Shown: positions 1-64,000 of the stretch, piece after piece
How the letters are laid out: the number at the start of each line of letters is the position of its first letter
Numbering within the stretch: position 1 is the first letter of the stretch
DNA from: a virus
Strand: one strand, 5' to 3'
Virus record (IMG/VR): IMGVR_UViG_3300034073_003340
Location: 356,634 to 420,633 of that record
Length of the DNA: 64,000 bases
Made by a program: the position numbers and the translations under genes
The notes under the pieces: generated by a model
The model's input: only the letters and a program-made list of their open reading frames with translations
The model's database searches: none
Told to the model about the DNA's origin: nothing

Positions 1-572
1 CGAGCAAGACCATAAAACAGACGAGCATCGATTGGACAATTGGGGAAACGCTTGCGAAGATACGTCAAAGCTTCCTCAGTTGGACCATGTCCAACCTGCT
101 TCCAAGCATTGGTTAAATTACTGATGTGACTCATAGCACCAGGACGCTTTTTATCTGCTAGTGAATTTCCACAAGGCGTTACACCCGCACGGGCACAGGC
201 CGAAGCCAAAGCCAAGGTATCAGGATCCTGCTGGATTAGCAGATTACGGTACATGTCATACTTGCTAACCGGTTTCTGATTGGAGTTGATCGCAATAAAC
301 TGCTGACTCTGAAGTGCTACTGCCTGGGTGGCAGAGAGGCCAGCCGGCATTTCCATGACATAAACTTTGATTTTAGGAATCTTGGCCAAATATGCGCCAA
401 CACAAGTATGTTGCCCGTCAGTAATCAAAATCTTACCGTTGGAGTCAATGAAGCCGCTGGGGATTTTCATCTTCATAAAGCTGAATGCCTGGCCAATCTT
501 AGTGGCGTGTGGTACATTCAAATTGCGCTGATAGCTATGATCCAGATGGAGTTCTGCAGGATCAACATCCAT
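1..572 (-). CDS. Partial ORF (C-terminus lies beyond the window start) with a ParB/Srx-fold DGQHR-type domain, DndB/DUF262-like. An upstream SD+ATG at 681 is in another frame.
   Basis: Hand translation of the minus strand gives an open frame from 572 to position 1 containing DHSYQRNL and ILITDGQHTCVGA (DGQHR/DGQQR-like motif). It is absent from the ORF track because it runs off the window. Confidence 0.35.
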   Translation of the reverse strand, partial: MDVDPAELHLDHSYQRNLNVPHATKIGQAFSFMKMKIPSGFIDSNGKILITDGQHTCVGAYLAKIPKIKVYVMEMPAGLSATQAVALQSQQFIAINSNQKPVSKYDMYRNLLIQQDPDTLALASACARAGVTPCGNSLADKKRPGAMSHISNLTNAWKQVGHGPTEEALTYLRKRFPNCPIDARLFYGLA

Positions 573-821
573 GATGATCCCAGCGTTACCTGGATTTACA
601 TAGTTCAGATTGATAACGAGTTTGTGCTGTGCGGCAAGATCCGCGATAGAAATGGTATTCTGGTTGGTTACAGCGTTCATGGCTGGTCCTCCCTTTCTTT
701 AAGCGAGAATGTTTTTGTTTTTCAAAAGCGCCGTCTAATTCGGATCAGGACCGCTCCCTCGGGCTGTCCTCACTTTCTTATCACCAGTTATACTATTTCT
801 GGTTAGGGGAGTCAAAATAGA

Positions 822-846
822 AAAGGCGACCCAAGGGTCGCCTTTT
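822..846 (-). terminator. GC-rich hairpin (AAAGGCGACC-caag-GGTCGCCTTTT) followed by a T-run on both strands
   Basis: Perfect 10-bp stem with a 4-nt loop, flanked by T-rich sequence. Confidence 0.5.
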
Positions 847-1031
847 CGAGAGTCCTAAATATGCGCCATGCTAACTCTTCTGCATGTCTGGTTGTTGCGC
901 CGCAGTTACACCCTCTCGAGGAGTCGCAGAACAATTCCGAAGCCATACACCGGAAAGGGGAACCAGAACCCAACGCTGACTACAGCGTTCTTTTATATTT
1001 CATATTGGTAGAAGTCTATAATTCAAAAATT

Positions 1032-1058
1032 GGAGAAAGGTAGAAGGCACCTTTCTCC
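1032..1058 (-). terminator. Rho-independent terminator of the minus-strand gene 1067..1879
   Basis: GGAGAAAGG-tagaaggca-CCTTTCTCC stem-loop, followed on the minus strand by TTTTTGAAT. Confidence 0.6.
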
Positions 1059-1066
1059 AATTTCAA

Positions 1067-1879
1067 TTAAGCAGTGACTTCGTAAGTGAAGACAATCTGG
1101 TCAGCCGCATCTAGCGTATAGCCCAACACACCAGTGTTGAAGGTAACAACTTTGGTTGTTCCATTATAAGCATAAAGTTCTGATTTGACCGTCAATCCGT
1201 TTAAATGGACGATGATAGATGCTGGAATTGTTTTGTCAGCAAGAACAAAAGTCTGAGAGCCATTAAACTCACTGCGAGTCTGAGTTACTTTTGCTGCTTC
1301 AGTGGCAGCAGTAACCGCGCCAACTGTGGCAATTTCAAGATCTGGATCTGTGGCATCACTAGCATAGTAGATTTTACCAGTGCCACCACCATTGAGGAAA
1401 AGGTTTCCTGAACCAGCGCCACCAAGGAGAGCAAGGTCTTCGTCATCGTCAGCTTGGATGATACCGCCGCCAGCATTACCGATGATGACTTCACCGTTAC
1501 CCTGTGGGGCAATTACGATATCAATGTCAGCTTCGGTTCCCTTGGCCGCCACAGTTAGTCGACCGGTTTCGCCACTGAATTCAAAATTTTCATCGGTAGT
1601 GACGCCGCTCTTGAAAGTAGCAAAGTCCACAGCCTCAGTACCGTCAACATTTTCAACTGCGATCTTTACACCAGTTTCATCAGCGGCAGTGATTTTGTTG
1701 AAGGTGTTGATGCTATTGAGATGATCGTTAACCGACCATACAGGTGATCCACTAACCACACGAAGGACCTGATCGTCCTTACCAGAAGCACTGATGGTAG
1801 TGCCAGTTCCGCCTACGCCACCAATAAGCAGCGCGCCTGCTTCTGGTAGCTTTAGCTGTTTTGCTTTTAGCTGAGACAT
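1067..1879 (-). CDS. Glycine-rich, beta-rich protein; putative virion structural or fibre protein
   Basis: 270 aa with repeated GGxGG/GTGTT tracts and low complexity typical of tail-fibre or decoration proteins. No specific family recognised. Confidence 0.4.
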   Translation of the reverse strand: MSQLKAKQLKLPEAGALLIGGVGGTGTTISASGKDDQVLRVVSGSPVWSVNDHLNSINTFNKITAADETGVKIAVENVDGTEAVDFATFKSGVTTDENFEFSGETGRLTVAAKGTEADIDIVIAPQGNGEVIIGNAGGGIIQADDDEDLALLGGAGSGNLFLNGGGTGKIYYASDATDPDLEIATVGAVTAATEAAKVTQTRSEFNGSQTFVLADKTIPASIIVHLNGLTVKSELYAYNGTTKVVTFNTGVLGYTLDAADQIVFTYEVTA

Positions 1880-1964
1880 AAATTTCCTCCTACAGGATCA
1901 GTAATCGTATTTATTCTAACTGAGTTGAGGAAATTTATGAAAGAGCTGGATTTGGTCCAAAATA

Positions 1965-2321
1965 TCAAAAAGGCTTTGCTAGCTTGAACAAGCTGTTGAA
2001 CTGTAGAATTGCCTGACAAATAGCATGGGGCAAAGTGGTTCCTTTTGAACCAAAGTTGATTCCAGGAACCTGAGGATGTGTAATGGTCACGGACCAAGAA
2101 AGATCATCTTCGGCCTTGATCGCAAACGCGCATCCGGCAGCTTTATACCGTGATACCAATGAATGCGCTGTGGAGGTATCGGTACTATAAGGAGGAACAG
2201 AAACAAACTTTCTGTTTTCCATGTCACGAAGCTGAAAGGAGCCAGTCTCGGTGTCATGTATTACCACAACACCGAGAATTTTTCTGGCCACTTCAGCATC
2301 TAGTTCAGGACCAGGTAGCAT
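1965..2321 (-). CDS. Hypothetical protein
   Basis: 118-aa ORF, co-directional with and abutting the S21-like gene. Confidence 0.35.
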   Translation of the reverse strand: MLPGPELDAEVARKILGVVVIHDTETGSFQLRDMENRKFVSVPPYSTDTSTAHSLVSRYKAAGCAFAIKAEDDLSWSVTITHPQVPGINFGSKGTTLPHAICQAILQFNSLFKLAKPF

Positions 2322-2584
2322 CAGCTTTCCTGAAGACGATTCTTTTTCTTCTGACGGCGGACCGCTTCCTGACGCTTTTTACGAGCCACCTGACCCTTGG
2401 TCTCAGCATACTCCTTGCGGCGCATGTCCCTGATAAGACCTTCCTGGACTACTCGACGCTTGAGGGTCCTCATAGCAGAATCCAAATTCTTCAGAGCCTG
2501 CTCAGGGGTAAAAGCCGGCTTGACCTCGACCGCTAGTCCACGCTTGTGAATATCGCGACCGTTACCATTATAGTGTTGTCCCAC
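2321..2584 (-). CDS. rpsU: Ribosomal protein S21-like (bS21)
   Basis: The basic 87-aa protein aligns to bacterial S21: VEVKPAFTPEQALKNL...LKRR...EGLIRDMRRKEYAETKGQVARKKRQEAVRR versus IKVRENEPFDVALRRFKR...[29 protein letters not shown]. Phage-encoded S21 is known from marine myophages. Confidence 0.55.
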   Translation of the reverse strand: MGQHYNGNGRDIHKRGLAVEVKPAFTPEQALKNLDSAMRTLKRRVVQEGLIRDMRRKEYAETKGQVARKKRQEAVRRQKKKNRLQES

Positions 2585-2656
2585 GCTGGGATCTCCTGTT
2601 TGTAGTTAACTTAGATACTTTACTTATATCTAGCCAATTCTTCAATATTCAGGTTG

Positions 2657-2674
2657 ACTTTGTGGACACAAAGT
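2657..2674. promoter_or_regulatory. Perfect inverted repeat ACTTTGTG-ga-CACAAAGT overlapping a TTGACT (-35-like) hexamer in the divergent S21/lipoprotein intergenic region
   Basis: 8-bp arms with a 2-nt spacer, seen directly. TTGACT at 2654-2659, and a strong SD (AGAGGAG) before ATG 2703. Confidence 0.35.
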
Positions 2675-2702
2675 TTTACGGAAAACCCGCAGAGGAGATC
2701 TT

Positions 2703-3104
2703 ATGAATAAAATTGCCATGATTGCTGCCGTTAGTTTGGCTCTTACCGCTTGCGGTCCTGAACATATTCGTGACGAAGTTCGTGAAGTGGAAACCGGCGA
2801 TACTATCGTCTCCGATGGTTGGACGGACGTCGTTTTCCAAGGAGAAACGGATCCCAAGGTATCAGATCCAAACGCCCTGGCACTTCTCGATGAAAATAGC
2901 GATCCCGAACTGTATGTGAAAATCAAGGATATCAGCACGGGAGAGGAATTCAAAGTCTGGCTGGGGTATGAATGTAATAGATTCCCAATCCCCAAGGGTG
3001 CGAGATTCTTGGCGAAATTTGATATCATGGCGTATGAAAAATCCCCCAAGGAACTCTATATTCGCCCATACAGTGAACCAATCAACAAATATCTTTGCTC
3101 CTGA
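2703..3104 (+). CDS. Lipoprotein (signal peptide plus lipobox LTAC)
   Basis: N-terminus MNKIAMIAAVSLALTAC-G: hydrophobic h-region followed by a lipobox cysteine. Confidence 0.6.
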   Translation: MNKIAMIAAVSLALTACGPEHIRDEVREVETGDTIVSDGWTDVVFQGETDPKVSDPNALALLDENSDPELYVKIKDISTGEEFKVWLGYECNRFPIPKGARFLAKFDIMAYEKSPKELYIRPYSEPINKYLCS

Positions 3105-3706
3105 TCCTCTTTGAAAATTCGTCACGAATCAAGGTAGTTGATTCGAGTTCATTGATTTGAACGGAATGAACGAACTAGTGAGTGAATGTTGATCTTGCAG
3201 TAGGCGTGAAAGCCACACCTTTATCCCCCATTACGATACTGACATAAAAGTGTCATTGTTTCGTAATGAGGGATTCAGTGTCTTGCAGTTAGAGGCTGTC
3301 AGAGCACACCTTGAAACTGACGCTGAATAAATTCAGCACCGGGGTCACATTGTCGGTCTTACGGTCAGGAATCCTGGGGTAGTGGCGGCGTCCCAGTCAC
3401 ACGTTTCAAGTCGCATGAGCTGGGCAAAGAGGTGGTCGGAGTGGACCAGAACTCTTATCCAGGGGGTTCCTTGCGTTGTTTATACTGGCGCCAGACATAA
3501 CCTTTTCAACTCCTTGCGGAGGAGGCTGTCACCCCATGCTATGGCTCCTCACCATAGCTGATCTTCCAGTTTGCGCCTAGCCGCTCCCATCCCGTCTTCT
3601 TCCGGGCAAGGTATGGATGATGCTAGGTTGTTGGTGTCCTATTTACGGACGTTGAGTATAGGAATAACGTACTGGGTAATCCAGAGTCAGTATTATTCTA
3701 AACCAG
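3105..3706. other. About 600-bp ORF-free, GC-richer, stem-loop-rich segment; candidate structured ncRNA or decayed insert
   Basis: No ORF of 60 aa or more on either strand in a gene-dense genome. Several hairpins, e.g. CCCCATTACGA...TCGTAATGAGGG, GCTATGG-ctcctca-CCATAGC and GACA-taaaag-TGTC. Confidence 0.3.
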
Positions 3707-4396
3707 TTAGCTGATTTTTCCGAGCATGAATTGACCAAAAGTCTTCATGTCGGGAAGCTGGTGTTCCAGCCAGTCATTGAATCGTTGTATCTGTTCCTGG
3801 CGACGAATATCAGAAGTCTGTTTGATATGTTCAACGCAGCCCACGACTACAGCATAACATTGCGAGATGTCCTCAATACGCGCCCTATGAACGCCAGTGA
3901 GAACCATGTCCACTGTCACTATATCAAGAGCTTGCTCTTCGCGGACTTCGTTAGCAAGGGCGTCTAAACGCTCCTCAAAGGTAGTGCCGTCGAGAAACTC
4001 GATCGGCCAAGGATAGTGAGCAATCAGCTCAAACGTTTCTTCCTTGTATCCCAGCTTGGTTCCAATGCCTATACGCTCTTCAAGCCGAGCCATACGTGCC
4101 TCGGTCTTTTCATTGGCGTCGAATTCAATTTGATGATAATTCAACAACAGCTGAAAAGCGTAAACCTGTAAATCGGGATGAAGCCCTCCCAACCAAAGCG
4201 CGAAATTGTTGACCTTTAGATCAACCTCGGCAAAATCCATACCGGTGGTAAAATCTTCTAGAAGTATCTTACCAATCTTGTTGATAACCCGAACTTGATC
4301 GTCCAGAGACATAGCCTTTTCAGGGAACTTGCCTTTGAGGATTTTCTTAGCTTTTCCCATAAGATCTCCTATGTCAACGTGAGTTATGTCTAACAT
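3707..4396 (-). CDS. Hypothetical protein
   Basis: 229-aa ORF, no recognised motif. Confidence 0.45.
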   Translation of the reverse strand: MLDITHVDIGDLMGKAKKILKGKFPEKAMSLDDQVRVINKIGKILLEDFTTGMDFAEVDLKVNNFALWLGGLHPDLQVYAFQLLLNYHQIEFDANEKTEARMARLEERIGIGTKLGYKEETFELIAHYPWPIEFLDGTTFEERLDALANEVREEQALDIVTVDMVLTGVHRARIEDISQCYAVVVGCVEHIKQTSDIRRQEQIQRFNDWLEHQLPDMKTFGQFMLGKIS

Positions 4397-4579
4397 AGGA
4401 GATCATGACGTCAACCATTTAATCCTTCTTCAAAGCCTAGGTTCCAATAGATATATTCTTCAGAACCTCTTGAATAGGGATTGTGAGCAAGGGAATCACA
4501 TCCTAGTCTGACAGCGGTTCCTGCTAGCCAGCCAGCATGTTTAGCCTGTGATAATGTCTTGGAGTCAGATGCGTCTTTT

Positions 4580-5047
4580 TTATGCCTCTCGGTCAAGCCT
4601 ACCGAGCAACTCCCCAAATAGCTCTTCTGTATCACTTGGCACCTCATAGGCCAGCGCAAGACGTAATGTGTCAAGCAAAATACACCGATCTGAAATTATG
4701 CCACTAGTTCTATCAAGCATACCTTGGAGAAGAAACGATACTACTTTGAAATCGCTAGCCGTTTTATCTTCCAACATATCTACGCCGTTGGCTATCAGAA
4801 GAGCTTCCAATTGCCGATATATTGGGGTAGCCGGAACTCCTTTTGCTATTTTCTTGTTTGTTACCAGTTTGATAACATTATCTTCATTATGATTAGCGGG
4901 TTCGATTTTTGACGACACATTTTCCCGCTCGGAGCTCAATTGAACCCCGAACAAATTTACTACTTTGGTGTTCACAAGGGCTCCTGTAATAACGCAATTG
5001 GATAAAGGATATTTGGATAGCGACCCCCAATCATCCATATAACACAA
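4580..5047 (-). CDS. Hypothetical protein
   Basis: 155-aa ORF. It overlaps the small ORF 4411..4674, whose start is uncertain. Confidence 0.4.
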   Translation of the reverse strand: MCYMDDWGSLSKYPLSNCVITGALVNTKVVNLFGVQLSSERENVSSKIEPANHNEDNVIKLVTNKKIAKGVPATPIYRQLEALLIANGVDMLEDKTASDFKVVSFLLQGMLDRTSGIISDRCILLDTLRLALAYEVPSDTEELFGELLGRLDREA

Positions 5048-5211
5048 CGTGGCCCCTCCGCCGTTGCGCTATTAAGCAAAGCTATAGAAAACGGTTTTTC
5101 CTTTCAAGCAAAAAGTTACGCAGAGGTTAAATTTGTCAGTGGATAACTCCAGTAAATCGCAAGTCCTTTTGTAGAGCCAAGGAAATAGCGTTACTTACAT
5201 GGAGATAGGTT

Positions 5212-5245
5212 ATGAAGTCTAATAACAAATGTTATTAGACTTCAT
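5212..5245. terminator. Perfect 15-bp-stem hairpin (ATGAAGTCTAATAAC-aaat-GTTATTAGACTTCAT) downstream of the clpX-infC operon
   Basis: Seen directly; it lies 90 nt past the infC stop on the minus strand. No strong T-run follows, so it may be a processing or protein-binding site rather than an intrinsic terminator. Confidence 0.4.
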
Positions 5246-5334
5246 AGAATACAGAATTTAGGATATGTTTTATACAAGCTTTGCTTGCTTGAAAAGCATA
5301 TAAACAAAGCTTTATATCTGCTTAGTTCTGCAGA

Positions 5335-5910
5335 TTACTTCTTAGGTAGTGGAGCAATGATAGCAAAAAGCTGGCGCTCGCTTCGAACCACCGGACGTTC
5401 AAACTTGTAATCCGTGAGAGCATCGCAGAATTCCCGCATCACGTTTGCTCCCACATCCAAATGGGTAATCTCACGCCCTTTGAACTTCATGACAATTTTG
5501 ACCTTGTCGCCATCTTCAAGAAAGCTTTGGGCGCGGCGTGCTTTGACCTTGAGATCATTGCTGTCAGTTGTAGGACGAAGTTGAATTTCTTTGAGCTCAA
5601 CTCTGGCCTCTCGGGCTTTTGCTTTGTTTTCCTTCTCTTTACGGCTCTGCTCATATTTGAACCGCCCGTAATCGAGAATCTTACATACTGGAACTCCATC
5701 GGCAATATTAATTGCCACTAGATCCAGACCTGCTGCGCTCGCTCGACGTCTTGCTTCGATGGTGGGTATAATGCCTACCTGCTCGCCAGAGTCAGCAATG
5801 AGACGAACCTCCCTTGCTCGGATTTGATCGTTCACCGCATATTGAAAATTCAAAGTCGTTATTCCTTTCTGTTGCCAAGCTATCCTATGATAGAAATTTC
5901 TTGGTGTCAA
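5335..5910 (-). CDS. infC: Translation initiation factor IF-3
   Basis: Strong full-length similarity to bacterial IF-3 across both domains: IRAREVRLI..GEQVGII, AGLDLVAI...PVCKILDYGRFKYEQ, IQLRPTTD.NDLKVK.R....FLEDGDKVKIVMKFKGRE. It carries an N-terminal extension of about 25 aa. Confidence 0.85.
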   Translation of the reverse strand: MTPRNFYHRIAWQQKGITTLNFQYAVNDQIRAREVRLIADSGEQVGIIPTIEARRRASAAGLDLVAINIADGVPVCKILDYGRFKYEQSRKEKENKAKAREARVELKEIQLRPTTDSNDLKVKARRAQSFLEDGDKVKIVMKFKGREITHLDVGANVMREFCDALTDYKFERPVVRSERQLFAIIAPLPKK

Positions 5911-7164
5911 TTACTCGTTAGCTGCCTTGGTATCAAATACTACCAAGGGCTCACACTTTCCTTCAATTACATCGGCGGTTACCCTGACCGTATGTGCGCC
6001 CTGTTCCTTTAGATCCGGAAGATCATATTGTACTCGAATAAGGCGTTTCTCAATAACAGACCTAAGACCTCTGGCTCCTGTCTTACGAGAAATAGCATCT
6101 TTTGCTACTGCGCGAAGAGCCTCCTCGTCGAACTCCAGAGATACTTCTTCGAGACTAAACATCTTCTGAAATTGCTTTACCAAGGAATTCTTGGGTTCAG
6201 TTAGAACCTGAACCAGTTGATCCTGATCCAACTCTTCAAGACTGGTGATAACGGGAAGTCGTCCCACGAGTTCAGGAATCAAACCAAATTTTGTTAGGTC
6301 CTCTGGTTCAACAGCTGATAGAACTTTGTTTGATTCGCTCTTTTCCTGTTCAGTCTGAACGTTGGCTCCAAAACCAATTGATCCCTTGTTTTTATTCTGT
6401 CGCTTGTTGATGATTTCGTCCAGACCCACAAATGCCCCACCAACAATGAACAGAATATTCTTGGTATTCACAATGGCCATTTCCGCATTAGGGTGTTTGC
6501 GATTGCCTGTGACTGGAACTCGAACTTCGCTTCCTTCGATGATCTTCAAAAGAGCTTGCTGAACTCCTTCACCCGAGACATCACGGGAGATGCTCGCACT
6601 GTCGCCCCTCTTGGCTTTTTTATCAACTTCGTCGAGATAAACGATGCCTCTTTCGGCCTTTGCTATATCATTGTCACAGACCTGGAGAAGGCGAGAAATG
6701 ATAGTTTCCACATCATCGCCCACATATCCAGATTCAGTCAAAGACGTGGCATCAGCAATAGTAAATGGAACGTCCAACAGCTTGGCGATGCTACGAGCCA
6801 TCAAAGTCTTACCAGAGCCAGTAGGACCAAGGAGTAGAATGTTGGATTTCTCCAGTTCCACGTCGTCAACCACAGGATTAGCAAGTCGCTTATAATGATT
6901 ATGGACCGCGACTGCCATCACCATTTTGGCATCATTTTGACCAATAACATACTGGTCAAGGAACTCTCGGATCTGTCGAGGGCTTGGAATGCTGCCATCT
7001 TTTAGAAGCTTGGCTTCAGCGTTGCTATCCTCTTTTAGAATATCTGCGCAAAGTTGAACACAGTCATTACAGATGAAAACATCTGGACCCGCGATCAACT
7101 TGGTTACCTGTTCTTGACGCTTACCGCAAAAAGAGCAGCTTAGATTTTTCTTATTCTCGCTCAT
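5911..7164 (-). CDS. clpX: ATP-dependent Clp protease ATP-binding subunit ClpX
   Basis: N-terminal C4 zinc finger (CSFCGK...CNDC), Walker A GPTGSGKT, and AAA+ sensor motifs. Length of 417 aa is typical of ClpX. Confidence 0.9.
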   Translation of the reverse strand: MSENKKNLSCSFCGKRQEQVTKLIAGPDVFICNDCVQLCADILKEDSNAEAKLLKDGSIPSPRQIREFLDQYVIGQNDAKMVMAVAVHNHYKRLANPVVDDVELEKSNILLLGPTGSGKTLMARSIAKLLDVPFTIADATSLTESGYVGDDVETIISRLLQVCDNDIAKAERGIVYLDEVDKKAKRGDSASISRDVSGEGVQQALLKIIEGSEVRVPVTGNRKHPNAEMAIVNTKNILFIVGGAFVGLDEIINKRQNKNKGSIGFGANVQTEQEKSESNKVLSAVEPEDLTKFGLIPELVGRLPVITSLEELDQDQLVQVLTEPKNSLVKQFQKMFSLEEVSLEFDEEALRAVAKDAISRKTGARGLRSVIEKRLIRVQYDLPDLKEQGAHTVRVTADVIEGKCEPLVVFDTKAANE

Positions 7165-7254
7165 TCTGACCTCAGAGTAAACAGGGGATGTCTGATATTT
7201 AGTAGGTGTCTATCCATGCTCTGATACTAAGTCCTTGATGTTGAAATCGCATTA

Positions 7255-8535
7255 TTAAAGTCCAGGTCTAGGATTCTGCATAGCAATCGCTACCTGGACA
7301 ATATCATTCACGATGTCTGGATTCATTTCTAGAACCTCTATGATAAGATCCTTGGGATCCTTGCCGTCATCCTGATCATGCCTTTCAGGCTTCCATTCGT
7401 TTATTGCCTGTTGTTGAGCAATGAGATCTTTTTCCCAGTCACTCAAAAGCTGACGGTCGTCGTTTAGTCTAGCTTCCATTTCCAATAATTGCTTATGGGC
7501 AATTCCAAGTGCTTCTTGATCCGCCATAATCTGAGATTTTGCTTTTTCCAGGTTTGAATTCTCTTCAGCAATGACGTTTGACATTTCTAAAATAGAAGCT
7601 TCCAGCTCTTCTTTTTCTTGGAGTATTTTACGCTTGGCATCCTCCAAAGCAAATTCATCCAATCCGTCTGATTCAAGAACAGTCTCTTCAGTTATTGGAC
7701 TATTCTCAATGGTTTCATTTGGTAGTATACCATTTGAGTCAAAAGAATTCTTTGGTGATTCTTCACCACTTTCTTCAGCAAGGATCACATGATCCTTGGA
7801 TCGCCTTTCCTGATAATCCTTGAGAGAGATACTTCCGGCAATGAAGAGCGAAAGGGCCAACGGATCAAAAGCTATCATGATGATTACGATAATGATACGA
7901 ACTGCTGCCTCTGGGTCCCAACCAAACAGCTCTGCTACATATTTTACTGGACCTAGCTTTGCTTCAACTTCAGCACCTTGTGTTTTCAAAGGAACTAGTT
8001 TGGTGTTGAGGTCATTTATGGCAGAATTATTGGCATCAATTTTCTCTTGGATCTTGGCCGACTCTTGTCTTTGGGAATTTGCCGCACGGAGACCTGCGCG
8101 TCCACTGGATTCAAGACTTCTATCGGTAATTCGGCTGATTTGATCCAAACGTGATTGAAGCTGGTCGTTTTCTGTTTGTTTCTGCTTCAGCTGGGTTTCA
8201 AGCTGAGCTACTTGGATATTGATACCAGCCACCGGGGCATTTTGTTCTAGGTGCCCCTTGCTCAGATATCCATATATGCCAAGACTGGTTATAGCCATTA
8301 GAGCGGCAATGAAGACGCAAAACAGACCACGAAAATACCACGGAGCTCTAGGGTTTCTCCAATTAGCATGAACCCACTTCGTTGCTACGATCTTTCCGAC
8401 CTCTAATGTACCAGTCATAACAACCACTCCCCAGAAGGTGGCAGCAAACAATGCGCCCATGCCGACCAAGGAGAAATAAGCGGCAACGCTAGAAATTGCG
8501 GCCGCGATGAAGAAGATTAGAAAAATGAATGCCAT
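7255..8535 (-). CDS. Membrane protein with N-terminal TM helices and a long coiled-coil region
   Basis: Hydrophobic N-terminus, heptad-like QLETQLKQKQTENDQLQ segments, and a second hydrophobic block. Confidence 0.5.
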   Translation of the reverse strand: MAFIFLIFFIAAAISSVAAYFSLVGMGALFAATFWGVVVMTGTLEVGKIVATKWVHANWRNPRAPWYFRGLFCVFIAALMAITSLGIYGYLSKGHLEQNAPVAGINIQVAQLETQLKQKQTENDQLQSRLDQISRITDRSLESSGRAGLRAANSQRQESAKIQEKIDANNSAINDLNTKLVPLKTQGAEVEAKLGPVKYVAELFGWDPEAAVRIIIVIIMIAFDPLALSLFIAGSISLKDYQERRSKDHVILAEESGEESPKNSFDSNGILPNETIENSPITEETVLESDGLDEFALEDAKRKILQEKEELEASILEMSNVIAEENSNLEKAKSQIMADQEALGIAHKQLLEMEARLNDDRQLLSDWEKDLIAQQQAINEWKPERHDQDDGKDPKDLIIEVLEMNPDIVNDIVQVAIAMQNPRPGL

Positions 8536-8619
8536 GTTTTGCCTCTGAGATATCTGATAGTGATACGGACCGCAACCGCGGACTGTCTACTTATCACTAT
8601 CAGATATTATCAGGGTAGT

Positions 8620-9084
8620 TTATACACGCTTGCTCAAGAGACGCTTGAACAAACCAATGAAGCGATTACCTAAACATTCAAGTTGAGTTTTGATAGAAGG
8701 ATCTCGCTGAGGCGTGATATCAGTCAGGCCGTTATAACGATCCAAGAATTTCCAAGAAATATCCTTGGCTCCGAAAACCTCAAGAGCCTTGAATGCCATT
8801 TCTGGATCTAGGTCGCTACAGGTGTAGATGTCAAATTCAATAAAAGGCTGCTCGCACTCATCCCAAGTATGTAGGACCATATGAGATGTTGTGATGAGAA
8901 CCATCGCGGTCATTCCGCGATTTCCAACCTGTTCACAATATTCAGCAGAAGCCTCTTTGAGAACTTCCATATTCATTGCGTGAACGATGTCAGTAAGCCA
9001 CTGTTCGACCATTCGCTCATCCTTTTTCAAGGGCGGACGATCAACAGCGGCGTGAACAATCAGGTGCTTGTGAAGCTTTGCCAT
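8620..9084 (-). CDS. speD: S-adenosylmethionine decarboxylase proenzyme, class 1 (SpeH/SpeD-like)
   Basis: Close match to small bacterial/archaeal AdoMetDC: HLIVHA...GMTAMVLITTSHMVLHTWDE...IEFDIYTCSDLDPEMAFKALE versus [20 protein letters not shown]...IDLFTCG. The Ser-His processing site is retained. Confidence 0.75.
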   Translation of the reverse strand: MAKLHKHLIVHAAVDRPPLKKDERMVEQWLTDIVHAMNMEVLKEASAEYCEQVGNRGMTAMVLITTSHMVLHTWDECEQPFIEFDIYTCSDLDPEMAFKALEVFGAKDISWKFLDRYNGLTDITPQRDPSIKTQLECLGNRFIGLFKRLLSKRV

Positions 9085-9169
9085 TTTATCTCCTAATCAA
9101 AAGATCGCGCTCTGCGATAAGCGTGTCTCGGGAAGATTAGGAAATCCGCTTCTTCCTCCGTAGCACTGT

Positions 9170-9616
9170 TTAGAAAAACTTTGCCGTAGCGGTGATATTT
9201 ATCGGACTAGAGATCTTCTCATATCCTCGACTGGCTATGAGGTCATTGGACTTTACTGGCTTGAATCCAGCGTCACGATCCAACGACCAAGTGATATGAA
9301 AAGTCTTACCGTCTGGTCGAACGGTTGTTCCGTCCACCTCTACAACCAGGGCTTCAATACCCAAGGGATCACAAGCATAACCAACCACCTTAAAAGTAGA
9401 AGCCTCGGGTAATGGCTGATCGCTCTTGACTCCCATCTTATACGTGATGTGATGACCAATGAACTCAGGGAACTTGGGAGGGAAAATGCTGGCAAGGTGT
9501 GAGCGACTTTGGTCACTGACTTCGAACGCCTGGTAGCCCCCGCGAGGCTTAGGCGCACTTTCCAAGATGTCTTTTGCTCTCATTTTTCCTCCACAAGAAA
9601 ACTTCTTATTGCGCAC
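9170..9616 (-). CDS. Hypothetical protein
   Basis: 148-aa ORF; the start may be at the internal MRAKD. Confidence 0.4.
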   Translation of the reverse strand: MRNKKFSCGGKMRAKDILESAPKPRGGYQAFEVSDQSRSHLASIFPPKFPEFIGHHITYKMGVKSDQPLPEASTFKVVGYACDPLGIEALVVEVDGTTVRPDGKTFHITWSLDRDAGFKPVKSNDLIASRGYEKISSPINITATAKFF

Positions 9617-9723
9617 CTAATGATAGACGTCAACCTTGATTTGATAAATCGTTCTGTATCCTGGTAGAAATAGACTTCTAGGGTTCTATACCTGTAAAAA
9701 GAATTCATAAGCAGAGGCAAGAG

Positions 9724-11595
9724 ATGTCCAATAACATTAAGAAACTAACAGATTATCAGCACGCTAGACTCAGAACAGAGATGTATCTGGGCTCAAGAGC
9801 GCTTCATACCCAAAGCGTCCTACAGTTTGTAGATGGTGTTCCTAAGCCAGTTGAAACAAGTTGGGTTCCGGCAACCTATACGGCTTTCAGAGAAGTTCTA
9901 GACAATGCCTTAGATGAGGTGGTAGGCCATGGACACGGATCCAGGATTGACGTAAACTACGACGTCAAGACTAGGGAAATCAGTATTTCTGATGACGGGC
10001 GTGGTATCCCCTTTACCTATGATGAATCACATAAGATGCATCTTGCTACCTTGGTTATGACCGAAGCGCGAGCTGGTCGAAACTTTGAGGAGCGTGGCGA
10101 AGTAGCAGGCACCAATGGTATTGGTGCGTCGGTTGTAAACTTTTGTTCAGAATATTTCCGAATGGAAATCAACAAGGACGGTGAACGTTTTCAACAAGAG
10201 TTCACGCAGGGCAATGCGGTTTTCGGTGATGAGCTTCAAGTTGGTAAAGCTAAAATCACCAAGAAGCAAGGTAAGAACGGAACCAAGATTACATTCAAAC
10301 TTTCAGACGAAGTATTTCCTGACCTAACACTACCTGAGGAATTTATCAGGACCAGAGTAACAGAGGTCGCGATCTGTAATCCTCTTATCAAAGTCTATTA
10401 CAATGGTGAACAGATCAAGGTAAAGCCCCGTCCAGAGCAAAGTTTGTTTCCTGGTTTGAAGCCTATTGCTCTTGAGGTAAAGGAAGACACGTTCCGTTCG
10501 CGCTTTTGGATTGTGCCTAACTGGATTGATGGCGGTGAACACGTTCACACGATTGTAAACAACATTCCCGCGTTCAACGGCGGGGTTCATATCGACACAT
10601 TCCGTCGTTTGTTCTATGGAAATCTTCTGACCGCGCTGGAGCGTGAAAGCAAGCGTCGCAAATTGAGTCCCAACCGCAGTGACGTCACTGAGGGTGTTCT
10701 GATCTACAATATTACGAACATGCGAGCTCCTAACTTTGACAGCCAGAGCAAGACTCGACTGATCAACGAAGAGGTAGGTAAGATCCTCAAGGATCACCTC
10801 GACAACCCAGAACTCTACAAGGACTTCATCAAGAAGAACAAAGAGTGGATTGAAGAGATCTACAAGCGTTGCGCAGAGCGTACGATGAAAAAGGATCTTG
10901 GGGACTTAGCAAAGGCTGCTAAGAAGAACCTTCGTAATAAGGTTCCTCGTCTCATGGACGCTGCGGGTCAAGATAGATCCAAATGTATCCTATTTCTAGC
11001 AGAGGGTGAATCAGCCATCTCAGGAATGGGTGCCGCCCGCGATCCTGATCTACATGGCGGTCTCGGCATGAAAGGCAAGGTTCTCAACGTTAACGGTGAA
11101 ATGCCCAAGAGGGTTATCGAGAACAAAGAGCTCGCTGACATCATGAATTGCTTGGGGCTGATTATTGGCCAAAAGGCGCACCGTGGTGCTTTGCGTTATG
11201 GTAAGGTTTACATTGCGCACGACATGGATCCTGACGGTTTGAACATTGGCGCTTTGATGATCAATTTTTTCCACACTTATTGGCCTGAGCTGTTTGATCC
11301 CAATCAGGAACCCTTTGTTCATATTTTTCGAACTCCCTTTATTATTGCGGAAAAGGGTAAGACTCGCAAATATTGGTATGCCCACAATTATCATGAGTTC
11401 AAACCTGAAGAATATAGTGGTTGGACCATCACGCGGGCCAAGGGGCTTGGAACGCTAACTAGGGAAGATTGGGAATATAGCTTAAAGAACCCAGAAGTAT
11501 ATCCGGTCTTGGATGATGGCAAAATTGGTGAAACTCTAGATTTGATTTTCAATAGCAAACGTTCAGACGATCGCAAGGCGTGGATTGGACTCTAA
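9724..11595 (+). CDS. DNA topoisomerase II large subunit (T4 gp39+gp60-like, GyrB-type ATPase plus Toprim)
   Basis: GHKL ATPase motifs (EVLDNALDE, DDGRGIP, GTNGIGAS), a Toprim segment (LFLAEGESA..., DMDPDG), and a length of 623 aa consistent with a fused 39/60. Confidence 0.85.
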   Translation: MSNNIKKLTDYQHARLRTEMYLGSRALHTQSVLQFVDGVPKPVETSWVPATYTAFREVLDNALDEVVGHGHGSRIDVNYDVKTREISISDDGRGIPFTYDESHKMHLATLVMTEARAGRNFEERGEVAGTNGIGASVVNFCSEYFRMEINKDGERFQQEFTQGNAVFGDELQVGKAKITKKQGKNGTKITFKLSDEVFPDLTLPEEFIRTRVTEVAICNPLIKVYYNGEQIKVKPRPEQSLFPGLKPIALEVKEDTFRSRFWIVPNWIDGGEHVHTIVNNIPAFNGGVHIDTFRRLFYGNLLTALERESKRRKLSPNRSDVTEGVLIYNITNMRAPNFDSQSKTRLINEEVGKILKDHLDNPELYKDFIKKNKEWIEEIYKRCAERTMKKDLGDLAKAAKKNLRNKVPRLMDAAGQDRSKCILFLAEGESAISGMGAARDPDLHGGLGMKGKVLNVNGEMPKRVIENKELADIMNCLGLIIGQKAHRGALRYGKVYIAHDMDPDGLNIGALMINFFHTYWPELFDPNQEPFVHIFRTPFIIAEKGKTRKYWYAHNYHEFKPEEYSGWTITRAKGLGTLTREDWEYSLKNPEVYPVLDDGKIGETLDLIFNSKRSDDRKAWIGL

Positions 11596-11608
11596 ATCTT
11601 GGTGACCA

Positions 11609-11893
11609 ATGAGCTATCATGACTGGCTTTCAATATGGTATTCCCCTAGTGAAGATGACATAATTGCCTTTATAACACTAGAGCGAATTGCGGAAATTGG
11701 GGGTGTTGATCTTTCCAACACCCCCAATGGGGTTGACGCCCACCAGATAAACTATGGTCTTTCTGTCATACAGAGATGGTGTCGACACCACTGCTCTTCG
11801 GTTCCAAGACCGGTCAATATTAGGGGTAAATCAGGCTTCGCCTTTACAAACCAGTCTGACGCAGTTCTGTTTAAACTTACCTGGGGTGGATAA
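11609..11893 (+). CDS. FKLTWGG-family small protein (array member 1)
   Basis: C-terminus WCRHHC...DAVLFKLTWGG; 1-nt TAATG overlap with the next gene. Confidence 0.65.
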   Translation: MSYHDWLSIWYSPSEDDIIAFITLERIAEIGGVDLSNTPNGVDAHQINYGLSVIQRWCRHHCSSVPRPVNIRGKSGFAFTNQSDAVLFKLTWGG

Positions 11894-12183
11894 TGGAATC
11901 AGATTACGACTACATAACAATTTGGATGACAACCAGGAATCCATCAAACGAAGACTACACTACATCAAAGTTGAGCAATGAGTGTGTTGAATGGCTGGAG
12001 ACCAATGTTGGCAAAGGTCTCTACAATTTTCACGCTTGGCTTCTATCCCATGACGACGACGATGTTCAATGGTGTTATTTAGGGTTTGAATGGCAGGACG
12101 GCAGATTATCAGATTATAGAAAATTCATGTTCAAAGATAGAAGAAAAGCTTTTCTTTTCAAATTGATTTGGGGAGGAAAGTGA
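11893..12183 (+). CDS. FKLTWGG-family small protein (array member 2)
   Basis: C-terminus ...VEWLETNVG...KAFLFKLIWGGK. Confidence 0.65.
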   Translation: MESDYDYITIWMTTRNPSNEDYTTSKLSNECVEWLETNVGKGLYNFHAWLLSHDDDDVQWCYLGFEWQDGRLSDYRKFMFKDRRKAFLFKLIWGGK

Positions 12184-12458
12184 AACAGTTTGTTTTCACT
12201 AGAAGTCGCCAGACTCCAGGAAATTCTATTAATGCCTGGCGATTGGGCGAACTCATGGGAGTGAAATTTGAAATCCTAGAAACCTATGAAAAATCGTGGA
12301 ACCAATTTGCTACCAGAATTATTGACGAGCTAAGTCTCTGGTGTAAGAATAGTGGGATAAGGCATTTTGGTCTTGGCTATACTCAGATCGCTATTCAAAT
12401 AACATTTGCGGAACCAGCAGATGCTATGCTTTTTAAGTTGAGATGGCACAATGCCTAG
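12168..12458 (+). CDS. FKLTWGG-family small protein (array member 3)
   Basis: C-terminus LWCKNSG...DAMLFKLRWHNA; 16-nt overlap with the previous gene. Confidence 0.65.
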   Translation: MGRKVKQFVFTRSRQTPGNSINAWRLGELMGVKFEILETYEKSWNQFATRIIDELSLWCKNSGIRHFGLGYTQIAIQITFAEPADAMLFKLRWHNA

Positions 12459-12654
12459 ACCACCTGAACCTGGATACCTACGATTCAATCCTCCTATAGC
12501 TCTGGGATCTGATCGATATTTTCGAGCCTGGGCCCTACTGGAAGATATGGGCATCAAAAACAAGGTGGCCTTTATCTACAGAGGAAGACAAGATCTCCAC
12601 GGTCTGGCCTTTCCTTCAAAAGAACAAGCAATGATTTTTAAGTTGAGGTTGTGA
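12451..12654 (+). CDS. FKLTWGG-family small protein (array member 4, short)
   Basis: C-terminus EQAMIFKLRL; ATGA-type coupling to its neighbours. Confidence 0.55.
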   Translation: MPRPPEPGYLRFNPPIALGSDRYFRAWALLEDMGIKNKVAFIYRGRQDLHGLAFPSKEQAMIFKLRL

Positions 12655-12905
12655 TGGGAACGGTTCACCGAAATGGCACTCCGCCAAAAAAGCTACTATT
12701 CAAAAAAGTAATCACGTTCTCTGACATGAAGTTCAATGAGGAAATCATTTGTAAATGGGCTCGAGAACACTTGGTTCATCATATGCAATATGATTTTGTC
12801 TTATTCAATGGTTCCAAGGGTAAGCTGAATAGATCAGTTGAATTCACTGCTTGGTTTCAAACCAAAACAGACTCTGAACGTTTTGAGTTAGCGTGGTTTC
12901 AATGA
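12651..12905 (+). CDS. Divergent family member (array member 5)
   Basis: C-terminus TDSERFELAWFQ resembles the motif weakly; translationally coupled to both neighbours. Confidence 0.45.
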   Translation: MMGTVHRNGTPPKKLLFKKVITFSDMKFNEEIICKWAREHLVHHMQYDFVLFNGSKGKLNRSVEFTAWFQTKTDSERFELAWFQ

Positions 12906-13198
12906 ATCAAAAAATCTACATAGTGGATAGAGAAGACCAGGTGGGTTGGTATCTAGATCCTGAATCCATAAGCTTTTGCCTCAACCTAAAGGATAAAAAG
13001 CGAGAGGTGAGAGAATGGCTAGAAGAAATGACCAATAGTATTGTCGTCATAAGCGGCCAGGGCAAGATGCCAAGATGTGGCACCGAGGATCATCCCACGA
13101 ATATGTTTAGTTCTATTCAAAGACATCAGTTCAGAGTATATTTTGCCGATGAGCAAGATGCTATGATCTTCAAGCTTAGGTGGGGAGGTTCTCCTTGA
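12893..13198 (+). CDS. FKLTWGG-family small protein (array member 6)
   Basis: C-terminus EWLEEMTN...DAMIFKLRWGGSP. Confidence 0.65.
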   Translation: MVSMNQKIYIVDREDQVGWYLDPESISFCLNLKDKKREVREWLEEMTNSIVVISGQGKMPRCGTEDHPTNMFSSIQRHQFRVYFADEQDAMIFKLRWGGSP

Positions 13199-13476
13199 GC
13201 AGTAATGTCTTTGAATGTGATGTTGATAACAAACATTACTGGATTATTTCTGTAGGTCTTGGTTCGTCTATAGCAATGCGTTTGTTAGACGTAGCCAGGT
13301 CTGAGGGTCGATGCCCTATGAGTCTGAGCAATCTAGCTGATGAAATACTCGATGCTTGTGGTCAATGGTGCTTTGAAAATTGTTCAGGAAATTATCAGCT
13401 TGACCCAACCTATAGATTAGAGATTTGGTTTGATGATCCAAGTGACGCAATGCTTTTTAAGTTAACTCATGGGTAA
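13180..13476 (+). CDS. FKLTWGG-family small protein (array member 7)
   Basis: C-terminus CGQWCFENC...DAMLFKLTHG. Confidence 0.65.
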   Translation: MGRFSLSSNVFECDVDNKHYWIISVGLGSSIAMRLLDVARSEGRCPMSLSNLADEILDACGQWCFENCSGNYQLDPTYRLEIWFDDPSDAMLFKLTHG

Positions 13477-13669
13477 CAATATGTTTAGTTGTAGATTATG
13501 GAAAATTACGATTTCGTCATTGTTTCCAAACGGTAACAACGTCAGAAACGTCTTTTGGGCTTACAACTTTGATGAGATCAGAGCGAGAGCAGCAGCAAAG
13601 CGATGGATCAAAAATGAAAACAACGGCGAGTCCGTTGACACCATCGTATCGGTTGACGTTATCAAGTAA
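13469..13669 (+). CDS. Small hypothetical protein inside the array (no family motif)
   Basis: 66-aa ORF translationally coupled to member 7 and lacking the FKLTW tail. Confidence 0.35.
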   Translation: MGNNMFSCRLWKITISSLFPNGNNVRNVFWAYNFDEIRARAAAKRWIKNENNGESVDTIVSVDVIK

Positions 13670-13752
13670 GAGCTTAGAAGAGGGCATATGAGAAAACGAT
13701 CAGCCCTTTTCAGCGAACACTAGGAAGCAATCCCGCTTCCTGGAGTATTGTT

Positions 13753-14022
13753 ATGTCTTGGAGCCCTCCCCGTAAGTATAAGGGGAAGAGAAGTCAGTGG
13801 CCGCAGGCTGCTGAAGTCACGATTCATTATCCCGAAACCCTGTCGGGCCGTTCTCTGAATGCCATCAGCTCACGCGAAGCCGTCCGCCAGATGCTTTATG
13901 AAATGGAAGAATGGTGTGAAACCCATTGCTCGCATGAATGGTATTCTGCCGGATATTCTCGGTGGTCTTTTGCTAAGACTTCTGAGGCGGTATGGTTTAA
14001 GATGGTCTTTGGAGGCAAATAA
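13753..14022 (+). CDS. FKLTWGG-family small protein (array member 8)
   Basis: C-terminus EWCETHCSHEWY...EAVWFKMVFGGK. Confidence 0.6.
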   Translation: MSWSPPRKYKGKRSQWPQAAEVTIHYPETLSGRSLNAISSREAVRQMLYEMEEWCETHCSHEWYSAGYSRWSFAKTSEAVWFKMVFGGK

Positions 14023-14387
14023 TGTCAGAAATGAAAATCACCAGGGTTTGGTGGCGAATCTTGAGACCTTACAAGGTCGAGTGGCAGGAAGCCTATTCCA
14101 AGCATCAAACTCAGGCCGGGGGTGGTCCGTTGAGGGGCGAAGAACTTCAAGGACCCTTTTATGTGATGCGATCTAAGGTTCAAAATTTTCTAGTAAATTT
14201 GCCGGAAGCATCATTCTTTGGAATCTCATATAAGGCATGCTGCTATGTCTACCAGACCAGACGGGTCGACTTTGGAACTGCTCCGGGACCATACGGTGGA
14301 AAAATCATAGCAAGTCCTCCGCCGCCATTCTATATGGCTAGGAAAGCAGATGCCCTGATGCTAAAGCTAGCGTGTGGAGGAGATTGA
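14022..14387 (+). CDS. FKLTWGG-family small protein (array member 9, divergent)
   Basis: C-terminus DALMLKLACGGD; 1-nt overlap with the previous gene. Confidence 0.55.
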   Translation: MSEMKITRVWWRILRPYKVEWQEAYSKHQTQAGGGPLRGEELQGPFYVMRSKVQNFLVNLPEASFFGISYKACCYVYQTRRVDFGTAPGPYGGKIIASPPPPFYMARKADALMLKLACGGD

Positions 14388-14733
14388 GCCTGGTCCAGCG
14401 CATGGAAGCGCAGAGAACGCATCCGTTAGGGTAGTCTCTGGAATACGTCTGAGGATTGGATTCACCGATCAAAAATTCAAGTATAGATTTGATTCACGTA
14501 ATTTCTATTGGAAACATGGTATCTCCCATGAAGTTCATCGATGGCTTAAAAGAACCTTTGGTCCCCAATGTCAAAATCGTGCGCTTTGGGATAACGAAAA
14601 CCCCGAGGATGGTCAGTGGATTTATTTAGGAAGTCAGAACCGCAAGAATCGCTCACAAAATACAGTGACGCTCCAGTTCAGATCTGTGAGTCAGGCATTG
14701 TTATTCAAGCTGACTTGGACGGGGCGTCTCTAG
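14374..14733 (+). CDS. FKLTWGG-family small protein (array member 10)
   Basis: C-terminus RWLKRTFG...QALLFKLTWTGRL. Confidence 0.65.
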   Translation: MEEIEPGPAHGSAENASVRVVSGIRLRIGFTDQKFKYRFDSRNFYWKHGISHEVHRWLKRTFGPQCQNRALWDNENPEDGQWIYLGSQNRKNRSQNTVTLQFRSVSQALLFKLTWTGRL

Positions 14734-15080
14734 AGTCTACCGGGCGCATTATACCGGATCATATAGGCAAAAGCATCAGACTAACTCAAGGATACAAAGT
14801 AAGTATACGTGGCCCCTCTCAGGGCCCATATAGTGGCAAAATTAATGGGTTTCATCGACACGGCTTCCCTTTGGATCTCAAGGATTGGTTAGACCGAAAT
14901 GTTGGTGATACTGCCCCTCATCATTTCTGGGAGGAGGGCCAAGGTGACTGGCTTTATCAAGGAAGTAGGTGGGCAAAAGGATATTCTAGTTTCAAAGGCG
15001 GAAGTCTTTATCTGGATTTCCGCATCAGGGATCGTCACAAAGCCTTACTCTTCAAGCTAACCTGGTATGATACTCTGTAG
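14616..15080 (+). CDS. FKLTWGG-family small protein (array member 11); start uncertain
   Basis: C-terminus DWLDRNVG...KALLFKLTWYDTL. The only in-frame ATG (14616) lies 118 nt inside member 10 in another frame, and there is no canonical start between 14734 and about 14870. Confidence 0.5.
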   Translation: MDLFRKSEPQESLTKYSDAPVQICESGIVIQADLDGASLESTGRIIPDHIGKSIRLTQGYKVSIRGPSQGPYSGKINGFHRHGFPLDLKDWLDRNVGDTAPHHFWEEGQGDWLYQGSRWAKGYSSFKGGSLYLDFRIRDRHKALLFKLTWYDTL

Positions 15081-15351
15081 ACTCCCATATGATCGCTGCT
15101 CGCAGCGATTTCACTATCATAACGACTGGGGTCGGCCAACAGTCAGTGTAGGCCTTAGAACTGATATGGACGAATGGTTTGTTGAGTATATGGGCAAGCG
15201 TCCACGTTATGATATAAACACTTGTCCTGGTTATATTGAATTCTATATGCCCAACCGTGGACTAGCAGCGTTATTCATACTAAGTTGGATCGGTGAGGAA
15301 TCTGTGATGAAGAACAAGCCTGTGCCCCGACCAGGTGGGGATCTCTGCTAA
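15067..15351 (+). CDS. Divergent family member (array member 12)
   Basis: C-terminal region ...GLAALFILSWIGEES; coupled to member 11. Confidence 0.45.
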   Translation: MILCRLPYDRCSQRFHYHNDWGRPTVSVGLRTDMDEWFVEYMGKRPRYDINTCPGYIEFYMPNRGLAALFILSWIGEESVMKNKPVPRPGGDLC

Positions 15352-15412
15352 CCTAGATATAGACGTGGCCCTGGTGTAATAAGTAAAATACACATATAAA
15401 CAGAGGCCACTA

Positions 15413-16765
15413 ATGAATCAAAATAGCTCATCAGATTATATCCTAGACACCAGTCGCGAATACTCAATTTACGTTTGCGAAAGCCGAGCAATTCCAAAAG
15501 TTGCTGACGGTCTCAAAGACGCCCAACGCAAGGCGTTATGGTTGGTTCGCAATAGATCAGATAAAACAAAAACCGTTTCGCTAGCTGGTGAAATGATTTC
15601 CAGCGGCCTTTATCTACATGGTGACCAAAGTGCGGCCGGGGCTATCAGCATGTTGGCTGCTCCATATGTTAACAATGTTCCACTTTTGGAAGGTATTGGT
15701 TCGTTTGGAACCCGAGTGGCACCGGTAGACGGTATCGGCGCTCCGCGTTATACCTATGTCAAACGTGGAAAAGCGGCCCAAGATCTTATGTTTATGGATC
15801 TTGATATCGTACCGGTCAAAGAAAATTATGACGGTTCCACTATCGAACCCCAAAACTTCCTTCCCCTCATCCCAACAGTGCTCTTAAATGGAGTCTCAGG
15901 CATTGCTGTTGGTTGGTCTACCGAGATCTTACCCAGATCCTTTAAGAGCCTCGTAGACGCCACATTGGCCATTTTAGACGGAAAAAAGATCAAGCGTATT
16001 CCACCTTCCTATGATCTCTACGACGTGGGGGTCAAACACTTGGAGGATAATTCTTGGGAGTTCACTGGTAAGTTGGAGATTGTTGATACCAGCACGATCA
16101 AAGTTACCGAACTGCCTCCAGAACTCACGTTGGAGAAATTCAAAGAACGTCTCAACACCTATGAAGACGAAAATAAGATCTCTTCATATACTGATCGTTC
16201 AACTGATACCATTGATATCACGATCAAAATGGCTAGAGGGTCTTGTAAGGGTTGGTCTTCTACTAGAGCTATTGAATATTTCAAACTCAAGCAGAAGAAG
16301 TCAGAACGTATTGTGGTTATCGACTGGAATGGATCCTCTATTCGTCAGTATGAAAGCGCCGAAAAGCTTGTTGAGGATTTTGTTGAATGGCGACTGGGAT
16401 GGTATAAGACCCGCTATGAAAACAAAGTGGCCAAGGACGAATATGAACTAGGATTTTGGAAGGGGGTCAAGCTTTGCTTTGATGATAAACTTCCTGCTCG
16501 ACTAGGTGCTATCAAGAGTCGATCTGAACTAGATCAGGACGTCAACAACGTTACATCAAAGCTTGCCCTTGATAACAAGCGTATTGACCGCATCGTCAAT
16601 CTCCCAGCTCATCGTTGGACCAAGGATGCGTATGGTGATGTTTTGGCCAAAATCAAAGAGCTAGAAGCTAACATTAAGGAATACAAGCGTATTCTAAAGG
16701 ATCCTGAGGAGCGAAAGTCCATCTACCGATCAGAAGTAGAGGCTCTAAAAAAGACCAAGTTCTAA
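15413..16765 (+). CDS. DNA topoisomerase II medium subunit (T4 gp52-like, GyrA-type breakage-reunion domain)
   Basis: N-terminal DGLKDAQRKALW (the GyrA/ParC DGLKPVQRR signature) and a length of 450 aa like gp52. Confidence 0.8.
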   Translation: MNQNSSSDYILDTSREYSIYVCESRAIPKVADGLKDAQRKALWLVRNRSDKTKTVSLAGEMISSGLYLHGDQSAAGAISMLAAPYVNNVPLLEGIGSFGTRVAPVDGIGAPRYTYVKRGKAAQDLMFMDLDIVPVKENYDGSTIEPQNFLPLIPTVLLNGVSGIAVGWSTEILPRSFKSLVDATLAILDGKKIKRIPPSYDLYDVGVKHLEDNSWEFTGKLEIVDTSTIKVTELPPELTLEKFKERLNTYEDENKISSYTDRSTDTIDITIKMARGSCKGWSSTRAIEYFKLKQKKSERIVVIDWNGSSIRQYESAEKLVEDFVEWRLGWYKTRYENKVAKDEYELGFWKGVKLCFDDKLPARLGAIKSRSELDQDVNNVTSKLALDNKRIDRIVNLPAHRWTKDAYGDVLAKIKELEANIKEYKRILKDPEERKSIYRSEVEALKKTKF

Positions 16766-16767
16766 GC

Positions 16768-16794
16768 AAATGGGGAGGCTCAGCCTCCCCATTT
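16768..16794. terminator. Bidirectional rho-independent terminator between convergent gp52-like and 16800..18053 genes
   Basis: AAATGGGGAGGC-tcag-GCCTCCCCATTT, followed by TCTTTAT. Confidence 0.65.
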
Positions 16795-16799
16795 CTTTA

Positions 16800-18053
16800 T
16801 CAGTAATCAAAGTTATCATCCACCAACACGATATCTCCACTATGGGTGGTCTTGATCTTGATAGTATACTTGGTCACCTCATCAGGCATGTGGGTATGTG
16901 GTTGACGTTCAGGCTCGTGTAGACTTCGGTTATATCCATAACTAAGGGTTCTTGCCGGTTGGGTGCTGACAAACTCACAATCGTTATCGATTTTGTCCTT
17001 GTCCCATGAATAGATCCAAACTTTATCAAAACCGTTGCGATTTCGAGCACAAGTTTCATGATACTGATTCATCGAGAAAGAGCACCAGCGATCTTTCTGT
17101 CCAGGCATGAAGCCAAAGAATGTCCCCTTTTTATATTTGCTGGCTTCCACAAACGGCAGAGTCTCCGGTATAATGATCAGATCACTTTTTTTTGGCGGCT
17201 GGGTTGTTACAGCTGAAATTCGACCCCGGTAGCTGGGGCTAGTTTCGCTTACAGCTGAATGATAATGGTTGGTCTTAATAGTCTTGATACAAGCCGCATT
17301 GATCTCTTTCTCGGCGGCTTCCTGCGTCAGAGAGCCGTCTCCGGGAATGATTTCAGCCAACTTGGGCGTTGCGACGCTATCCCAGCTATCACCGTTCTTG
17401 AAGAGCCAGCGTTGTTTGTCACCTAGTATCTGAGCAATACTGGAGTAGCTATAAGAGCTATAAATGAGATAAAACTTTCCGTAGAAGATTCCTTCGTTGC
17501 CGTTCTGCATGACAACTTTGTCGCCAAGCTTGAGGTCTTTGAGGCTGGCCTTCTTGGCTGCTCGCTCCGTATTCTGCTGAGCGGCGCGATAGGCATCACT
17601 ATCAACAGGAACCAAAACATTCTCTGATCCGAGCCGACCCCAAATCAACTGTTCCTGAATCTCACCCCTTTCCAGGGTACAGTTCATGATGATCTGAGCA
17701 AAGTTGGGGCTGGAAATTTCCAGCTCAAACCCACGCGGGTCTTCAATCCGCCATTTGACATTTCCTTGCCCAAAGCTACTTGAACGCCGAATTTCCCGTG
17801 AAAGCTTGAAACCCACCATGGGCTTGTTTTCATAGGTAACACTGGGGACTTTTTCCTGTTTGGGCTGACCATGATACTGATATGGAGTTGCCCATTTGTC
17901 GACACTTTCCTTGCGCTTCTTAGCCGCAGCGTCAGTGCCGTCTGGAGTCATAAACCCAAGCGGGCAGTTATCCTGAGAAGGGCGGCTTTGAAACCCCACA
18001 TAATGATGTGAAGGGAATTTGATATCTTTGTTGTCAGCTGAAATCTTACTCAT
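16800..18053 (-). CDS. Hypothetical protein
   Basis: 417-aa ORF, no recognised motif. Confidence 0.45.
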   Translation of the reverse strand: MSKISADNKDIKFPSHHYVGFQSRPSQDNCPLGFMTPDGTDAAAKKRKESVDKWATPYQYHGQPKQEKVPSVTYENKPMVGFKLSREIRRSSSFGQGNVKWRIEDPRGFELEISSPNFAQIIMNCTLERGEIQEQLIWGRLGSENVLVPVDSDAYRAAQQNTERAAKKASLKDLKLGDKVVMQNGNEGIFYGKFYLIYSSYSYSSIAQILGDKQRWLFKNGDSWDSVATPKLAEIIPGDGSLTQEAAEKEINAACIKTIKTNHYHSAVSETSPSYRGRISAVTTQPPKKSDLIIIPETLPFVEASKYKKGTFFGFMPGQKDRWCSFSMNQYHETCARNRNGFDKVWIYSWDKDKIDNDCEFVSTQPARTLSYGYNRSLHEPERQPHTHMPDEVTKYTIKIKTTHSGDIVLVDDNFDY

Positions 18054-18064
18054 AAATCCCTCTT

Positions 18065-18298
18065 TTAGCTTTGAAGTTTCAAAAACATCGCATATCGCTT
18101 TTCGATCTTTTCGATCGCTTCAAGATACGGTTTGGCGGCTTCTTCCGCCGCCAATCGTTTTGCTTGATTCATTTCCAGCTTGAGATCTTGTATTTGATTC
18201 CACATATCCGTGATAGCAGAACCTTCACTAAGGATCTCCTGCTCGGTTGACTCGGATTTACCCATCAACTGTTTACGGATATCAGCAAGAATACTCAT
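18065..18298 (-). CDS. Small hypothetical protein
   Basis: 77-aa ORF coupled (ATGA overlap) to the upstream L7/L12-like gene. Confidence 0.4.
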   Translation of the reverse strand: MSILADIRKQLMGKSESTEQEILSEGSAITDMWNQIQDLKLEMNQAKRLAAEEAAKPYLEAIEKIEKRYAMFLKLQS

Positions 18299-18747
18299 GC
18301 GAAGTTGACCTCAAACCCACACTGGCGCAGCTCTTCTATACTATTCAGTATACTCTTTTCACGATTTAGAGGATCATCGCCTGTCGAACGTTCCAGTTCA
18401 GCTGTTTGGACTGATGTCTCTGCTTTTTCAATAGCTGCCTTTGATTCCACCAAACCCAAATTGGTCATGCTCCGCAGGACCTTTATGGCCCGGATCTTGA
18501 ATCCAATGCCGGATCCACCGCTTCGATAAAGATCATCATCAACAAGGCGAAATGAAATTCGGCCAGTAACTTGATATAGATTGGATAGCTTATTGAGGAT
18601 CACGCGATCCTTCCATGACTTGCCAAGTGTTCCTTCAAGCGCAGAAATCGCTTGATTAGCAGTCTCCGCCCCAAACGTAAGGTTGACCACCCGCAGAAAC
18701 TGCTGACTTATTTCGTCCAGCAATTGGGTATCCACCTTGTTTTCCAT
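18295..18747 (-). CDS. Ribosomal protein L7/L12 C-terminal-domain-like protein
   Basis: C-terminal 70 aa align to the bL12 CTD: GFKIRAIKVLRSMTNLGLVESKAAIE...ELRQCGFEV versus [24 protein letters not shown]...LEEAGAEVEV. Confidence 0.5.
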   Translation of the reverse strand: MENKVDTQLLDEISQQFLRVVNLTFGAETANQAISALEGTLGKSWKDRVILNKLSNLYQVTGRISFRLVDDDLYRSGGSGIGFKIRAIKVLRSMTNLGLVESKAAIEKAETSVQTAELERSTGDDPLNREKSILNSIEELRQCGFEVNFA

Positions 18748-18847
18748 AAAGTCTCCTATTACAAGACAGGTTGTATACTCTAGATAACATCTGTCAAGCT
18801 TCTAGATAAGTATTGTGATAGAAAGGAGACTTTGCTAGACAGAACGA

Positions 18848-19444
18848 ATGCCTTGGACCTTTGAACAGAGAATCCATAAAGCGTGTAATGCGTTGGTAGA
18901 TCGTAGCCTGCTAGATGAGTCACAGATCGAGACTCTTCGCAGACCACTATACTTTGGGCAGTACGCCTATAGTATTGGCTTATCTTTGAATCTGGCCCAT
19001 TGGGGCGATTGGCGGGAAATCAAACAATTTCTTCATGGAGTTTTTGAACCCATGAATGCCACAATTCAAAGCAATCAGCGGACCTATCAGTTTAATGCTT
19101 TTTCCAGCGATCCTAATATGCTTCGCTGGTTCATCCGTCATCAGTCCATGTTTACATTCAATCATATCCGCATTGTCGACAGATCGTGCTGGCATCTTAG
19201 TCTTCCCAAGCCTCGCCCCAAAGCGAAGTTTTATGGAGAGTTCGGATGGCGGTTCGAGTTTAAAGATTCAAAATGGGGATTGGATGCTGACAATGTTGCT
19301 GAACTTGATAAGCTGTCAGGCCCAGTCAAGCTGGTAACAAAACCACGCACCTTTCTCTATTTGGATAAGCTATCAGATGTTCTCATGTTCAAACTCATCG
19401 TAGGTGAGCAACTTCTGAGCTTGGATGACCGACATACCTTGTAG
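18848..19444 (+). CDS. Long (198 aa) member of the FKLTWGG family
   Basis: C-terminus ...YLDKLSDVLMFKLIVGEQ with an upstream W-rich segment. Confidence 0.5.
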   Translation: MPWTFEQRIHKACNALVDRSLLDESQIETLRRPLYFGQYAYSIGLSLNLAHWGDWREIKQFLHGVFEPMNATIQSNQRTYQFNAFSSDPNMLRWFIRHQSMFTFNHIRIVDRSCWHLSLPKPRPKAKFYGEFGWRFEFKDSKWGLDADNVAELDKLSGPVKLVTKPRTFLYLDKLSDVLMFKLIVGEQLLSLDDRHTL

Positions 19445-19513
19445 GTTTTGTTGACATCCAACCTCTCTCCGAGGTATAAAGGGAGTTCGGATCAACAATT
19501 CATGAGGTGATGG

Positions 19514-20056
19514 TTGAGATTTTTTGGATTAATGATGCTTTTCTTGTTCTGTTTGCTAACGCCAAAACCAGCCGAAGCAGGAACACTTACTAGATACCAG
19601 GGGCTGCATACTGCGGTTCGCAAAGCTGGACCACTGATTCCTCAGATTCAGCAAGCCAATGCGACCGATCAGGACCAGATGTTATGTATGGCACTTAACA
19701 TCTATCATGAGATTCGAGGGGGGACTTCTCGAGATCAGTGGGCGGTGGCGTTTGTGACTATCAATAGAACAAAACGGAGCGCGTTTCGTGCTCGTACGGT
19801 TTGTGCTGTTGTTTGGTCGCCAAGCCAGTTCTCTTGGACTCGTAAGCCAATGAAAGCACAGATACCGCGTGAGAAGTCAGCATGGGCAGAAAGCCAACGC
19901 AAAGCTGCCTTGATTCTTACAGGTGAGAGAATGAATGATCCTACGAACGGAGCGACGCACTTTAGTCGATCGCTCAATCAATCATGGGCTAGAAACCTGA
20001 TTAACAAAGTTCGTATCGGAGCCCACTGGTTCGCGAGGTTGCCTGGCAGCAACTAG
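19514..20056 (+). CDS. SleB-type cell-wall hydrolase (Hydrolase_2 family) with signal peptide; endolysin candidate
   Basis: Signal peptide MRFFGLMMLFLFCLL...AEA, and the core MLCMALNIYHEIRGGT...AVAFVTINRTK...RTVCAVVWSPSQFSW matches the SleB catalytic domain. Confidence 0.7.
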   Translation: MRFFGLMMLFLFCLLTPKPAEAGTLTRYQGLHTAVRKAGPLIPQIQQANATDQDQMLCMALNIYHEIRGGTSRDQWAVAFVTINRTKRSAFRARTVCAVVWSPSQFSWTRKPMKAQIPREKSAWAESQRKAALILTGERMNDPTNGATHFSRSLNQSWARNLINKVRIGAHWFARLPGSN

Positions 20057-20081
20057 GATTTCCACAAACTCAAAAGAAAGA

Positions 20082-20110
20082 AGAGCCCGCCCCTAATAAG
20101 GGCGGGCTCT
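20082..20110. terminator. Bidirectional terminator between convergent SleB-like and queD genes
   Basis: AGAGCCCGCCC-ctaataa-GGGCGGGCTCT, followed by ATAGTTTTCGG. Confidence 0.65.
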
Positions 20111-20134
20111 ATAGTTTTCGGATAGTCTGATAAA

Positions 20135-20689
20135 TCAGCCAATATATAAGGCTGAATTTGAACCATGTTCAAAACATTCTACCGAAACAAGACGAACGTC
20201 CGGATTGACAGCATAACGACCCAATTCGCCAGTCTTCATCTTTTCCAGTAGTTCAGATGCTTTATCATAAACCAACTTTGCTGTTAGTTCACATCCTACA
20301 CCAGGAACGATCCTGAGGTTACATACCCTTCCTTCTTCAAAAGGCTCAGCTTCGGAGTCAGGTTCTAGGCCATCGTAAACAGAATGAATGGAAAAGCTGG
20401 CTAGCTCTTTGAACTTTTCAAGGGCCGGATCATCCTTGGCGACCAAGATAGTGTGATCAAACATATAGTCTAGGTATTCCTTAATTGGCTTCATACCGCC
20501 AAAATCAAAACACCAGTTCTTTTCATCAAGGGTCTCTGATTCAAAGACAAACTTGAAGCCCAGACTATATCCGTGAAGCGTAGAACAGTGCGAGTGATTT
20601 GCCTTCCACTGACGGAAGCAACAGGAGAGACCACGGTCGGTTCCGTAGGTCTTGGTAGATTGAAACTTTGCCATTTTTATGGTTCTCAT
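20135..20689 (-). CDS. queD: 6-carboxytetrahydropterin synthase / 6-pyruvoyl-tetrahydropterin synthase family (QueD-like)
   Basis: CxxxHG motif region (HSHCSTLHGYSLGFKFVFE) and overall PTPS-like layout; common in T4-like marine phages. Confidence 0.55.
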   Translation of the reverse strand: MRTIKMAKFQSTKTYGTDRGLSCCFRQWKANHSHCSTLHGYSLGFKFVFESETLDEKNWCFDFGGMKPIKEYLDYMFDHTILVAKDDPALEKFKELASFSIHSVYDGLEPDSEAEPFEEGRVCNLRIVPGVGCELTAKLVYDKASELLEKMKTGELGRYAVNPDVRLVSVECFEHGSNSALYIG

Positions 20690-20788
20690 TTTCGTGACAC
20701 AGAATCTTTAAAGAGGGATGAGTCGTCGTCCTCTATCATTCATTTATATAGAACTGGACAAAAATCTGCAATATAGACTTCACCAGAA

Positions 20789-21184
20789 TTGAACCATATA
20801 AGGTCCAATATGTCACAGAATTTAACACCACAGGACCAAGCTATTTGGGATCAGGTTACCAAGGATGTGATACCTCTGGATAATCGCCCAGAGAAGCCCT
20901 GTGAGAACCTCGCTCGACTTAGGGTAGCCGAGCCCCGTAGCGTTCCTTTTAGCCCTCGTATGGACCTACACGGCGCTACAATACACGACGCTTTTGGTAG
21001 AGTACAGGAACATATCTATCAGGGTTCTCAGAATGGATATAAGAGGTTGATTATCATCACCGGACGTTCCGGACAAATCAACCAAGAACTACCAAGATGG
21101 CTAGAGAAAAACGCTCTGGTAAGATCGGTCAAACAACTCTCAAACGGTGGATCATGGGAAGTAACAATCAAACCCGCTATATAG
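20789..21184 (+). CDS. Smr (small MutS-related) domain protein
   Basis: MDLHGATIHDAFGRVQEHI...KRLIIITGRSGQ...LPRWLEKNALV matches the Smr LDLHG...IIHGKG pattern. Confidence 0.65.
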   Translation: MNHIRSNMSQNLTPQDQAIWDQVTKDVIPLDNRPEKPCENLARLRVAEPRSVPFSPRMDLHGATIHDAFGRVQEHIYQGSQNGYKRLIIITGRSGQINQELPRWLEKNALVRSVKQLSNGGSWEVTIKPAI

Positions 21185-21429
21185 ATGCTGATAAGCTCAA
21201 AGAAGCTTTGGCGTCCATGTACGCTGACTCTGGTACCAAATACACAAATGGGCAGATTGAGAGCCAAATCAATCAAATGATTTCTGGGGCGATCATGATC
21301 TCTCTCGAGGCTTTCAAGCACCAAATCATCGATGCGATCGATAAAGCATCAGTGCCCTACGACAAGTGTATGCTTTGTGTTCAGCGCGATTCCTGCATAC
21401 CCCAGCATCCACTAGGTGAGAAACCTTAG
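21154..21429 (+). CDS. Hypothetical protein (probable start at internal ATG 21154 of ORF 21097..21429)
   Basis: The listed ORF overlaps the Smr gene by 88 nt; the internal Met MGSNNQ gives a shorter overlap. Confidence 0.35.
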   Translation: MGSNNQTRYIDADKLKEALASMYADSGTKYTNGQIESQINQMISGAIMISLEAFKHQIIDAIDKASVPYDKCMLCVQRDSCIPQHPLGEKP

Positions 21430-21782
21430 ATCTCAATCTCTACATCACCACCATTGTCTTTGATATGACGCATGATGTCTAGACCATAAGGGGTGAACGT
21501 ATAGGTTTCAATACTAGCAGGTTTGGATGAGTCGTCAGGCCAGTTCCAATCTATGCCACACTTGATCAGTCCAATCTTTTCAAGGCGGCGAAGTTCTGTA
21601 ACTCTGAACCCTCGACAAATAGGAGCAACCTCCCTGGCTGTTAGAAAAAGCTCTTGACCTGGATCGCTTGCCAACTTCTTCATTACCAACCTGGAATTCA
21701 TGACTTTGAGAAATTCATAGGCAGGTGATCCTTCGCTTATCACCGCGTAGTTGGATCCGTCGATTACCTCAATGTCATACAT
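21426..21782 (-). CDS. Hypothetical protein
   Basis: 118-aa ORF. Confidence 0.4.
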   Translation of the reverse strand: MYDIEVIDGSNYAVISEGSPAYEFLKVMNSRLVMKKLASDPGQELFLTAREVAPICRGFRVTELRRLEKIGLIKCGIDWNWPDDSSKPASIETYTFTPYGLDIMRHIKDNGGDVEIEI

Positions 21783-21796
21783 AATTGATCCTCTGA

Positions 21797-22096
21797 CTAA
21801 TGGGTTTTACAGGCAAGCGTTCCTAGCCATACTAACTTGAAATAGATAGCATCTTGCTTGTTTTCAAAAGATATATTGTGAGGTGTCGTCGTATTATCAA
21901 TGGAGTAACAAGCTTTGGTATGTTTGTTCAACCAAATTGTTTCTTCCATATTGGGTTTGCGAACCAGTCCAATCTGATATTGGTAATATTTGAGGGACTG
22001 GCGATGGGGATATCTCCAGACACTAAGACGCTGGTGGTCTGCGGGAGTCAGCCGGTGCTTGATATCCCAATATTTCCGGCTCACTGTCCACTCCAT
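21797..22096 (-). CDS. FKLTWGG-family small protein (cluster 2 member)
   Basis: C-terminus DAIYFKLVWLGT. Confidence 0.55.
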   Translation of the reverse strand: MEWTVSRKYWDIKHRLTPADHQRLSVWRYPHRQSLKYYQYQIGLVRKPNMEETIWLNKHTKACYSIDNTTTPHNISFENKQDAIYFKLVWLGTLACKTH

Positions 22097-22371
22097 GTCA
22101 ACTTGAACAATACAGCTTCATTGACATCAGAAAACCAGATGTCAACCACAAATTGAAAAGCGATGTCGTTGCCATTGATATATATTGGCTCATAGGTTGA
22201 AACATAGACATCATTTTCGCAGTGGTCCCTTATCCATCTGCACATCTCGTCAGATAACGATGGAATAGATGATGACGATTCAATCTCAGGGTGATTTACT
22301 GGCAGGGCAACAGAGAAAAACCCAGCCTTTTTCCTGAATGTTTCGCTGCGGTTGTAGAGAAATATATTCAT
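22081..22371 (-). CDS. FKLTWGG-family small protein (cluster 2 member)
   Basis: C-terminus RWIRDHCEND...EAVLFKLTWSGQ; overlaps its neighbours by 16 nt and 4 nt. Confidence 0.65.
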   Translation of the reverse strand: MNIFLYNRSETFRKKAGFFSVALPVNHPEIESSSSIPSLSDEMCRWIRDHCENDVYVSTYEPIYINGNDIAFQFVVDIWFSDVNEAVLFKLTWSGQ

Positions 22372-22598
22372 AGGAAAGTTAGTTTAAACAGCAAAGCATG
22401 GTCAAGCTTTTCAAAACACCAAGTTACCACAAAATGAGGCTCGGGTGTTTTAACTAGTTTCCATCCCGCAGTCGTAACTCTACCTGTATTGTGGTCTTTC
22501 ATCCATTGTTTGAACACCGGGGTCGCCACTGGATTATTTCTTATTCCCCTGGTTACCGTTAGACTGTTGGCCGGCACCGTGACATGATACTTTTTCAT
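22368..22598 (-). CDS. FKLTWGG-family small protein (cluster 2 member)
   Basis: C-terminus KQWMKDHN...HALLFKLTFL. Confidence 0.6.
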   Translation of the reverse strand: MKKYHVTVPANSLTVTRGIRNNPVATPVFKQWMKDHNTGRVTTAGWKLVKTPEPHFVVTWCFEKLDHALLFKLTFL

Positions 22599-22858
22599 AG
22601 AAATGTCAACTTGAACATCGCCGCGTGGACCTGGTTGCTGAAGAAGATCTTGGTGGGAAGCTCTTTGATCAGGTTGTGACTAATGTTCATGATGATCCAG
22701 TGGTCACGAACTGGCGTGTATTGGTGTTGGTCAGGGTGGCGGAACTGTCGAGGCCCAACAACCCTTTCCAACCACTCTTCAGCTTCCTGGGTCAACTTTA
22801 CCGCATAGCCTGGCATCCATACACGATCATTGTCGCGATGGACGCTAATTGAAATCAC
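22595..22858 (-). CDS. FKLTWGG-family small protein (cluster 2 member)
   Basis: C-terminus EEWLERVVG...AAMFKLTFL. Confidence 0.6.
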   Translation of the reverse strand: MISISVHRDNDRVWMPGYAVKLTQEAEEWLERVVGPRQFRHPDQHQYTPVRDHWIIMNISHNLIKELPTKIFFSNQVHAAMFKLTFL

Positions 22859-23145
22859 GAGAACTTGGCCTCGAACTCCTGAGCTACCTCGATTCGATCC
22901 TTGGGGAAGAACACGGTTGTGATGTCGTGCTCGTCCGACGAACGCGAGGTCATGACCTCGATACCATGGCCCTCAATGAAGGCACGAGCCTCATCGCCGA
23001 TCACCCAATGAAAGGTGTCCGGCCACTTGTGATCCGTTTCCTTCTTCATATGAGCGAAGCCGACCATGCGTACGGGAATACACAGGGCCTGCTTCGCCCG
23101 TATGCGCTCAAAAGCGGACATGATCTCGGCGTGACGGTCGGTCAT
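22855..23145 (-). CDS. Hypothetical protein in a GC-rich cassette with the CCA gene
   Basis: 96-aa ORF with a 4-nt overlap to cca; local GC is clearly higher than the flanks (by eye). Confidence 0.45.
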   Translation of the reverse strand: MTDRHAEIMSAFERIRAKQALCIPVRMVGFAHMKKETDHKWPDTFHWVIGDEARAFIEGHGIEVMTSRSSDEHDITTVFFPKDRIEVAQEFEAKFS

Positions 23146-24278
23146 GCTTCGATCGCCAGCAGTTCTTCCTTGGTTCGCGTAAACCGACTGAATACCCAGG
23201 CATTCTCCAGCATCCGCAGCCGCTGACCCATGGCCGGGCCAGGCTTCATACCCAGTGCCAGCAGATCCTTACCCGTTACCGGGAAAGTGGGAACCTTGAA
23301 CGCCTCGGCATGACGTGCCAGCGAGGGCTCGCCTGCGATCTCCAGCATGGAAACCACATGATCCAGGGGGAACTTGTCGCGAGTCAGCATAACCTCAACC
23401 CGCTCTTCGGTCCAGTTCAGACCGCGATTGCGAATCAGGTTGCGCACCTTGGCTTCTTCGGCACTGCTCATCTTCCAAAACTTGAAGAAGTTCTCTTCAT
23501 CGGTGTTGGCGATCAGCGTCGACAGAGCAGCAACCGCATCATCCGACCGAGCCAGCTCAACGGGGTTGAACCGGAAAACACCCAGCGCACGATTGACGCC
23601 GGTCTTGAACATCGCGTCAACGATCCGAACCCGAGCCGGCATCTTGGGATCCAGCAGCTTGCTCATTTCCTGCCAAAAACGCTCCACACTGACAAGGTTC
23701 AGTTTGTCCAGAACTTCGGCATCGCTGAACAGATCCAGATCGTCCTGGCTCATCGTGCTGTCGAAACGAGCAGCAAAGCGGAAGTAGCGCAGAATACGCA
23801 GGTAATCTTCCTGGACTCGCAGTTCCGAAACACCAACAAAGCGCACAACCTTGTTCTTCAGATCCTCGCGACCACCAAAGTAGTCGTAAACCAGACCGTT
23901 GAAGTCCATGCTCATTGCGTTGATGGTCAGGTCGCGACGCTCAGCATCAATTTCGAAGCTGCGAGTAAACTCAACCTCGGCATGTCGACCGTCAGTCTCG
24001 ACATCCACGCGCAGGGTGGTGACCTCAAATGCTTCGCCGTCCACGACCAGCGTTGCCGTGCCGTGCTGGACACCGGTGGCAATGAAACCAAACTTGTTGG
24101 TGTTAGCAATAGCTTTCATTTCGTCCGGAGTAGCATCGGTGCAGAAGTCCACATCCTTGGGGACCACACCCAGCAGAGCGTCACGGACGCAACCACCAAC
24201 AAAGCGGATCTCGAAACCGGCAGAAGAAAATGCTTCTCCCAGCTTGCGCGTTTCCGGTGTCATCAGCTTGTCCAGCAC
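23142..24278 (-). CDS. cca: tRNA nucleotidyltransferase (CCA-adding enzyme) / poly(A) polymerase family
   Basis: Pol-beta head GGCVRDALLG..PKDVDF, RRDLTINA, and the neck ED..RILRYFRFAARF motif. Confidence 0.8.
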   Translation of the reverse strand: MLDKLMTPETRKLGEAFSSAGFEIRFVGGCVRDALLGVVPKDVDFCTDATPDEMKAIANTNKFGFIATGVQHGTATLVVDGEAFEVTTLRVDVETDGRHAEVEFTRSFEIDAERRDLTINAMSMDFNGLVYDYFGGREDLKNKVVRFVGVSELRVQEDYLRILRYFRFAARFDSTMSQDDLDLFSDAEVLDKLNLVSVERFWQEMSKLLDPKMPARVRIVDAMFKTGVNRALGVFRFNPVELARSDDAVAALSTLIANTDEENFFKFWKMSSAEEAKVRNLIRNRGLNWTEERVEVMLTRDKFPLDHVVSMLEIAGEPSLARHAEAFKVPTFPVTGKDLLALGMKPGPAMGQRLRMLENAWVFSRFTRTKEELLAIEA

Positions 24279-24315
24279 GTCGATCTCCTCTTTGTTACAA
24301 GGGTAGTTCTAACAC

Positions 24316-25044
24316 CTATTCGGGAGACGTCAACCTATTTGATTTTATTGTCAGCATTCTGGCTTTGAATTCTTCAGCAAGATCAGGGCGAAACAAAAAT
24401 ACCATAGCAAGCTGCCAAATACGCTGCTGTCTCCGCTCCTCAGACTTTTTGTTTCTCTCGGCATCGCGGATTTGCTTTGCTCCGGACAGCTTGCGATTTC
24501 GCTTGGTCCAGAGTTCGGGATTCTGTCGCGCTTTGAGAAAATCCTCAAAGGGTTCAGTTTGGCGATCACTGTTACATAGGGTACAAGCGAGAGCCAGATT
24601 ACTCAGCTTATCAGTGCCGCCATACATCTGAGGAATCTTATGATCCACCGTGGCCATTTGCTTTACCAGCATACCTTCCGGCGGACGCTGTTTTTTAACA
24701 CCCTCAACTGGTAGCCAGGTTTGACAATTACAAAATACGCAACGTCCATCCTGTTGGTTGAAGAGCTTGATGAGCTTTTTGCGCCTACTCATAGTGAATT
24801 TGGTATACCACCACTCCTTTTGATCGGGCGTTGGCCACTTTCGATTGACACCAGCTCGTATGACCTGACTATACGTCATATGATCAAGATGGCCAGCATG
24901 AATTTTATTTGTCTGGCTTACTGGGGATGCGATTGTAGATGTCTCGCATAACAAAGATGGGAAACATGATGAGTCGGACTGCTCCAACAACGAGTCGTTC
25001 TTGAATTCCTCGATTCTTTCCATGTTCCATTTTGTAATCTCCAT
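24316..25044 (-). CDS. HNH endonuclease
   Basis: CVFCNCQ...VDHKIPQMYGGTD...NLALACTLCN: an HNH core with flanking Cys pairs. Confidence 0.7.
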   Translation of the reverse strand: MEITKWNMERIEEFKNDSLLEQSDSSCFPSLLCETSTIASPVSQTNKIHAGHLDHMTYSQVIRAGVNRKWPTPDQKEWWYTKFTMSRRKKLIKLFNQQDGRCVFCNCQTWLPVEGVKKQRPPEGMLVKQMATVDHKIPQMYGGTDKLSNLALACTLCNSDRQTEPFEDFLKARQNPELWTKRNRKLSGAKQIRDAERNKKSEERRQQRIWQLAMVFLFRPDLAEEFKARMLTIKSNRLTSPE

Positions 25045-25061
25045 ATCATTACAACCGTAGT

Positions 25062-25307
25062 CTATTCACCACCAAAGGTCAACTTGAAAAGAATAGCAGT
25101 CTGTTTGCTTTCAAAGGCAAAGACATCCCGAGCTCTCTCACGACCCAGATAGTCATAATCTTGGACGATTTCCAAGTTGGCTTCTCTTAGCCAAAACTCT
25201 ATTTCTCGCATTCTTCGCCCGACCGCCGTTTTGACAACATGACGGGATGATATATTACTCAAATCCATCATCAAACCCCATATCAAAATACTGTGCGTCG
25301 TCGTCAA
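25062..25307 (-). CDS. FKLTWGG-family small protein (single)
   Basis: C-terminus EFWLREANL...TAILFKLTFGGE. Confidence 0.6.
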   Translation of the reverse strand: MTTTHSILIWGLMMDLSNISSRHVVKTAVGRRMREIEFWLREANLEIVQDYDYLGRERARDVFAFESKQTAILFKLTFGGE

Positions 25308-25968
25308 ACATTCGGTCTAGTTCATGTTTCTCAATATCATCTGCCCCCATAGAATCAAAATAATCGTCATCCTCTGAGTCTACTTGATGCCACTCTGCTT
25401 CATTGAAGTTCTTAAATTTGAAGTCCCGCTCAAGCAAAGCAACATAGAAGATATAATGTGGATCTCCCAGATCAGGAACATAGGTTATCTCAAGTGTGTA
25501 TATACCATAAGCCCCTAGGCTCTGTTTAAGCCTTTGTGTGAGATTTTTTAAATTTTCTGGAAATCTCACCTTGAGTTGTCCAGACCATCCCTTGCCAAAA
25601 ACCGCCTCGTCATCATTTAACCCAATATAGAAAATGGTGTCGATGTCATCGACAGTCATGTTTCTAAATTCCATATTTCGCGGACGGAAAAATATCTTTT
25701 CGTCCATGTCAAGGTGATTCAAAGGCACGTTATTGAGTGGCAATGGATTGGCATTAAGCCAGTTCTCAACCCCTTTTAAAGAATTGATGCTTTGGAGATT
25801 GTTTCTATGAATCTTATACTGATCAACAATCATTCGCAGACGGCGATAGGTCTCGGGTGATGCGGTTGACCACCGACGATCAGAAACAGCGTTATTGACT
25901 GAAAGAGCAAATTGTCTGAATTCAAACCATGAGCTGAATCTACGGTTATCCAAAACACTCCTGATCAT
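25255..25968 (-). CDS. Hypothetical protein with an acidic C-terminal tail
   Basis: 237 aa with a D/E-rich C-terminus (DDDAQYFDMGFDDGFE). Confidence 0.4.
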   Translation of the reverse strand: MIRSVLDNRRFSSWFEFRQFALSVNNAVSDRRWSTASPETYRRLRMIVDQYKIHRNNLQSINSLKGVENWLNANPLPLNNVPLNHLDMDEKIFFRPRNMEFRNMTVDDIDTIFYIGLNDDEAVFGKGWSGQLKVRFPENLKNLTQRLKQSLGAYGIYTLEITYVPDLGDPHYIFYVALLERDFKFKNFNEAEWHQVDSEDDDYFDSMGADDIEKHELDRMFDDDAQYFDMGFDDGFE

Positions 25969-27158
25969 AGAGCTTTAACCCTTGTCAACACTGTGCTCTT
26001 GTTACCCTTGAATTCATTATGGTCCTTGACCGTTCCGCGGATCTTTATGGTCTTGCCCACGTGGCTTTTGAGAGCCGGCTTGGTGGCAAACCACGTAAAG
26101 CGATTACCATGCCCATCGCGCATCTTATGGAGATAGCTGAATTCGAGGGTGCGAACTTCGTCCACTGTTACTTCGATCTCCATTTTCTGTCCCTTGACTC
26201 CCTGGAAAGTGGAGGAAGCCCCCTTGGGACGCATCCGGGCATAATAGCTACCAACGATAGAAGCCGCAATGCCAATGCTGCGAGGCTCGATAGCTTCAGC
26301 AAGTGCCACTACGCGAATATTGTGCTCATAGTCCGAGAGATCACCGTCGAGCTCGCTTGCCCAGTCGCGAGCCGCGATAGCAAGGTTACGAGCACCTTCG
26401 CTTACAATAGGCAACTGCTGGTGCATTCTTGCGAATACATCATCGGCAGTGCTTTTGCCGCCGGTTTCCTTGGCCTGCTTCTTACTCGTCCAGCCGCGAT
26501 CCAAGACACTTTCAGCGCAAAGCTGAAGGAACATCTCGGTACCAATCCAGCGATGATCGATCAGGCTGCTGCCGTCTTCGCCCTTGTTCCAGGCCATACG
26601 CTTGAGTTCACCCAAGCTCGCAATAAGCTCAGCCATCTTGGCCCACTTGTCAGCCTCACCGTGCCCCAAGAAATCCTTGAGGCACGAGCTACCAACCTGT
26701 CGAAATCCTTCAGCTTCGTTGAAGACCACAAACGTGTCGCGCCGACGACGCTTGTGACCACAGTGGTCGCAAACGGGTTCGCTGGTTCGGTATTCTTCGG
26801 GAAGTTCGCGCACATCAGTGGTGCGGACGATATTACCGGCTTCGTTGGCGTGGTCGATACGAGCCACGAACTCCCACCCAGCCAGCTTGGGCTCAGGGCA
26901 AGAAACAAATACTTCCATGATCTTCTGATTGAAGAACTTGGAATCCTTGGATTCTTCGAAGTGAAAACCCACAACGGTCATGAAGAGACGCTCTCCGGTG
27001 AGTTTTTGGGCCCGCTTACCAATACGGGTCATCTGGTCCTTGAACCATTCAAAACCTGCTGCCGGAATGTCGAACGTCTTGCCTTCTGCCATTGTTGATC
27101 TCCTCATCTGTTGCCCTGTTTCTACAATCAGGTGAGGAGATGTCAACCAGAATTTCAC
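25965..27158 (-). CDS. Hypothetical protein with a putative zinc-ribbon (CDHCGH...SSC)
   Basis: 397-aa ORF co-directional with its neighbours. The long antisense ORF 26019..27098 is judged spurious in this GC-rich stretch. Confidence 0.45.
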   Translation of the reverse strand: MKFWLTSPHLIVETGQQMRRSTMAEGKTFDIPAAGFEWFKDQMTRIGKRAQKLTGERLFMTVVGFHFEESKDSKFFNQKIMEVFVSCPEPKLAGWEFVARIDHANEAGNIVRTTDVRELPEEYRTSEPVCDHCGHKRRRRDTFVVFNEAEGFRQVGSSCLKDFLGHGEADKWAKMAELIASLGELKRMAWNKGEDGSSLIDHRWIGTEMFLQLCAESVLDRGWTSKKQAKETGGKSTADDVFARMHQQLPIVSEGARNLAIAARDWASELDGDLSDYEHNIRVVALAEAIEPRSIGIAASIVGSYYARMRPKGASSTFQGVKGQKMEIEVTVDEVRTLEFSYLHKMRDGHGNRFTWFATKPALKSHVGKTIKIRGTVKDHNEFKGNKSTVLTRVKAL

Positions 27159-27163
27159 TCAAG

Positions 27164-27193
27164 AAAATGGTCCCAGTTTCCCAGGACCATTTT
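27164..27193. terminator. Hairpin with conserved loop CAGTTTCCCA (10-bp stem AAAATGGTCC/GGACCATTTT)
   Basis: Seen directly; the same loop is present at 29096 and 54094. Confidence 0.55.
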
Positions 27194-27204
27194 CTATTCT
27201 AGAT

Positions 27205-27582
27205 TTATTCTGGTTCTTCGTCAGAGAAAGTATCAGCTTCCTCTTCGATTTCTACCTTATCTTCAGTGGCATCAGCAAAGTGCCAGCCAACAACGCTGCC
27301 ATCGCCTAGCGTGGCCTTATGCGCGGAAATCTTCACAACGCGCAGGATGTTATCATCTAGGTCGCGAACGCTCAGGGTCATTTCACCTGTTAGTAGATCA
27401 GCAATGTCTTTATCAACGAGAGCGCATACACCAGTGTCACCACCAGCATTGACTTCAAAACGCTTGGAGCCGCGCTGACGAACGATATGGCCTTCAGTTG
27501 GCCCCGATCCGATATTTGCCTGAACACGAAAATCCATACCTGGACCAGTGCCAAAATACTTCTTGTTAAGTGGTCGTCCCAT
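27205..27582 (-). CDS. Hypothetical protein
   Basis: 125-aa ORF with an acidic C-terminus. Confidence 0.4.
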   Translation of the reverse strand: MGRPLNKKYFGTGPGMDFRVQANIGSGPTEGHIVRQRGSKRFEVNAGGDTGVCALVDKDIADLLTGEMTLSVRDLDDNILRVVKISAHKATLGDGSVVGWHFADATEDKVEIEEEADTFSDEEPE

Positions 27583-27635
27583 AAAAATCTCTCCTAATAG
27601 AGTAGGGTGTTTAGACTATTTAGCGAGATTGGGAC

Positions 27636-28076
27636 TTACACGGAGAGTTTGAGAAGCAATACCCTTCTAGGGACTTCGCTTAGTGGCGAATCTATCATGT
27701 TGGCCACATGAGTGATCATATTCTGAAAATCAGAACATTTGAAGTCGCTGTTGATGATGAAATCTTCGCCACTTTGCCAAAGCTTGTTCCAAGACATAAT
27801 TCCGCCTTTGCTGAATTGACTGCCTTGTACACCAATGCCGTCTAGGTAAGTCAAAAAGGCAAAGACTATCTTTTTCTGACTTTCGTCAACAAATAAAGTT
27901 TCCAGATGGTAGCCCAAGCGGATACAAGAACGGGTCATTCTCCCCCGCTCATAAGGTGTCATGTTGTCAGGCTCGATTTCCTTGAGGTTGAGCGCTTTTT
28001 TATGGGCCAAGGAAACATTCCTGACCACCCGTAGATGCTTGACTATATCTTTGTAGAGATCAGTCCTGTCGCACAT
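27636..28076 (-). CDS. Hypothetical protein
   Basis: 146-aa ORF, abuts the NADAR gene. Confidence 0.4.
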   Translation of the reverse strand: MCDRTDLYKDIVKHLRVVRNVSLAHKKALNLKEIEPDNMTPYERGRMTRSCIRLGYHLETLFVDESQKKIVFAFLTYLDGIGVQGSQFSKGGIMSWNKLWQSGEDFIINSDFKCSDFQNMITHVANMIDSPLSEVPRRVLLLKLSV

Positions 28077-28654
28077 CAGAGGGCTGCGCTGGGCTTCAAC
28101 GAGTAGCCCTGTCGGGTCGTAGGAGCCATCGACTTGCGTAGAGTAATGATATCCCGGCGAACTTGTGTGATGATCTCACCCAGCCAGTTGGTTCCTTGCC
28201 AAGTGCTACGATCAAGAGCCCGAGGATCACTAGCATCCAAACCAATACCCCAAATTTTATCCCAGGGACTGGCTTCTACCAATGTGGTTCCATCAGTAGA
28301 TAGAAGCCACTCAAGAAATTCATCATTCTGTGTGAACTTGGCAAAGTTGGCACGATAGACAAACAGCTTGGCGTTCTTTTCCCAAGTTTCCTGATCGAAG
28401 TTCCTGACCGTCCGGCCTGTCGCCTTCTGTATCTTTGGGTTATCGGTCCCCATGATGATCTGAAGAGCGTCGTCATCGCCAAAGAGGATGGCTTTCTGCG
28501 CCATCATATATTGCTCGGCGGTATTGTAGACGACCCCGTCTACAGTGAAAAAGCTAGAGGCCCACTGACTGGCATAGCCACCATAGAAGAATGTGAACTT
28601 TTCAGTCATATCAGCACCATCCTGCGCGTTTGCCACCGGCATATGGGCGAGCAT
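28076..28654 (-). CDS. NADAR (YbiA/DUF1768) domain protein
   Basis: FTFFYGGYASQWASSFF...YNTAEQYMMAQKAILFGD...KATGRTVRNFDQETWE...ANFAKFTQN..L...LLSTDGTTLVEASPWDKIWGIG matches the NADAR consensus throughout. Confidence 0.8.
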   Translation of the reverse strand: MLAHMPVANAQDGADMTEKFTFFYGGYASQWASSFFTVDGVVYNTAEQYMMAQKAILFGDDDALQIIMGTDNPKIQKATGRTVRNFDQETWEKNAKLFVYRANFAKFTQNDEFLEWLLSTDGTTLVEASPWDKIWGIGLDASDPRALDRSTWQGTNWLGEIITQVRRDIITLRKSMAPTTRQGYSLKPSAAL

Positions 28655-29072
28655 ATCCCTGTATGATCATCAGTTGAGCCAGGCTCTCGCCATTAGAAAG
28701 ATAAACATCGGCGCCGACTCGTCCGCCGTATTTGTCCCACTTTAGGCCTTGGAGAGTGACCCGATTGCCGCTCAGCTTGAGCATACGAGTAGTAAAGAGC
28801 TTGGCTCCTGCCGCCGTCCGGCGTTCTTCATTACACTTGCCCCGCATCTCCGCGGTATCAATACCGCGAACCCGGACACCGATACGTCGTAGTTCCGGGG
28901 GAAGACCTGGCATATCAATGTAAAAGGTGTCACCGTCATAAACGCCAGTGACATTGTATTCATAGCGGGCTTGGGACAGTTTGGCGTCAGCAGTAGCTGA
29001 TCCAAAGAACGCGAAGGCCATAGCAGCCAAGATGGTGAACTTTTTCATACATGACCTTATATAGGCAAACAC
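28611..29072 (-). CDS. Secreted staphylococcal-nuclease (SNase/thermonuclease)-like nuclease
   Basis: Signal peptide, then VYDGDTFYID...VRVRGIDTAEM...GRVGADVY...ESLAQLMIIQGYARPY (the SNase fold pattern). Confidence 0.65.
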   Translation of the reverse strand: MFAYIRSCMKKFTILAAMAFAFFGSATADAKLSQARYEYNVTGVYDGDTFYIDMPGLPPELRRIGVRVRGIDTAEMRGKCNEERRTAAGAKLFTTRMLKLSGNRVTLQGLKWDKYGGRVGADVYLSNGESLAQLMIIQGYARPYAGGKRAGWC

Positions 29073-29095
29073 CTATAATGTCAACCAGTCATGGA

Positions 29096-29121
29096 AAAGG
29101 CCCCAGTTTCCCAGGGCCTTT
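29096..29121. terminator. Hairpin AAAGGCCC-CAGTTTCCCA-GGGCCTTT (conserved loop) downstream of the TelA-like gene
   Basis: Seen directly; followed on the minus strand by TTTTCC. Confidence 0.55.
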
Positions 29122-29128
29122 CCGGTGA

Positions 29129-30349
29129 TTATGCTCGGAGAGCAGCTTGGCGATTTGCCGCGCTGAGCAGCGTTTCCTTGAGCTTCTGTTCCGCACTCTG
29201 CAGGGCAGTTTCAGCGGCAGCGCGCTTGGCCTTGCCCTGTTCAGCAAGATCAATGCTGTCATTGATCGTCTGCATCAGCAAGTCGTTTGCCTGAACCGCT
29301 GCTTCGACATCAAAGATGCCACGTTCGATTTCAGTTCGAGCAACCTTGTTGCTCTGATTGAGTTGCTTGGCACTTGTCACCAACAGATCGTTGGTAAAAT
29401 CAGTCGCCGCCTTGGAAGCCTTGCCAGCTTCTTCAGCCCGCCATGCTGCGATGCTGACTGCCATCGTGCGCTTCCAAAGGGGAACCGACGTCAGCAGCTG
29501 AGTCTGGATCTTCTCTGCCAATCCCTTGTCGTTGGACTGAACGATGCGAATGCTCGGCAGTGCCTGGATCGTCACATTACGAGTGAGCAGCAGGTCCGCC
29601 CGCTTACGCTCCAGAGAATCACGAGCTTCAGTCATGTCTCGCACCGCCTGGGTGTCGTTCATGTCCTGCGTTTCGTTTGCCTTGGCCTGTAGTGCTGGGA
29701 TTTCCTTGGTGTTGACCTCATTCAAGAGATAATCGATAGCAGCAATCTGTTCATCGAGCGCATCGAGAAGTCCGAGGGTCGCTTCGTATTGCTTGTCCAA
29801 TGCCACAATATCCTTGAGCATCTGAACCCGGTGACCTTCGAGAATGTTGGCGCTAGCAATCAGCTGAGCTTCAACCGTCTTGTATTTGTCCAAGAACTTC
29901 TGGAGGACGCTCGCGCCACCGAATAGCTTTTTGAGGAAGCCGGGCTTTTTGCCAGTAGCCAGCTCGCCAAAGTCCAGGCCCTTCATTTCCCGGACCATTG
30001 CGTTCATCTGTTCACCCACCGGGCCAGTGTCCTTGGTGCGAACTCCCTGGAGCATCTGTTCCGATACCGCAGTGGTTGCCTTTTGAGCTTCAACGCCGAA
30101 CGTGATGATGGACTGGCTATCGCGCAGATTGATCTTGCTGGCCAGTTCACGGGCGCGTTCCACTGAAACCTTGGAGCCGGCTCGACCTACCTGGTCGTTC
30201 AGCGAAACGATTTCCTGTGAACCAATTTCAGGAACGATCAGTGCGTTCTCAGAAGTTGGGGTGGAGAGAAGTTCACCGGTAAGCGACGGGGTTTCCGTAG
30301 CCACGCCGATCTTAGTAGGATCAGATGCCATAATTTCAGATTCCTTCAT
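29129..30349 (-). CDS. TelA/KlaA-like toxic-anion-resistance family protein (tentative)
   Basis: About 400-aa all-helical acidic protein of TelA size, with an XpaC-like two-TM partner immediately upstream in the same orientation (as in yaaN-xpaC operons). The assignment rests on architecture and context, not a memorised motif. Confidence 0.4.
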   Translation of the reverse strand: MKESEIMASDPTKIGVATETPSLTGELLSTPTSENALIVPEIGSQEIVSLNDQVGRAGSKVSVERARELASKINLRDSQSIITFGVEAQKATTAVSEQMLQGVRTKDTGPVGEQMNAMVREMKGLDFGELATGKKPGFLKKLFGGASVLQKFLDKYKTVEAQLIASANILEGHRVQMLKDIVALDKQYEATLGLLDALDEQIAAIDYLLNEVNTKEIPALQAKANETQDMNDTQAVRDMTEARDSLERKRADLLLTRNVTIQALPSIRIVQSNDKGLAEKIQTQLLTSVPLWKRTMAVSIAAWRAEEAGKASKAATDFTNDLLVTSAKQLNQSNKVARTEIERGIFDVEAAVQANDLLMQTINDSIDLAEQGKAKRAAAETALQSAEQKLKETLLSAANRQAALRA

Positions 30350-30998
30350 TTTGGAGACGGCCCTTCATAACCGTAAGATTGACGTCAAAATCCATGACAT
30401 CGTTGGCCAAGAGTTTATCAAGCAACTCCTGGAACTTCTGCTCGATTGTATCGAGAAGCTCGTCGAATTGGGCCATTTGCTTTTGGGCTTCGATGCTGCG
30501 AGCACCGGTGCGACTCAGTTGAGCATACCCCTTGACCAGATTGATCGTCTCATCAAGGTAGCTGTTGAGCCATGACTGTGCGAGTCTGACATCCTTGGGA
30601 TCCTGTCGGAAGTCCTCAACGATCTTAAAGCCCAGGGCAACAATATGTTTGATCCTACGAGTCACGTTTGGCGCTCGGATCTGAAGAGATTCGTGTTGGA
30701 TCCGCTCAAGCTTTTCAGTGCCAACGCGGATAGCTTCCACTACCTCGGCAGTGGTAACACCACTGTTTTGTGTGTTGGCAATGCCGTCAATTTTGGCATA
30801 GAGATCTTTGATCTCTTGGCTCGTCACCGGACGGCGACCTGGCCACCAGTACCAAATACCTAGACCAGTAGCAGCGGCAAGCGGAGTCGCCAGCGCGAGA
30901 TCTGCTACAAAGCCTAGTGGAAAAGCTGCCATACCTCCGGCAAATACACATGCGGCTCCACTTAGGGCAGCAACCTTGCTAATCGTGCTATTTTTCAT
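30336..30998 (-). CDS. XpaC-like membrane protein (two N-terminal TM helices plus a helical domain), tentative
   Basis: Hydrophobic VAALSGAACVFAGGMAAFPLGFVADLALATPLAAATGLGIWYWW followed by a soluble helical region; 14-nt overlap with the TelA-like gene. Confidence 0.35.
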   Translation of the reverse strand: MKNSTISKVAALSGAACVFAGGMAAFPLGFVADLALATPLAAATGLGIWYWWPGRRPVTSQEIKDLYAKIDGIANTQNSGVTTAEVVEAIRVGTEKLERIQHESLQIRAPNVTRRIKHIVALGFKIVEDFRQDPKDVRLAQSWLNSYLDETINLVKGYAQLSRTGARSIEAQKQMAQFDELLDTIEQKFQELLDKLLANDVMDFDVNLTVMKGRLQNEGI

Positions 30999-31069
30999 CG
31001 AAGTCCTCTTTGAATTTAGACTCAGTTATACTCCTAAATAGCAACGTGTCTACTTTTCTTTGGAAGAAA

Positions 31070-31099
31070 GGAAAGGGTGGCAATTTTGCCACCCTTTCC
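31070..31099. terminator. Rho-independent terminator after the flotillin gene
   Basis: GGAAAGGGTGGCAA-tt-TTGCCACCCTTTCC perfect palindrome with a T-rich tail on the minus strand. Confidence 0.6.
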
Positions 31100-31118
31100 C
31101 GTAGAAGCCCTGTGAGGC

Positions 31119-32852
31119 TCACTGGTCGTCAGTGTGAATCCCAGCAAGTCGCTGTAGCTCTTCCTTGTCAGTAGGGGCGAGAGGTTCGTCCTTGACCCGA
31201 CGAGCATTAGACTTTGCGGGAGCCTTTGCCGCAACAGCTTCACCGACCGGAATAACCTCGGCCATGCTGCTCAGCATACCGTTCATACCCTGGCTTAGAT
31301 CAAGCCCCAGTTCCTTGGCTAGCGTGTCAACTACTGGAACCTGTAGTCGATAATTCAGCAGCGCATCAGTCATCTGAGTAGGGAGATTAGGACTGCCGTT
31401 TCCCACGGTTTCTCCCTCAACAGATCCAGATGCCTGACCGCCCATACCGCCGTTCATATGAACTACACGGAAGCTATCAATCTTCTCGATGGGCTTGCCC
31501 ATCTGCTCAAGAATAGCAGGCAGCTTTTCAATGAGCTTGAGTCGAATCTGCAGGGCGGCCTGTTCGGGCGACATTGTGTTTGCCGCTTCGTTGAGGGCGC
31601 GCTGACCTTCCGACTCAACTTCATAACGCTTGGCTTCAGCCTCGATGAGGCGTTCCTTGGCCTTGGCCGACGCATCTGCTGCTGCTAGTTCAGCTTCAGC
31701 ACGAATACGAACTGCTGCCGCATCTTCCTGCGCGCGACCCTCGGCCGCAATCACAGCCACTCGCTGGTCTCGTTCTGCCCTGGCCGTTGCCTCAACAGTC
31801 TTAACCTCTTCGCTGGCCCGAACCGCTTCAGCCCTGGCTGCGTCTGCTGCCGCGCGAGCTTCTGATTCTTCCTGAGACTTGGCAGCGACCTTGATTCGCT
31901 GATCCTGACTTGCCAGCTCAAGATCTCGGGCAGCTTCGGCCTGCGCAATCTTAATCTTGCGCTCACTTTCAACCCTGGCTTCTTCAGTGGCCTGCTCGGC
32001 ATGAATTACAGCAAGATCAGTTTCACGCTGGCGATCAGCACGGGTTCGCGCCAGTTCAGCTTCCTGTGCTGCTCGACGGGTTTCCACTTCACGCTGCTGT
32101 TCAAGCGTAGCAAATTCATCCTGCTGGCGAATTTCCAGAGAACGCTTGTTGGCCTCAAAGTTGCGCTGCTCAATAGCAACACGATTTTCCTGCTCGATAT
32201 CGTTTCGCTCTTTCTTGCGCGTTTCCGTGACCGACGTCAGCTTGGCAAGACCTTCAGCGTCGAAAGCGTTGTTGGGATTGAAGTGTTCCACAGAAGTCTG
32301 ATCAAGACCAGTCAGCGACACCGATTCAAGTTCAAGACCATTGGCCTTGAGATCCTCGGCCGCCGTGGTCTTAACCGTCTTCACGAACTCAGCCCGCTGG
32401 GTGTGGAGGTCCTGCATGTCCATTCCAGCAGCAACCGCGCGAAGGACGTCAACGAACTTACCTTCAATAAGTTCACTGAGCTGCTGGGGGTTCATAGTCC
32501 GGCGACCCAGTGTCTGTGCTGCCGCTGCGATGCTGCCATCGTCAGGTGAAACCCGAACATAGAACTCAGCCTTGACATCAACGCGCAGACGGTCCTTGGT
32601 GATAAGCGAGTCCTTGGCCTTTCGCTCAACAGTCAGACGCAGGGTCTGCATATTGATAGGAATGGTTTCATGAAACACCGGCAGCACAATTGCGCCGCCA
32701 TCCTTGACGACTTTCTGTCCGCCCATACCAGTTCGGACGAATGCTTGTTCCTTTGAGGCTCGCTGGTAGAGCCTGGTCATGAAGATGACCATTGTGAGAA
32801 TAACGACGATTGCCGCTACCACAATGCCACCAATGAATGCTAGATTTTCCAA
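31119..32852 (-). CDS. Flotillin-like SPFH/band-7 domain protein (YqiK/FloA-type) with a long Ala/Glu-rich coiled coil
   Basis: N-terminal TM segment, an SPFH domain (QAFVRTGMGGQKVV..., DRLRVDVKAEFYVRV) and an extended EA-repeat coiled coil. Confidence 0.8.
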   Translation of the reverse strand: MENLAFIGGIVVAAIVVILTMVIFMTRLYQRASKEQAFVRTGMGGQKVVKDGGAIVLPVFHETIPINMQTLRLTVERKAKDSLITKDRLRVDVKAEFYVRVSPDDGSIAAAAQTLGRRTMNPQQLSELIEGKFVDVLRAVAAGMDMQDLHTQRAEFVKTVKTTAAEDLKANGLELESVSLTGLDQTSVEHFNPNNAFDAEGLAKLTSVTETRKKERNDIEQENRVAIEQRNFEANKRSLEIRQQDEFATLEQQREVETRRAAQEAELARTRADRQRETDLAVIHAEQATEEARVESERKIKIAQAEAARDLELASQDQRIKVAAKSQEESEARAAADAARAEAVRASEEVKTVEATARAERDQRVAVIAAEGRAQEDAAAVRIRAEAELAAADASAKAKERLIEAEAKRYEVESEGQRALNEAANTMSPEQAALQIRLKLIEKLPAILEQMGKPIEKIDSFRVVHMNGGMGGQASGSVEGETVGNGSPNLPTQMTDALLNYRLQVPVVDTLAKELGLDLSQGMNGMLSSMAEVIPVGEAVAAKAPAKSNARRVKDEPLAPTDKEELQRLAGIHTDDQ

Positions 32853-32865
32853 AAAATTTCTCCTG

Positions 32866-33534
32866 TTAGATCTTACGGACTATAAAGGCAATTTCACGAT
32901 CCTTGTGTGGCCCTAGTAACACCACCTGTGAACCACTAGCAATATGTTCGTTGCTTTCTGAACAGACCACAAGATTATGGTCAGTCCCAAAATTATCAGT
33001 GAATCTAGCAATACCAAAATCCACTGGACCTATAGGTCCAGCAGTCAGTATTCCGCTTGATCCGATCAAGCTTTCAACCTTGATCGCGCTTGTTTCATCT
33101 TTTGGAAGCAACGGAGCAATGGAGGCAGACAGTGACCTGACGATTGGCAAGGTGCAGGCTAAAACCACTGGGCCTACTAGAAGTGCTGGCATCAAGCCTG
33201 AAGCTATGCCATTATAGATCCATTGTGCGCTATATCCCAAGATACTGTAGATACCAGAGAAAAGAATAATAAAAACAGTGCTTGGAACATGGCCAGGGTT
33301 GACCCATAGAAAAATTGAAGAATGACCAGCTTCGAGATAATCCGGGACACCATTCCCGTTAGCGTCCAGGGTAAAATCAATTTCAGCGTCTACCTGGAAT
33401 AGGTCATGACCTATACCAAAGATGATTGAAATCATTCCCAGGATGAGCAAGGCTATAACAATACAGCCGGCGATTAGAAAGGCAGTGTTTTCTGCTGCGG
33501 TGATGAAATTCAGCATGTCCATGCTGGACTTCAT
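32866..33534 (-). CDS. NfeD/YqiJ-like membrane protein (partner of the SPFH protein)
   Basis: Multi-TM N-terminal half with a C-terminal soluble beta domain (VVLLGPHKDREIAFIVRKI), directly upstream of the flotillin gene as in yqiJ-yqiK. Confidence 0.5.
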   Translation of the reverse strand: MKSSMDMLNFITAAENTAFLIAGCIVIALLILGMISIIFGIGHDLFQVDAEIDFTLDANGNGVPDYLEAGHSSIFLWVNPGHVPSTVFIILFSGIYSILGYSAQWIYNGIASGLMPALLVGPVVLACTLPIVRSLSASIAPLLPKDETSAIKVESLIGSSGILTAGPIGPVDFGIARFTDNFGTDHNLVVCSESNEHIASGSQVVLLGPHKDREIAFIVRKI

Positions 33535-33545
33535 AACAAGAGGAT

Positions 33546-33968
33546 TTACCTCTTGTCAATTGAATCGCTCCTAGTCTTTGGAATAATTTTTGAATCAGCC
33601 AATTTTGCTAATATTTGGCCATGACAGGCCTGTGGGTGACACCAGCAACCTAGACGTTTGCCCTTTAGCTCGTGAAGGGCATCCATCAAATGCGGCTGCT
33701 CAACAATCCAATCGGCATATTGTTTGATACATTCTTCACGGGTGCCATCTCTACCAACCACAAATGGATTACCCCATTTGGTCTTGCGATCAATACGGAC
33801 GTCATAATGATCTTCTTTGAGATTAACTACCGTGGTGCTGGGCGGTGGCCAAGAGAATAGATCATCTTTCATCGATCTACTTATTATAGAGGTAGGGGAC
33901 CTGGGAAGAATTTGCGACCCTGACCCAGGTCCCCAAACGGTTAGCAAAGAGGGGTTTGCCACCGCCAA
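33546..33968 (-). CDS. DUF4326-family protein
   Basis: GCWCHPQACHG with an upstream KWGNPF motif typical of DUF4326. Confidence 0.5.
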   Translation of the reverse strand: MAVANPSLLTVWGPGSGSQILPRSPTSIISRSMKDDLFSWPPPSTTVVNLKEDHYDVRIDRKTKWGNPFVVGRDGTREECIKQYADWIVEQPHLMDALHELKGKRLGCWCHPQACHGQILAKLADSKIIPKTRSDSIDKR

Positions 33969-34069
33969 TTAAGGTTTAGCAACTAAAAATGATTGCGCAA
34001 CTCTTTTTGCGACGAACTGTGTGATTATTCACAATCAGTGAATCAAATATTATTAACAATAAAGTAACG

Positions 34070-34423
34070 TTAAAATATTGCGTTGAGATGTTTTTCTATC
34101 TCACAGACCCTATAGGGTTTAGTTAAAATGGGCCATTGCTGAAATACTGTAGGTAGCTCTTGTGAATCCATGCCACTACATACCACAACAGGAATATTGA
34201 GCGCCGCTAGCATATTGGCTGCTCCGATGCTGGACTCGTCCCTGAGACCGACATCAAGAAACACACAAGAGATTTCATCCCCTTGCTCTTTGATGATAGT
34301 TTCAGCTTCAGAGTTGGTTGTAGCAGGTCCTAAAAGAGACAGCTCGTTGTCTTCACAAATGTCTTCCCATAAGAGATGAAGCAAGATTTGATCCTCAACG
34401 AGCAGAACACGGCCTTTAGCCAT
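34070..34423 (-). CDS. Standalone response-regulator receiver (CheY-like) domain protein
   Basis: RVLLVEDQ...(D)...FLDVGL...K: phospho-acceptor Asp layout in a 117-aa protein with no output domain. Confidence 0.6.
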   Translation of the reverse strand: MAKGRVLLVEDQILLHLLWEDICEDNELSLLGPATTNSEAETIIKEQGDEISCVFLDVGLRDESSIGAANMLAALNIPVVVCSGMDSQELPTVFQQWPILTKPYRVCEIEKHLNAIF

Positions 34424-34439
34424 GGTAGTCTCCTTTGTG

Positions 34440-34964
34440 TTAGGACATCAGCTTTGCCAACATCACCTGATTTACTGTGCCATTGTCGATAATCATTGCG
34501 CTACTGGGCTTACCAACACGAACCAATGCGCTAAGAACGTCTTCGTTGCCTTGCCCACTTTTAAAGAGCTTGGCATAAATGGTTCCCTTTTCACTGATTT
34601 GCTTTACCGTGCCCATTACCATATCAACGCGAGCACCTTCTGTGCCGCGAGGAAACAGGATTGTGTGGCCGATTTCAATACGACGACCCATGAGGTCATT
34701 ATAGAATGGGGTTGCTTTGTCTTCAGCAAAAAAGGTGCCACCTGCCCAATTGACCAAATGCTCAAGAAACGAGCCCTTTACCCAAAAGGGCCGCTTGCCC
34801 TTTACCGAGAGCCTATATTCATGAGCGCTATAATATTTGCTGGAAACCTGCATCACTCGGCCGATTGTTCCTGCTCGCGGCCCGGCAATCACCTTGGCAT
34901 ACTGCGGCCCATCTTCCATGGCTTTTAGCAGACCCATCGCAGTTTGGTAATTGTTAAGGCTCAT
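34440..34964 (-). CDS. Hypothetical protein
   Basis: 174-aa ORF. Confidence 0.4.
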   Translation of the reverse strand: MSLNNYQTAMGLLKAMEDGPQYAKVIAGPRAGTIGRVMQVSSKYYSAHEYRLSVKGKRPFWVKGSFLEHLVNWAGGTFFAEDKATPFYNDLMGRRIEIGHTILFPRGTEGARVDMVMGTVKQISEKGTIYAKLFKSGQGNEDVLSALVRVGKPSSAMIIDNGTVNQVMLAKLMS

Positions 34965-35202
34965 ATACGACCTCTTTGAAATTTTTCAATTTTCTACGCT
35001 AGCAGAGCGCAACTAAAAAAGCATGAATGCGTTAATAGCTGTTAAAGCATGATCTATAACCTAACGATCCACGAGTCTAGTGGATAGTCTGGAGCCGTCT
35101 AAAAAAAATTTACATATTGCCTGTTTGTTAGCTCTTGACATTTTGAAACTCACAGAAAAAGTGCAGGTCGAGATGGCCCACACTTTTCTGTGATTTTAGA
35201 TT

Positions 35203-35388
35203 TCAGACTAGTTCGTTATCAAACTGTAGACGAAATTTGAAGGCATCGTCGATGTTTGAAAATCCAACTTCTAAACCGTCAACTGCCGGATTCAAGACAT
35301 AGCCCTGCACTTGCTCGTCTTCAAGCCATTTTTCAACTTTGGTTTTGGAATCGGGTCGTGCCCGCATAACCCACGAATTTGCGACCAT
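35203..35388 (-). CDS. Possible degenerate FKLTW-family member
   Basis: C-terminus DDAFKFRLQFDNELV resembles the motif only weakly. Confidence 0.3.
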   Translation of the reverse strand: MVANSWVMRARPDSKTKVEKWLEDEQVQGYVLNPAVDGLEVGFSNIDDAFKFRLQFDNELV

Positions 35389-35951
35389 TATTACCTCAAC
35401 TGGTTTCTTGCTAGAAAACGATTACTAGCTGGTGTAACCAGGCTGAATCAATATTTTTGAAGGGTTTTGCGACGATCCGAAATAGACCTGCGTATCTATC
35501 ATCAGTAGAGGAAAAACGGCCCGTTCTGTTGTTACGCCGGGACCATGCGCCACCTAGGGAGTTGATCCCCTAGGGATTGTTGAGGCATAGGAATCTACCG
35601 TAGCTTTTTCCTAACCTCGCTACCCTTAGGCAGCGAGCGCCTCGACAACATCGTTGTCGTTGACAGTTACGTCGTTGATCTTTTCAGAACAGATGTTCCC
35701 AGGGAATCACCCCTCGTCATCGCTTCACTGGTTTCCCAGATCGTCTCTCAACCGTTCGCTTCCACGTCGATCCTAGTTCAGGCCCATCAGTTACAACGCC
35801 CACAGCGTCCGTGGTCTATATCCTGTCAATTCAGGACCGCGTTGTAAGTGGTGGACCTGCCGGGTACCGCCCCCGGGTCCGCTAGTCACTAATAAGTTTC
35901 GGTCATCAATAACTTTTTCAATATAGTAGATAAGGATCCATATGTCAAGCA
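35389..35951. other. About 560-bp ORF-free, GC-richer, stem-loop-dense segment; candidate structured RNA
   Basis: No ORF of 60 aa or more. Hairpins include CCTAGGG-agttgatc-CCCTAGG, CTCGCT-acccttaggc-AGCGAG, GACAAC-atc-GTTGTC and GGACC..GGG-taccgcc-CCCGGGTCC. Confidence 0.3.
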
Positions 35952-36227
35952 TTAACCTACAAAAACATTAGGTGAACCAGTGGCTACTTTGCTCTTACAC
36001 ATAACCGGATCACCTTTTCGTCCCTGCTGCCGACCGTTAGTAAAAACAGTGCTAGAGCCCCTGGCTAGCTTGCTGGTGTGATCTTTATGAAAAGCCCACA
36101 TATCACCTTGTCTATGCGCTGGTTTGCCATTTATAAAAACATCAGGCGAGCCTTGTAGATTTGGTCGCGGCTTTGCGTCGCCGTGCCCGGTACACTTATC
36201 ACCCAAGCGAGCCGCTGGCTTACCCAC
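35952..36227 (-). CDS. PAAR-repeat protein (T4 gp5.4-like spike-tip)
   Basis: GDKCTGHG...GSPDVFINGKPAHRQGD...GSSTVFTNG...GSPNVFVG: three PAAR-type repeats in 91 aa. Confidence 0.7.
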   Translation of the reverse strand: MGKPAARLGDKCTGHGDAKPRPNLQGSPDVFINGKPAHRQGDMWAFHKDHTSKLARGSSTVFTNGRQQGRKGDPVMCKSKVATGSPNVFVG

Positions 36228-37089
36228 CGATCACCGCCGCCGCTGCTCCGGTGGCCACACTTCCTAATAGACTTCTGAGACATGGATCATCAGGAAGATT
36301 TGCCATTAGATCCGCAAGTCCTTGTCGGGCTTGCGCCAACAACGCTTTGGCAAACTTTTCCACCTCTGCTTTTGCCATAGCAATCAACTTTGCGATTTCA
36401 GCTTTGGCTACCGCGATAGCCGCTTTGATTTCGTCAATAAGAGGTCCAATCTGAGCATCAACCCATGCCCTAGCGTCTTCCAACGCTTTATTGATTTCAC
36501 TCTTTATGTCGTTGAGTATGGCTTTTCCTTCATCCATAATGGATCCAAGAAATCCACTTAGACCAATACATGGATTACTGAGAAGATTCATAACAGTATC
36601 AAGAGCCAATGCCGCTTGGGCAATACCAGCAAGACTTGGTAGGTTATTGGTCAGGCGATCAGTATGGTCTTCGAAAGAATCTAGATCACCAATTATTCCA
36701 CTATCCCCATCCGGTCCATAGACGTCTTCCAAGAATTCAATTCTATAGGTAGTCCATGTTCCGTCATCGCTAAAACGACCATCCATATAATTGACGAGGG
36801 AAACTAGATCATCTCTTATAGGATCCATCAAGCAAGAGGTTGGGTTAGCCAAAACCCCATGATAAGGATTATAGACACCAAGAGAATTGATCTGTTCAAC
36901 ATGCTCACGAAGTTCAAAAGGAACATCACTCACGCTCAATAGGGCAGGTTTTCTCGGCTCTTGTAGGCTGGTATTTGACCCCGGAGGTTGGGTCTCCATG
37001 ATTTCCTGTAATGCTATTGCCCTAGGATCAATCGGGGGATTGTAGAGCCCGTTTTCCAATGCTTCTCGGTTGAGTAAATTGGATGTCAT
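36220..37089 (-). CDS. Hypothetical protein upstream of PAAR, with a Gly/Ala-rich hydrophobic C-terminus
   Basis: 289-aa ORF with an 8-nt overlap to the PAAR gene; C-terminus GSVATGAAAAVIGG. Confidence 0.45.
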   Translation of the reverse strand: MTSNLLNREALENGLYNPPIDPRAIALQEIMETQPPGSNTSLQEPRKPALLSVSDVPFELREHVEQINSLGVYNPYHGVLANPTSCLMDPIRDDLVSLVNYMDGRFSDDGTWTTYRIEFLEDVYGPDGDSGIIGDLDSFEDHTDRLTNNLPSLAGIAQAALALDTVMNLLSNPCIGLSGFLGSIMDEGKAILNDIKSEINKALEDARAWVDAQIGPLIDEIKAAIAVAKAEIAKLIAMAKAEVEKFAKALLAQARQGLADLMANLPDDPCLRSLLGSVATGAAAAVIGG

Positions 37090-37342
37090 TTTCTCTCTCC
37101 AAAGGTGGATTCAGATGAACCTGGTGGGTATAATCTATCCCATCATTTCCACTGTTGATAACCAGATGTTGGTCGGAACTTAAAATCAAGTTACCAGTTG
37201 CGTGTATCTGGAAATCTCCAGTAATCAGCAGTCTCTGACTTACAGGATCATAAAATATAGGACTTCCTTTTGTGACTTTTTCTAAGTCATTAGGTGCCAT
37301 CAAAACCTGTAATGCTAGTTTTACTCTGCTGATAAGTCCCAT
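37028..37342 (-). CDS. Hypothetical protein
   Basis: 104-aa ORF; its 3' end overlaps the next gene, so the start may be later. Confidence 0.35.
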   Translation of the reverse strand: MGLISRVKLALQVLMAPNDLEKVTKGSPIFYDPVSQRLLITGDFQIHATGNLILSSDQHLVINSGNDGIDYTHQVHLNPPLERENDIQFTQPRSIGKRALQSPD

Positions 37343-37344
37343 AG

Positions 37345-37641
37345 TCAGCTCATTATAGCTTGTTCATATTGTTCAGCAGCATCTTCCCTAGCAGGCGAAA
37401 CCGCTACCACATGAGCGTTCTTGATAGTGATGACTTCTTTACCAGCCGACACCATCCATGGTGTAAACATAACTCTAGTTTGCTGAGGATTTTCAGGATT
37501 CTCAGCCATTACCATTGCTAGAGGTCGACTAACAATCAGATGATTGTCATCGTCGCTTAGTTTTCTAGCAATAATCTCTTCGCCAGTTATGAGCTTTACA
37601 GCAATTACCTGGGTATTGTCCGGAGTCTTTTCTTTTAACAT
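37345..37641 (-). CDS. Hypothetical protein
   Basis: 98-aa ORF. Confidence 0.4.
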   Translation of the reverse strand: MLKEKTPDNTQVIAVKLITGEEIIARKLSDDDNHLIVSRPLAMVMAENPENPQQTRVMFTPWMVSAGKEVITIKNAHVVAVSPAREDAAEQYEQAIMS

Positions 37642-37661
37642 TGGTTATTTATCCATGTATT

Positions 37662-38183
37662 TTATAATTTGTGACGCTGATTCAAAAGTGCTTTGTGGAA
37701 ACCTTTGTAGTTTTCCAAGGTCATATACCCTATGAATCTACTATTGAGCATAAGAGGATAACGATTCCATTCATCAACTCTTATGACGGAATCGCCAAAT
37801 CTGACTAGATCGTCATCCATGATCATAAATGTATCACCGTTGTCGACTTGTATTTGCCAACCGTGATGATGAACTTCCATACTTGTGCCCACAAACTCAG
37901 ATGACCCATCCCATAACCGGACTTCATATGTCGGAGTTGGTAAAACTCTAGTTTCTGCTGCTAGAGTTTCTGATCTCTCAAGAATCTGATTGATTCTTTC
38001 CTTCTGCCCCAATCCATTGGTGGCCTTGAGTGTAGATAGTGCCTCTTTGACCCAGAGAGGTTCACTGAGGGCCGCTATGTCGTCGGACGACATATTGGCT
38101 ACATTGTCTACTAGAGCCTGTAACCGTGGCTTTTTCTTAGCCACGGCTATCAGCATTTCATCCTTGGAGTAGAGAGATCTCAT
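37662..38183 (-). CDS. Hypothetical protein
   Basis: 173-aa ORF with a 4-nt overlap to the glutaredoxin gene. Confidence 0.4.
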   Translation of the reverse strand: MRSLYSKDEMLIAVAKKKPRLQALVDNVANMSSDDIAALSEPLWVKEALSTLKATNGLGQKERINQILERSETLAAETRVLPTPTYEVRLWDGSSEFVGTSMEVHHHGWQIQVDNGDTFMIMDDDLVRFGDSVIRVDEWNRYPLMLNSRFIGYMTLENYKGFHKALLNQRHKL

Positions 38184-38419
38184 GAAGCGTTCTTAAAATG
38201 CTCCACTAGTTCGTTGTATCCACCGATATAGGTGTCGTTGAGCCAAATCTGAGGCACTGTTCGAGGAGCGGCACCAGTTGCTGCTTTGACTCGCTCGATT
38301 AGTTCATCGCGCTTATCAACTGCGCTTTCCTCAGTATAACCAATACCCTTTTCGTCGAGCAACTTCTTGGCTCGAACGCAGAATGGGCAATTGGGCTTGC
38401 TGTAAACGGTAGCTGTCAT
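38180..38419 (-). CDS. Glutaredoxin (nrd-associated)
   Basis: CPFC active site, TVPQIW, GG motif; located immediately downstream of nrdB. Confidence 0.8.
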   Translation of the reverse strand: MTATVYSKPNCPFCVRAKKLLDEKGIGYTEESAVDKRDELIERVKAATGAAPRTVPQIWLNDTYIGGYNELVEHFKNAS

Positions 38420-38428
38420 TTTATTTCC

Positions 38429-39601
38429 TTAAAGCTTGAAGGTGTTGAAGTCGTCGTTCTGTGCGTCTTGCTTGACACCGCCAACCACATAGCTGGAAAT
38501 CTCAGTTTCCTGTGGGGCAACCTGTACCGACTTGGAAGCAATCCAGCTACTGGTCCACGGTAGTGGGTTACGTGCTGGAACGGTAAATGGTGGCTTGAGT
38601 CCTACCCCACGCATACGAGTTCCCGCGATGTAGTCCACATACTCATTCAAGAGAGCTTCATTGAGACCAATGATGCTGCCATCCTTGAACAGATACTTTG
38701 CCCATTCCTTTTCCTGACGAATAGCGGACATGTACATTTCAATTGCCTGCTCCTCACACTCAGAAGCAATCTTGATGAAGTCAGGATCGTCCTGCTTGAG
38801 AATGTTGCGGAGCAAATTCTGGGAACCAGCAAGGTGAAGGTTTTCATCGCGAGCAATGAACTTAATCAGCTTGGCATTACCTTCCATGCGCTTGGTTTCA
38901 GCAAATGCCCATGAGCAGGCAAACGAAACATAGAAGCGAACTCCCTCGAGGATATTGACACTCATGAGGCAGAGCCAGAGCTTTTTCTTGAGGTCATAGA
39001 GATCAACCGTAATCTTCTTGCCGTTGATGTTGTGAGTTCCCACACCAAGCAGCTCATACCACTTGGACGCTTCAATCAGTTCATCATAGTTCTTGCTGAT
39101 GTCTTTGGCGCAATCCACAATTTCCTGAATATCCTTCATTGAATCGAAGATCTCACCAGGGTTTGGATATACATTACGAATAATGTGGGTGTAGGAACGA
39201 CTATGGATAGTTTCAATAAACGCCCAAGTCTGTGCCCATGTTTCCATTTCTGGCAGCGATGTAATATTGCCAAAGGCCTGAGTTGGTGAACGACCCTGTA
39301 CCGAGTCCAAAAGGATCTGACGCTTGAGGTTGGAGGTAAAGATATGCTTTTCGTGATCGGTTAGTTTACCGAAGTCACCACGATCTGTATTGAGATCAAC
39401 TTCTTCAGGACGCCAAAAGAAACCCAACTGCTGATTGGTTAGATGCTCTAGCTCAGGATATTTGACCTGGTCAAAACGCTGGATATCCACAGGACCGCTT
39501 GGGTCAAAGAACATCTTAGCTGTAAGGTGATCAACTTTATTTAGATTGAATACGGACATTTTCTGCCTCTCTGTTATATGTGTCAGAATACTGTATTTCA
39601 C
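38429..39601 (-). CDS. nrdB: Ribonucleotide reductase class Ia beta subunit
   Basis: Di-iron and tyrosyl radical motifs (FIETIHSRSYTHII, EGVRFYVSFACSWAFAE). Confidence 0.9.
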   Translation of the reverse strand: MKYSILTHITERQKMSVFNLNKVDHLTAKMFFDPSGPVDIQRFDQVKYPELEHLTNQQLGFFWRPEEVDLNTDRGDFGKLTDHEKHIFTSNLKRQILLDSVQGRSPTQAFGNITSLPEMETWAQTWAFIETIHSRSYTHIIRNVYPNPGEIFDSMKDIQEIVDCAKDISKNYDELIEASKWYELLGVGTHNINGKKITVDLYDLKKKLWLCLMSVNILEGVRFYVSFACSWAFAETKRMEGNAKLIKFIARDENLHLAGSQNLLRNILKQDDPDFIKIASECEEQAIEMYMSAIRQEKEWAKYLFKDGSIIGLNEALLNEYVDYIAGTRMRGVGLKPPFTVPARNPLPWTSSWIASKSVQVAPQETEISSYVVGGVKQDAQNDDFNTFKL

Positions 39602-39661
39602 CAGTTTTGTCTATTTGTGACAGGTGAGCCCATGACTTTTTCAGCCATGGGCCCACAAATC

Positions 39662-41977
39662 TCAAAGTTTACAACTGTCGCAATCATCTTCCTGTAGAAG
39701 CTCAAGATCCTCGTCTTCTACCAGCTTTTCACTTTCAATAGTCTGGATTGCTGCCGCATCTTCCTGACCATCATATGTGTTAAAGTAGTACAAATTCTTC
39801 CCGCCATACTTGTAAAAGGTAAGAAGATCCATGATCATTTCCTTCATGGAAATCTCACGATCAGGATAATGATCAGGATTGTAGCTGGTGTTTACACTTG
39901 CGCTCTGGTCAATATACTTGAGTAAAACACACGACACCTTCAAGTAACCACGCGGACTCTTCTGATCCCAGAGAAGCTCATACTTGTTCTTCAGCTTACC
40001 AATCTCAGGAACAACCTGCTTGAGAATACCATGCTTGGAAACTTTTTCAGAAACCAAAGCTCTTACTGGTTCAATACCATTCGTGCTGTTTGATAGCTGA
40101 GCTGAAGTTTCAGCAGGCATCAAGGCCATCAGCGTTGTGTTGCGGATGCTTGTTTCCAATAGCTGCTGACGGAGATCATCCCAAGGCATGCGAAGCTTTG
40201 GCACAACTAATTCATCAACGTCGCTTTTGTAGGTATCAATTGGCAAAATACCCTTGCTGTATTTGCTCATGTGAGCACCCGAACAGGCACCCTTTTCCAC
40301 TGCCAAATCAGCCGAGGCTTTGATCAGATAATAAGCCATTCCTTCCATATATTCATCAATAATTGGAAGGGCAGCATCGTCATATTTCAAGCCGTTCTTA
40401 GCAAGAAAATAAGCCAGATTGATAATACCCACACCAAGTGGTCTTAACTCCTTGGTGGCTAGCTCTGCGGCTTTAACTGGATAGTTCTGATAGCTAAGGA
40501 TTTCATCCAAGAATCTAACCACCAACTTGGCCGGCTTTTCAAAATCATGTGGAGACTTAACTCTTCCCCAGTTCAAAGCACTCAACGTACAAAGGCTGAT
40601 TCGTCCATCTGGATCATCATGAAACTGCATGGGACGAGTAGGGAGGGTAATCTCTTGACAAAGATTGCTCTGTGTGATCGGAGCCAACTTGGGTAGATAG
40701 CTACCATGAGTGTTGGCGTGATCAATGTTCATGAGATAGATGCGACCAGTTTCCTTGCGCTCGGTCAAGAACGCAATGAACACATCTAAAGCCTTCATGG
40801 AATGCTTGCGAATCGAGGGATCGTTTTCATACTTGACATATAGACGATCAAACTCGTCCTGGTCCGCATAAAAGGCATCAAGAAGACCAGGAACGTCTCT
40901 GGGTGAAAAGAAGGTAATATCTCCACCTTCGACCAAACGCTGATACATCATGCGGTTGAATAGAAAGCTATAATCCAACTGACGAATACGATTGAATTCA
41001 GTTCCCTTATTGTTTTTGAGAACCACCAGGCTTGGGAATTCAAAGTGCCATAGTGGGAAGTGAACGGTGGCAGCACCACCGCGAACACCACCCTGTGAGC
41101 AGCTCTTGACCGCAGCCTGCATCCAACGCAGGAATGGCAGAAGACCAGTATGCTCAGCATCACCATTGCGAATCTTAGATCCCAATGCGCGGATACGGCT
41201 CATGTCAATACCAAGACCGGCCTTTTGACTGATATACTTTACCACACTAACGTTGGTGGCAGCCAAGCTATCAAGAGAGTCATCAGTTGAAATGGTCACG
41301 CACGAGCTGAATTGCTTTTGTGGAGTTCGTAGACCGGCCATGATAGGAGTCGGTAGACTGATATCAAACTGACTGATGCTATCGTAGAAATCCTTGATGT
41401 ATTCCATACGAGTGTCAGCAGGATAAGACATAAAGCCCAGAGCGCTAATCAGAACTAGAGCAATCTGTGGAGTTTCAAAAAATTGGCCAGTGACACGATC
41501 CTTTACCAGGTATTTTCCTCGCCACTGTTCCATTCCAGCATATGCTATTAGATCATCGCGAGAATGCTTGACGATTTTCTCAATCTTTTTCCAATCGTCC
41601 TCGCTGAAATTGTCTAGAAGTTCCTGAGTATAATGACCAAGCGCCACATTATGCTCAACTACCTGCTTGACCGTCCAAGGTTCATATCGACCATAGACTT
41701 CTTTTCTCAATTGATAGCTAGCTAGACGACTGGCCACGAACTGATAGTTGGGAGTTTCTTCACTAATCAGTTCACTTGCGCTCTTTACCAAGAGCTCATG
41801 AATATCAGTGCTGCGGACGCCATCTTCTAGCTGAAGTTGAGCTCTCAACTCAACCTCAGACGGGGAAACCCCCGTCAGATCTTCGCACGCCCAAAACACA
41901 ACCTTATGAATTTTTTCGAGGTTCAAAGCCTCTCTTCGACCGTCACGCTTGACGACCATAATTGGTGTGTTGCCCAT
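39662..41977 (-). CDS. nrdA: Ribonucleotide reductase class Ia alpha subunit
   Basis: N-terminal ATP cone (VVKRDGRREALNLEKI), catalytic core, and a C-terminal CDSC tail. Confidence 0.9.
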   Translation of the reverse strand: MGNTPIMVVKRDGRREALNLEKIHKVVFWACEDLTGVSPSEVELRAQLQLEDGVRSTDIHELLVKSASELISEETPNYQFVASRLASYQLRKEVYGRYEPWTVKQVVEHNVALGHYTQELLDNFSEDDWKKIEKIVKHSRDDLIAYAGMEQWRGKYLVKDRVTGQFFETPQIALVLISALGFMSYPADTRMEYIKDFYDSISQFDISLPTPIMAGLRTPQKQFSSCVTISTDDSLDSLAATNVSVVKYISQKAGLGIDMSRIRALGSKIRNGDAEHTGLLPFLRWMQAAVKSCSQGGVRGGAATVHFPLWHFEFPSLVVLKNNKGTEFNRIRQLDYSFLFNRMMYQRLVEGGDITFFSPRDVPGLLDAFYADQDEFDRLYVKYENDPSIRKHSMKALDVFIAFLTERKETGRIYLMNIDHANTHGSYLPKLAPITQSNLCQEITLPTRPMQFHDDPDGRISLCTLSALNWGRVKSPHDFEKPAKLVVRFLDEILSYQNYPVKAAELATKELRPLGVGIINLAYFLAKNGLKYDDAALPIIDEYMEGMAYYLIKASADLAVEKGACSGAHMSKYSKGILPIDTYKSDVDELVVPKLRMPWDDLRQQLLETSIRNTTLMALMPAETSAQLSNSTNGIEPVRALVSEKVSKHGILKQVVPEIGKLKNKYELLWDQKSPRGYLKVSCVLLKYIDQSASVNTSYNPDHYPDREISMKEMIMDLLTFYKYGGKNLYYFNTYDGQEDAAAIQTIESEKLVEDEDLELLQEDDCDSCKL

Positions 41978-42069
41978 GTTTTTCCTTGTTCTTTTTATCT
42001 TTAGGGCAGATATTTAGTGGGTCAAAATAAGCATTTTCCAGGTATTTAGAACTCCTGGAACCATGCTAA

Positions 42070-42522
42070 TTAGACTTCCGTGTGTCCACCCTCGGGGTTC
42101 ACGCGGTAACTCACCAAGTATGTACAATTTGCCCGCTCTGTGTCAAAATTCAGGACCTCTGAATGGATATAATTCAGAGCCCATTTGTTATCCACCAAAA
42201 GAACCATGGTCTCCATGCTCTCTTTTTGGTTTCTAACATAGTGTAGTCTAAGTCGTTCTGGATTCCACCCTATCATAATCAGGGTTTGCTCCATTAGATA
42301 TGCTTTGGCGGTATCGTCAAAATCACCACCATTGATTAATTCCCAAGGACCTGGCCAAGAAGCAGAGTCATAGATATCTAGCACATATGTAGAAAGTGGT
42401 GCCATGGCAACCCATTCAGCAACACGATTAAGTTGCTCATGCTCTTCTAGATTCTCAAGACTTTGGCGAAATGCTCTCCACTCAACAAGACGCTCACTAT
42501 TGGGTAGAAGAAACGGATTCAT
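42070..42522 (-). CDS. Hypothetical protein
   Basis: 150-aa ORF. Confidence 0.4.
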   Translation of the reverse strand: MNPFLLPNSERLVEWRAFRQSLENLEEHEQLNRVAEWVAMAPLSTYVLDIYDSASWPGPWELINGGDFDDTAKAYLMEQTLIMIGWNPERLRLHYVRNQKESMETMVLLVDNKWALNYIHSEVLNFDTERANCTYLVSYRVNPEGGHTEV

Positions 42523-42541
42523 GTTATTCCCCTAGGAGAAG

Positions 42542-43144
42542 TTATACCACAGGTGTTGACCACTCACGACCGTTTATAGTCAAGGTAAAATCAGAAGAAA
42601 TTCCTGTTTTACAACTCAACCACGAAACACCGTTGTCAGTTCCCTCGCTCGATAAACGAGTAAGTCTGAATTCAACTGAACTGGTATCGGGTTGACCCAG
42701 TGTTGATTTAAAGACTACTCCGATCTGTGATAAATCTGGATCGCTAGGGTGAACACATACTGATAGCTCACCTAAAATTTTCAAATTGCCGTTATTGGCA
42801 CTGAGCCCAAAGTCATAGATTGCGAACTCTCTAGAGCCATGGGCAAAAAGAGGAACACAAGAGACAAATACGCTAGAAATATTAGATGGCAGTTCCGCGG
42901 CCGCTAGGGCACCATGATGGTAGACATCGCCTTTTATGCCTCGTTGAACATCTAATTCAGTAATGATCTTGATATTCTGATATGGATAGGAGCGACGTCC
43001 GGACACCGCCGGATGATTAGGCGCACCATAGAATATCTCTCCGGTATCAGTTGTCATTCCAATTTCACCGTCCGCCAAGGCATCTGGTAACTCACTGGCG
43101 GTGCCTCTGCGATGCTGAATACGACTGATCTGATAAACCGCCAT
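42542..43144 (-). CDS. Hypothetical protein
   Basis: 200-aa ORF. Confidence 0.4.
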   Translation of the reverse strand: MAVYQISRIQHRRGTASELPDALADGEIGMTTDTGEIFYGAPNHPAVSGRRSYPYQNIKIITELDVQRGIKGDVYHHGALAAAELPSNISSVFVSCVPLFAHGSREFAIYDFGLSANNGNLKILGELSVCVHPSDPDLSQIGVVFKSTLGQPDTSSVEFRLTRLSSEGTDNGVSWLSCKTGISSDFTLTINGREWSTPVV

Positions 43145-43216
43145 TGTCTGACCTCCAATTGTAGTGTATTTATTGCGTTTGGCTTGACAATCTTGCCACT
43201 TTTGTTACACTAAGGA

Positions 43217-43630
43217 ATGAACATAACAAAGATACCAGCTATTGGGACTAGAGTCTCAGTTGAGACTCTATATTCCATTGAATGGATGAACTTCCCAAAG
43301 CCTGCCATTGTTGGCATTGTCGCTCCCAGTAATCCTTGGGATCAACCAGGGACCTTCAAAATAACCAATCGAGAAGACGCCCTGGCTCGTCATAAGCATG
43401 ACAGTGTTATTTCCATTGAGCGGGTCAAAAGTCTAAAAATACTAGACTCAAAGCCCAATCAAGAATCACCTATGGAAAATGCGGTCAATACCTTTGAGAT
43501 CAAAGGCAGCAAGGGTGATATCTACACCGTGGTCCTGGATGGTGAAAAGGCGTCCTGTAACTGCCAAGCTGGCTCTCATGGTCGCCTGTGTAAGCATATC
43601 AAGACTGCTCGCCAGATGCAGATTGGTTGA
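43217..43630 (+). CDS. SWIM-type zinc-finger protein
   Basis: C-terminal CNCQAGSHGRLCKH (CxCxnCxH). Confidence 0.4.
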   Translation: MNITKIPAIGTRVSVETLYSIEWMNFPKPAIVGIVAPSNPWDQPGTFKITNREDALARHKHDSVISIERVKSLKILDSKPNQESPMENAVNTFEIKGSKGDIYTVVLDGEKASCNCQAGSHGRLCKHIKTARQMQIG

Positions 43631-44294
43631 AGAATATATCAAGACGTTCTAACCATTCATCAGTGGCTTTGGTAAACTCTTCACCTTCAAAAACAAATTC
43701 TTGAAAGCTAAGATCTCTAGCCACCATAAAGATCACACCCCGTTTGATTTCAGTTCCAAACAACTCATTGTGAGCAAGCGCATACGCAGATAGCTGACAG
43801 GCATAGTTGTTGATTTTGTCTTTGCTTTTCATCTTATTGGTGGTTTTATAATCCATAATGGCAGGTTCACCGTTGTGAATACCAATTAGGTCAGCAGTTC
43901 CCGCATATAGTTTGGGAAAATAAAGCATTTCCTCCATGGCCCAAACTTCGCTTACGTTAACCAAACCTCTGTGAATAATGACATCGGCCATATTGCTAGC
44001 CATTTGCCTCACTAGATTATTTCCTCTTGGTCTTTCAATCTGCATCATCCAGTTTTCCAAATGGGTATGCATCAGAGATCCTAGACCAGTGGCTTCATCT
44101 CTTATTTGATCAGCCTTTTTGTCACCTACCCATGCTCTCCACTCCATGAGTCCGGTTTTATCTTCAGTTGCTCCCAGAATGGTAGTAACACTTGATAATT
44201 GATTCCCCTCAGGGCAAACATAAAATCTATTGCCATCAGGGTGTGTCACACGTTCAAGAGTGTGATAATTGAAATGTTTTTTAACGGGGATCAT
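43599..44294 (-). CDS. PD-(D/E)XK nuclease of the RecB/Cas4/YqaJ-like family
   Basis: Motifs in order: SVTTILG, ...HLE..., TADLIG, IMDYKT (D-x-K), QLSAYA (QxxxY). Confidence 0.55.
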   Translation of the reverse strand: MIPVKKHFNYHTLERVTHPDGNRFYVCPEGNQLSSVTTILGATEDKTGLMEWRAWVGDKKADQIRDEATGLGSLMHTHLENWMMQIERPRGNNLVRQMASNMADVIIHRGLVNVSEVWAMEEMLYFPKLYAGTADLIGIHNGEPAIMDYKTTNKMKSKDKINNYACQLSAYALAHNELFGTEIKRGVIFMVARDLSFQEFVFEGEEFTKATDEWLERLDIFFNQSASGEQS

Positions 44295-44394
44295 GAGCTC
44301 TTTTCTTTCTAGTATATAGGTTCTGGATAATCTGAGTCTATATCCGATCTACTGCTCATGGATGAAGCGGATGTTTCCATCCGCTTCATATTTA

Positions 44395-46062
44395 TTAGCG
44401 CTCTGAGACCTTCTTTGTGATCACCTTTGGTGAGGTTTTCTTATTGGAGCGGGCATCGTTATCAAATTCCTCAAGAGAACCATATTCAAATTCAGCTTGT
44501 TTGATTATTTCACCATCAAGTTTGGGATCTCCAAATAGTTTTGCGCAAACTGCTTTGATGACCTGATTGATGTGGGACTGTGGGTTTCTCTTGATGGTTG
44601 CCCTCACGACTCTCAGCGCATGGGCTATCTGTCCTACCGTAAGCTTATAGCCTTTCATCATGCGTTCATTGACTTCTTCATCTTGGGTCTCGGCATGAAT
44701 AGCTTCAAAAAAGCCCTTAGACAGCTCTTCTAGGCGTGCTCTGGTTTCGTGGACTGTAGGTGTAGAGGAAACCGGAGAGGCCCCGTGACGGACTCCTGCG
44801 AGTCTCTGAGCTTCCATGATTTGCTGTTGGAAGAATACTTCCTCGGTAGTCTCATCAACAATTTCTTCAACAGTTTCAGAATTAGCATCTTCATAGAACT
44901 GACGATACTCACCGATGGGCAAGACGTCGATGCCAAGAACATAGGCACCTTCTGACAATGATACGGGGATGGTTCCTGCGGATACTTGGGCAGCAACAGC
45001 GCGGGCCGAGCCATAATCAGCAAAACCTTCTTGGACTAGAATCGTTTCAGTCCCAGCGGTTGCCCAGCTTGGATTCACAGCCGAACCAATGTTCTCCATG
45101 ATCTGCGTGTGGACGACGACCACAAAATTATTGGCTTCCATTACTGCTTCCTCCTCTGATAGTTCTTCTTCAATGCCGGCCTCACAAACAGGGAGGTCCA
45201 AATTATCATCAAACAGATCAACATCAGGTCTGTTATTTTCCTGAATAGTATCTTCATAGAACTGGTCCTCCACATCGGTAAGGAGGGCATCAGTCTCCAT
45301 GATATATTTCAAAGCACGAGCACGAAATTCATCTTCAGACAATAGACCGAAATCGTGCATATAGGGTGTTCCCTGATAGTGCTTATAGCCCAGACTCAAC
45401 ACGGTGTTGACATCAGCACCCTCGCCTAGACCACCCCATTCAAGACATTCCTGTAGGTCTCCACGGTTCAAGCCTTCAGCTATTTCACTTAGACCTTCTG
45501 CTAGGCTTTCTGAGACTTTTCGAGCCACCATGATTGGGCTTTTGATGTTTTTGCCCAATAAGCCGCGCCTTTTGAAATCAGCATATGTTTCTTGGCGAGC
45601 CAACATCGCATGACTTTTAGAAGCACTAAAAGCAATGACCTGAAAATGCTCCATGTCAAATTCAGTACAGCCGCCATACATCGTTGTTGGCTTAAAGGTT
45701 ACGCTCTTGAAAGCTTTGATGGCTTCATTTTTGTTAGAGTAACCCAACATGACTTTGTCTTCATCAAACTTGGATCCATCAACAGTCATTTGGTGCATGA
45801 CGTATACTTTGGCATCCTTCTTTGGATTCTTCCTGACATAACAATCCAAATGCTCACCATCTGGACTGTGTGTTCCTTTGATATAACCATAGTGGGCCGG
45901 TACCTTGACTGCCCATTCCTCACCAGTCTTTTTGTTTTTGCCTCTTCTGAATCCGTCGGCAGGAACTTCAATGCTAATATCCAGTCCTTCGAAGTTCATA
46001 TGGCGGTGAAGCTTGGCTTCATTAAGGCTTCTAATAAAGTCCATTACCAGAGTATCCTCCAT
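44395..46062 (-). CDS. Hypothetical protein
   Basis: 555-aa ORF, acidic central region. Confidence 0.45.
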   Translation of the reverse strand: MEDTLVMDFIRSLNEAKLHRHMNFEGLDISIEVPADGFRRGKNKKTGEEWAVKVPAHYGYIKGTHSPDGEHLDCYVRKNPKKDAKVYVMHQMTVDGSKFDEDKVMLGYSNKNEAIKAFKSVTFKPTTMYGGCTEFDMEHFQVIAFSASKSHAMLARQETYADFKRRGLLGKNIKSPIMVARKVSESLAEGLSEIAEGLNRGDLQECLEWGGLGEGADVNTVLSLGYKHYQGTPYMHDFGLLSEDEFRARALKYIMETDALLTDVEDQFYEDTIQENNRPDVDLFDDNLDLPVCEAGIEEELSEEEAVMEANNFVVVVHTQIMENIGSAVNPSWATAGTETILVQEGFADYGSARAVAAQVSAGTIPVSLSEGAYVLGIDVLPIGEYRQFYEDANSETVEEIVDETTEEVFFQQQIMEAQRLAGVRHGASPVSSTPTVHETRARLEELSKGFFEAIHAETQDEEVNERMMKGYKLTVGQIAHALRVVRATIKRNPQSHINQVIKAVCAKLFGDPKLDGEIIKQAEFEYGSLEEFDNDARSNKKTSPKVITKKVSER

Positions 46063-46394
46063 TTAAAGGTGTTACCAGTGTTGGCCTTCAGGGGTGTCAC
46101 TTGATAACCTAGATCCACAAATGTCTTGCGGACGATGTTAATCTGTTCGGTCAAAGTTCTGATGTTGACATCGGTGAAAAGAGTTGCGAAATAGTCGCTT
46201 GGATCAATCACATCTTCATTTTGGTAATTCACATCCAATGGATTTGTCATTGGACTATTTGAAATTTCAACCTCATATTCGCCCTGTTCTATCGCTTGAT
46301 AGATTGCTTGCTCGATGGCTCTGATTTCCGCGTGAATGATTAGATTATTGCGGGAACCTGCTCTTGCTTCTGCTGCGGTAGGAAAGGTGCTCAT
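46044..46394 (-). CDS. Hypothetical protein
   Basis: 116-aa ORF coupled to its neighbours. Confidence 0.4.
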   Translation of the reverse strand: MSTFPTAAEARAGSRNNLIIHAEIRAIEQAIYQAIEQGEYEVEISNSPMTNPLDVNYQNEDVIDPSDYFATLFTDVNIRTLTEQINIVRKTFVDLGYQVTPLKANTGNTFKWRILW

Positions 46395-46756
46395 TCGCTA
46401 TTATTCCTTTCTACGGAACGAAGGGCCGCTGAACGAATATTCTTTTCATCCTTTTCAGCTTGCTTTTGATCAACCTGACGGCCGGCCGTCGGATTTTCCC
46501 AAAATATAGTCATTTGTCCAGTTTCTGGGTCTGTTTCAATCTTGATACCCTTGGTATTAGCAAGAGCTTGATTCACCAAATCAGATTCCAAACGAAAGCC
46601 TTCAAAGTCTGGTGATTTGTTTAGCTGATCGATTACCTGCTGAACGGTAATACTGTCCATGCCTTGTGCCTTTAACGGCGCGATGATATCCATGATATAG
46701 CTCTTGGCCATAGTCACGACACTCATCTCTTCTGTAACTATCTCGTTCCAGCGCAT
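46391..46756 (-). CDS. Hypothetical protein
   Basis: 121-aa ORF. Confidence 0.4.
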   Translation of the reverse strand: MRWNEIVTEEMSVVTMAKSYIMDIIAPLKAQGMDSITVQQVIDQLNKSPDFEGFRLESDLVNQALANTKGIKIETDPETGQMTIFWENPTAGRQVDQKQAEKDEKNIRSAALRSVERNNSE

Positions 46757-46837
46757 AAACGTCTCCTAATTTCATACTATTTACCGTATATCGTTCAGAG
46801 ACAGCGAAGCCCTGGATTTCTCCAGGGCTTCACTATT

Positions 46838-48979
46838 TTACTTTTCAGAAGCTTCGCTATCCGATTCGTTGTTCTTTACAAATGGATTGCCCTTTGACTT
46901 CTTGGCCTTTGGCTTTTCAGTTTTTGGCTCTTCTTTTGGGGCTTCTTCAGCCGTTGGGGCTTCTTCAACCTTTGGTTCAGGAGCACCACCTTCAGTCTTA
47001 GCGGGGCCACTTGGATTTGCCTTGAGCTTTCCGTAATCGGTAGAAAACGGTTCTCCCTTGTACTGACCCATGGTATCAACTGGCCAATGCGCGGCGTTGA
47101 TGTTTTCATCCAGTTCTTGGCTACTTTCGTCAGTTACGCCTTGAATGTCAACATTGCCTTCATGCTTGTCGGCCCACGCCATGTATGCGGCACCATTCTT
47201 AAACGTCTTATCAAAACGCTTATTATTCATGCCCATTAGACCATAAGCACGAACCTTGCCTACCCAACCACCGTTTGGATCTTCAGATTCATTCATACCG
47301 GTCTGTTTGTCGTCAGATACAAGGCTTGCTGCCTTCTGCGCAAAGTCACCAGCATTCTTAGGAGCGTTGCCATCCTTTTTCAACTGATTAAGAATCTTAG
47401 TAGCAGCGGTGCGTTCTTGACCAGTTAGACCAGTCATAGCACTTGAAACACTCTTTGTGGCTGCGGTTTTATCGTTCCCCATGGCGCTTCCCAGCTTGGC
47501 TAGGGCAGAGTTTCCATTTTTCTTGTCCATTGGATTCAGAGTGGAAAACTCACGAAGCTTTGAAACACTATAGGCAGCTGGTTTCATTCCAAATTCGGAA
47601 ACAAATGCTTCTACCACAATAGCTTCTAGGTCTTCGCTTCCTTCAACTAGATTCTTACCAGCTAGATAAGAAACGGCTTCTTTTACAGCCTTGGCAGCAT
47701 TGCCTTTGTTTTCGCGCTTGATTGAAGCCTCAATCAATCTAGCAATAGCATGGGCCGCAATAACGGTCTCATCTAGTTTGTCATCACCCTTGCGCTTGCG
47801 AGCACTTTTGCGTTCAACATCTTTGGACTTCTTTTCCCAAGAATCTTCGTCATCGTTGGCCTTGTAGGTTTTTCCTTCGTCAACCTTGTCGTCGCCCTTG
47901 CGTCTACGAGCAGCCTTGCGTTCAACATCTCTGGATCTAACATCGTCCATATCAGCATCTTCGCCACGCTTGTAGGTCTTTCCCTCATTGACAGATTCTG
48001 ACCAATACCAACCATCTTCTTTCTTCATGATCGAGAAGTTGGTTCCTTCGGACCCGCCGCCAATTTCACTCTTGGCGTCAGCTCTGGCGGCCATTTTACT
48101 ACTGAATGGACCATAGCAATCAGACTTGCCGGCTCTTGATTCAACAAGGCCGAGATCAGGCGTACGGTCTTGAGTAAAGGTTGGTTCAGCAAGTTGAACC
48201 ATTGCTGCCATACCGTGCTTCTTTTTGCCAATCCAACCTGCTAGTTTCGCAGGATCGCTTGCTGCTTTTTGAGCAATGCTGGTAGCAAATGATCTAAAAT
48301 GTTCTTCTGGCATGCCTGCCGCTGCCTCATTTAGAACCCAACTAATAAGAGAGCTCAAACCCTCTTCCTTAATTAGTCTACGACCGGCAGATTCAAGGAT
48401 AAGAGACTCATTGAGGGCTTTTCCGCCTTCAACTGATTCTTTACGCGCACGACCCAGTGGTTCGTCTTCTGGACCCGCAGCCGCATCAGCTGCTCCAAAA
48501 TCATCCATTGCTGCGTCAACGGCATCAGCGTCATCTGCCGGTGCCATTTCATCCGACGAAGCCATTTCATCAGATGCCATATCATTTGCTGGAATTTTAC
48601 CTTCCAGCTTTAGAACAGCATTACCCAGTTCATCTTTTGCGTGACGGACCGTATTCATAGCGTCTGAAATTGCTTCCTGAGAAGTGACTTCAAAGGTATG
48701 AGCGGCTTCTGGTCCAAAGGCGCCCTTCATCTTATCAACAAGAGGAAATAGATCCTGGGCATTCATCTTTGCTAGATCTTCAGCCATGTTCTGAAGCTTG
48801 TGCATCAGATCCTGGGCCGCTAGGATAAGTTCAGCCTGGTCCAGGTCGTTCTCTAGTAGAGTTGACAAGCTAACTGGCTTAGCAGCTTCTTCAAGCTGAC
48901 GAGCCTTCATGAGAGCAGCCTGCGTTCGAGCAAACTCCTCCTTGATCGCCAGCAGCCTTTTCATTTTGGTGTCTGTCAT
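46838..48979 (-). CDS. Large Ala/Asp/Lys-rich protein with an internal tandem duplication; putative virion-associated or internal protein
   Basis: Two near-identical units of about 45 aa: EGKTYK(R/A)..D(A/E)D...(R/K)DVERK(A/S)ARRRKGDDK(V/L)DE. Confidence 0.5.
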   Translation of the reverse strand: MTDTKMKRLLAIKEEFARTQAALMKARQLEEAAKPVSLSTLLENDLDQAELILAAQDLMHKLQNMAEDLAKMNAQDLFPLVDKMKGAFGPEAAHTFEVTSQEAISDAMNTVRHAKDELGNAVLKLEGKIPANDMASDEMASSDEMAPADDADAVDAAMDDFGAADAAAGPEDEPLGRARKESVEGGKALNESLILESAGRRLIKEEGLSSLISWVLNEAAAGMPEEHFRSFATSIAQKAASDPAKLAGWIGKKKHGMAAMVQLAEPTFTQDRTPDLGLVESRAGKSDCYGPFSSKMAARADAKSEIGGGSEGTNFSIMKKEDGWYWSESVNEGKTYKRGEDADMDDVRSRDVERKAARRRKGDDKVDEGKTYKANDDEDSWEKKSKDVERKSARKRKGDDKLDETVIAAHAIARLIEASIKRENKGNAAKAVKEAVSYLAGKNLVEGSEDLEAIVVEAFVSEFGMKPAAYSVSKLREFSTLNPMDKKNGNSALAKLGSAMGNDKTAATKSVSSAMTGLTGQERTAATKILNQLKKDGNAPKNAGDFAQKAASLVSDDKQTGMNESEDPNGGWVGKVRAYGLMGMNNKRFDKTFKNGAAYMAWADKHEGNVDIQGVTDESSQELDENINAAHWPVDTMGQYKGEPFSTDYGKLKANPSGPAKTEGGAPEPKVEEAPTAEEAPKEEPKTEKPKAKKSKGNPFVKNNESDSEASEK

Positions 48980-48991
48980 ATGGTTTGCTCC

Positions 48992-49348
48992 TTACGCGGA
49001 AGTCTTCTTGGATCGCTTGATACGCTTTGGGGCAACTTCGCTAAGAAAGATGCCAATTGCTTCCTGGATTAAAACAGCTTTGGTGTAAGATGGATCATTG
49101 TTGTAGGAGTTAAAAGCAGACTCCTTGACAATTCTGCTGCGTTCAAGACCATACATCTCATAGATGCTTTGGAGTTGAGCCAAGCTTTCGGCAGCATCAA
49201 AATCTATCGTCAATCCGTAGAGCGACTCAAGGACGGTTAAAACCCTTGAGAGACGATAACTTGCGCTGGTGTTGAGTTCATCAATAACCATGGCATCCTT
49301 CCAGGTAGGTAAGCTGCGATATTCTGTATATTTAGTCAGGTAAGTCAT
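48992..49348 (-). CDS. Hypothetical protein
   Basis: 118-aa ORF. Confidence 0.4.
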   Translation of the reverse strand: MTYLTKYTEYRSLPTWKDAMVIDELNTSASYRLSRVLTVLESLYGLTIDFDAAESLAQLQSIYEMYGLERSRIVKESAFNSYNNDPSYTKAVLIQEAIGIFLSEVAPKRIKRSKKTSA

Positions 49349-49395
49349 TCAGTCAGCAAGATGTTACTGGCTACCTACCAGTAACAATCTATTGC

Positions 49396-50103
49396 TCAAC
49401 GGAGAGATTCTAATATGCTCTTGATTTGATCCTGGGCTACCAGAGCATTGGCTTTTGCCACATTGAATCTATTTTTGAAAACTTCGGCCGCCGCCGTTTC
49501 GTTCAATTCCATAGAACGAGTATAGCGAGCTTTATGCTTTGCCGTTTCAAGACGATTTCGATTAAAATCTTCTTCCAAATCAATAACTTCTTGAACTCTA
49601 GAAGAATCAAAGCTCAAACCTTTGTTCATAAGCTTCATAATAGCTTGAGCTGACTCCTGAAGTCTCAGATTGCTCACAACATCGCGACGATTACTATCCA
49701 CTACATTGTAGGTTCTAATCTCTTTGCCATTGCTCTCTTTTAGAGAGATCAGAACTTCAAAAGAACCAGGGCTAGTTTTCTGTGCCAAACTAGTTTCAGT
49801 TAGGGTAGTTCGACCAACAGTAGGGGAAGCCTGTTCTGAAATCTGATCCTCGCCGCTTATGTTGTTGAGTTTGGCAAGGATATTTTTCATAGCATCTATG
49901 TCTTCTCGACTAGTGCCAATTGAAGGAGAGTAATGAGCAGTATTATGACTTTCTCTCAGAGGCTGGTTTCCACCAGTGTAAAAGGCTTGCTGGGGCTGCT
50001 GAACGGCCGGAACATTCGTGCCCTCCATAATGGCTCTCAGTCTGGCCATTTCCTGGATATCTCGAGCACTAGGCATGTTTGAGGGAATTAGATCGTTTGA
50101 CAT
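49396..50103 (-). CDS. Hypothetical protein
   Basis: 235-aa ORF. Confidence 0.4.
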   Translation of the reverse strand: MSNDLIPSNMPSARDIQEMARLRAIMEGTNVPAVQQPQQAFYTGGNQPLRESHNTAHYSPSIGTSREDIDAMKNILAKLNNISGEDQISEQASPTVGRTTLTETSLAQKTSPGSFEVLISLKESNGKEIRTYNVVDSNRRDVVSNLRLQESAQAIMKLMNKGLSFDSSRVQEVIDLEEDFNRNRLETAKHKARYTRSMELNETAAAEVFKNRFNVAKANALVAQDQIKSILESLR

Positions 50104-50104
50104 T

Positions 50105-50368
50105 TTATCTCCAAAGGTCCTCTAGACCACTTACAACATAAAAGAGGGATCCTTCACGTTGGGATCTTTCTAGAATACCCCTACTTACCATCTTTCTAGC
50201 AAGCTCTTTCTGTCGCTCATTGAGATCTTGTCTCTTAATGATTTGGCCTTCTTGTGATTCGATCATATCAAGTAATTCCTGTTCCTCACTGGAAACAGGA
50301 ATCTGAATTCCGCCTCGAATCTCTAGAAAACGCATCTTACTTCTTGCGACGTTCGCCGAGATAATCAC
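50105..50368 (-). CDS. Hypothetical protein
   Basis: 87-aa ORF. Confidence 0.35.
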   Translation of the reverse strand: MIISANVARSKMRFLEIRGGIQIPVSSEEQELLDMIESQEGQIIKRQDLNERQKELARKMVSRGILERSQREGSLFYVVSGLEDLWR

Positions 50369-51716
50369 GACCCATCATCTGAGCCTGATTTGTTAGATCC
50401 TGAAGCTTCTGGATAAGGGACTTATATTCAGAAAGACGAATATCAGCAAGCCCGGCCTGAATACTATTCAGGGCATCTTCAATTTGTGCCATTGCTTCGC
50501 TCTGTGAAGGAACGTTACCAACCGTCATGACCGGATCACTACCAACAGCACCGGGGATACCTGCGTCTGCGGGTAGATCCAAAGTTCCGGTAGTTTCTAC
50601 ATCATCAACTGGAACATCAAAAGAGAGATCTTCTGGCTCTTCCATCCCACCGTCCATATCGGCCATTGGTTCCTCTACTGGGTCAGCACCAATACCATCT
50701 AGTTCCATATCTACAATTTTGTCACCTACTGGACCAGCCGCGAGAACGCCTTCGGGATCAATTTCAGGTGCTTCTACGACTTCAATACCGGCAAAGTCGT
50801 CGTTTTCTAGTGGTAGACCTGCGAGTTCGCGCAGGCGGAATAGTGGATTCACTGGCTTCATCATGCCTATCACTCCCTCGTCTAAACGGCTTACTTCTGA
50901 TTCAGCAACCATTTCTAGTTGACCGTTCATGATAACACCGATGGTTCCATTAGGTCCGTGAGGAATTTTGATTTGGCCAACAGCTTCGCCGACCATAACG
51001 TCCTCACCAATTTCAAATTCGATCTCCTCATCAAAGCGAGGCTTGTGCTTGGCACCGCGTCCAAACTTGTCTACCTTGCGAGGGTCCTTACCGCCATCAT
51101 GCGCACCAGCACCACTACGGGTCTTTACCGCTGCGATTACAGGATTACGTGGCTTCATGAGTTCAATCTTTTTCTTGGCGTCTTTGGCGCGCTTTTCTGG
51201 CTTCTTGCTCATCTTTTCCTCTATTTCAACAGAATCGCGAACTGTCTGCTTTCTAAGGATTTCTGAGAGAGCTCGTCCAGTGCGATATGCCACGTTACGA
51301 TCACCACATTCAATACGGTAAGCAACAGGGCTGGTAGCCTGGTATTCTACCTGGTTTTCATCCAACCAGTCAAGAACTCTATCCCTGGTTTGTTCAGAAA
51401 CCTCAACGGAGTATGAAAATCCTTCATCAAGTTTTGTCATACATCCGAATGTCTCATCCAGGGTCTCGCCTGAACGTAGACTTTCAAACTTTGCGTTCAG
51501 ATAATCATCGCTCATTGTGGTTCTCCCCAGCTTGATACCATATTTACCAAGTAATTTTTCGGCTTCGACCTGGCCCTGATAGGGTCGGCTTGTGTTTTTG
51601 AAAGCTTGAACCAAATTCATAAGGTCATTGCCGTTTACTTCACCTTTGAAGCGCTCAGCAGCTTTTTCGTCTACTCCTCGACGAATCAGTTCATCGGCAA
51701 TATCCATCTTATCCAT
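50337..51716 (-). CDS. Hypothetical protein
   Basis: 459-aa ORF; acidic C-terminal half, a basic KKPEKRAKDAKKK segment. Confidence 0.45.
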   Translation of the reverse strand: MDKMDIADELIRRGVDEKAAERFKGEVNGNDLMNLVQAFKNTSRPYQGQVEAEKLLGKYGIKLGRTTMSDDYLNAKFESLRSGETLDETFGCMTKLDEGFSYSVEVSEQTRDRVLDWLDENQVEYQATSPVAYRIECGDRNVAYRTGRALSEILRKQTVRDSVEIEEKMSKKPEKRAKDAKKKIELMKPRNPVIAAVKTRSGAGAHDGGKDPRKVDKFGRGAKHKPRFDEEIEFEIGEDVMVGEAVGQIKIPHGPNGTIGVIMNGQLEMVAESEVSRLDEGVIGMMKPVNPLFRLRELAGLPLENDDFAGIEVVEAPEIDPEGVLAAGPVGDKIVDMELDGIGADPVEEPMADMDGGMEEPEDLSFDVPVDDVETTGTLDLPADAGIPGAVGSDPVMTVGNVPSQSEAMAQIEDALNSIQAGLADIRLSEYKSLIQKLQDLTNQAQMMGRDYLGERRKK

Positions 51717-52146
51717 GTTTCTTCGCCTTTTTGACTACAATGCGAGTCTTGATCTTCGGTCCACGAGATTCACGAATTATGCCGTCAAACTGACGAGCCC
51801 ATAACACTGATGCCTGTTCTAGGAACTTTCGTTCCTCAACAGATATAGAAAGAGGGTCGTCCCCAAAGAGCTCAGAAAGAGTCATTGATTTCTCACAATT
51901 AGGATATCCTTTGGTATTTAGCGTATCACTATCAAGTTGAACAGAATGTGGGTAGTTAAAGCAAGTGAGTGTATTCATTGGACTTTGAATAAATATCACG
52001 CAAGTCGCGTATCGGGAGACTACCTTCATGGGTGATATAATCAAGAGTGTAGTCGAGATGATCGCTAAAGGAGACGGAGGGGCTTTAACGGCTCTTCTCC
52101 TTGGTATCATTGGAGTCTTGGGTTGGTATTGTTTTCGCTTGACCAA
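51709..52146 (-). CDS. Hypothetical protein
   Basis: 145-aa ORF. Confidence 0.35.
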   Translation of the reverse strand: MVKRKQYQPKTPMIPRRRAVKAPPSPLAIISTTLLIISPMKVVSRYATCVIFIQSPMNTLTCFNYPHSVQLDSDTLNTKGYPNCEKSMTLSELFGDDPLSISVEERKFLEQASVLWARQFDGIIRESRGPKIKTRIVVKKAKKHG

Positions 52147-52273
52147 GCAATTGGAAAAGAAAGACGAAAAGATTTACAAGATTATCGATGACTATTCAAA
52201 AAACAACATTACCATAACTGAAGCCATGAATGGCCTCAAACTGGTTCTAATTGAGATCAAGGCAAAACTCTAA
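52028..52273 (+). CDS. Small single-TM protein coupled to the PAS sensor gene
   Basis: 81 aa with a hydrophobic LLLGIIGVLGWYCF segment; its stop overlaps the ATG of the PAS gene. Confidence 0.35.
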   Translation: MGDIIKSVVEMIAKGDGGALTALLLGIIGVLGWYCFRLTKQLEKKDEKIYKIIDDYSKNNITITEAMNGLKLVLIEIKAKL

Positions 52274-53943
52274 TGATGAAATGGCTGTTTGAAAGCAAAG
52301 AAGCTGCTGCCAAACGGACGTTGCGTGCTGAGACCTTGAAAGCGGCTCTGGAATCCAGTGAAGCTCTTGAAAAAGCCGCCAAAGGAACTTTGGATCTTGC
52401 GGCTGATGTAACAGAAACTCTGCAGGCCAGAATTGATGACTACACGACTCAAATTGATCAGACAGCAAGACTGCTGAATGACGCCCTGATGTTGGTAAGT
52501 CCAGAAGGCGAAATACAGAGTTATAATCCAGCAGCTGAATCCATGTTTGGCTGGAAAAAGAGGGAAGTAATTGGCAAGAAGATTAGTCTCCTTTTTCAAT
52601 TCCCAAAAGAAACCGAACTAGACGTTAGCTTCATGGAATCTCTGGTAACTCAGGTGAATACCAATGACGAGTTTACCAGTGTAAATTATGAAGATTTCAT
52701 GGGTATACGAAAAGACGGTAGTATCATCTACATAGACGTCTCCGCTAGTAAAGTGGTTCGCAGCGACAAAAAAGTTTACTATATCATGTTGGTCAGAGAT
52801 GTCACACATCAGGTCAACAATAGCAAAATGATTCGAGAATTAGCTGAGCATAATCAAGAACTACTCACTACGATTGATGCGTCTAGCACCGGATTTATGA
52901 TTCTCAATCCAGATGGTTCTGACTTCAGTATAAGCTTTGTAAATGAAGGATTTGCCAAGCTTATTGGTTTCAAACGATCCGCTATAAAAAAGATGAATCT
53001 CAGGGATCTGTTTGGAACAGATTCTACCTTCTGGACCATTCGCAGAACTTTGCTTGAAGGTGTTGAAGGACGTCACGAAATACAGTTTGATATCGGGGTC
53101 AGCCAGACGGTTGTTTTCGAGGTCCATTTGACACCAGTGAAGAAGGGACCCAATCCGGTTCAATGGATATTGGTTTTCTATGAAACAACTGAGCTAAAGA
53201 AAGCCTATCAAGAACTTGGAAAAAGCCAAGCTACATTCAAAGCATTCAGTGACGCTAGCTCTGAAAGTTTGATCATCCATGACCATACACGCCTAATGGA
53301 ATGGAACGACAGGGTCATACTCTTGACAGGATATTCAGACTCGGAACTTGAAACTATGAATCCTTCTGATTTACTTCATCCTCTTGAAAGAGAGAGAATG
53401 TTGTTCAAGAAGAATGAAGTCGAAGATTCCTCATACGAGACCCTGTTCCTCACCAAGAGCGGTGAAGTAAAGGATGTGGCAATCAACAGTAAGCCAATTG
53501 AATGGGACAATACCGAGGCCCGAATTGCTATCGTCAGAGACGTCACAGCATTCAAGGATGTAGAAACTCAACTCAAAACATCAAGAGAGCGATATAAGAC
53601 AGTAGTGGACAACACCATTGATCTCATTGTTTGCTTTAATAAAGACTTTGAAATTACTTTTTCAAATCAAACATTTCGTGATTACTTTGATGTAGAGGTT
53701 GAAGATATAAACGGGTTCAGTCTCTTGGAGATCATACCTGAGTCAGACCACCAGAAATTCATCAAATATATGTTGGAAGTTCTACCGGGCCAAGAGATTC
53801 GCCGCGGAGTTCATAGGGTCAAGAGACATGACGAGATACGCTGGCAGGACTGGATCGATCGAGGAATTTTTGATGAAGAAGGTATCTTGATAGAAGTTCA
53901 AAGCGTCATACGTGACATCACACATCTGATTCCCAGTCAATAA
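52273..53943 (+). CDS. Multi-PAS-domain sensor protein (about four PAS/PAC repeats, no kinase or output domain seen)
   Basis: Repeated PAS signatures, e.g. SPEGEIQSYNPAAESMFGWKKREVIGKKISLLF, FMILNPDGSDFSISFVNEGFAKLIGF, and IDLIVCFNKDFEITFSNQTFRDYFDV. Confidence 0.7.
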   Translation: MMKWLFESKEAAAKRTLRAETLKAALESSEALEKAAKGTLDLAADVTETLQARIDDYTTQIDQTARLLNDALMLVSPEGEIQSYNPAAESMFGWKKREVIGKKISLLFQFPKETELDVSFMESLVTQVNTNDEFTSVNYEDFMGIRKDGSIIYIDVSASKVVRSDKKVYYIMLVRDVTHQVNNSKMIRELAEHNQELLTTIDASSTGFMILNPDGSDFSISFVNEGFAKLIGFKRSAIKKMNLRDLFGTDSTFWTIRRTLLEGVEGRHEIQFDIGVSQTVVFEVHLTPVKKGPNPVQWILVFYETTELKKAYQELGKSQATFKAFSDASSESLIIHDHTRLMEWNDRVILLTGYSDSELETMNPSDLLHPLERERMLFKKNEVEDSSYETLFLTKSGEVKDVAINSKPIEWDNTEARIAIVRDVTAFKDVETQLKTSRERYKTVVDNTIDLIVCFNKDFEITFSNQTFRDYFDVEVEDINGFSLLEIIPESDHQKFIKYMLEVLPGQEIRRGVHRVKRHDEIRWQDWIDRGIFDEEGILIEVQSVIRDITHLIPSQ

Positions 53944-54093
53944 CACTTGACCCCAGAGTTCTAGATGCTATCTCTTTGATTAGAGGAGACGCACATGGAA
54001 ATTATCAAACGCGGAATCTATACTATCATCATTGATCGGGAACATGAACGACGGGCAATCGAGGCAATTCGAGCTCGCAAGTCTTCCTGACGC

Positions 54094-54127
54094 AAAAGAG
54101 CCCCGGAGTTTCCCCCGGGGCTCTTTT
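54094..54127. terminator. Bidirectional terminator: 13-bp stem AAAAGAGCCCCGG/CCGGGGCTCTTTT with loop AGTTTCCC
   Basis: Seen directly; followed by TTTTTTAGAT, and it shares the AGTTTCCC loop core with the 27164 and 29096 hairpins. Confidence 0.65.
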
Positions 54128-54145
54128 TTAGATCCTAATCAAGGA

Positions 54146-54490
54146 TTAGAAATCAGCAGCAGCTACCACGAAAGTGGCAGTTGAGGCACCAGTTGCGCGA
54201 AGCGCAGCCTGGCCAGCAGCATTGAAGTCTGCCAGAGTGTTTGGAGCAACCGAAGTTCCGAAAACATCAGCGTGCTCAACAGCAAACGCAAAACCAGTTG
54301 CGGTTACTGCGCCCAGGATAACTGGCTGTGCGCGAGTAGAGATGATTTCGATAACCTTGTCCAGGTTAGAAGTGCCGTTAGCAGGATCAGCGGTCAGGTC
54401 AAAGTTAGAAACAGTGACAGTGTAACGCTTAACTGCGCCGGACAGGAACTGGTCATTGCCAGAAGCGAAGCCGTTTACTTTCTCAGTCAT
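54146..54490 (-). CDS. Hypothetical protein (Ala/Thr/Gly-rich, possibly structural)
   Basis: 114-aa ORF. Confidence 0.4.
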   Translation of the reverse strand: MTEKVNGFASGNDQFLSGAVKRYTVTVSNFDLTADPANGTSNLDKVIEIISTRAQPVILGAVTATGFAFAVEHADVFGTSVAPNTLADFNAAGQAALRATGASTATFVVAAADF

Positions 54491-54737
54491 AGTGAATTCT
54501 CCTATAGAGAGTTTCTGTTAGAAGTATTTATCTAAGAGCATCTTTTAGCGACGTAAAACTGTTGGTTTGGTATGAGGCTTACGCTTCTTCTCAGCAGCGT
54601 CATAGATACCCTTATGCCCATTTGAATCGAATCCTGCACCAATGGCACCCACCGAGGTTGCCACTGCGCCTGCGGCTGTAGCACCGCTGCTAGCAGTTTC
54701 TAAAATTGGTTTACCTACAATCTCACTCCATCGCATA

Positions 54738-55658
54738 TTACAACCTCACACCAAACCGTTTGAGTTCCGCCTTGGGAACTTCTACTTTCAAGTTATTTAA
54801 GCGCTCAACATAGATTTTGTAGATTTTCAAACGTTCAGGAATCGTATATGTTGATGTCATGGTAACTGATATAGTTTCAAACGACGTCATATAATCCAAA
54901 ATTTTTGAGGGTAGATGTTGATCAAAAACCATCTCTACCACTTGTTTTGGATCATCTATAATATCAGTTCTAGCCGGGGTGGCACTTGGGTAAATTTTCA
55001 AGAACTCTTCTTTGGTAAGTTCCTTGAATTCCTTTACTCTCCCGTTGCCGTCCTTGCGCATAGGACGATGTCTATATCTCCAGACACACCCCTTATCATG
55101 GAAAAAGGTAGGACCTACTCTGGCCACCATCTCTCCATTTTCTTCCAACACCCAATCACTATTGAATGCCACTAACGCTTTGATAAGCTCAGTTCTATAT
55201 AGACCTTTGAGGCAGCTTTTCTTTGATGTTTGTCCCCAATAATAGAAACCATCGGTATACTCAGGATCGTATTCAGGTGAAAAATAGCTGAACTTCTGCC
55301 ACTCATAATTGCCAAACATGAAGTCAACCTGAACATACCCGTTTTTAGGGTCTCCGTTGATCGGAACCGCGGTGAAGATCTGGTTGTTACCAGGGCGAGC
55401 CTTGACATACTGTGATCCCAAGAGAGCAGATAGCTGTTGTGCTACCTTCTCCTGATCATATAGCTCAATTCGCATATTCAGATCAATGTCGCCACTCGTT
55501 GGATTCTTACCGGCACTACCAAGTAGGTGGTTCATGTATTTCCCACCCTGGATGCTTGAATCCTTCCAGTTTCTAGTTAGCCAGTCTAATGTCTTGGGTA
55601 TGTCCTCTTTGGCGATCCTCTGTGTAATACCCTCAAACGCCTTACCGCCCATCTTCAA
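54738..55658 (-). CDS. Nucleotidyltransferase-fold (Pol-beta superfamily) protein
   Basis: hG[GS]x9-13 DhDh signature GSAGKNPTSGDIDLNM with a downstream VQVDFMF (candidate third acidic residue). Translationally coupled (17-nt overlap) to the upstream RNA ligase gene. Confidence 0.5.
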   Translation of the reverse strand: MKMGGKAFEGITQRIAKEDIPKTLDWLTRNWKDSSIQGGKYMNHLLGSAGKNPTSGDIDLNMRIELYDQEKVAQQLSALLGSQYVKARPGNNQIFTAVPINGDPKNGYVQVDFMFGNYEWQKFSYFSPEYDPEYTDGFYYWGQTSKKSCLKGLYRTELIKALVAFNSDWVLEENGEMVARVGPTFFHDKGCVWRYRHRPMRKDGNGRVKEFKELTKEEFLKIYPSATPARTDIIDDPKQVVEMVFDQHLPSKILDYMTSFETISVTMTSTYTIPERLKIYKIYVERLNNLKVEVPKAELKRFGVRL

Positions 55659-56811
55659 TCCTTTTTCTTGTATCGCTGAACATATTCAATGTTCGTTGAT
55701 GTAATTGTCCCGAATATACTAGTAATTCTTGCCTGGCTCCGACCCTGTAAACGTGATGTAGAATATGTCGATTGTCTAGATATCGTTTGAGAAGCGTATC
55801 TAGTCTTTTCAGACGTTTTTCCTTGGGCCAGTCTTTGGTTCTAGATAGGAAGCTGGGACGAGCCGGTCTACTGCCTCCTACCAACCAGTATTTGATAAAA
55901 TGAGTAAAGCGATTGGCCGCCTGGAATGATTCTCGATCAACTATTTTGAATTTACCCTGATTGCTTTCAACTACGACACCTTCCACAAACGAGCCGGCTC
56001 CAATAACACTTGGTTGTTCAAGCACTAGAACTCGATAGGCAATATCTTTAAACATCAGAATCATAGATCGGAATACCTGCTTGAGGTCATCGCGTTCCTT
56101 TGAAATCTCTTTCTTGAGATCATTCCAATTCCGATCACCACATTTGTGATGCTTCTTGGATAGGTTGATATCTAGGATGTCAAAAACGTTGAAGCCTTCA
56201 ATCCTAGTGTCTTGCTGAAACCAATGATCCAATACCGTTCTGAGTTGCTTGGCGTGGGTTGACAGTCTAGCTTGGACCAATTGCCTCGACGTTTGCGGGT
56301 TTATAAACGCCAACCACCGTTGCTTTTCTTTAAAAAGCTCTCTGGAAAATCCATCTGGACTTTGATGGTATTCAACATCAAGCTTACACTTGAAATCGTC
56401 AAGGAGCCTTATATGCCCTTCACCAAATTCAAAATCAGCAGAAGTGATAATGAGAAGACCGCTGATTGAACTAGATAACAGGTATCGAATAGTATTGGGC
56501 ATATTACCGTGGATGATTTCAGCACCCAATTTCTGCCCAGGCTTGATAAGATTTTCCTTGACTAGGGCTTCAACTATCATAGCACCAACGTTATGGGCAA
56601 TGCGATAACTCGAAGCCCAGCATTCATTTGGCCAATCTTCTACACAATAGCAGAATTGACCTCCCTTGCGGTAACTATAATATCTTCCAGCGTCGTCTAA
56701 ACCAAATCCCAAGAAGCTACCGTCAAGCTTTTCGCTCGGCCACCACATTAAGTCAAGGCTATCATATATGGCCCTGGCACTTAGTTCTTCATAATGGGGA
56801 ATACTAACCAT
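55642..56811 (-). CDS. RNA ligase, T4 Rnl1-like (ATP-dependent nucleotidyltransferase motif I KxDG)
   Basis: Motif I SEKLDGSF (compare T4 Rnl1 TKEDGSL); length of 389 aa is close to Rnl1 (374 aa). Confidence 0.55.
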   Translation of the reverse strand: MVSIPHYEELSARAIYDSLDLMWWPSEKLDGSFLGFGLDDAGRYYSYRKGGQFCYCVEDWPNECWASSYRIAHNVGAMIVEALVKENLIKPGQKLGAEIIHGNMPNTIRYLLSSSISGLLIITSADFEFGEGHIRLLDDFKCKLDVEYHQSPDGFSRELFKEKQRWLAFINPQTSRQLVQARLSTHAKQLRTVLDHWFQQDTRIEGFNVFDILDINLSKKHHKCGDRNWNDLKKEISKERDDLKQVFRSMILMFKDIAYRVLVLEQPSVIGAGSFVEGVVVESNQGKFKIVDRESFQAANRFTHFIKYWLVGGSRPARPSFLSRTKDWPKEKRLKRLDTLLKRYLDNRHILHHVYRVGARQELLVYSGQLHQRTLNMFSDTRKRIEDGR

Positions 56812-56850
56812 CCTCTGGCTCTAGCATACCAGAGGATCGGTTCGCATTAT

Positions 56851-57909
56851 TTAGGTTCTAGAACGTAGAAGCGCATATCCAATTCTCGCCAATACATCAA
56901 TGTCGCTATCCTGCATACGACCATATCCTTTGTCAGCAGTATCTTTGACATATTGGGTAATCTGCTTGAGCTTGGAATCGCCGATCTCTAGCTCTCGCTT
57001 GAGAATACTAGACATCTCAGTTATATCATATGGGCCCACCGAGGTGGATTTATCAGAACTCTTTTTAGACGATGAACCCTGTGACATTTTTTGGCTTGCT
57101 AAATCTGCCATAGCATCAGCAGTGTCGTTGACAGGACCATTCAATAGATATTCATCATTGATATGACCTGCGCTGGCATCCATGAGTTCATCAACGACCT
57201 CATCATCCAACACCTCTGAATCAGATTCCATGATAGATTCAACGTTGGTTTGTGGGTTTTGAGGCTTACCAACTGAACGGGAAAACGACGCTTTGCCGAG
57301 AATCAGTTTGTCTCCCACTGGCATATTGGCCAATTTTGCTGAAATTTTCTCACGATCCCATTCGCCATTTGATAAGCGATAGTCTTTGGGATCCGCTTTG
57401 ATTTCACCATGATCCTTTTTGCCATCGTCTTTTTCAACATCAATACCGACCTTGCCAAAATCACTAAGCTTGGTATTCAAGTCTTTGGGAATAGGGACAC
57501 CGTCTTCTTTTTCAGCAGCAGATTTCTGGTCCTTGTCTACTTCACCACCTCGAGCTATTTTGCGCTCAGGAGGAGATTGGTCTGGCGAGTCAGAAGAGTC
57601 AGCTACCTCAGGAGACTTAGATTTATCAAAAACTTTGTCTTTGACAATGGCAACATCTTTGTCAGAAAATCCAATGCGTGCTCGCATAAAGCGATCCATG
57701 TCATCGTCAGTTCCTTGACGTCCCGTCTGACCAAGCCATTTCAGCCATTCCTGCTTGAGACGATGTGCCATTTCGGCTCGCTCTTTACTACCAAGACGAC
57801 GGATTCGCTTATTCTTGAGATTGGTGAGCCATCCTTCAAGGAGAACTGGCTCCTGCGTGCTTTCTACAAGGCTCATAAGGCGGCGGATGTCAGAACTATT
57901 ATTTGCCAC
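56851..57909 (-). CDS. Hypothetical acidic protein
   Basis: 352-aa ORF. Confidence 0.4.
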   Translation of the reverse strand: MANNSSDIRRLMSLVESTQEPVLLEGWLTNLKNKRIRRLGSKERAEMAHRLKQEWLKWLGQTGRQGTDDDMDRFMRARIGFSDKDVAIVKDKVFDKSKSPEVADSSDSPDQSPPERKIARGGEVDKDQKSAAEKEDGVPIPKDLNTKLSDFGKVGIDVEKDDGKKDHGEIKADPKDYRLSNGEWDREKISAKLANMPVGDKLILGKASFSRSVGKPQNPQTNVESIMESDSEVLDDEVVDELMDASAGHINDEYLLNGPVNDTADAMADLASQKMSQGSSSKKSSDKSTSVGPYDITEMSSILKRELEIGDSKLKQITQYVKDTADKGYGRMQDSDIDVLARIGYALLRSRT

Positions 57910-58294
57910 GCTTGCTCTCCTCGACCTTGCGATATTCTCTAATCTTGCGATTGAACTTATCGGGATCCTTATTCTTTATAGCATTGATGAATCGACGTTG
58001 TAGTTCGTCGGCTTCCTCATCACTAAAGCTTTCAGATATAAGATTCAAAAGATTGACGGCCCCAGCAATCACATTAGATGCGCGAGCTTCTACAATCTGG
58101 TGTTTGTCTCTTTGAGGAACAAATAAATCGAGTTCCTCTATTAGACTTTTGACGCGACCGTCTTTCATCGTGGTTCCCTTACTTGCTGGAGTAACCAGAA
58201 TGGCGTTCCAACAGTCTTTCGAGCATGTTGGCGGCAAGTGCCAATCCTTCTTCAACGCCGCGAGCATAGTCAAGATTACCGTCAGGTTCTCCAT
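57899..58294 (-). CDS. Hypothetical protein
   Basis: 131-aa ORF; overlaps ORF 58179..58463, whose start is uncertain. Confidence 0.35.
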   Translation of the reverse strand: MENLTVILTMLAALKKDWHLPPTCSKDCWNAILVTPASKGTTMKDGRVKSLIEELDLFVPQRDKHQIVEARASNVIAGAVNLLNLISESFSDEEADELQRRFINAIKNKDPDKFNRKIREYRKVEESKRGK

Positions 58295-58512
58295 AACTGC
58301 GAAGCTTGAAAACTATATCATTTAGATCTTCAAGCAAAAGGGCAGAGGTATCCACATCTTCAACGTGGATACCCCCATAAGTCATATCTTCGGTAACATC
58401 CGACACTGAAGAGGATTCAGTAAGTCTGATATACCTCCTAATGTCATCTGGATGACTGAACATTCATGACTCTCCTAAATGGCGCGCTTTGTATATTTAG
58501 CCTAATGCCAAT

Positions 58513-60015
58513 TTAGTCGCTCAGCTTCCTAGCTAGGTTACGTAGTTGAGCCCCGTTGGCTTGTACCTTAGACGGAGGAGTAGCCTCAGGGCGTGCTAGT
58601 ATAGGATTCTGTGCGGCTGGCCCTGTAGGCCCCTTATCAGGGCTGTAAGACGTGCCTATGTTCTTGGGAACAACCGTAGTGACTTTGTTAGCCAAACCTG
58701 CCTGTAAGCCGCCCACCCCTGATCCACGACCTTCTAGCATTTCCTGAGGAGCATCCTCAATCCTCAATGTATTGGGATCAATCTTCAAGAAGATCTTCTG
58801 ACCAACTCCTGACGACGAACGTGTCTTAAGGAACTGGATCTGATATTCACCACGATCCTTCATTGCTGCGGTTGTAAGAATCGCGAGCACATTGTCAGCC
58901 GTATTAATCTTTGAGATACCACCAGCAATGTGGCTGGCGTCAAAGTCCTGCTCTTGGATAGAAGCACGGTTGAGCTGTGACGCGGTAGCGCACAAGATGT
59001 TCCATTCCACTGCCAGCGCGCGAAGCTCTTCCGACGTGAACTTGTCCTTGATGAACTGGTCACTGACGTTGATCTTACCACTGTTTGGATGCATCAAATC
59101 CAGATAGTCTACCACGATGGCATCAGGACGAGTTCCAGTTTGGATTTCAAACTCTTGTAGATAGGCCCTAATATCATTGGCGGTGGTTCCCGCCATTGGC
59201 AGTTTCTTGATTTGTAGCTTGCCCCATTTATGGGTCTTGCCACCAGCTTTTCTCATCATACCCAGTCGCATTGCGACATCGTTGATGTCTTTGAAGATCA
59301 TCTTCGTTGGGGTCTCGGTGATCATCGCATCATACCGGAGTCCAACTAGCTCTTCGCTTAGTTCCATAGTAATATAGATGACACTCAGACCCATCTGAAC
59401 CCAATTCAGGGCTAGATTCTGTAGAAACAAACTCTTACCCGTGCCTGGGCCTCCGCAGAAAAAGGTTATCTCTCCGCGATTCATACCACCATACAACTTG
59501 CTGTCGATATCTCTCCAGCCCGTAGAGGTAGTATCAGTTTTATCTCTCATTCGCTCAAGGCGTTCTAGTGGATTTTCAAAATAGTCCGTGCCCAGTTCAG
59601 TCTGTAGACTGATGAGCATGTTTTCTTTTGAACGCCTCTCTAGTTCCGCATAGTCACCCTGAGCAATTAGCTGAGGGCCATCATACACCAAAGCTTCCAT
59701 GGCTTTATGACGACAGAACCCACTTATCTCATCCAGGAACCAGTCAACATGGTTGCTCTGGATATTAGGAATAATGGGTAAATCGAGATTTGTTTCAGCC
59801 TTGACCTGTTCTGGTGTTGGCAATGCTCGATATTGCTCGGTGAACTTTTTGATAAAGCGAACGGCTGGACGAAGACGCTCATTCCAATATTCTGGCTTAA
59901 CGATATTCTGACAACGAACGTAGGCGCTGTTGTCGGTAAGCATGAACTGAATGAGGACCTTCTGGACCTCTTCGCTATATTCCTTGAGCTCTTGTTGTTC
60001 TTTTCTTTGGCTCAC
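58513..60015 (-). CDS. Replicative DNA helicase, DnaB family (T4 gp41-like)
   Basis: Walker A FFCGGPGTGKS, an ITMELSEE-type motif, and the RecA-like core; adjacent to the primase gene as in T4 41-61. Confidence 0.7.
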   Translation of the reverse strand: MSQRKEQQELKEYSEEVQKVLIQFMLTDNSAYVRCQNIVKPEYWNERLRPAVRFIKKFTEQYRALPTPEQVKAETNLDLPIIPNIQSNHVDWFLDEISGFCRHKAMEALVYDGPQLIAQGDYAELERRSKENMLISLQTELGTDYFENPLERLERMRDKTDTTSTGWRDIDSKLYGGMNRGEITFFCGGPGTGKSLFLQNLALNWVQMGLSVIYITMELSEELVGLRYDAMITETPTKMIFKDINDVAMRLGMMRKAGGKTHKWGKLQIKKLPMAGTTANDIRAYLQEFEIQTGTRPDAIVVDYLDLMHPNSGKINVSDQFIKDKFTSEELRALAVEWNILCATASQLNRASIQEQDFDASHIAGGISKINTADNVLAILTTAAMKDRGEYQIQFLKTRSSSGVGQKIFLKIDPNTLRIEDAPQEMLEGRGSGVGGLQAGLANKVTTVVPKNIGTSYSPDKGPTGPAAQNPILARPEATPPSKVQANGAQLRNLARKLSD

Positions 60016-60034
60016 AGGACCTCCTGGTCTCTTA

Positions 60035-61060
60035 TTATTTTAAGCGTTGTCGTTGTATACCTATTGATAACCTATCTTTGGTTCTGGCGTCAATAATCGA
60101 CCATATCGTATAGAGCTTACCATAGGCTTTTACGGCGTCTGCTGCGTCTTTTATTCCTTCATCCCAACGAGGGAAGGACACATACCAGCCTTGTGCTAGA
60201 GCAGTATCAACTAACCGTCCTCCCTGATTGGTGCGATCAGGTACGACAATTTTGGTTTTACCGGTTTGATTCAACCACTGAATCTGTTCAGGTGTTATTT
60301 TATCACCTAGCATCGCGACACCATTTACCGCGATTCCGTCAAATGGGCCTTCATTTATAAAAAGATATTCCCAATCCTCTTTGACGATATCGGTGTTGAA
60401 AATATAATGCGGTTGAACGTCACTATAATAGCGGCGACTGCTAGATCCGTTTACAATTCTAGCTGTCCAACCCACTATTTCATTTTCCCAGTAAAACGGG
60501 ATGATAACCCTCTGATTCATATGATCAGTAGTATCTGGGGTCCAATAATAGTCATAGGAAAGTAAAATATCCTCTCCTCTGTTGGCAACGTAAGTGAGAA
60601 CTTCTAGGAAATGAGGATCTTCACAGTTCTCTTCGAGCCAGAAGCTTATGGGCTTTGCCGACTTTGGTAGATTCCTGGATTCAAAGGTAATAGAAGCAGA
60701 GGCTTGCCGGGTAAATGATTGTTCAATACCACCGCCTTCGAGCATATTCTTACGGAGAAGAGATACATCAAAGTCAAGACGTCTGATCTTCTCACTAGGC
60801 ATGCCTAGCCATTCAAAATACTTTTTCCACTTTGGAGAAAATCGAGCACCGGGTGACCAGCCGGCTCGGAACCCACAGTTAAAGCAGGAAACCGAAGTCC
60901 GGCCGTCAGAGTCAAACAAGATACCAGATCTCTTTTTGGTGTCTGCCCTCATCTGTCCGTTATGAATACAGCATGGACCATTGAATGTGGTCCAGCGACT
61001 GGGGGTCTGCTTGCCCCCAGGTATACAGCTCATTAGAGCACTATAGATGAGGGTAGACAT
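60035..61060 (-). CDS. DNA primase (T4 gp61-like)
   Basis: N-terminal zinc ribbon CIHNG...KKRSG...CFNCGF aligns with gp61 CPVCGD...KARGW...CYNCNY. Toprim-like VIIPFY...FINEGPFDGIAV; 341 aa versus 342 aa in gp61. Confidence 0.75.
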   Translation of the reverse strand: MSTLIYSALMSCIPGGKQTPSRWTTFNGPCCIHNGQMRADTKKRSGILFDSDGRTSVSCFNCGFRAGWSPGARFSPKWKKYFEWLGMPSEKIRRLDFDVSLLRKNMLEGGGIEQSFTRQASASITFESRNLPKSAKPISFWLEENCEDPHFLEVLTYVANRGEDILLSYDYYWTPDTTDHMNQRVIIPFYWENEIVGWTARIVNGSSSRRYYSDVQPHYIFNTDIVKEDWEYLFINEGPFDGIAVNGVAMLGDKITPEQIQWLNQTGKTKIVVPDRTNQGGRLVDTALAQGWYVSFPRWDEGIKDAADAVKAYGKLYTIWSIIDARTKDRLSIGIQRQRLK

Positions 61061-62766
61061 CAGGCAAAGAGACCGTTGTTTACTATCTGCATTTTGGGCT
61101 TGTTTTCAGCAAGATGTGGTGCTTCTGCTTCTTTCTTAGCCTTTAACACATTAACGTGATCCTTTTGGTTGGCAACCTCGAACAACTGAAGATCCAAGAC
61201 TCCCCTTTCCGCATTGTCACTAGCTAGATAGTTGAGAACCTTGCGATTTCTCTCAATAACAGACATTGGAGTTTCGCTGTTGAATACATCTTCAACAACC
61301 GATTTGATTTCAAGAAGTTGCTGAGGAACAGCCGCTGGGTCGCCCTTGTCATATAGATCCTGCGATTCGTAAACCCCCTCGAGGTGAACCTGGACATTAT
61401 GGTTCATCAACATCGCATAGGTGACTACGTCCCACGTTGAAGTAAACTTTGGATCCACGTTAACACAGATGTCGCCCATCTTGAGCTGCTCACCAATCTG
61501 AGTTCTAACAAACCTAGAGCCATCAACTCCGTCTAGACGTTCATGAAACATCTCTTCCAGCACATCGAGGAATGGACGATCAGCGTCTTTTCCCTTCTTG
61601 GGTAGAGGAATCTTATTACCAGAATCATCAAGAAGATATTTGATGCGGTCCTTTCCGGTTGAGATCATCTCATAACCAAGTTGTTCAACTCCTTCATCGT
61701 CAAGATAGGTGTTGGTTGGTAGATAATTTCGACCGTCTAGTTTCTCACCCTGAATACTCCAGCTGTCTTTGTTCAAGTTGTAGCCAAGGAAAACTTTACC
61801 ATAAGCAGCTAGAGTAAAGGGTGAGCTCACGTCATACGAGATAGTGAAATTGGGGTTAATCTGTTCACGAACTTGTCTCTGAATGGTCGTGTAGACACAA
61901 CCATGTTGGAACTTACCAACACCCAAGAAGTGCATCCAGTCACGATCCTGTAGGACTCCGTCATCTCTCATATTAATGATTCGACCCAGAGACATCTCAA
62001 AGTTCTCTTTGTGATGAGACGCAAGAGACCAACCCTCAAAGGGATAGTGCTTGACATTCTCATACCATATTTTTGACTCGCTGGCGTTTCGTCCCTGAAC
62101 CACATTTAAAAACTTAGTAGCACCAGGGACCCTGTTCTTCACAAAGTAATCGTTATTGATTAGAGTCTGAAGCATACAGGCATAGAACAGACGATCGTTC
62201 TTATTGTTGATGTTTCCGCCATTTTTGATAATCAGGTCATCCAGAGCATCCTTGTTTCCTGAATCCACAATATTGGGATCTAAAGGACTTTCAAGTCGCT
62301 GTAGATGTTGGTCAATATTACCAATCTGAATACCGCCAGTTGGGAAGTCGAGAATCATCGACCAATCGCAATTGGCTTCCATCCAGCGCATCATCCTCTC
62401 GCGAGTTTTGTCACCCTCAAACTTGATAGCACCGGTCTGAATCTGGAATCCACCCGAGTCACCTAGAACTGTTGTAGAGCCACGATCACGACCGGTGACC
62501 ATATCTTTACGTTCAGTAATACCACTGCTCTTTGCGGCCTGCCCAGCTGAATACAGAGCACTGGGCAGATAGAACAAGCTGCTATTAGGGTTGAAGAAGT
62601 TCAGTTCCTCGCGTGGAATAGGTGGCTCACGCTTGGGGTTTTCCGCATTGACATAGCGGACATACATTTCTGAAATGGCAGGAGTAAACCGCGCATAATC
62701 GCGGTATCTCTTGGAATAATCAATTCCGGGCATTGACGGCCTCTTGTTTTGTTCGTGTTTAACCAC
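61060..62766 (-). CDS. tRNA-guanine transglycosylase (TGT)-family protein, long form (DpdA/archaeosine-TGT-like)
   Basis: VLGDSGGFQI (the TGT DSGGFQ motif) and a later HFLGVG segment; 568 aa with extra N- and C-terminal regions. Confidence 0.5.
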   Translation of the reverse strand: MVKHEQNKRPSMPGIDYSKRYRDYARFTPAISEMYVRYVNAENPKREPPIPREELNFFNPNSSLFYLPSALYSAGQAAKSSGITERKDMVTGRDRGSTTVLGDSGGFQIQTGAIKFEGDKTRERMMRWMEANCDWSMILDFPTGGIQIGNIDQHLQRLESPLDPNIVDSGNKDALDDLIIKNGGNINNKNDRLFYACMLQTLINNDYFVKNRVPGATKFLNVVQGRNASESKIWYENVKHYPFEGWSLASHHKENFEMSLGRIINMRDDGVLQDRDWMHFLGVGKFQHGCVYTTIQRQVREQINPNFTISYDVSSPFTLAAYGKVFLGYNLNKDSWSIQGEKLDGRNYLPTNTYLDDEGVEQLGYEMISTGKDRIKYLLDDSGNKIPLPKKGKDADRPFLDVLEEMFHERLDGVDGSRFVRTQIGEQLKMGDICVNVDPKFTSTWDVVTYAMLMNHNVQVHLEGVYESQDLYDKGDPAAVPQQLLEIKSVVEDVFNSETPMSVIERNRKVLNYLASDNAERGVLDLQLFEVANQKDHVNVLKAKKEAEAPHLAENKPKMQIVNNGLFA

Positions 62767-62790
62767 TTTAGGCTAAACACGGGCCATCAG

Positions 62791-63624
62791 TCAATTTCTA
62801 AACACCAGTTTTGTGACTTTACCTAGATCCTCTTCTAGTGGAGGTTCACCGTATGGGTTCTGATCGTTTTGATTGAAGATCTTTACTCTCCACCACATCA
62901 AATTGGCCTCAAAAGAGTATCCTTGAGTTGAGGTCTCGTGGTCAAACTCATGAGTCTGTATGGTAAACCATTCCTCTTCCGTTGGTGTTCCCTCTTCAAC
63001 TGACCCTTCAATGATAAGTTCGCCAGTGAAATTATCCAGATAAGCAGCTAGCGTATGAACACCAGTATAGTCGTCAACTTGAAGAGATCCTGGAATCGCA
63101 GAAGTTGCTCTATAGGCTATACGGCCATCCACTGGCATCTGGGTGGATAAAAGAAGCTCTTCGTATGTGACTGTTTCACTTATCCTAGGTAAGAACCTAG
63201 GACCTTGGAGAAGTTCAAAGAACCCTCTTTGGGTCTCATTGGCATCCACATACAAGAGATGAACCGCACCGTCAGGATTGGTTACCGCAACTTGATAGCT
63301 ATAGGTTTGAAGAAACCAATCCGCCATGATATCTGGTTCAATTGTGAGCTTACAGATGCCTCTGGCTTCGTTTATAACCCTTAGCTCTTTTCGCCATAGT
63401 TCGCGATCTATTCTGTGGTCGTAAAAGATGATCTCAGCTGAGCGACCCATCATGTTTATGGGTTTTCGATCGGTATCTCTTACCACGAACTCGATTGTAT
63501 TCTGCACGTCTCTGAAAACGCGGAAGTCATTTGTGTTCATGGGAAGATTCCAATTCACTGTGCCGCCAGTTTCTCTGAGGGTCATTTCAATCTTTCGCTT
63601 TTTATCTATTAGAAAGACTGTCAT
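62791..63624 (-). CDS. Hypothetical protein
   Basis: 277-aa ORF. Confidence 0.4.
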   Translation of the reverse strand: MTVFLIDKKRKIEMTLRETGGTVNWNLPMNTNDFRVFRDVQNTIEFVVRDTDRKPINMMGRSAEIIFYDHRIDRELWRKELRVINEARGICKLTIEPDIMADWFLQTYSYQVAVTNPDGAVHLLYVDANETQRGFFELLQGPRFLPRISETVTYEELLLSTQMPVDGRIAYRATSAIPGSLQVDDYTGVHTLAAYLDNFTGELIIEGSVEEGTPTEEEWFTIQTHEFDHETSTQGYSFEANLMWWRVKIFNQNDQNPYGEPPLEEDLGKVTKLVFRN

Positions 63625-63802
63625 GACACATCCTCAGATTGTCCAAAAACGGCTGGACTAAATATCCAGTATTTATTAGAGAGTATAGGTTGTTTTAAAG
63701 TGTTGCCCCAGCTAGAGAATTTTCCATTTTTGACTTTGGGTCGATACTTAGATCAAGAGTATCTTGGCATCGTGGGAAACTCTGACAACCAGATAACATC
63801 GA

Positions 63803-64000
63803 TGTATGTTTACAACTCCTTACCAGACGAAGAACATAAAAAATTGTTTCTCCAACTGGGCGATGAATGGTGGTGGGAAACAAATCGACAGATGCCAATC
63901 AACGTTACTCTAAAGGAAAGATGGGCAGTTTTTCGTCCATACCTTAAAACGTTCATCAGTAGCGATTTTGAAATTCTACAGGGACCTTGTGTTAGTCTTG
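63803..64000 (+). CDS. Partial ORF running off the window end
   Basis: ATG at 63803 preceded by an in-frame TGA; open through position 64000 (MYVYNSLPDEEHKKLF...). Confidence 0.3.

Follow-up and report, generated by a model that had tools for sequence, protein, structure and literature searches.

The locus at positions 25965-33534 of the window, the 64,000-nucleotide stretch of viral DNA analysed here (IMG/VR record IMGVR_UViG_3300034073_003340), carries bacterial-type membrane genes, a nuclease and a NADAR-domain protein. It raises the question of whether these genes were gathered as one horizontally acquired accessory island, as the original prediction held, or have a longer history in the phage lineage. 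The span is filled by nine minus-strand ORFs, which confirms the block as it had been delimited. The minus-strand run is wider than the block and extends from 22368 to 43144, and co-directionality is therefore not block-specific. The following features were assigned, four diverged uncultured relatives being referred to as L003-L006:

32866..33534, minus strand: NfeD/YqiJ-type inner-membrane protein, 222 aa (Pfam YqiJ_N, 6.3e-14)
31119..32852, minus strand: flotillin/YqiK-type SPFH protein, 577 aa (Pfam Flot, 5.3e-34; Band_7, 8.6e-19)
31061..31100, minus strand: intrinsic-terminator-like hairpin, a 14-bp GC-rich stem and then a U-rich tail
31025..31052, minus strand: sigma-70-like promoter candidate for xpaC-telA (TAGACA, 16 nt spacer, TATAAC)
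30336..30998, minus strand: XpaC-family membrane protein, 220 aa (Pfam Halogen_Hydrol, 1.6e-27, full domain covered)
29129..30349, minus strand: TelA/YaaN-family protein, 406 aa (Pfam TelA, 2.5e-86)
28611..29048, minus strand: SNase-like endonuclease, 145 aa from the ATG at 29048 (longest ORF from 29072; Pfam SNase)
28076..28609, minus strand: NADAR-domain hydrolase assigned to the YbiA type, 177 aa from M16 (longest ORF from 28654; Pfam NADAR)
27636..28076, minus strand: clade-restricted ORF, 146 aa (35-42% identity in L004-L006)
27205..27582, minus strand: clade-restricted ORF, 125 aa (36-55% identity in L003-L006)
25965..27092, minus strand: phrog_2319 protein, 375 aa from M23 (longest ORF 397 aa, 25965-27158), a putative nucleic-acid binder

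Profile searches bore out all of the earlier domain calls (YqiJ/NfeD, flotillin, XpaC, TelA, SNase and NADAR), including the TelA and XpaC assignments, which were checked against Pfam with the values listed. Start codons probably need trimming to 27092 for the 397-aa gene, to 28609 for NADAR and to 29048 for SNase. The 146-aa and 125-aa ORFs had no family match in Pfam, PHROG or PADLOC. The gene at 25965-27158 had no Pfam match and matched phrog_2319 at 1e-60; it is a phage-native Zn/OB-fold putative nucleic-acid binder unrelated to the rest of the block, and its reading as bacterial cargo was not upheld, the family being widespread and phage-native.

The first half of the membrane cassette consists of the NfeD and flotillin genes. 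The NfeD protein has 3-4 hydrophobic segments, its YqiJ_OB match (19.1 bits) lies under the Pfam cut-off of 25.4, its stop is located 13 nt upstream of the flotillin gene, and it is kept in all relatives at 31-57% identity. The flotillin has a high content of Ala, Glu and Arg, carries an N-terminal hydrophobic anchor (residues 1-30) and has about 65 phage-like metagenomic variants. Its closest named bacterial homologues are from Sphingomonadales (52-55% identity), and the Sphingomonadales loci examined hold the yqiJ-yqiK pair alone, without xpaC-telA. In a neighbour-joining tree without support values the phage flotillins form a single clade apart from their nearest bacterial relatives.

In the second half, XpaC has an N-terminal hydrophobic segment at about residues 9-36, and xpaC and telA overlap by 14 nt. 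The TelA domain match covers positions 2-331 of the 332 in the Pfam profile, and phrog_5890 is matched at 4e-36. The protein is soluble and helical with no transmembrane segment; AF2 models it as a long helical hairpin bundle (mean pLDDT 63.6), for which a fold search returned generic helical bundles only and no mechanistic handle. The TelA sequences closest to it come from alpha- and gammaproteobacteria (39-47% identity), and together with the Sphingomonadales flotillins they sustain the part of the original prediction that gave the membrane genes a bacterial origin. At 62 of the 80 nearest bacterial telA loci the gene immediately upstream of telA is xpaC, and none of the 80 has yqiK or yqiJ within 10 kb. 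The terminator hairpin directly follows the flotillin stop (fold of 30999-31118, z=-4.4, 0/200 shuffles as good), and L003-L006 and Sinorhizobium phage Phosso have an equivalent hairpin whose stem sequence differs. All six phages share GTAGAC unchanged in the promoter candidate, and each has a TAnnnn hexamer 16 nt after TAGAC(A/T); the motif is a consensus-type match and is not enriched or repeated elsewhere in the window. Gene order and homology thus indicate that the four-gene core is two bacterial inner-membrane operons joined, nfeD(yqiJ)-flotillin(yqiK) and xpaC-telA, and that the conserved terminator and the sigma-70-like promoter candidate keep the halves as separate predicted transcription units.

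The age of this arrangement was assessed from its distribution. The whole block and its flanks, from RNR-beta to the CCA enzyme, are syntenic in L003-L006, with 26-84% amino acid identity between block proteins. The core NfeD-flotillin-XpaC-TelA without the later modules is found in Phosso (469 kb) and in a 480-kb contig, while two further contigs have the four-gene core and SNase with no NADAR. Flotillin and TelA apparently occur together on at least 33 metagenomic contigs, 33 equal lengths in both match lists being taken as the same contig. Next to the block, the window and every relative carry an alphaproteobacterial permuted tmRNA; Phosso, the host of which is Sinorhizobium, is among them, and the clade of jumbo phages of about 435-480 kb probably infects Alphaproteobacteria. 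A single, recently gained accessory island is not borne out by the synteny in L003-L006 and the core in Phosso, nor by the unequal phyletic depth of the modules, SNase being confined to a sub-lineage and NADAR to the sub-clade of the window. By these sequence comparisons, the block is made up of nested layers of long-resident auxiliary genes and not of one recent import. By this reading the host-derived membrane genes have been passed down for a long time within a family of very large phages.

The GC content of the block had been taken as a further sign of foreign origin. The span has a GC content of 0.512 (51.2%), against 0.447 +/- 0.004 (maximum 0.457) in 7570-bp windows outside it (z=16), and the sub-span 28076-32852 reaches 0.530. 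The claim of a GC-richer block therefore stands in windowed GC, but the excess is patchy and two genes lie at background, namely NfeD (GC 0.445, GC3 z=0.0) and the 125-aa ORF (z=-0.4). The GC3 excess comes mostly from TelA (z=6.7, the strongest in the block), the 397-aa gene (6.5) and flotillin (4.7), and a stronger, separate GC3-rich patch outside the block surrounds the CCA-adding enzyme (22595-24278, z=8.6). The GC excess resides in synonymous sites, and the GC3 excess is independent of amino acid content. AAG, CAG, CGC, ATC and TTC are the favoured codons, AGA and ATA the avoided ones; that the enriched codons are host-preferred presumes a GC-rich alphaproteobacterial host, which is assumed here. 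ClpX and RNR are cellular-type genes too, yet they have no GC3 excess. Per-gene GC3 correlates between the window and its relatives (rho 0.57-0.78), and the offset is kept whatever the background GC of the relative. Four-fold sites are near saturation between relatives (0.33-0.41 identical versus 0.24-0.31 expected if independent), and in Phosso their identity is at or under the expectation for independence. Since the same genes are GC3-offset in relatives despite these near-saturated sites, the bias is maintained and not a donor leftover: the GC-richness is a gene-specific preference for G/C-ending codons and not a trace of recent transfer.

On balance we favour, with somewhat better than even confidence, an overall reading of nested long-resident auxiliary genes with a four-gene cassette organising the host inner membrane during infection; here we infer the timing of expression and every physiological role. 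The oldest layer would be the membrane cassette, present across the clade and transcribed by host RNA polymerase early in infection. Flotillin and NfeD would form SPFH scaffolds lining the inner membrane on its cytoplasmic side, and XpaC and TelA would modulate phospholipid-domain architecture and envelope-stress tolerance. For the cassette taken alone, ordering or stabilising the inner membrane of the infected host is the likely role, and it may keep that membrane organised, sealed and energised while a very large phage completes its infection cycle. Published work describes nfeD-SPFH operons and flotillin foci, and the mild phenotypes of E. coli SPFH-gene mutants, yqiK included, count against a membrane benefit for the phage (PMC10434171). 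In E. faecium, xpaC and telA influence the binding of daptomycin as well as phospholipid microdomains (PMC6811118). In later layers, a Sec-exported SNase-type nuclease beside telA would degrade periplasmic or extracellular DNA in a sub-lineage, and a YbiA-type NADAR, gained with the genes downstream of it in the sub-clade of the window, would strip ADP-ribose from DNA guanine.

An alternative that we regard as unlikely is that the block serves chiefly in counter-defence, with NADAR reversing DarT1-type ADP-ribosylation and the membrane proteins buffering abortive-infection effectors that depolarise or perforate the membrane. NADAR matches Pfam at 2.6e-46, phrog_1017 at 7e-47 and the PADLOC candidate-defence component PDC-M42C at 1e-39, and its M16 start lies 1 nt past the SNase stop with AGGA upstream. 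The predicted catalytic residues proved intact when E47, K54, K77, R81, W91, E127, D132 and W135 (192-aa numbering) were aligned to E43, K50, K75, R79, W89, E125, D130 and W133 of the P. nicotianae NADAR 8bau, following a published residue scheme for the active site (PMC11543638). All phage NADARs assayed reverse guanine ADP-ribosylation, and the independently acquired ones of Bas32 and Bas60 neutralise DarT1 in vivo (PMC11257639); a phage NADAR countering DarT1 is thus already known and not new. Counter-defence would also agree with the recurrence of TelA in large phages that are unrelated, namely Staphylococcus phages of 270 kb and an uncultured phage of 636 kb, and with two papers that tie TelA/XpaC and SPFH proteins to tolerance of membrane-active agents (PMC6811118; PMC8581546). 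However, this NADAR belongs to the YbiA type, its last strand carrying Glu, and to neither the DarT1-linked nor the T4 AdfN type, and activity in vitro is no guarantee of protection in vivo (PMC11125620). NADARs of this type occur in 718 phage records. The SPFH, NfeD, TelA and XpaC genes match no PADLOC defence model, which also counts against this alternative. Because deeper relatives retain the membrane cassette but have no NADAR, cassette and NADAR do not make up a single functional unit; an anti-DarT role for the NADAR is plausible.

That the block acts in competition or release appears improbable. Membrane proteins and a periplasmic nuclease would here exclude superinfecting phages or DNA, or the nuclease would clear host DNA at lysis for virion dispersal. 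The SNase match (Pfam 3.8e-6, 27.7 bits, the cut-off being 21; phrog_452 'endonuclease' 5e-14) is accompanied by equivalents of D21, R35, D40, T41, E43 and R87, R35 by manual register, and no PDB sequence matched the protein. The original call of a secreted nuclease thus holds for the domain and catalytic residues, while export is a by-eye reading of the N-terminus, MKKFTILAAMAFAFFGSATADA followed by K, as a Sec signal peptide. Such a role would be in line with three of the four cassette proteins being membrane-anchored and with the SNase gene staying 3' of telA in several sub-lineages (L003-L006, L015 and L016), but the Phosso branch retains the cassette without SNase. To our knowledge, superinfection-exclusion proteins are unrelated to the families of the block, which we also count against this possibility.

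Recent transfer of a single island from a GC-rich bacterium, with high GC as an un-ameliorated donor signature, is very improbable: the raised GC and GC3, the codons typical of GC-rich bacteria and the nearest non-phage flotillin and TelA homologues in GC-rich Proteobacteria would suit it, but stand against the conserved synteny and core, the monophyletic phage flotillins, a nearest bacterium at just 39-55% identity, the GC3 offset kept in every relative, the two background-GC genes, the phage-native 397-aa gene and the uneven depth of the modules.

The reading as nested, long-resident layers can be set against known systems. Phosso gp491-494 (PV764938) reproduce the four-gene cassette in gene content, gene order and terminator-promoter junction, and share the upstream neighbours PAAR, a DUF7217-like gene and the alphaproteobacterial-type tmRNA. 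Phosso differs in having just 31-50% amino acid identity to the window genes and no adjacent SNase, NADAR or phrog_2319, convergent giant structural-type genes coming next; its record labels only an 'SPFH domain-containing protein' and a 'toxic anion resistance protein'. The nuclease shares the SNase domain and the Ca-binding and catalytic residues of staphylococcal nuclease and phrog_452 endonucleases, but its match is short (78/107 profile positions) and its similarity weak, and it differs in pairing a signal peptide, as read, with a place beside telA in a jumbo phage. The NADAR protein has the fold and the Glu and Lys of SxEQYxxxxK in common with T4 AdfN/gp30.3, NADAR-Bas32, NADAR-Bas60 and the YbiA family, and like phage NADARs it is a stand-alone phage gene with an acidic last-strand residue, which is Glu here versus His in AdfN and Asp in DarT1-linked antitoxins. 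With the E. coli yqiJ-yqiK and B. subtilis yuaF-floT operons the phage pair shares the same two architectures (YqiJ_N with weak YqiJ_OB; Band_7 with Flot), nfeD upstream, tight spacing and an N-terminal membrane anchor, and the nearest bacterial loci, in Sphingomonadales, are exactly this pair. Unlike these, it is encoded by a jumbo phage, belongs to a separate clade with at most 55% identity to any named bacterium, and is followed by xpaC-telA, an arrangement absent at the bacterial loci examined. The xpaC-telA (yaaN) pairs of B. subtilis, Listeria and E. faecium likewise have full-length TelA and XpaC domains, and there too xpaC immediately precedes telA on the same strand. At 220 aa, the phage XpaC is shorter than its counterparts in alphaproteobacterial loci (about 290-300 aa), and the phage pair, unlike the bacterial one, sits behind a flotillin operon with its own conserved promoter candidate and SNase downstream.

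The block at 25965-33534 is filled by nine open reading frames (ORFs), all nine on the minus strand as the original prediction had stated, and the family names assigned there by eye (YqiJ/NfeD, flotillin, XpaC, TelA, SNase and NADAR) were all upheld by profile searches. The genes of the block are:

32866-33534, minus strand: YqiJ/NfeD; YqiJ_N at 6e-14, 52.6 bits against a cut-off of 23, profile covered fully
31119-32852, minus strand: flotillin; Flot at 5e-34, Band_7 at 9e-19
30336-30998, minus strand: XpaC (PF10112, Halogen_Hydrol); 1.6e-27, 97.1 bits against a cut-off of 29.8, profile positions 11-190 of 191
29129-30349, minus strand: TelA (PF05816, YaaN/KlaB); 2.5e-86, 290.2 bits against a cut-off of 30, profile positions 2-331 of 332
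28611-29072, minus strand: SNase (PF00565); 3.8e-6, 27.7 bits against a gathering cut-off of 21, profile positions 2-78 of 107; phrog_452 'endonuclease'
28076-28654, minus strand: NADAR (PF08719); 2.6e-46, 158.3 bits against a cut-off of 35.1
27636-28076, minus strand: 146-aa ORF without family match
27205-27582, minus strand: 125-aa ORF without family match
25965-27158, minus strand: 397-aa gene; sole match phrog_2319, a family without assigned function

The minus-strand run reaches from 22368 to 43144 and is wider than the block, so that co-directionality sets no island boundary. Long plus-strand ORFs in the GC-rich genes (e.g. 26019-27098) were rejected as shadow ORFs, the minus-strand genes having strong homologues and confident folds.

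The first four genes form the core cassette. In the flotillin, Band_7 covers residues 35-183 (68.7 bits, cut-off 23.6) and the Flot domain, which is rich in Ala, Glu and Arg, residues 391-517 (117.4 bits, cut-off 27), while a hydropathy scan alone places an N-terminal hydrophobic anchor at residues 1-30 (Kyte-Doolittle maximum 2.99). The YqiJ-type gene ends 13 nt upstream of the flotillin gene, a pairing also seen at the nearest bacterial loci. With Band_7 and flotillin coiled-coil domains, an N-terminal anchor and an adjoining NfeD, the protein corresponds to the YqiK/FloT type of SPFH proteins. NfeD has three to four hydrophobic segments and a YqiJ_OB match at residues 155-207 that, at 19.1 bits, lies under the cut-off of 25.4. 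XpaC begins with a hydrophobic segment (approximately residues 9-36), xpaC and telA overlap by 14 nt in the window, and TelA also matches phrog_5890 (4e-36). Sequence searches of the PDB gave no match for flotillin or SNase, and the one match for TelA, at 0.19, was spurious.

Outside the block, the window encodes the following features:

RNR alpha and beta
Type II topoisomerase subunits
DnaB-like helicase
PAAR protein
22595-24278 patch, minus strand: CCA-adding enzyme
34070-34423, minus strand: receiver-only response regulator, adjoining the cassette
52273-53943, plus strand: four-PAS-domain protein

RNR alpha is about 60% identical to the subunits of 350-kb Rak2/GAP32-type jumbo phages. Two further host-like genes at background GC encode a ClpX-type AAA+ unfoldase with a C4 zinc finger (5911-7164, minus strand) and a protein of 555 aa bearing an InPase (inorganic pyrophosphatase) domain at its N-terminus (44395-46062, minus strand). 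In L014, a 480-kb contig of a relative, a PAS-HWE histidine kinase (616-1933) stands beside the receiver gene. A permuted (two-piece) tmRNA of alphaproteobacterial type was located at 35587-35952 on the minus strand (RF01849, 76.6 bits, GA 50; RF04321, 89.3 bits), where a small ORF flanks it on one side and the PAAR gene on the other. It was not called by ARAGORN in the window; among the relatives, ARAGORN calls the tmRNA in L003 and L014, with tags ANDN...LAA. The tmRNA is found at the matching place in the relatives' contigs L003-L006 and L014 and in phage Phosso, and since its type is common to all relatives, including this Sinorhizobium phage, the clade most likely infects Alphaproteobacteria. 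A tRNA-Thr(GGT) adjoins DUF4326 in four relatives (L004 8742-8814, L005 8692-8766, L006 8752-8825 and L016 6530-6604) and was uninformative on codon bias; at the corresponding position of the window, the 100-nt gap between receiver and DUF4326 (33969-34069), no tRNA was detected.

Megablast found no match to the span in a set of 50,697 phage records, the phage being uncultured and having no close sequenced relative there. A protein identical (100%) to the window TelA is encoded on a 435,856-bp JGI contig, a flotillin relative is present on five IMG/VR contigs, and contig L002, about 99% identical to the window, is essentially the same phage. In L003-L006, among them genomes of 462 and 465 kb, the whole neighbourhood was recovered by tblastn in unchanged order at 26-93% amino-acid identity, namely RNR-beta, PAAR, receiver, DUF4326, NfeD, flotillin, XpaC, TelA, SNase, NADAR, the 146-aa and 125-aa ORFs, phrog_2319, HNH and the CCA enzyme; PAAR was found in L003 and L005, and the 146-aa ORF was not detected in L003. 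Phosso (469 kb) carries NfeD-flotillin-XpaC-TelA in unchanged order behind a matching PAAR/tmRNA neighbourhood, with neither SNase nor NADAR at the cassette locus, and the arrangement in L014 is as in Phosso. Two contigs with flotillins of 53-59% identity (L015 and L016) have the core four genes and SNase without NADAR. The core cassette is therefore common to every relative examined of this jumbo-phage clade, and NADAR and the genes downstream of it are limited to the sub-clade of the window. The four-gene cassette is thus the oldest layer, SNase the next, and NADAR with the downstream genes the youngest. A neighbour-joining tree (no support values) placed the phage-like flotillins, including that of Phosso, in a single clade apart from the nearest bacterial group. 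The homologue lists of flotillin and TelA apparently have at least 33 contigs in common, contigs of equal size being taken as one, and many of these measure 0.1-0.48 Mb. By Pfam, no XpaC or SPFH protein was found in the TelA neighbourhoods of two other phages, an uncultured one of 636 kb and a Staphylococcus phage of 273 kb, which argues that the four-gene cassette is not general to jumbo phages.

Several other observations were made at these loci. L015 and L016 encode a 127-141-aa ORF without Pfam match between xpaC and telA (10495-10920 and 10526-10909, respectively); farther downstream, past SNase, both have a gene for a class-I aminoacyl-tRNA synthetase. The HNH endonuclease gene (24316-25044, minus strand) lies between conserved neighbours and may be a mobile element, its identity among relatives being 34-39% vs 75-84% for the adjacent CCA enzyme. 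An ENA contig of 958,096 bp with flotillin, TelA and phrog_2319 genes (P0039, P0139, P0273) is about twice the 470-480 kb of the clade and may be a concatemer or duplicated assembly, not a phage of approximately 1 Mb.

The closest named flotillins, from Sphingomonadales (52-55% identity), are encoded at loci with yqiJ-yqiK alone. The closest bacterial TelA proteins (39-47% identity) belong to Alpha- as well as Gammaproteobacteria. Of the 80 nearest bacterial telA loci, 62 have an xpaC homologue immediately upstream of telA on the same strand, and YqiK-type flotillin, YqiJ, SNase and NADAR were found at none of the 80 (flanks up to 10 kb). One alphaproteobacterial MAG has xpaC-telA followed by another SPFH type, Band_7_1. 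Because the bacterial telA and yqiJK loci are separate, the four-gene order points to a joining of two bacterial operons in the phage lineage. The flotillin-xpaC junction is conserved in the window, L003-L006 and Phosso and consists of three elements: a GC-rich hairpin of 12-15 bp with a U-rich tail after the flotillin stop codon (fold z -2.7 to -4.8), its stem sequence varying between phages; an invariant GTAGAC; and a TAnnnn hexamer 16 nt downstream of TAGAC(A/T). We read 31100-31061 as a putative terminator, followed at 31052-31025 by a candidate sigma-70-like promoter for xpaC-telA. GTAGACA as a general phage promoter motif was ruled out in the window, where it is not enriched (9 copies on both strands vs about 7 expected). 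The only other intergenic copy in the window, at 8590 on the minus strand (intergenic region 8536-8619), precedes a palindromic stretch, GATAGTGATAAGTAGACAGTCCGCGGTTGCGGTCCGTATCACTATC, and may be a further regulatory site.

The raised GC content of the block, predicted by eye, was borne out by a windowed profile (0.512 vs 0.447 +/- 0.004 in same-sized windows elsewhere, z=16). For each gene, the observed GC3 was then set against an expectation computed from the encoded residues and the background codon usage of the window. By this comparison the excess lies mostly at synonymous positions and is not accounted for by amino-acid composition. It is patchy across the block, with z-scores of 6.7 for TelA, 6.5 for the 397-aa gene, 4.7 for flotillin, 3.0 for NADAR, 2.4 for XpaC, 2.3 for SNase, 2.2 for the 146-aa ORF, 0.0 for NfeD and -0.4 for the 125-aa ORF. 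A second and stronger GC3-rich patch was observed outside the block at the CCA-adding tRNA nucleotidyltransferase gene (22595-24278, minus strand; GC 0.558, GC3 0.65, z=8.6), with two small ORFs upstream of it in the same patch at z=3.5 and 6.1; the GC3 of this gene is very high in all relatives (maximum 0.86). The background GC is particular to each relative (0.49-0.56 across loci), and the GC3 outliers are the same in every one: flotillin, XpaC, TelA, SNase, NADAR, phrog_2319 and the CCA enzyme. To take one case, the GC3 of TelA in L005 is 0.86 vs approximately 0.56-0.63 in its neighbours. Gene by gene, the GC3 values of the window and of each relative are correlated (rho 0.57-0.78), yet identity at four-fold sites of conserved residues is only 0.33-0.41 vs 0.24-0.31 expected under independence, and in Phosso it is at or below that expectation. 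Since synonymous sites have turned over and the offset was kept, it must be maintained, either by codon-usage selection or by a local bias, and it is not the remnant of a recent donor. The favoured codons are AAG, CAG, CGC, ATC, TTC, AAC and CAC, and AGA and ATA are avoided; as this resembles the usage of GC-rich Proteobacteria, tuning of the GC3-rich genes to host tRNAs is a reasonable hypothesis. The ClpX and RNR genes are without the bias. A GC-rich patch in a phage can thus be stable, gene-specific and maintained, and need not signal recent transfer.

Going beyond the observations (what the genes encode, how they are ordered, conserved and composed, their catalytic residues and their regulatory elements), the simplest account is that a phage of very large size brings its own membrane-domain scaffold together with an envelope-stress module. 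The cassette would be transcribed by the host polymerase and, going by the literature, would act on the host inner membrane, where the module would keep the membrane ordered and energised while infection proceeds. Work on E. faecium showed that xpaC and telA act together on both the binding of daptomycin and the arrangement of anionic phospholipid microdomains, and that the xpaC phenotype requires intact telA (PMC6811118). Pairing of nfeD with an SPFH gene in one operon is conserved, and flotillins make discrete membrane foci (PMC10434171); a further study describes a B. subtilis SPFH protein that ties PspA to the membrane (PMC8581546). It is conceivable, if rather doubtful, that joining flotillin/NfeD with XpaC/TelA gave a virus-encoded factor dedicated to organising inner-membrane domains of the host. 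A phage with a genome of approximately 450 kb might require such a factor in its own cycle, e.g. for setting up or steadying a membrane site of genome entry, assembly or timed lysis, or for shielding the membrane against abortive-infection effectors. If so, the G/C-ending codons of the cassette and the CCA enzyme would mark genes tuned to the host tRNA pool.

The start of NADAR is likely M16 (28609), 1 nt past the SNase stop codon. Numbered on the 192-aa ORF, E47, K54 and E127 align with the catalytic E43 and K50 and the last-strand acidic E125 of the P. nicotianae NADAR (8bau), so that the catalytic residues are intact; K77, R81, W91, D132 and W135 are conserved as well (K75, R79, W89, D130 and W133 in 8bau; residue roles in PMC11543638). 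The last-strand Glu is that of the YbiA type, this position being Asp in DarT1-linked NADARs and His in T4 AdfN (PMC11125620). The AdfN/gp30.3 family was thereby ruled out, as was a DarT1-associated antitoxin of the DarG1 or BC4488 type, for which no DarT1 neighbour was found either; the neighbours of NADAR are SNase and an ORF without Pfam, PHROG or PADLOC match. Among phage proteins, NADAR best matches YbiA-like proteins encoded by Xanthomonas and Pseudomonas phages (49-55%), and related NADARs occur in 718 phage records, frequently labelled 'GTP cyclohydrolase II'. Every phage NADAR tested removes guanine ADP-ribose, and two non-T4 types neutralise DarT1 (PMC11257639); by analogy, the window NADAR would strip ADP-ribose from guanine. 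It is one more independent phage acquisition in a published counter-defence theme. The defence association suggested for the TelA and SPFH modules was not supported, PADLOC giving no match for NfeD, flotillin, XpaC or TelA.

The likely start of SNase is the ATG at 29048, from which the N-terminus reads MKKFTILAAMAFAFFGSATADA|K and, by eye, has n-, h- and c-regions and an AxA site, so that it looks like a signal peptide. The equivalents of nuclease A D21, R35, D40, T41, E43 and R87 are present; the aligning motifs are DGDT, VRVRGIDTAE and DKYGGR, with the register of R35 placed by hand. If exported, the nuclease would have periplasmic or extracellular DNA as its substrate. The phrog_2319 protein (start M23) is phage-native and stands apart from the membrane module. 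Its Cys108, Cys111 and Cys137 are invariant, its structural relatives are uncharacterised proteins of many phages, and in the confidently predicted model (pLDDT 89.7) the C-terminal part forms an OB fold like those of SSB, PriB, RPA and the RecG wedge. The protein probably binds nucleic acid.

Among rival readings of the block, a mainly counter-defence role is unlikely and a role in exclusion or release quite improbable. A recently acquired accessory island, as originally proposed, is very improbable and largely excluded by the synteny of the block across the relatives examined and by a GC3 offset common to orthologues despite near-saturated synonymous sites.

The ways in which jumbo phages deal with the membrane of the host cell are little understood. 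Phosso can be cultivated on Sinorhizobium meliloti, which makes the function of the proposed membrane-domain scaffold and envelope-stress module directly testable, and the clade is a tractable system for the poorly defined cellular roles of bacterial flotillins and of TelA/XpaC. In the full-text literature, no description was found of a phage flotillin/NfeD-XpaC/TelA cassette, of its terminator-promoter junction or of its stable gene-specific GC3 offset. The protein families are all known, phage TelA (phrog_5890), SPFH proteins and NADARs have been noted before, and the anti-DarT1 role of phage NADARs is published; the finding belongs to the host-derived auxiliary genes in jumbo phages.

Follow-up and report, generated by a model that had tools for sequence, protein, structure and literature searches.

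DNA carrying 7-deazaguanine is a major route by which phages get around restriction and CRISPR; DpdA serves as the signature gene of this modification. Enzymes that insert such bases into DNA are typically encoded in clusters with biosynthesis genes, whereas the tRNA-guanine transglycosylases (TGTs) that act on tRNA are usually encoded elsewhere (10.64898/2026.04.15.718813). The structure paper on DpdA assigns the general acid/base, base-recognition and nucleophile positions of the active site and describes a CxCx2Cx22H zinc site as conserved in the DpdA family (PMC10164549). A gene set with a DpdL-like member has been linked to dDG by Cui et al., and the DNA of the Flavobacterium phage immuto is fully modified. 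The DNA of Pseudomonas phage PA5oct carries a modified G, according to its restriction pattern and END-nuclease sensitivity; the authors point to gp162 (QueE) and gp230 (PTPS) and name no transglycosylase (PMC12191111). Vibrio phage 2.275.O is entered in the table of Hutinet et al. (2019) with FolE, QueD, QueE, QueC and YhhQ, and with the DpdA and DpdA2 columns empty.

Here, we describe a branch of the TGT/DpdA superfamily that is distinct, large, zinc-less and so far unannotated and that comes with a conserved gene cluster, starting from a gene in a 64-kb stretch of phage DNA, the whole of which is called the window below. A sequence-only reading of the window had proposed that this gene encodes a DpdA-like transglycosylase, an interpretation that is, overall, supported by our analysis.

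A zinc-less TGT-type protein encoded beside a primase

The minus-strand open reading frame 61060..62766 is present and gives the 568 aa of the sequence-only reading when translated from a GTG, with LGDSGGFQ at residues 101-108. However, the protein starts at residue 12 in all homologues and in two independent gene calls, which, together with the Shine-Dalgarno sequence in front of the ATG, indicates that the real coding sequence is the shorter one (Table 1). An identical protein was found on a JGI contig of 435,856 bp, whose end comes 1.3 kb beyond the gene. The gene does lie in the same block as the primase and DnaB genes, as had been claimed, but it precedes the primase rather than standing downstream of it, and this order (TGT-like, primase, DnaB) recurs in Sinorhizobium phage Phosso and a metagenomic relative with 38% identity. 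At the junction TGATG, the stop codon of the transglycosylase gene (TGA) shares bases with the start codon of the primase gene (ATG), which implies that the two genes are co-transcribed and probably translationally coupled.

Table 1. Features of the window and active-site motifs of the family; residue numbers follow the 568-aa reading from GTG 62766.
Feature	Position	Strand	E. coli Tgt counterpart	Remarks
Phage-type QueD (6-carboxytetrahydropterin synthase-like)	20135..20689	minus		Motif CSTLHGY; start maybe Met at residue 6
DnaB-like replicative helicase	58513..60015	minus		Third gene of the same co-directional block as TGT-like and primase
DNA primase, 341 aa	60035..61060	minus		phrog_47, E 1.9e-22
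TGT/DpdA-like transglycosylase CDS	61060..62733	minus		557 aa
Shine-Dalgarno AAGAGG	62740..62745	minus		6-nt spacer before ATG 62733; favours shorter start
VLGD103SGGFQ			ILTD89SGGFQ	Acid/base Asp and F107 aromatic gate
MILD140FP			MIFD143EC	Base-recognition Asp
N221-V-V-Q224-G			GIIQG	
HFLGVGK (H279-x-L-G)			YLMGVGK	
SYD312VSSP (S310-x-D312)			MFD264CVMP	Nucleophile Asp
MNH456N (H456-N457)			TIH333N	Zinc-site remnant

The protein matched no Pfam family at E<=10 (PF01702 included), no NCBIfam model (Tgt models included) and no PHROG, and neither the single sequence nor a 33-sequence profile found a match in the PDB. It nevertheless belongs to a large family: 3,361 homologues were found at E<1e-3 in 90% clusters, all annotated as hypothetical and devoid of Pfam domains, often on contigs of 200-960 kb, and an exhaustive HMM search gave 1,117 clusters when grouped at 50% identity, 426 of them at E<1e-30. 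Among cultured phages, members occur in Phosso (52% identity), the PA5oct group (31%) and 2.275.O (24%), again all annotated as hypothetical.

An AF2 model built on the family alignment (pLDDT 85.5, pTM 0.84) predicts a (beta/alpha)8 barrel of the TGT type. In a Foldseek search against the PDB, its best 29 matches were TGT, ArcTGT and QTRT1/2, with generic barrels only after these, and all significant matches in the viral structure library BFVD were phage proteins of the TGT/DpdA type. Alignment of a 137-sequence family profile to E. coli Tgt spanned 302 columns (E 2e-5) and brought all motifs into register (Table 1); the Tgt sequence used scored 884 bits against the E. coli entries of the PDB. 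The positions so aligned include those that the DpdA structure paper assigns to general acid/base, base recognition and nucleophile (PMC10164549), the reference aspartates being D95/D130/D256 in DpdA and D102/D156/D280 in Z. mobilis TGT. D103, D140, P142, H279 and D312 do not vary across 138 diverse representatives, and residue 107 is F or Y in all of them. The three catalytic aspartates are also present in 60/60 cluster members; over more than 190 sequences, neither they nor the DSGG[FY]Q gate vary. The base-reading position is more variable, with Q224 in 126 of the 138 representatives and His in eight. A six-frame translation of 64 kb should contain an exact DSGGFQ about 0.002 times by chance (an estimate assuming uniform residue frequencies). 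Given the fold, the profile alignment and the conservation in the family, the DSGGFQ noticed in the sequence-only reading as a TGT hallmark is the TGT active-site motif and not a chance occurrence.

In contrast to the catalytic residues, the zinc site is gone. CxCxxC is absent from the window protein, from 60/60 cluster members and from 137 of the 138 representatives, the sole exception being a PhiXhv protein added as an outgroup, whose CTCPIC lies opposite RTQIGE of the window protein in the alignment. The zinc His is kept (H456 in 124/138), and a single Cys near the former site, C434, is found in only 75/138. The family has lost the Cys3-His zinc site, and a structural site regarded as "universally conserved" in TGT/DpdA enzymes proves dispensable. 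The sequence-only reading had named the absence of this motif beforehand as evidence against itself; since the site is structural and all three catalytic aspartates are intact, we do not accept it as such.

Linkage to 7-deazaguanine biosynthesis

Within the window, the only other 7-deazaguanine pathway gene is the QueD gene, 41 kb from the TGT-like gene. Its assignment as QueD-like, made from sequence by the earlier reading, holds: it matches Pfam PTPS (E 8e-13, 48.8 bits against a cutoff of 22.4) and the "QueD-like" phrog_2389 (E 1.5e-37) and is 41-46% identical to QueDs of phages with 7-deazaguanine DNA, while it falls under the NCBIfam QueD equivalog cutoff (30.9 versus 89.25 bits). Its motif has Tyr in place of the last residue of CxxxHGH, a variant also present in the QueDs of Phosso, PhiXhv and Flavobacterium phage immuto 2-6A, and the gene adjoins an Smr gene, exactly as in Phosso. 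No QueE, DpdL-like or glycosyltransferase (GT)-like gene was found within the 64-kb window. The window also encodes IF3 and a CCA-adding enzyme.

We then examined the gene neighbourhoods of relatives. Phosso and the window encode the same succession: a virion protein, the TGT-like protein, primase, DnaB and, farther on, a PAS protein. Other parts of the Phosso genome code for FolE, a QueE, a "glycosyltransferase" and a small protein adjoining the latter, and local searches that covered the genome except for 3.2 kb revealed neither QueC nor a second TGT. In PA5oct, the family member gp168 is directly followed by gp167 and gp166 and, later, by the QueE gp162; gp167 shares 42% identity with the glycosyltransferase of Phosso, and gp166 shares 59% with the small Phosso protein. 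This small protein is homologous to gp040 of Cellulophaga phage phiST (E 2e-15) and contains LxxxHRHxF, published as the signature of DpdL, which reads LGYIHRHIF in Phosso. The GT-like gp167 gave a weak match to Pfam Glycos_transf_1 (E 1e-3) and none in the PDB or PHROGs. Phage 2.275.O encodes a full-length member, AUS03049 (Prob 100, E 4.6e-47), directly ahead of QueF, YhhQ, QueC, an amidotransferase-like gene, FolE and QueE.

Metagenomic loci show the same linkage. In the IMG/VR loci centred on the GT-like gene, a family member is present in 64/80, always co-directional with that gene and at a median gap of 2.2 kb, together with a DpdL-like gene (71/80), FolE (57/80) and QueE (52/80), the dominant order being TGT-like, DpdL, GT, FolE, QueE. 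QueE-centred IMG/VR loci contain a family member within a few kb in 12/160 cases, compared with 2/160 for DpdA3 and 0/160 for a classical Tgt; the IMG/VR peptide scan missed the window's clade because the clade uses another type of QueE. Six metagenomic contigs are putatively common to the TGT-like and QueE matches, among the matches listed. A 462-kb IMG/VR contig that encodes a protein 79% identical to that of the window has DpdL-like, GT-like, FolE and PA5oct-type QueE genes in a row, implying that the window's clade possesses the pathway, as seen in this relative rather than in the window's own genome. In summary, the fold, the catalytic residues and the neighbourhoods of relatives tie this TGT-superfamily protein to 7-deazaguanine chemistry, as had been proposed.

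Proposed function and alternatives

The reading that we favour, with a probability of roughly 0.75, is that the protein carries out an active base exchange of the DpdA type, putting a phage-made, QueC-independent 7-deazaguanine into the phage's own double-stranded DNA as a protection against restriction. By analogy with TGT and DpdA, D103 would protonate the leaving guanine and D312 would attack C1', yielding a covalent enzyme-nucleic acid intermediate, with D140 and Q224 reading the Watson-Crick edge and F107 gating the pocket; a free 7-deazaguanine base would then take the place of guanine in a double displacement. The base would be made from GTP by FolE, QueD (encoded in the window) and QueE, giving 7-carboxy-7-deazaguanine (CDG), which, in a lineage without QueC, the DpdL-like decarboxylase homologue probably converts into 7-deazaguanine. 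The GT-like protein, nearly always found in the cluster, may add a further or auxiliary step. The coupling of the gene to primase and DnaB suggests that modification could take place at or just behind the replication fork, and the modified DNA would be shielded from bacterial defence nucleases.

The same fold and catalytic residues occur in tRNA TGTs, and the enzyme might instead place a phage-made 7-deazaguanine at position 34 or elsewhere in phage or host tRNAs, as part of the translation toolkit of jumbo phages. Bacterial Tgt likewise reads the base with a Gln, which fits this idea, as do the approximately 70 tRNAs of Phosso, including GUN-anticodon species, its aaRS, IF and RRF genes, and the IF3 and CCA-adding enzyme of the window. 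However, the window is devoid of tRNA genes, the transglycosylase gene is coupled to those of primase and DnaB in a conserved synteny, and the clustering with biosynthesis genes at 64/80 loci is the pattern of DNA-inserting enzymes. In PA5oct, whose DNA has a modified G, the 17-kb region that we examined shows no other transglycosylase, and the authors of the PA5oct study name none. Short forms of the family occur in bacterial integrative islands beside recombinases and a DNA methyltransferase, and the cells concerned already possess a Tgt. We therefore consider a tRNA role unlikely. The choice of base raises a similar question, since a DpdA-like enzyme could insert preQ0 salvaged from the host (or preQ1 or an archaeosine-type base), with the phage QueD merely raising the supply of precursor. 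Host-reliant phages with DpdA only are known (table of Hutinet et al. 2019), and the member of 2.275.O, whose cluster includes QueC, QueF and YhhQ, a preQ0 transporter, indicates that some members probably use preQ0 or preQ1. Yet QueC is absent from Phosso and from the GT-centred loci (0/80) and occurs in only 3/160 QueE-centred loci, and a DpdL-like gene is found instead, which makes salvage improbable for the window's lineage and the preQ0 or archaeosine-type base suggested by the sequence-only reading unlikely. Finally, we give very little credence to a use of the TGT fold for something other than exchange, be it an excising DNA glycosylase, a non-catalytic QTRT2-like subunit or a CBASS Cap10-like protein modifier: the invariance of the three aspartates and of DSGG[FY]Q points to an active exchange site, the tight co-directional clustering with enzymes that make free 7-deazaguanine supplies the incoming substrate, and no CD-NTase or QueC-like Cap9 partner was seen.

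Beyond DpdA-type exchange itself, we put forward a more specific scheme, which is possible but speculative. The five-gene cluster (zinc-less TGT-like, DpdL-like, GT-like, FolE and QueE) might install an undescribed 7-deazaguanine derivative in DNA, with the GT-like protein either decorating the base or being the "missing enzyme" of Cui et al. for dDG, and the jumbo-phage enzyme might sit in the primase-helicase operon for coupling to the fork. The clade could then be the unidentified DpdA of PA5oct- and 2.275.O-like phages and a fifth DpdA subfamily. The labels "DpdA5" and "DpdA6" are absent from the searchable literature, and AUS03049-like proteins could carry some DpdA label in the supplement of Cui et al. 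(2023).

Although the family comprises at least 1,117 clusters at the 50% identity level and occurs at hundreds of IMG/VR loci, it is invisible to Pfam, PHROGs and NCBIfam; surveys built on such models hence under-count modified phages, including the therapeutic candidate PA5oct. Naming it provides a gene candidate for the modified G of PA5oct, predicts a QueC-independent base (DG or CDG-derived) and flags a conserved GT-like partner enzyme that is so far uncharacterised.

Comparison with known transglycosylases

Bacterial Tgt (PF01702) has the catalytic motifs DSGGFQ, xxD, IxQG, LxGVG and xFD in register with the window family and likewise a Gln at the base-reading position. The window protein is only 10-12% identical to it, lacks the zinc cysteines and, in contrast to the lone gene of Tgt, is encoded in a replisome operon or, in relatives, a biosynthetic cluster. 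The bacterial DpdA of Salmonella Montevideo (PDB 7ui4), which inserts preQ0 into DNA, is 13% identical to the window protein, which itself has no Pfam TGT match. Cys368, Cys370 and Cys373 of its CxCx2Cx22H site are missing in the window family, and its base-recognition position holds His181 instead of Gln. The window protein also exceeds it in length by about 120 residues and has both an insert of 85 residues modelled at low confidence (about 345-395) and a C-terminal extension made of helices. Moreover, no DpdB partner was seen for the window family, which has a GT-like partner instead, and its likely base would be DG or CDG-derived rather than preQ0.

The phage enzymes DpdA1 and DpdA2 (9g, CAjan, Vibrio nt-1/VH7D) are likewise phage-encoded and clustered with FolE, QueD and QueE, and the BFVD matches to our model include an nt-1 protein and the Dinoroseobacter R5C protein (E 4e-8 to 1e-5). 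DpdA1 and DpdA2 could be found by homology in 2019, whereas the window's clade was missed and 2.275.O was entered without a DpdA; it is on this ground that we set the clade apart from them. DpdA3 (Cellulophaga phiST CGPG_00065, Campylobacter CP220 and Flavobacterium immuto gp206) also comprises very divergent TGT homologues with DpdL and QueC-less pathways, and is associated with dDG/dADG and complete replacement of G. Its proteins have approximately 260 aa compared with approximately 557 aa in the window family, and phiST has no GT-like partner. Membership in DpdA3 was rejected, as hhalign to phiST CGPG_00065 and immuto gp206 gave partial alignments (Prob 21.9% and 34.3%, E about 1e-3 to 4e-4) that scored no better than E. 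coli Tgt and left the N-terminal DSGGFQ region unaligned.

The closest sequence relatives outside the family are the long TGT-like proteins of the PhiXhv/Motura type, from phages of approximately 200 kb (hhalign Prob 96-99%). The "hypothetical" protein of Xanthomonas phage PhiXhv-15 has 568 aa, ADSGGFQ and the same motif order, with a QueD 5 kb away. In contrast to the window family, this type has His as its base-reading residue and retains the zinc motif in canonical form (CTCPIC...HN). The PhiXhv-15 protein matches phage proteins annotated as "TGT domain-containing" or "tRNA guanine transglycosylase", and it thus forms a bridge from the window family to the recognised TGTs.

Phage genome assembly and short bacterial homologues

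A TGT-like protein (zinc-less TGT/DpdA-like transglycosylase) identical to that of the window is encoded on a 435,856-bp JGI contig (L002, JGI 3300035670 Ga0310129_0000005), and the gene order is also matched by a 124,950-bp Logan contig. The JGI contig stops inside DnaB, 1.3 kb downstream of the TGT-like gene, whereas the window runs on for 61 kb. Hence, either the window comes from a different assembly, made of this phage or of one nearly identical to it, or circular permutation of the JGI contig accounts for the difference.

A short form of the family, P0113, lies in a bacterial integrative island that also carries genes for a phage integrase, a serine recombinase, an N6/N4 DNA methyltransferase and DUF2779, as well as two divergent unknown genes (513 and 232 aa). 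The island may be a bacterial Dpd-like modification or defence module.

Partner genes and pathway variants in related loci

In most loci, the TGT-like/DpdL-like genes are adjoined by a gene for a glycosyltransferase-like (GT-like) protein, which is present in at least 586 IMG/VR loci and absent from the window. Its sole family signal was to Pfam Glycos_transf_1 (E 1e-3), with no match in PDB or PHROG. In Vibrio phage 2.275.O, AUS03050 directly follows the TGT-like gene in place of the GT-like protein, and an Ntn/GATase-like gene lies between QueC and FolE; together, these differences suggest that this phage tailors the base in another way at the downstream steps.

Many QueE homologues of large phage contigs (for example P0279, P0344, P0363 and P0366) are 430-645 aa long and carry Hint/intein domains (PF07591, PF14890), and hence are encoded by QueE genes interrupted by inteins. 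The QueE of Sinorhizobium phage Phosso (372 aa) carries an insertion compared to the ~300-aa forms. The same phage has a radical-SAM cluster, unrelated to its QueE locus, which may represent a second modification or metabolite pathway.

Features of the window and related loci (L-numbers denote loci with their own coordinates)
Feature	Location	Strand	Remarks
P0113, short TGT-like form, 444 aa	L015:10001-11335 and L016:7209-8543
GT-like protein, ~365 aa	L004:9611-10672		Pseudomonas phage PA5oct gp167
GT-like protein, ~365 aa	L009:799-1890		Phosso gene 224
GT-like protein, ~365 aa	L232:7983-9083
AUS03050, 370 aa	L018:13726-14838		2.275.O; weak Amidoligase_2 signal (E 1.8e-4)
Four radical-SAM proteins + oxidoreductase	L009:29870-42395		Phosso 179.9-192.4 kb; co-directional
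4-5 successive small genes, 76-99 aa	window 21797-23145	-	stops overlap starts
Similar series, about 8 small ORFs	window 11609-13669	+	co-directional
Gene repertoire	window 52273-53943, 15413-16765, about 1-16000	+, +, 	coordinates given jointly

Small-gene arrays and gene repertoire of the window

The minus-strand small genes of the window share a C-terminal motif, [LMY]FKL[TV][FW]... (LLFKLTFL, AMFKLTFL, LFKLTWSGQ, YFKLVWLGT), and thus look like a tandem paralogue array. No tRNA genes were found within the 64-kb window, which encodes IF3 and a CCA-adding/poly(A) polymerase-type nucleotidyltransferase. Its further products include SAM decarboxylase, class Ia RNR and topoisomerase II, ClpX, TelA, SPFH/flotillin, PAAR and NADAR proteins and a multi-PAS-domain protein that is conserved in Phosso. 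This gene set is a 'cell-like' jumbo-phage repertoire of the typical kind.
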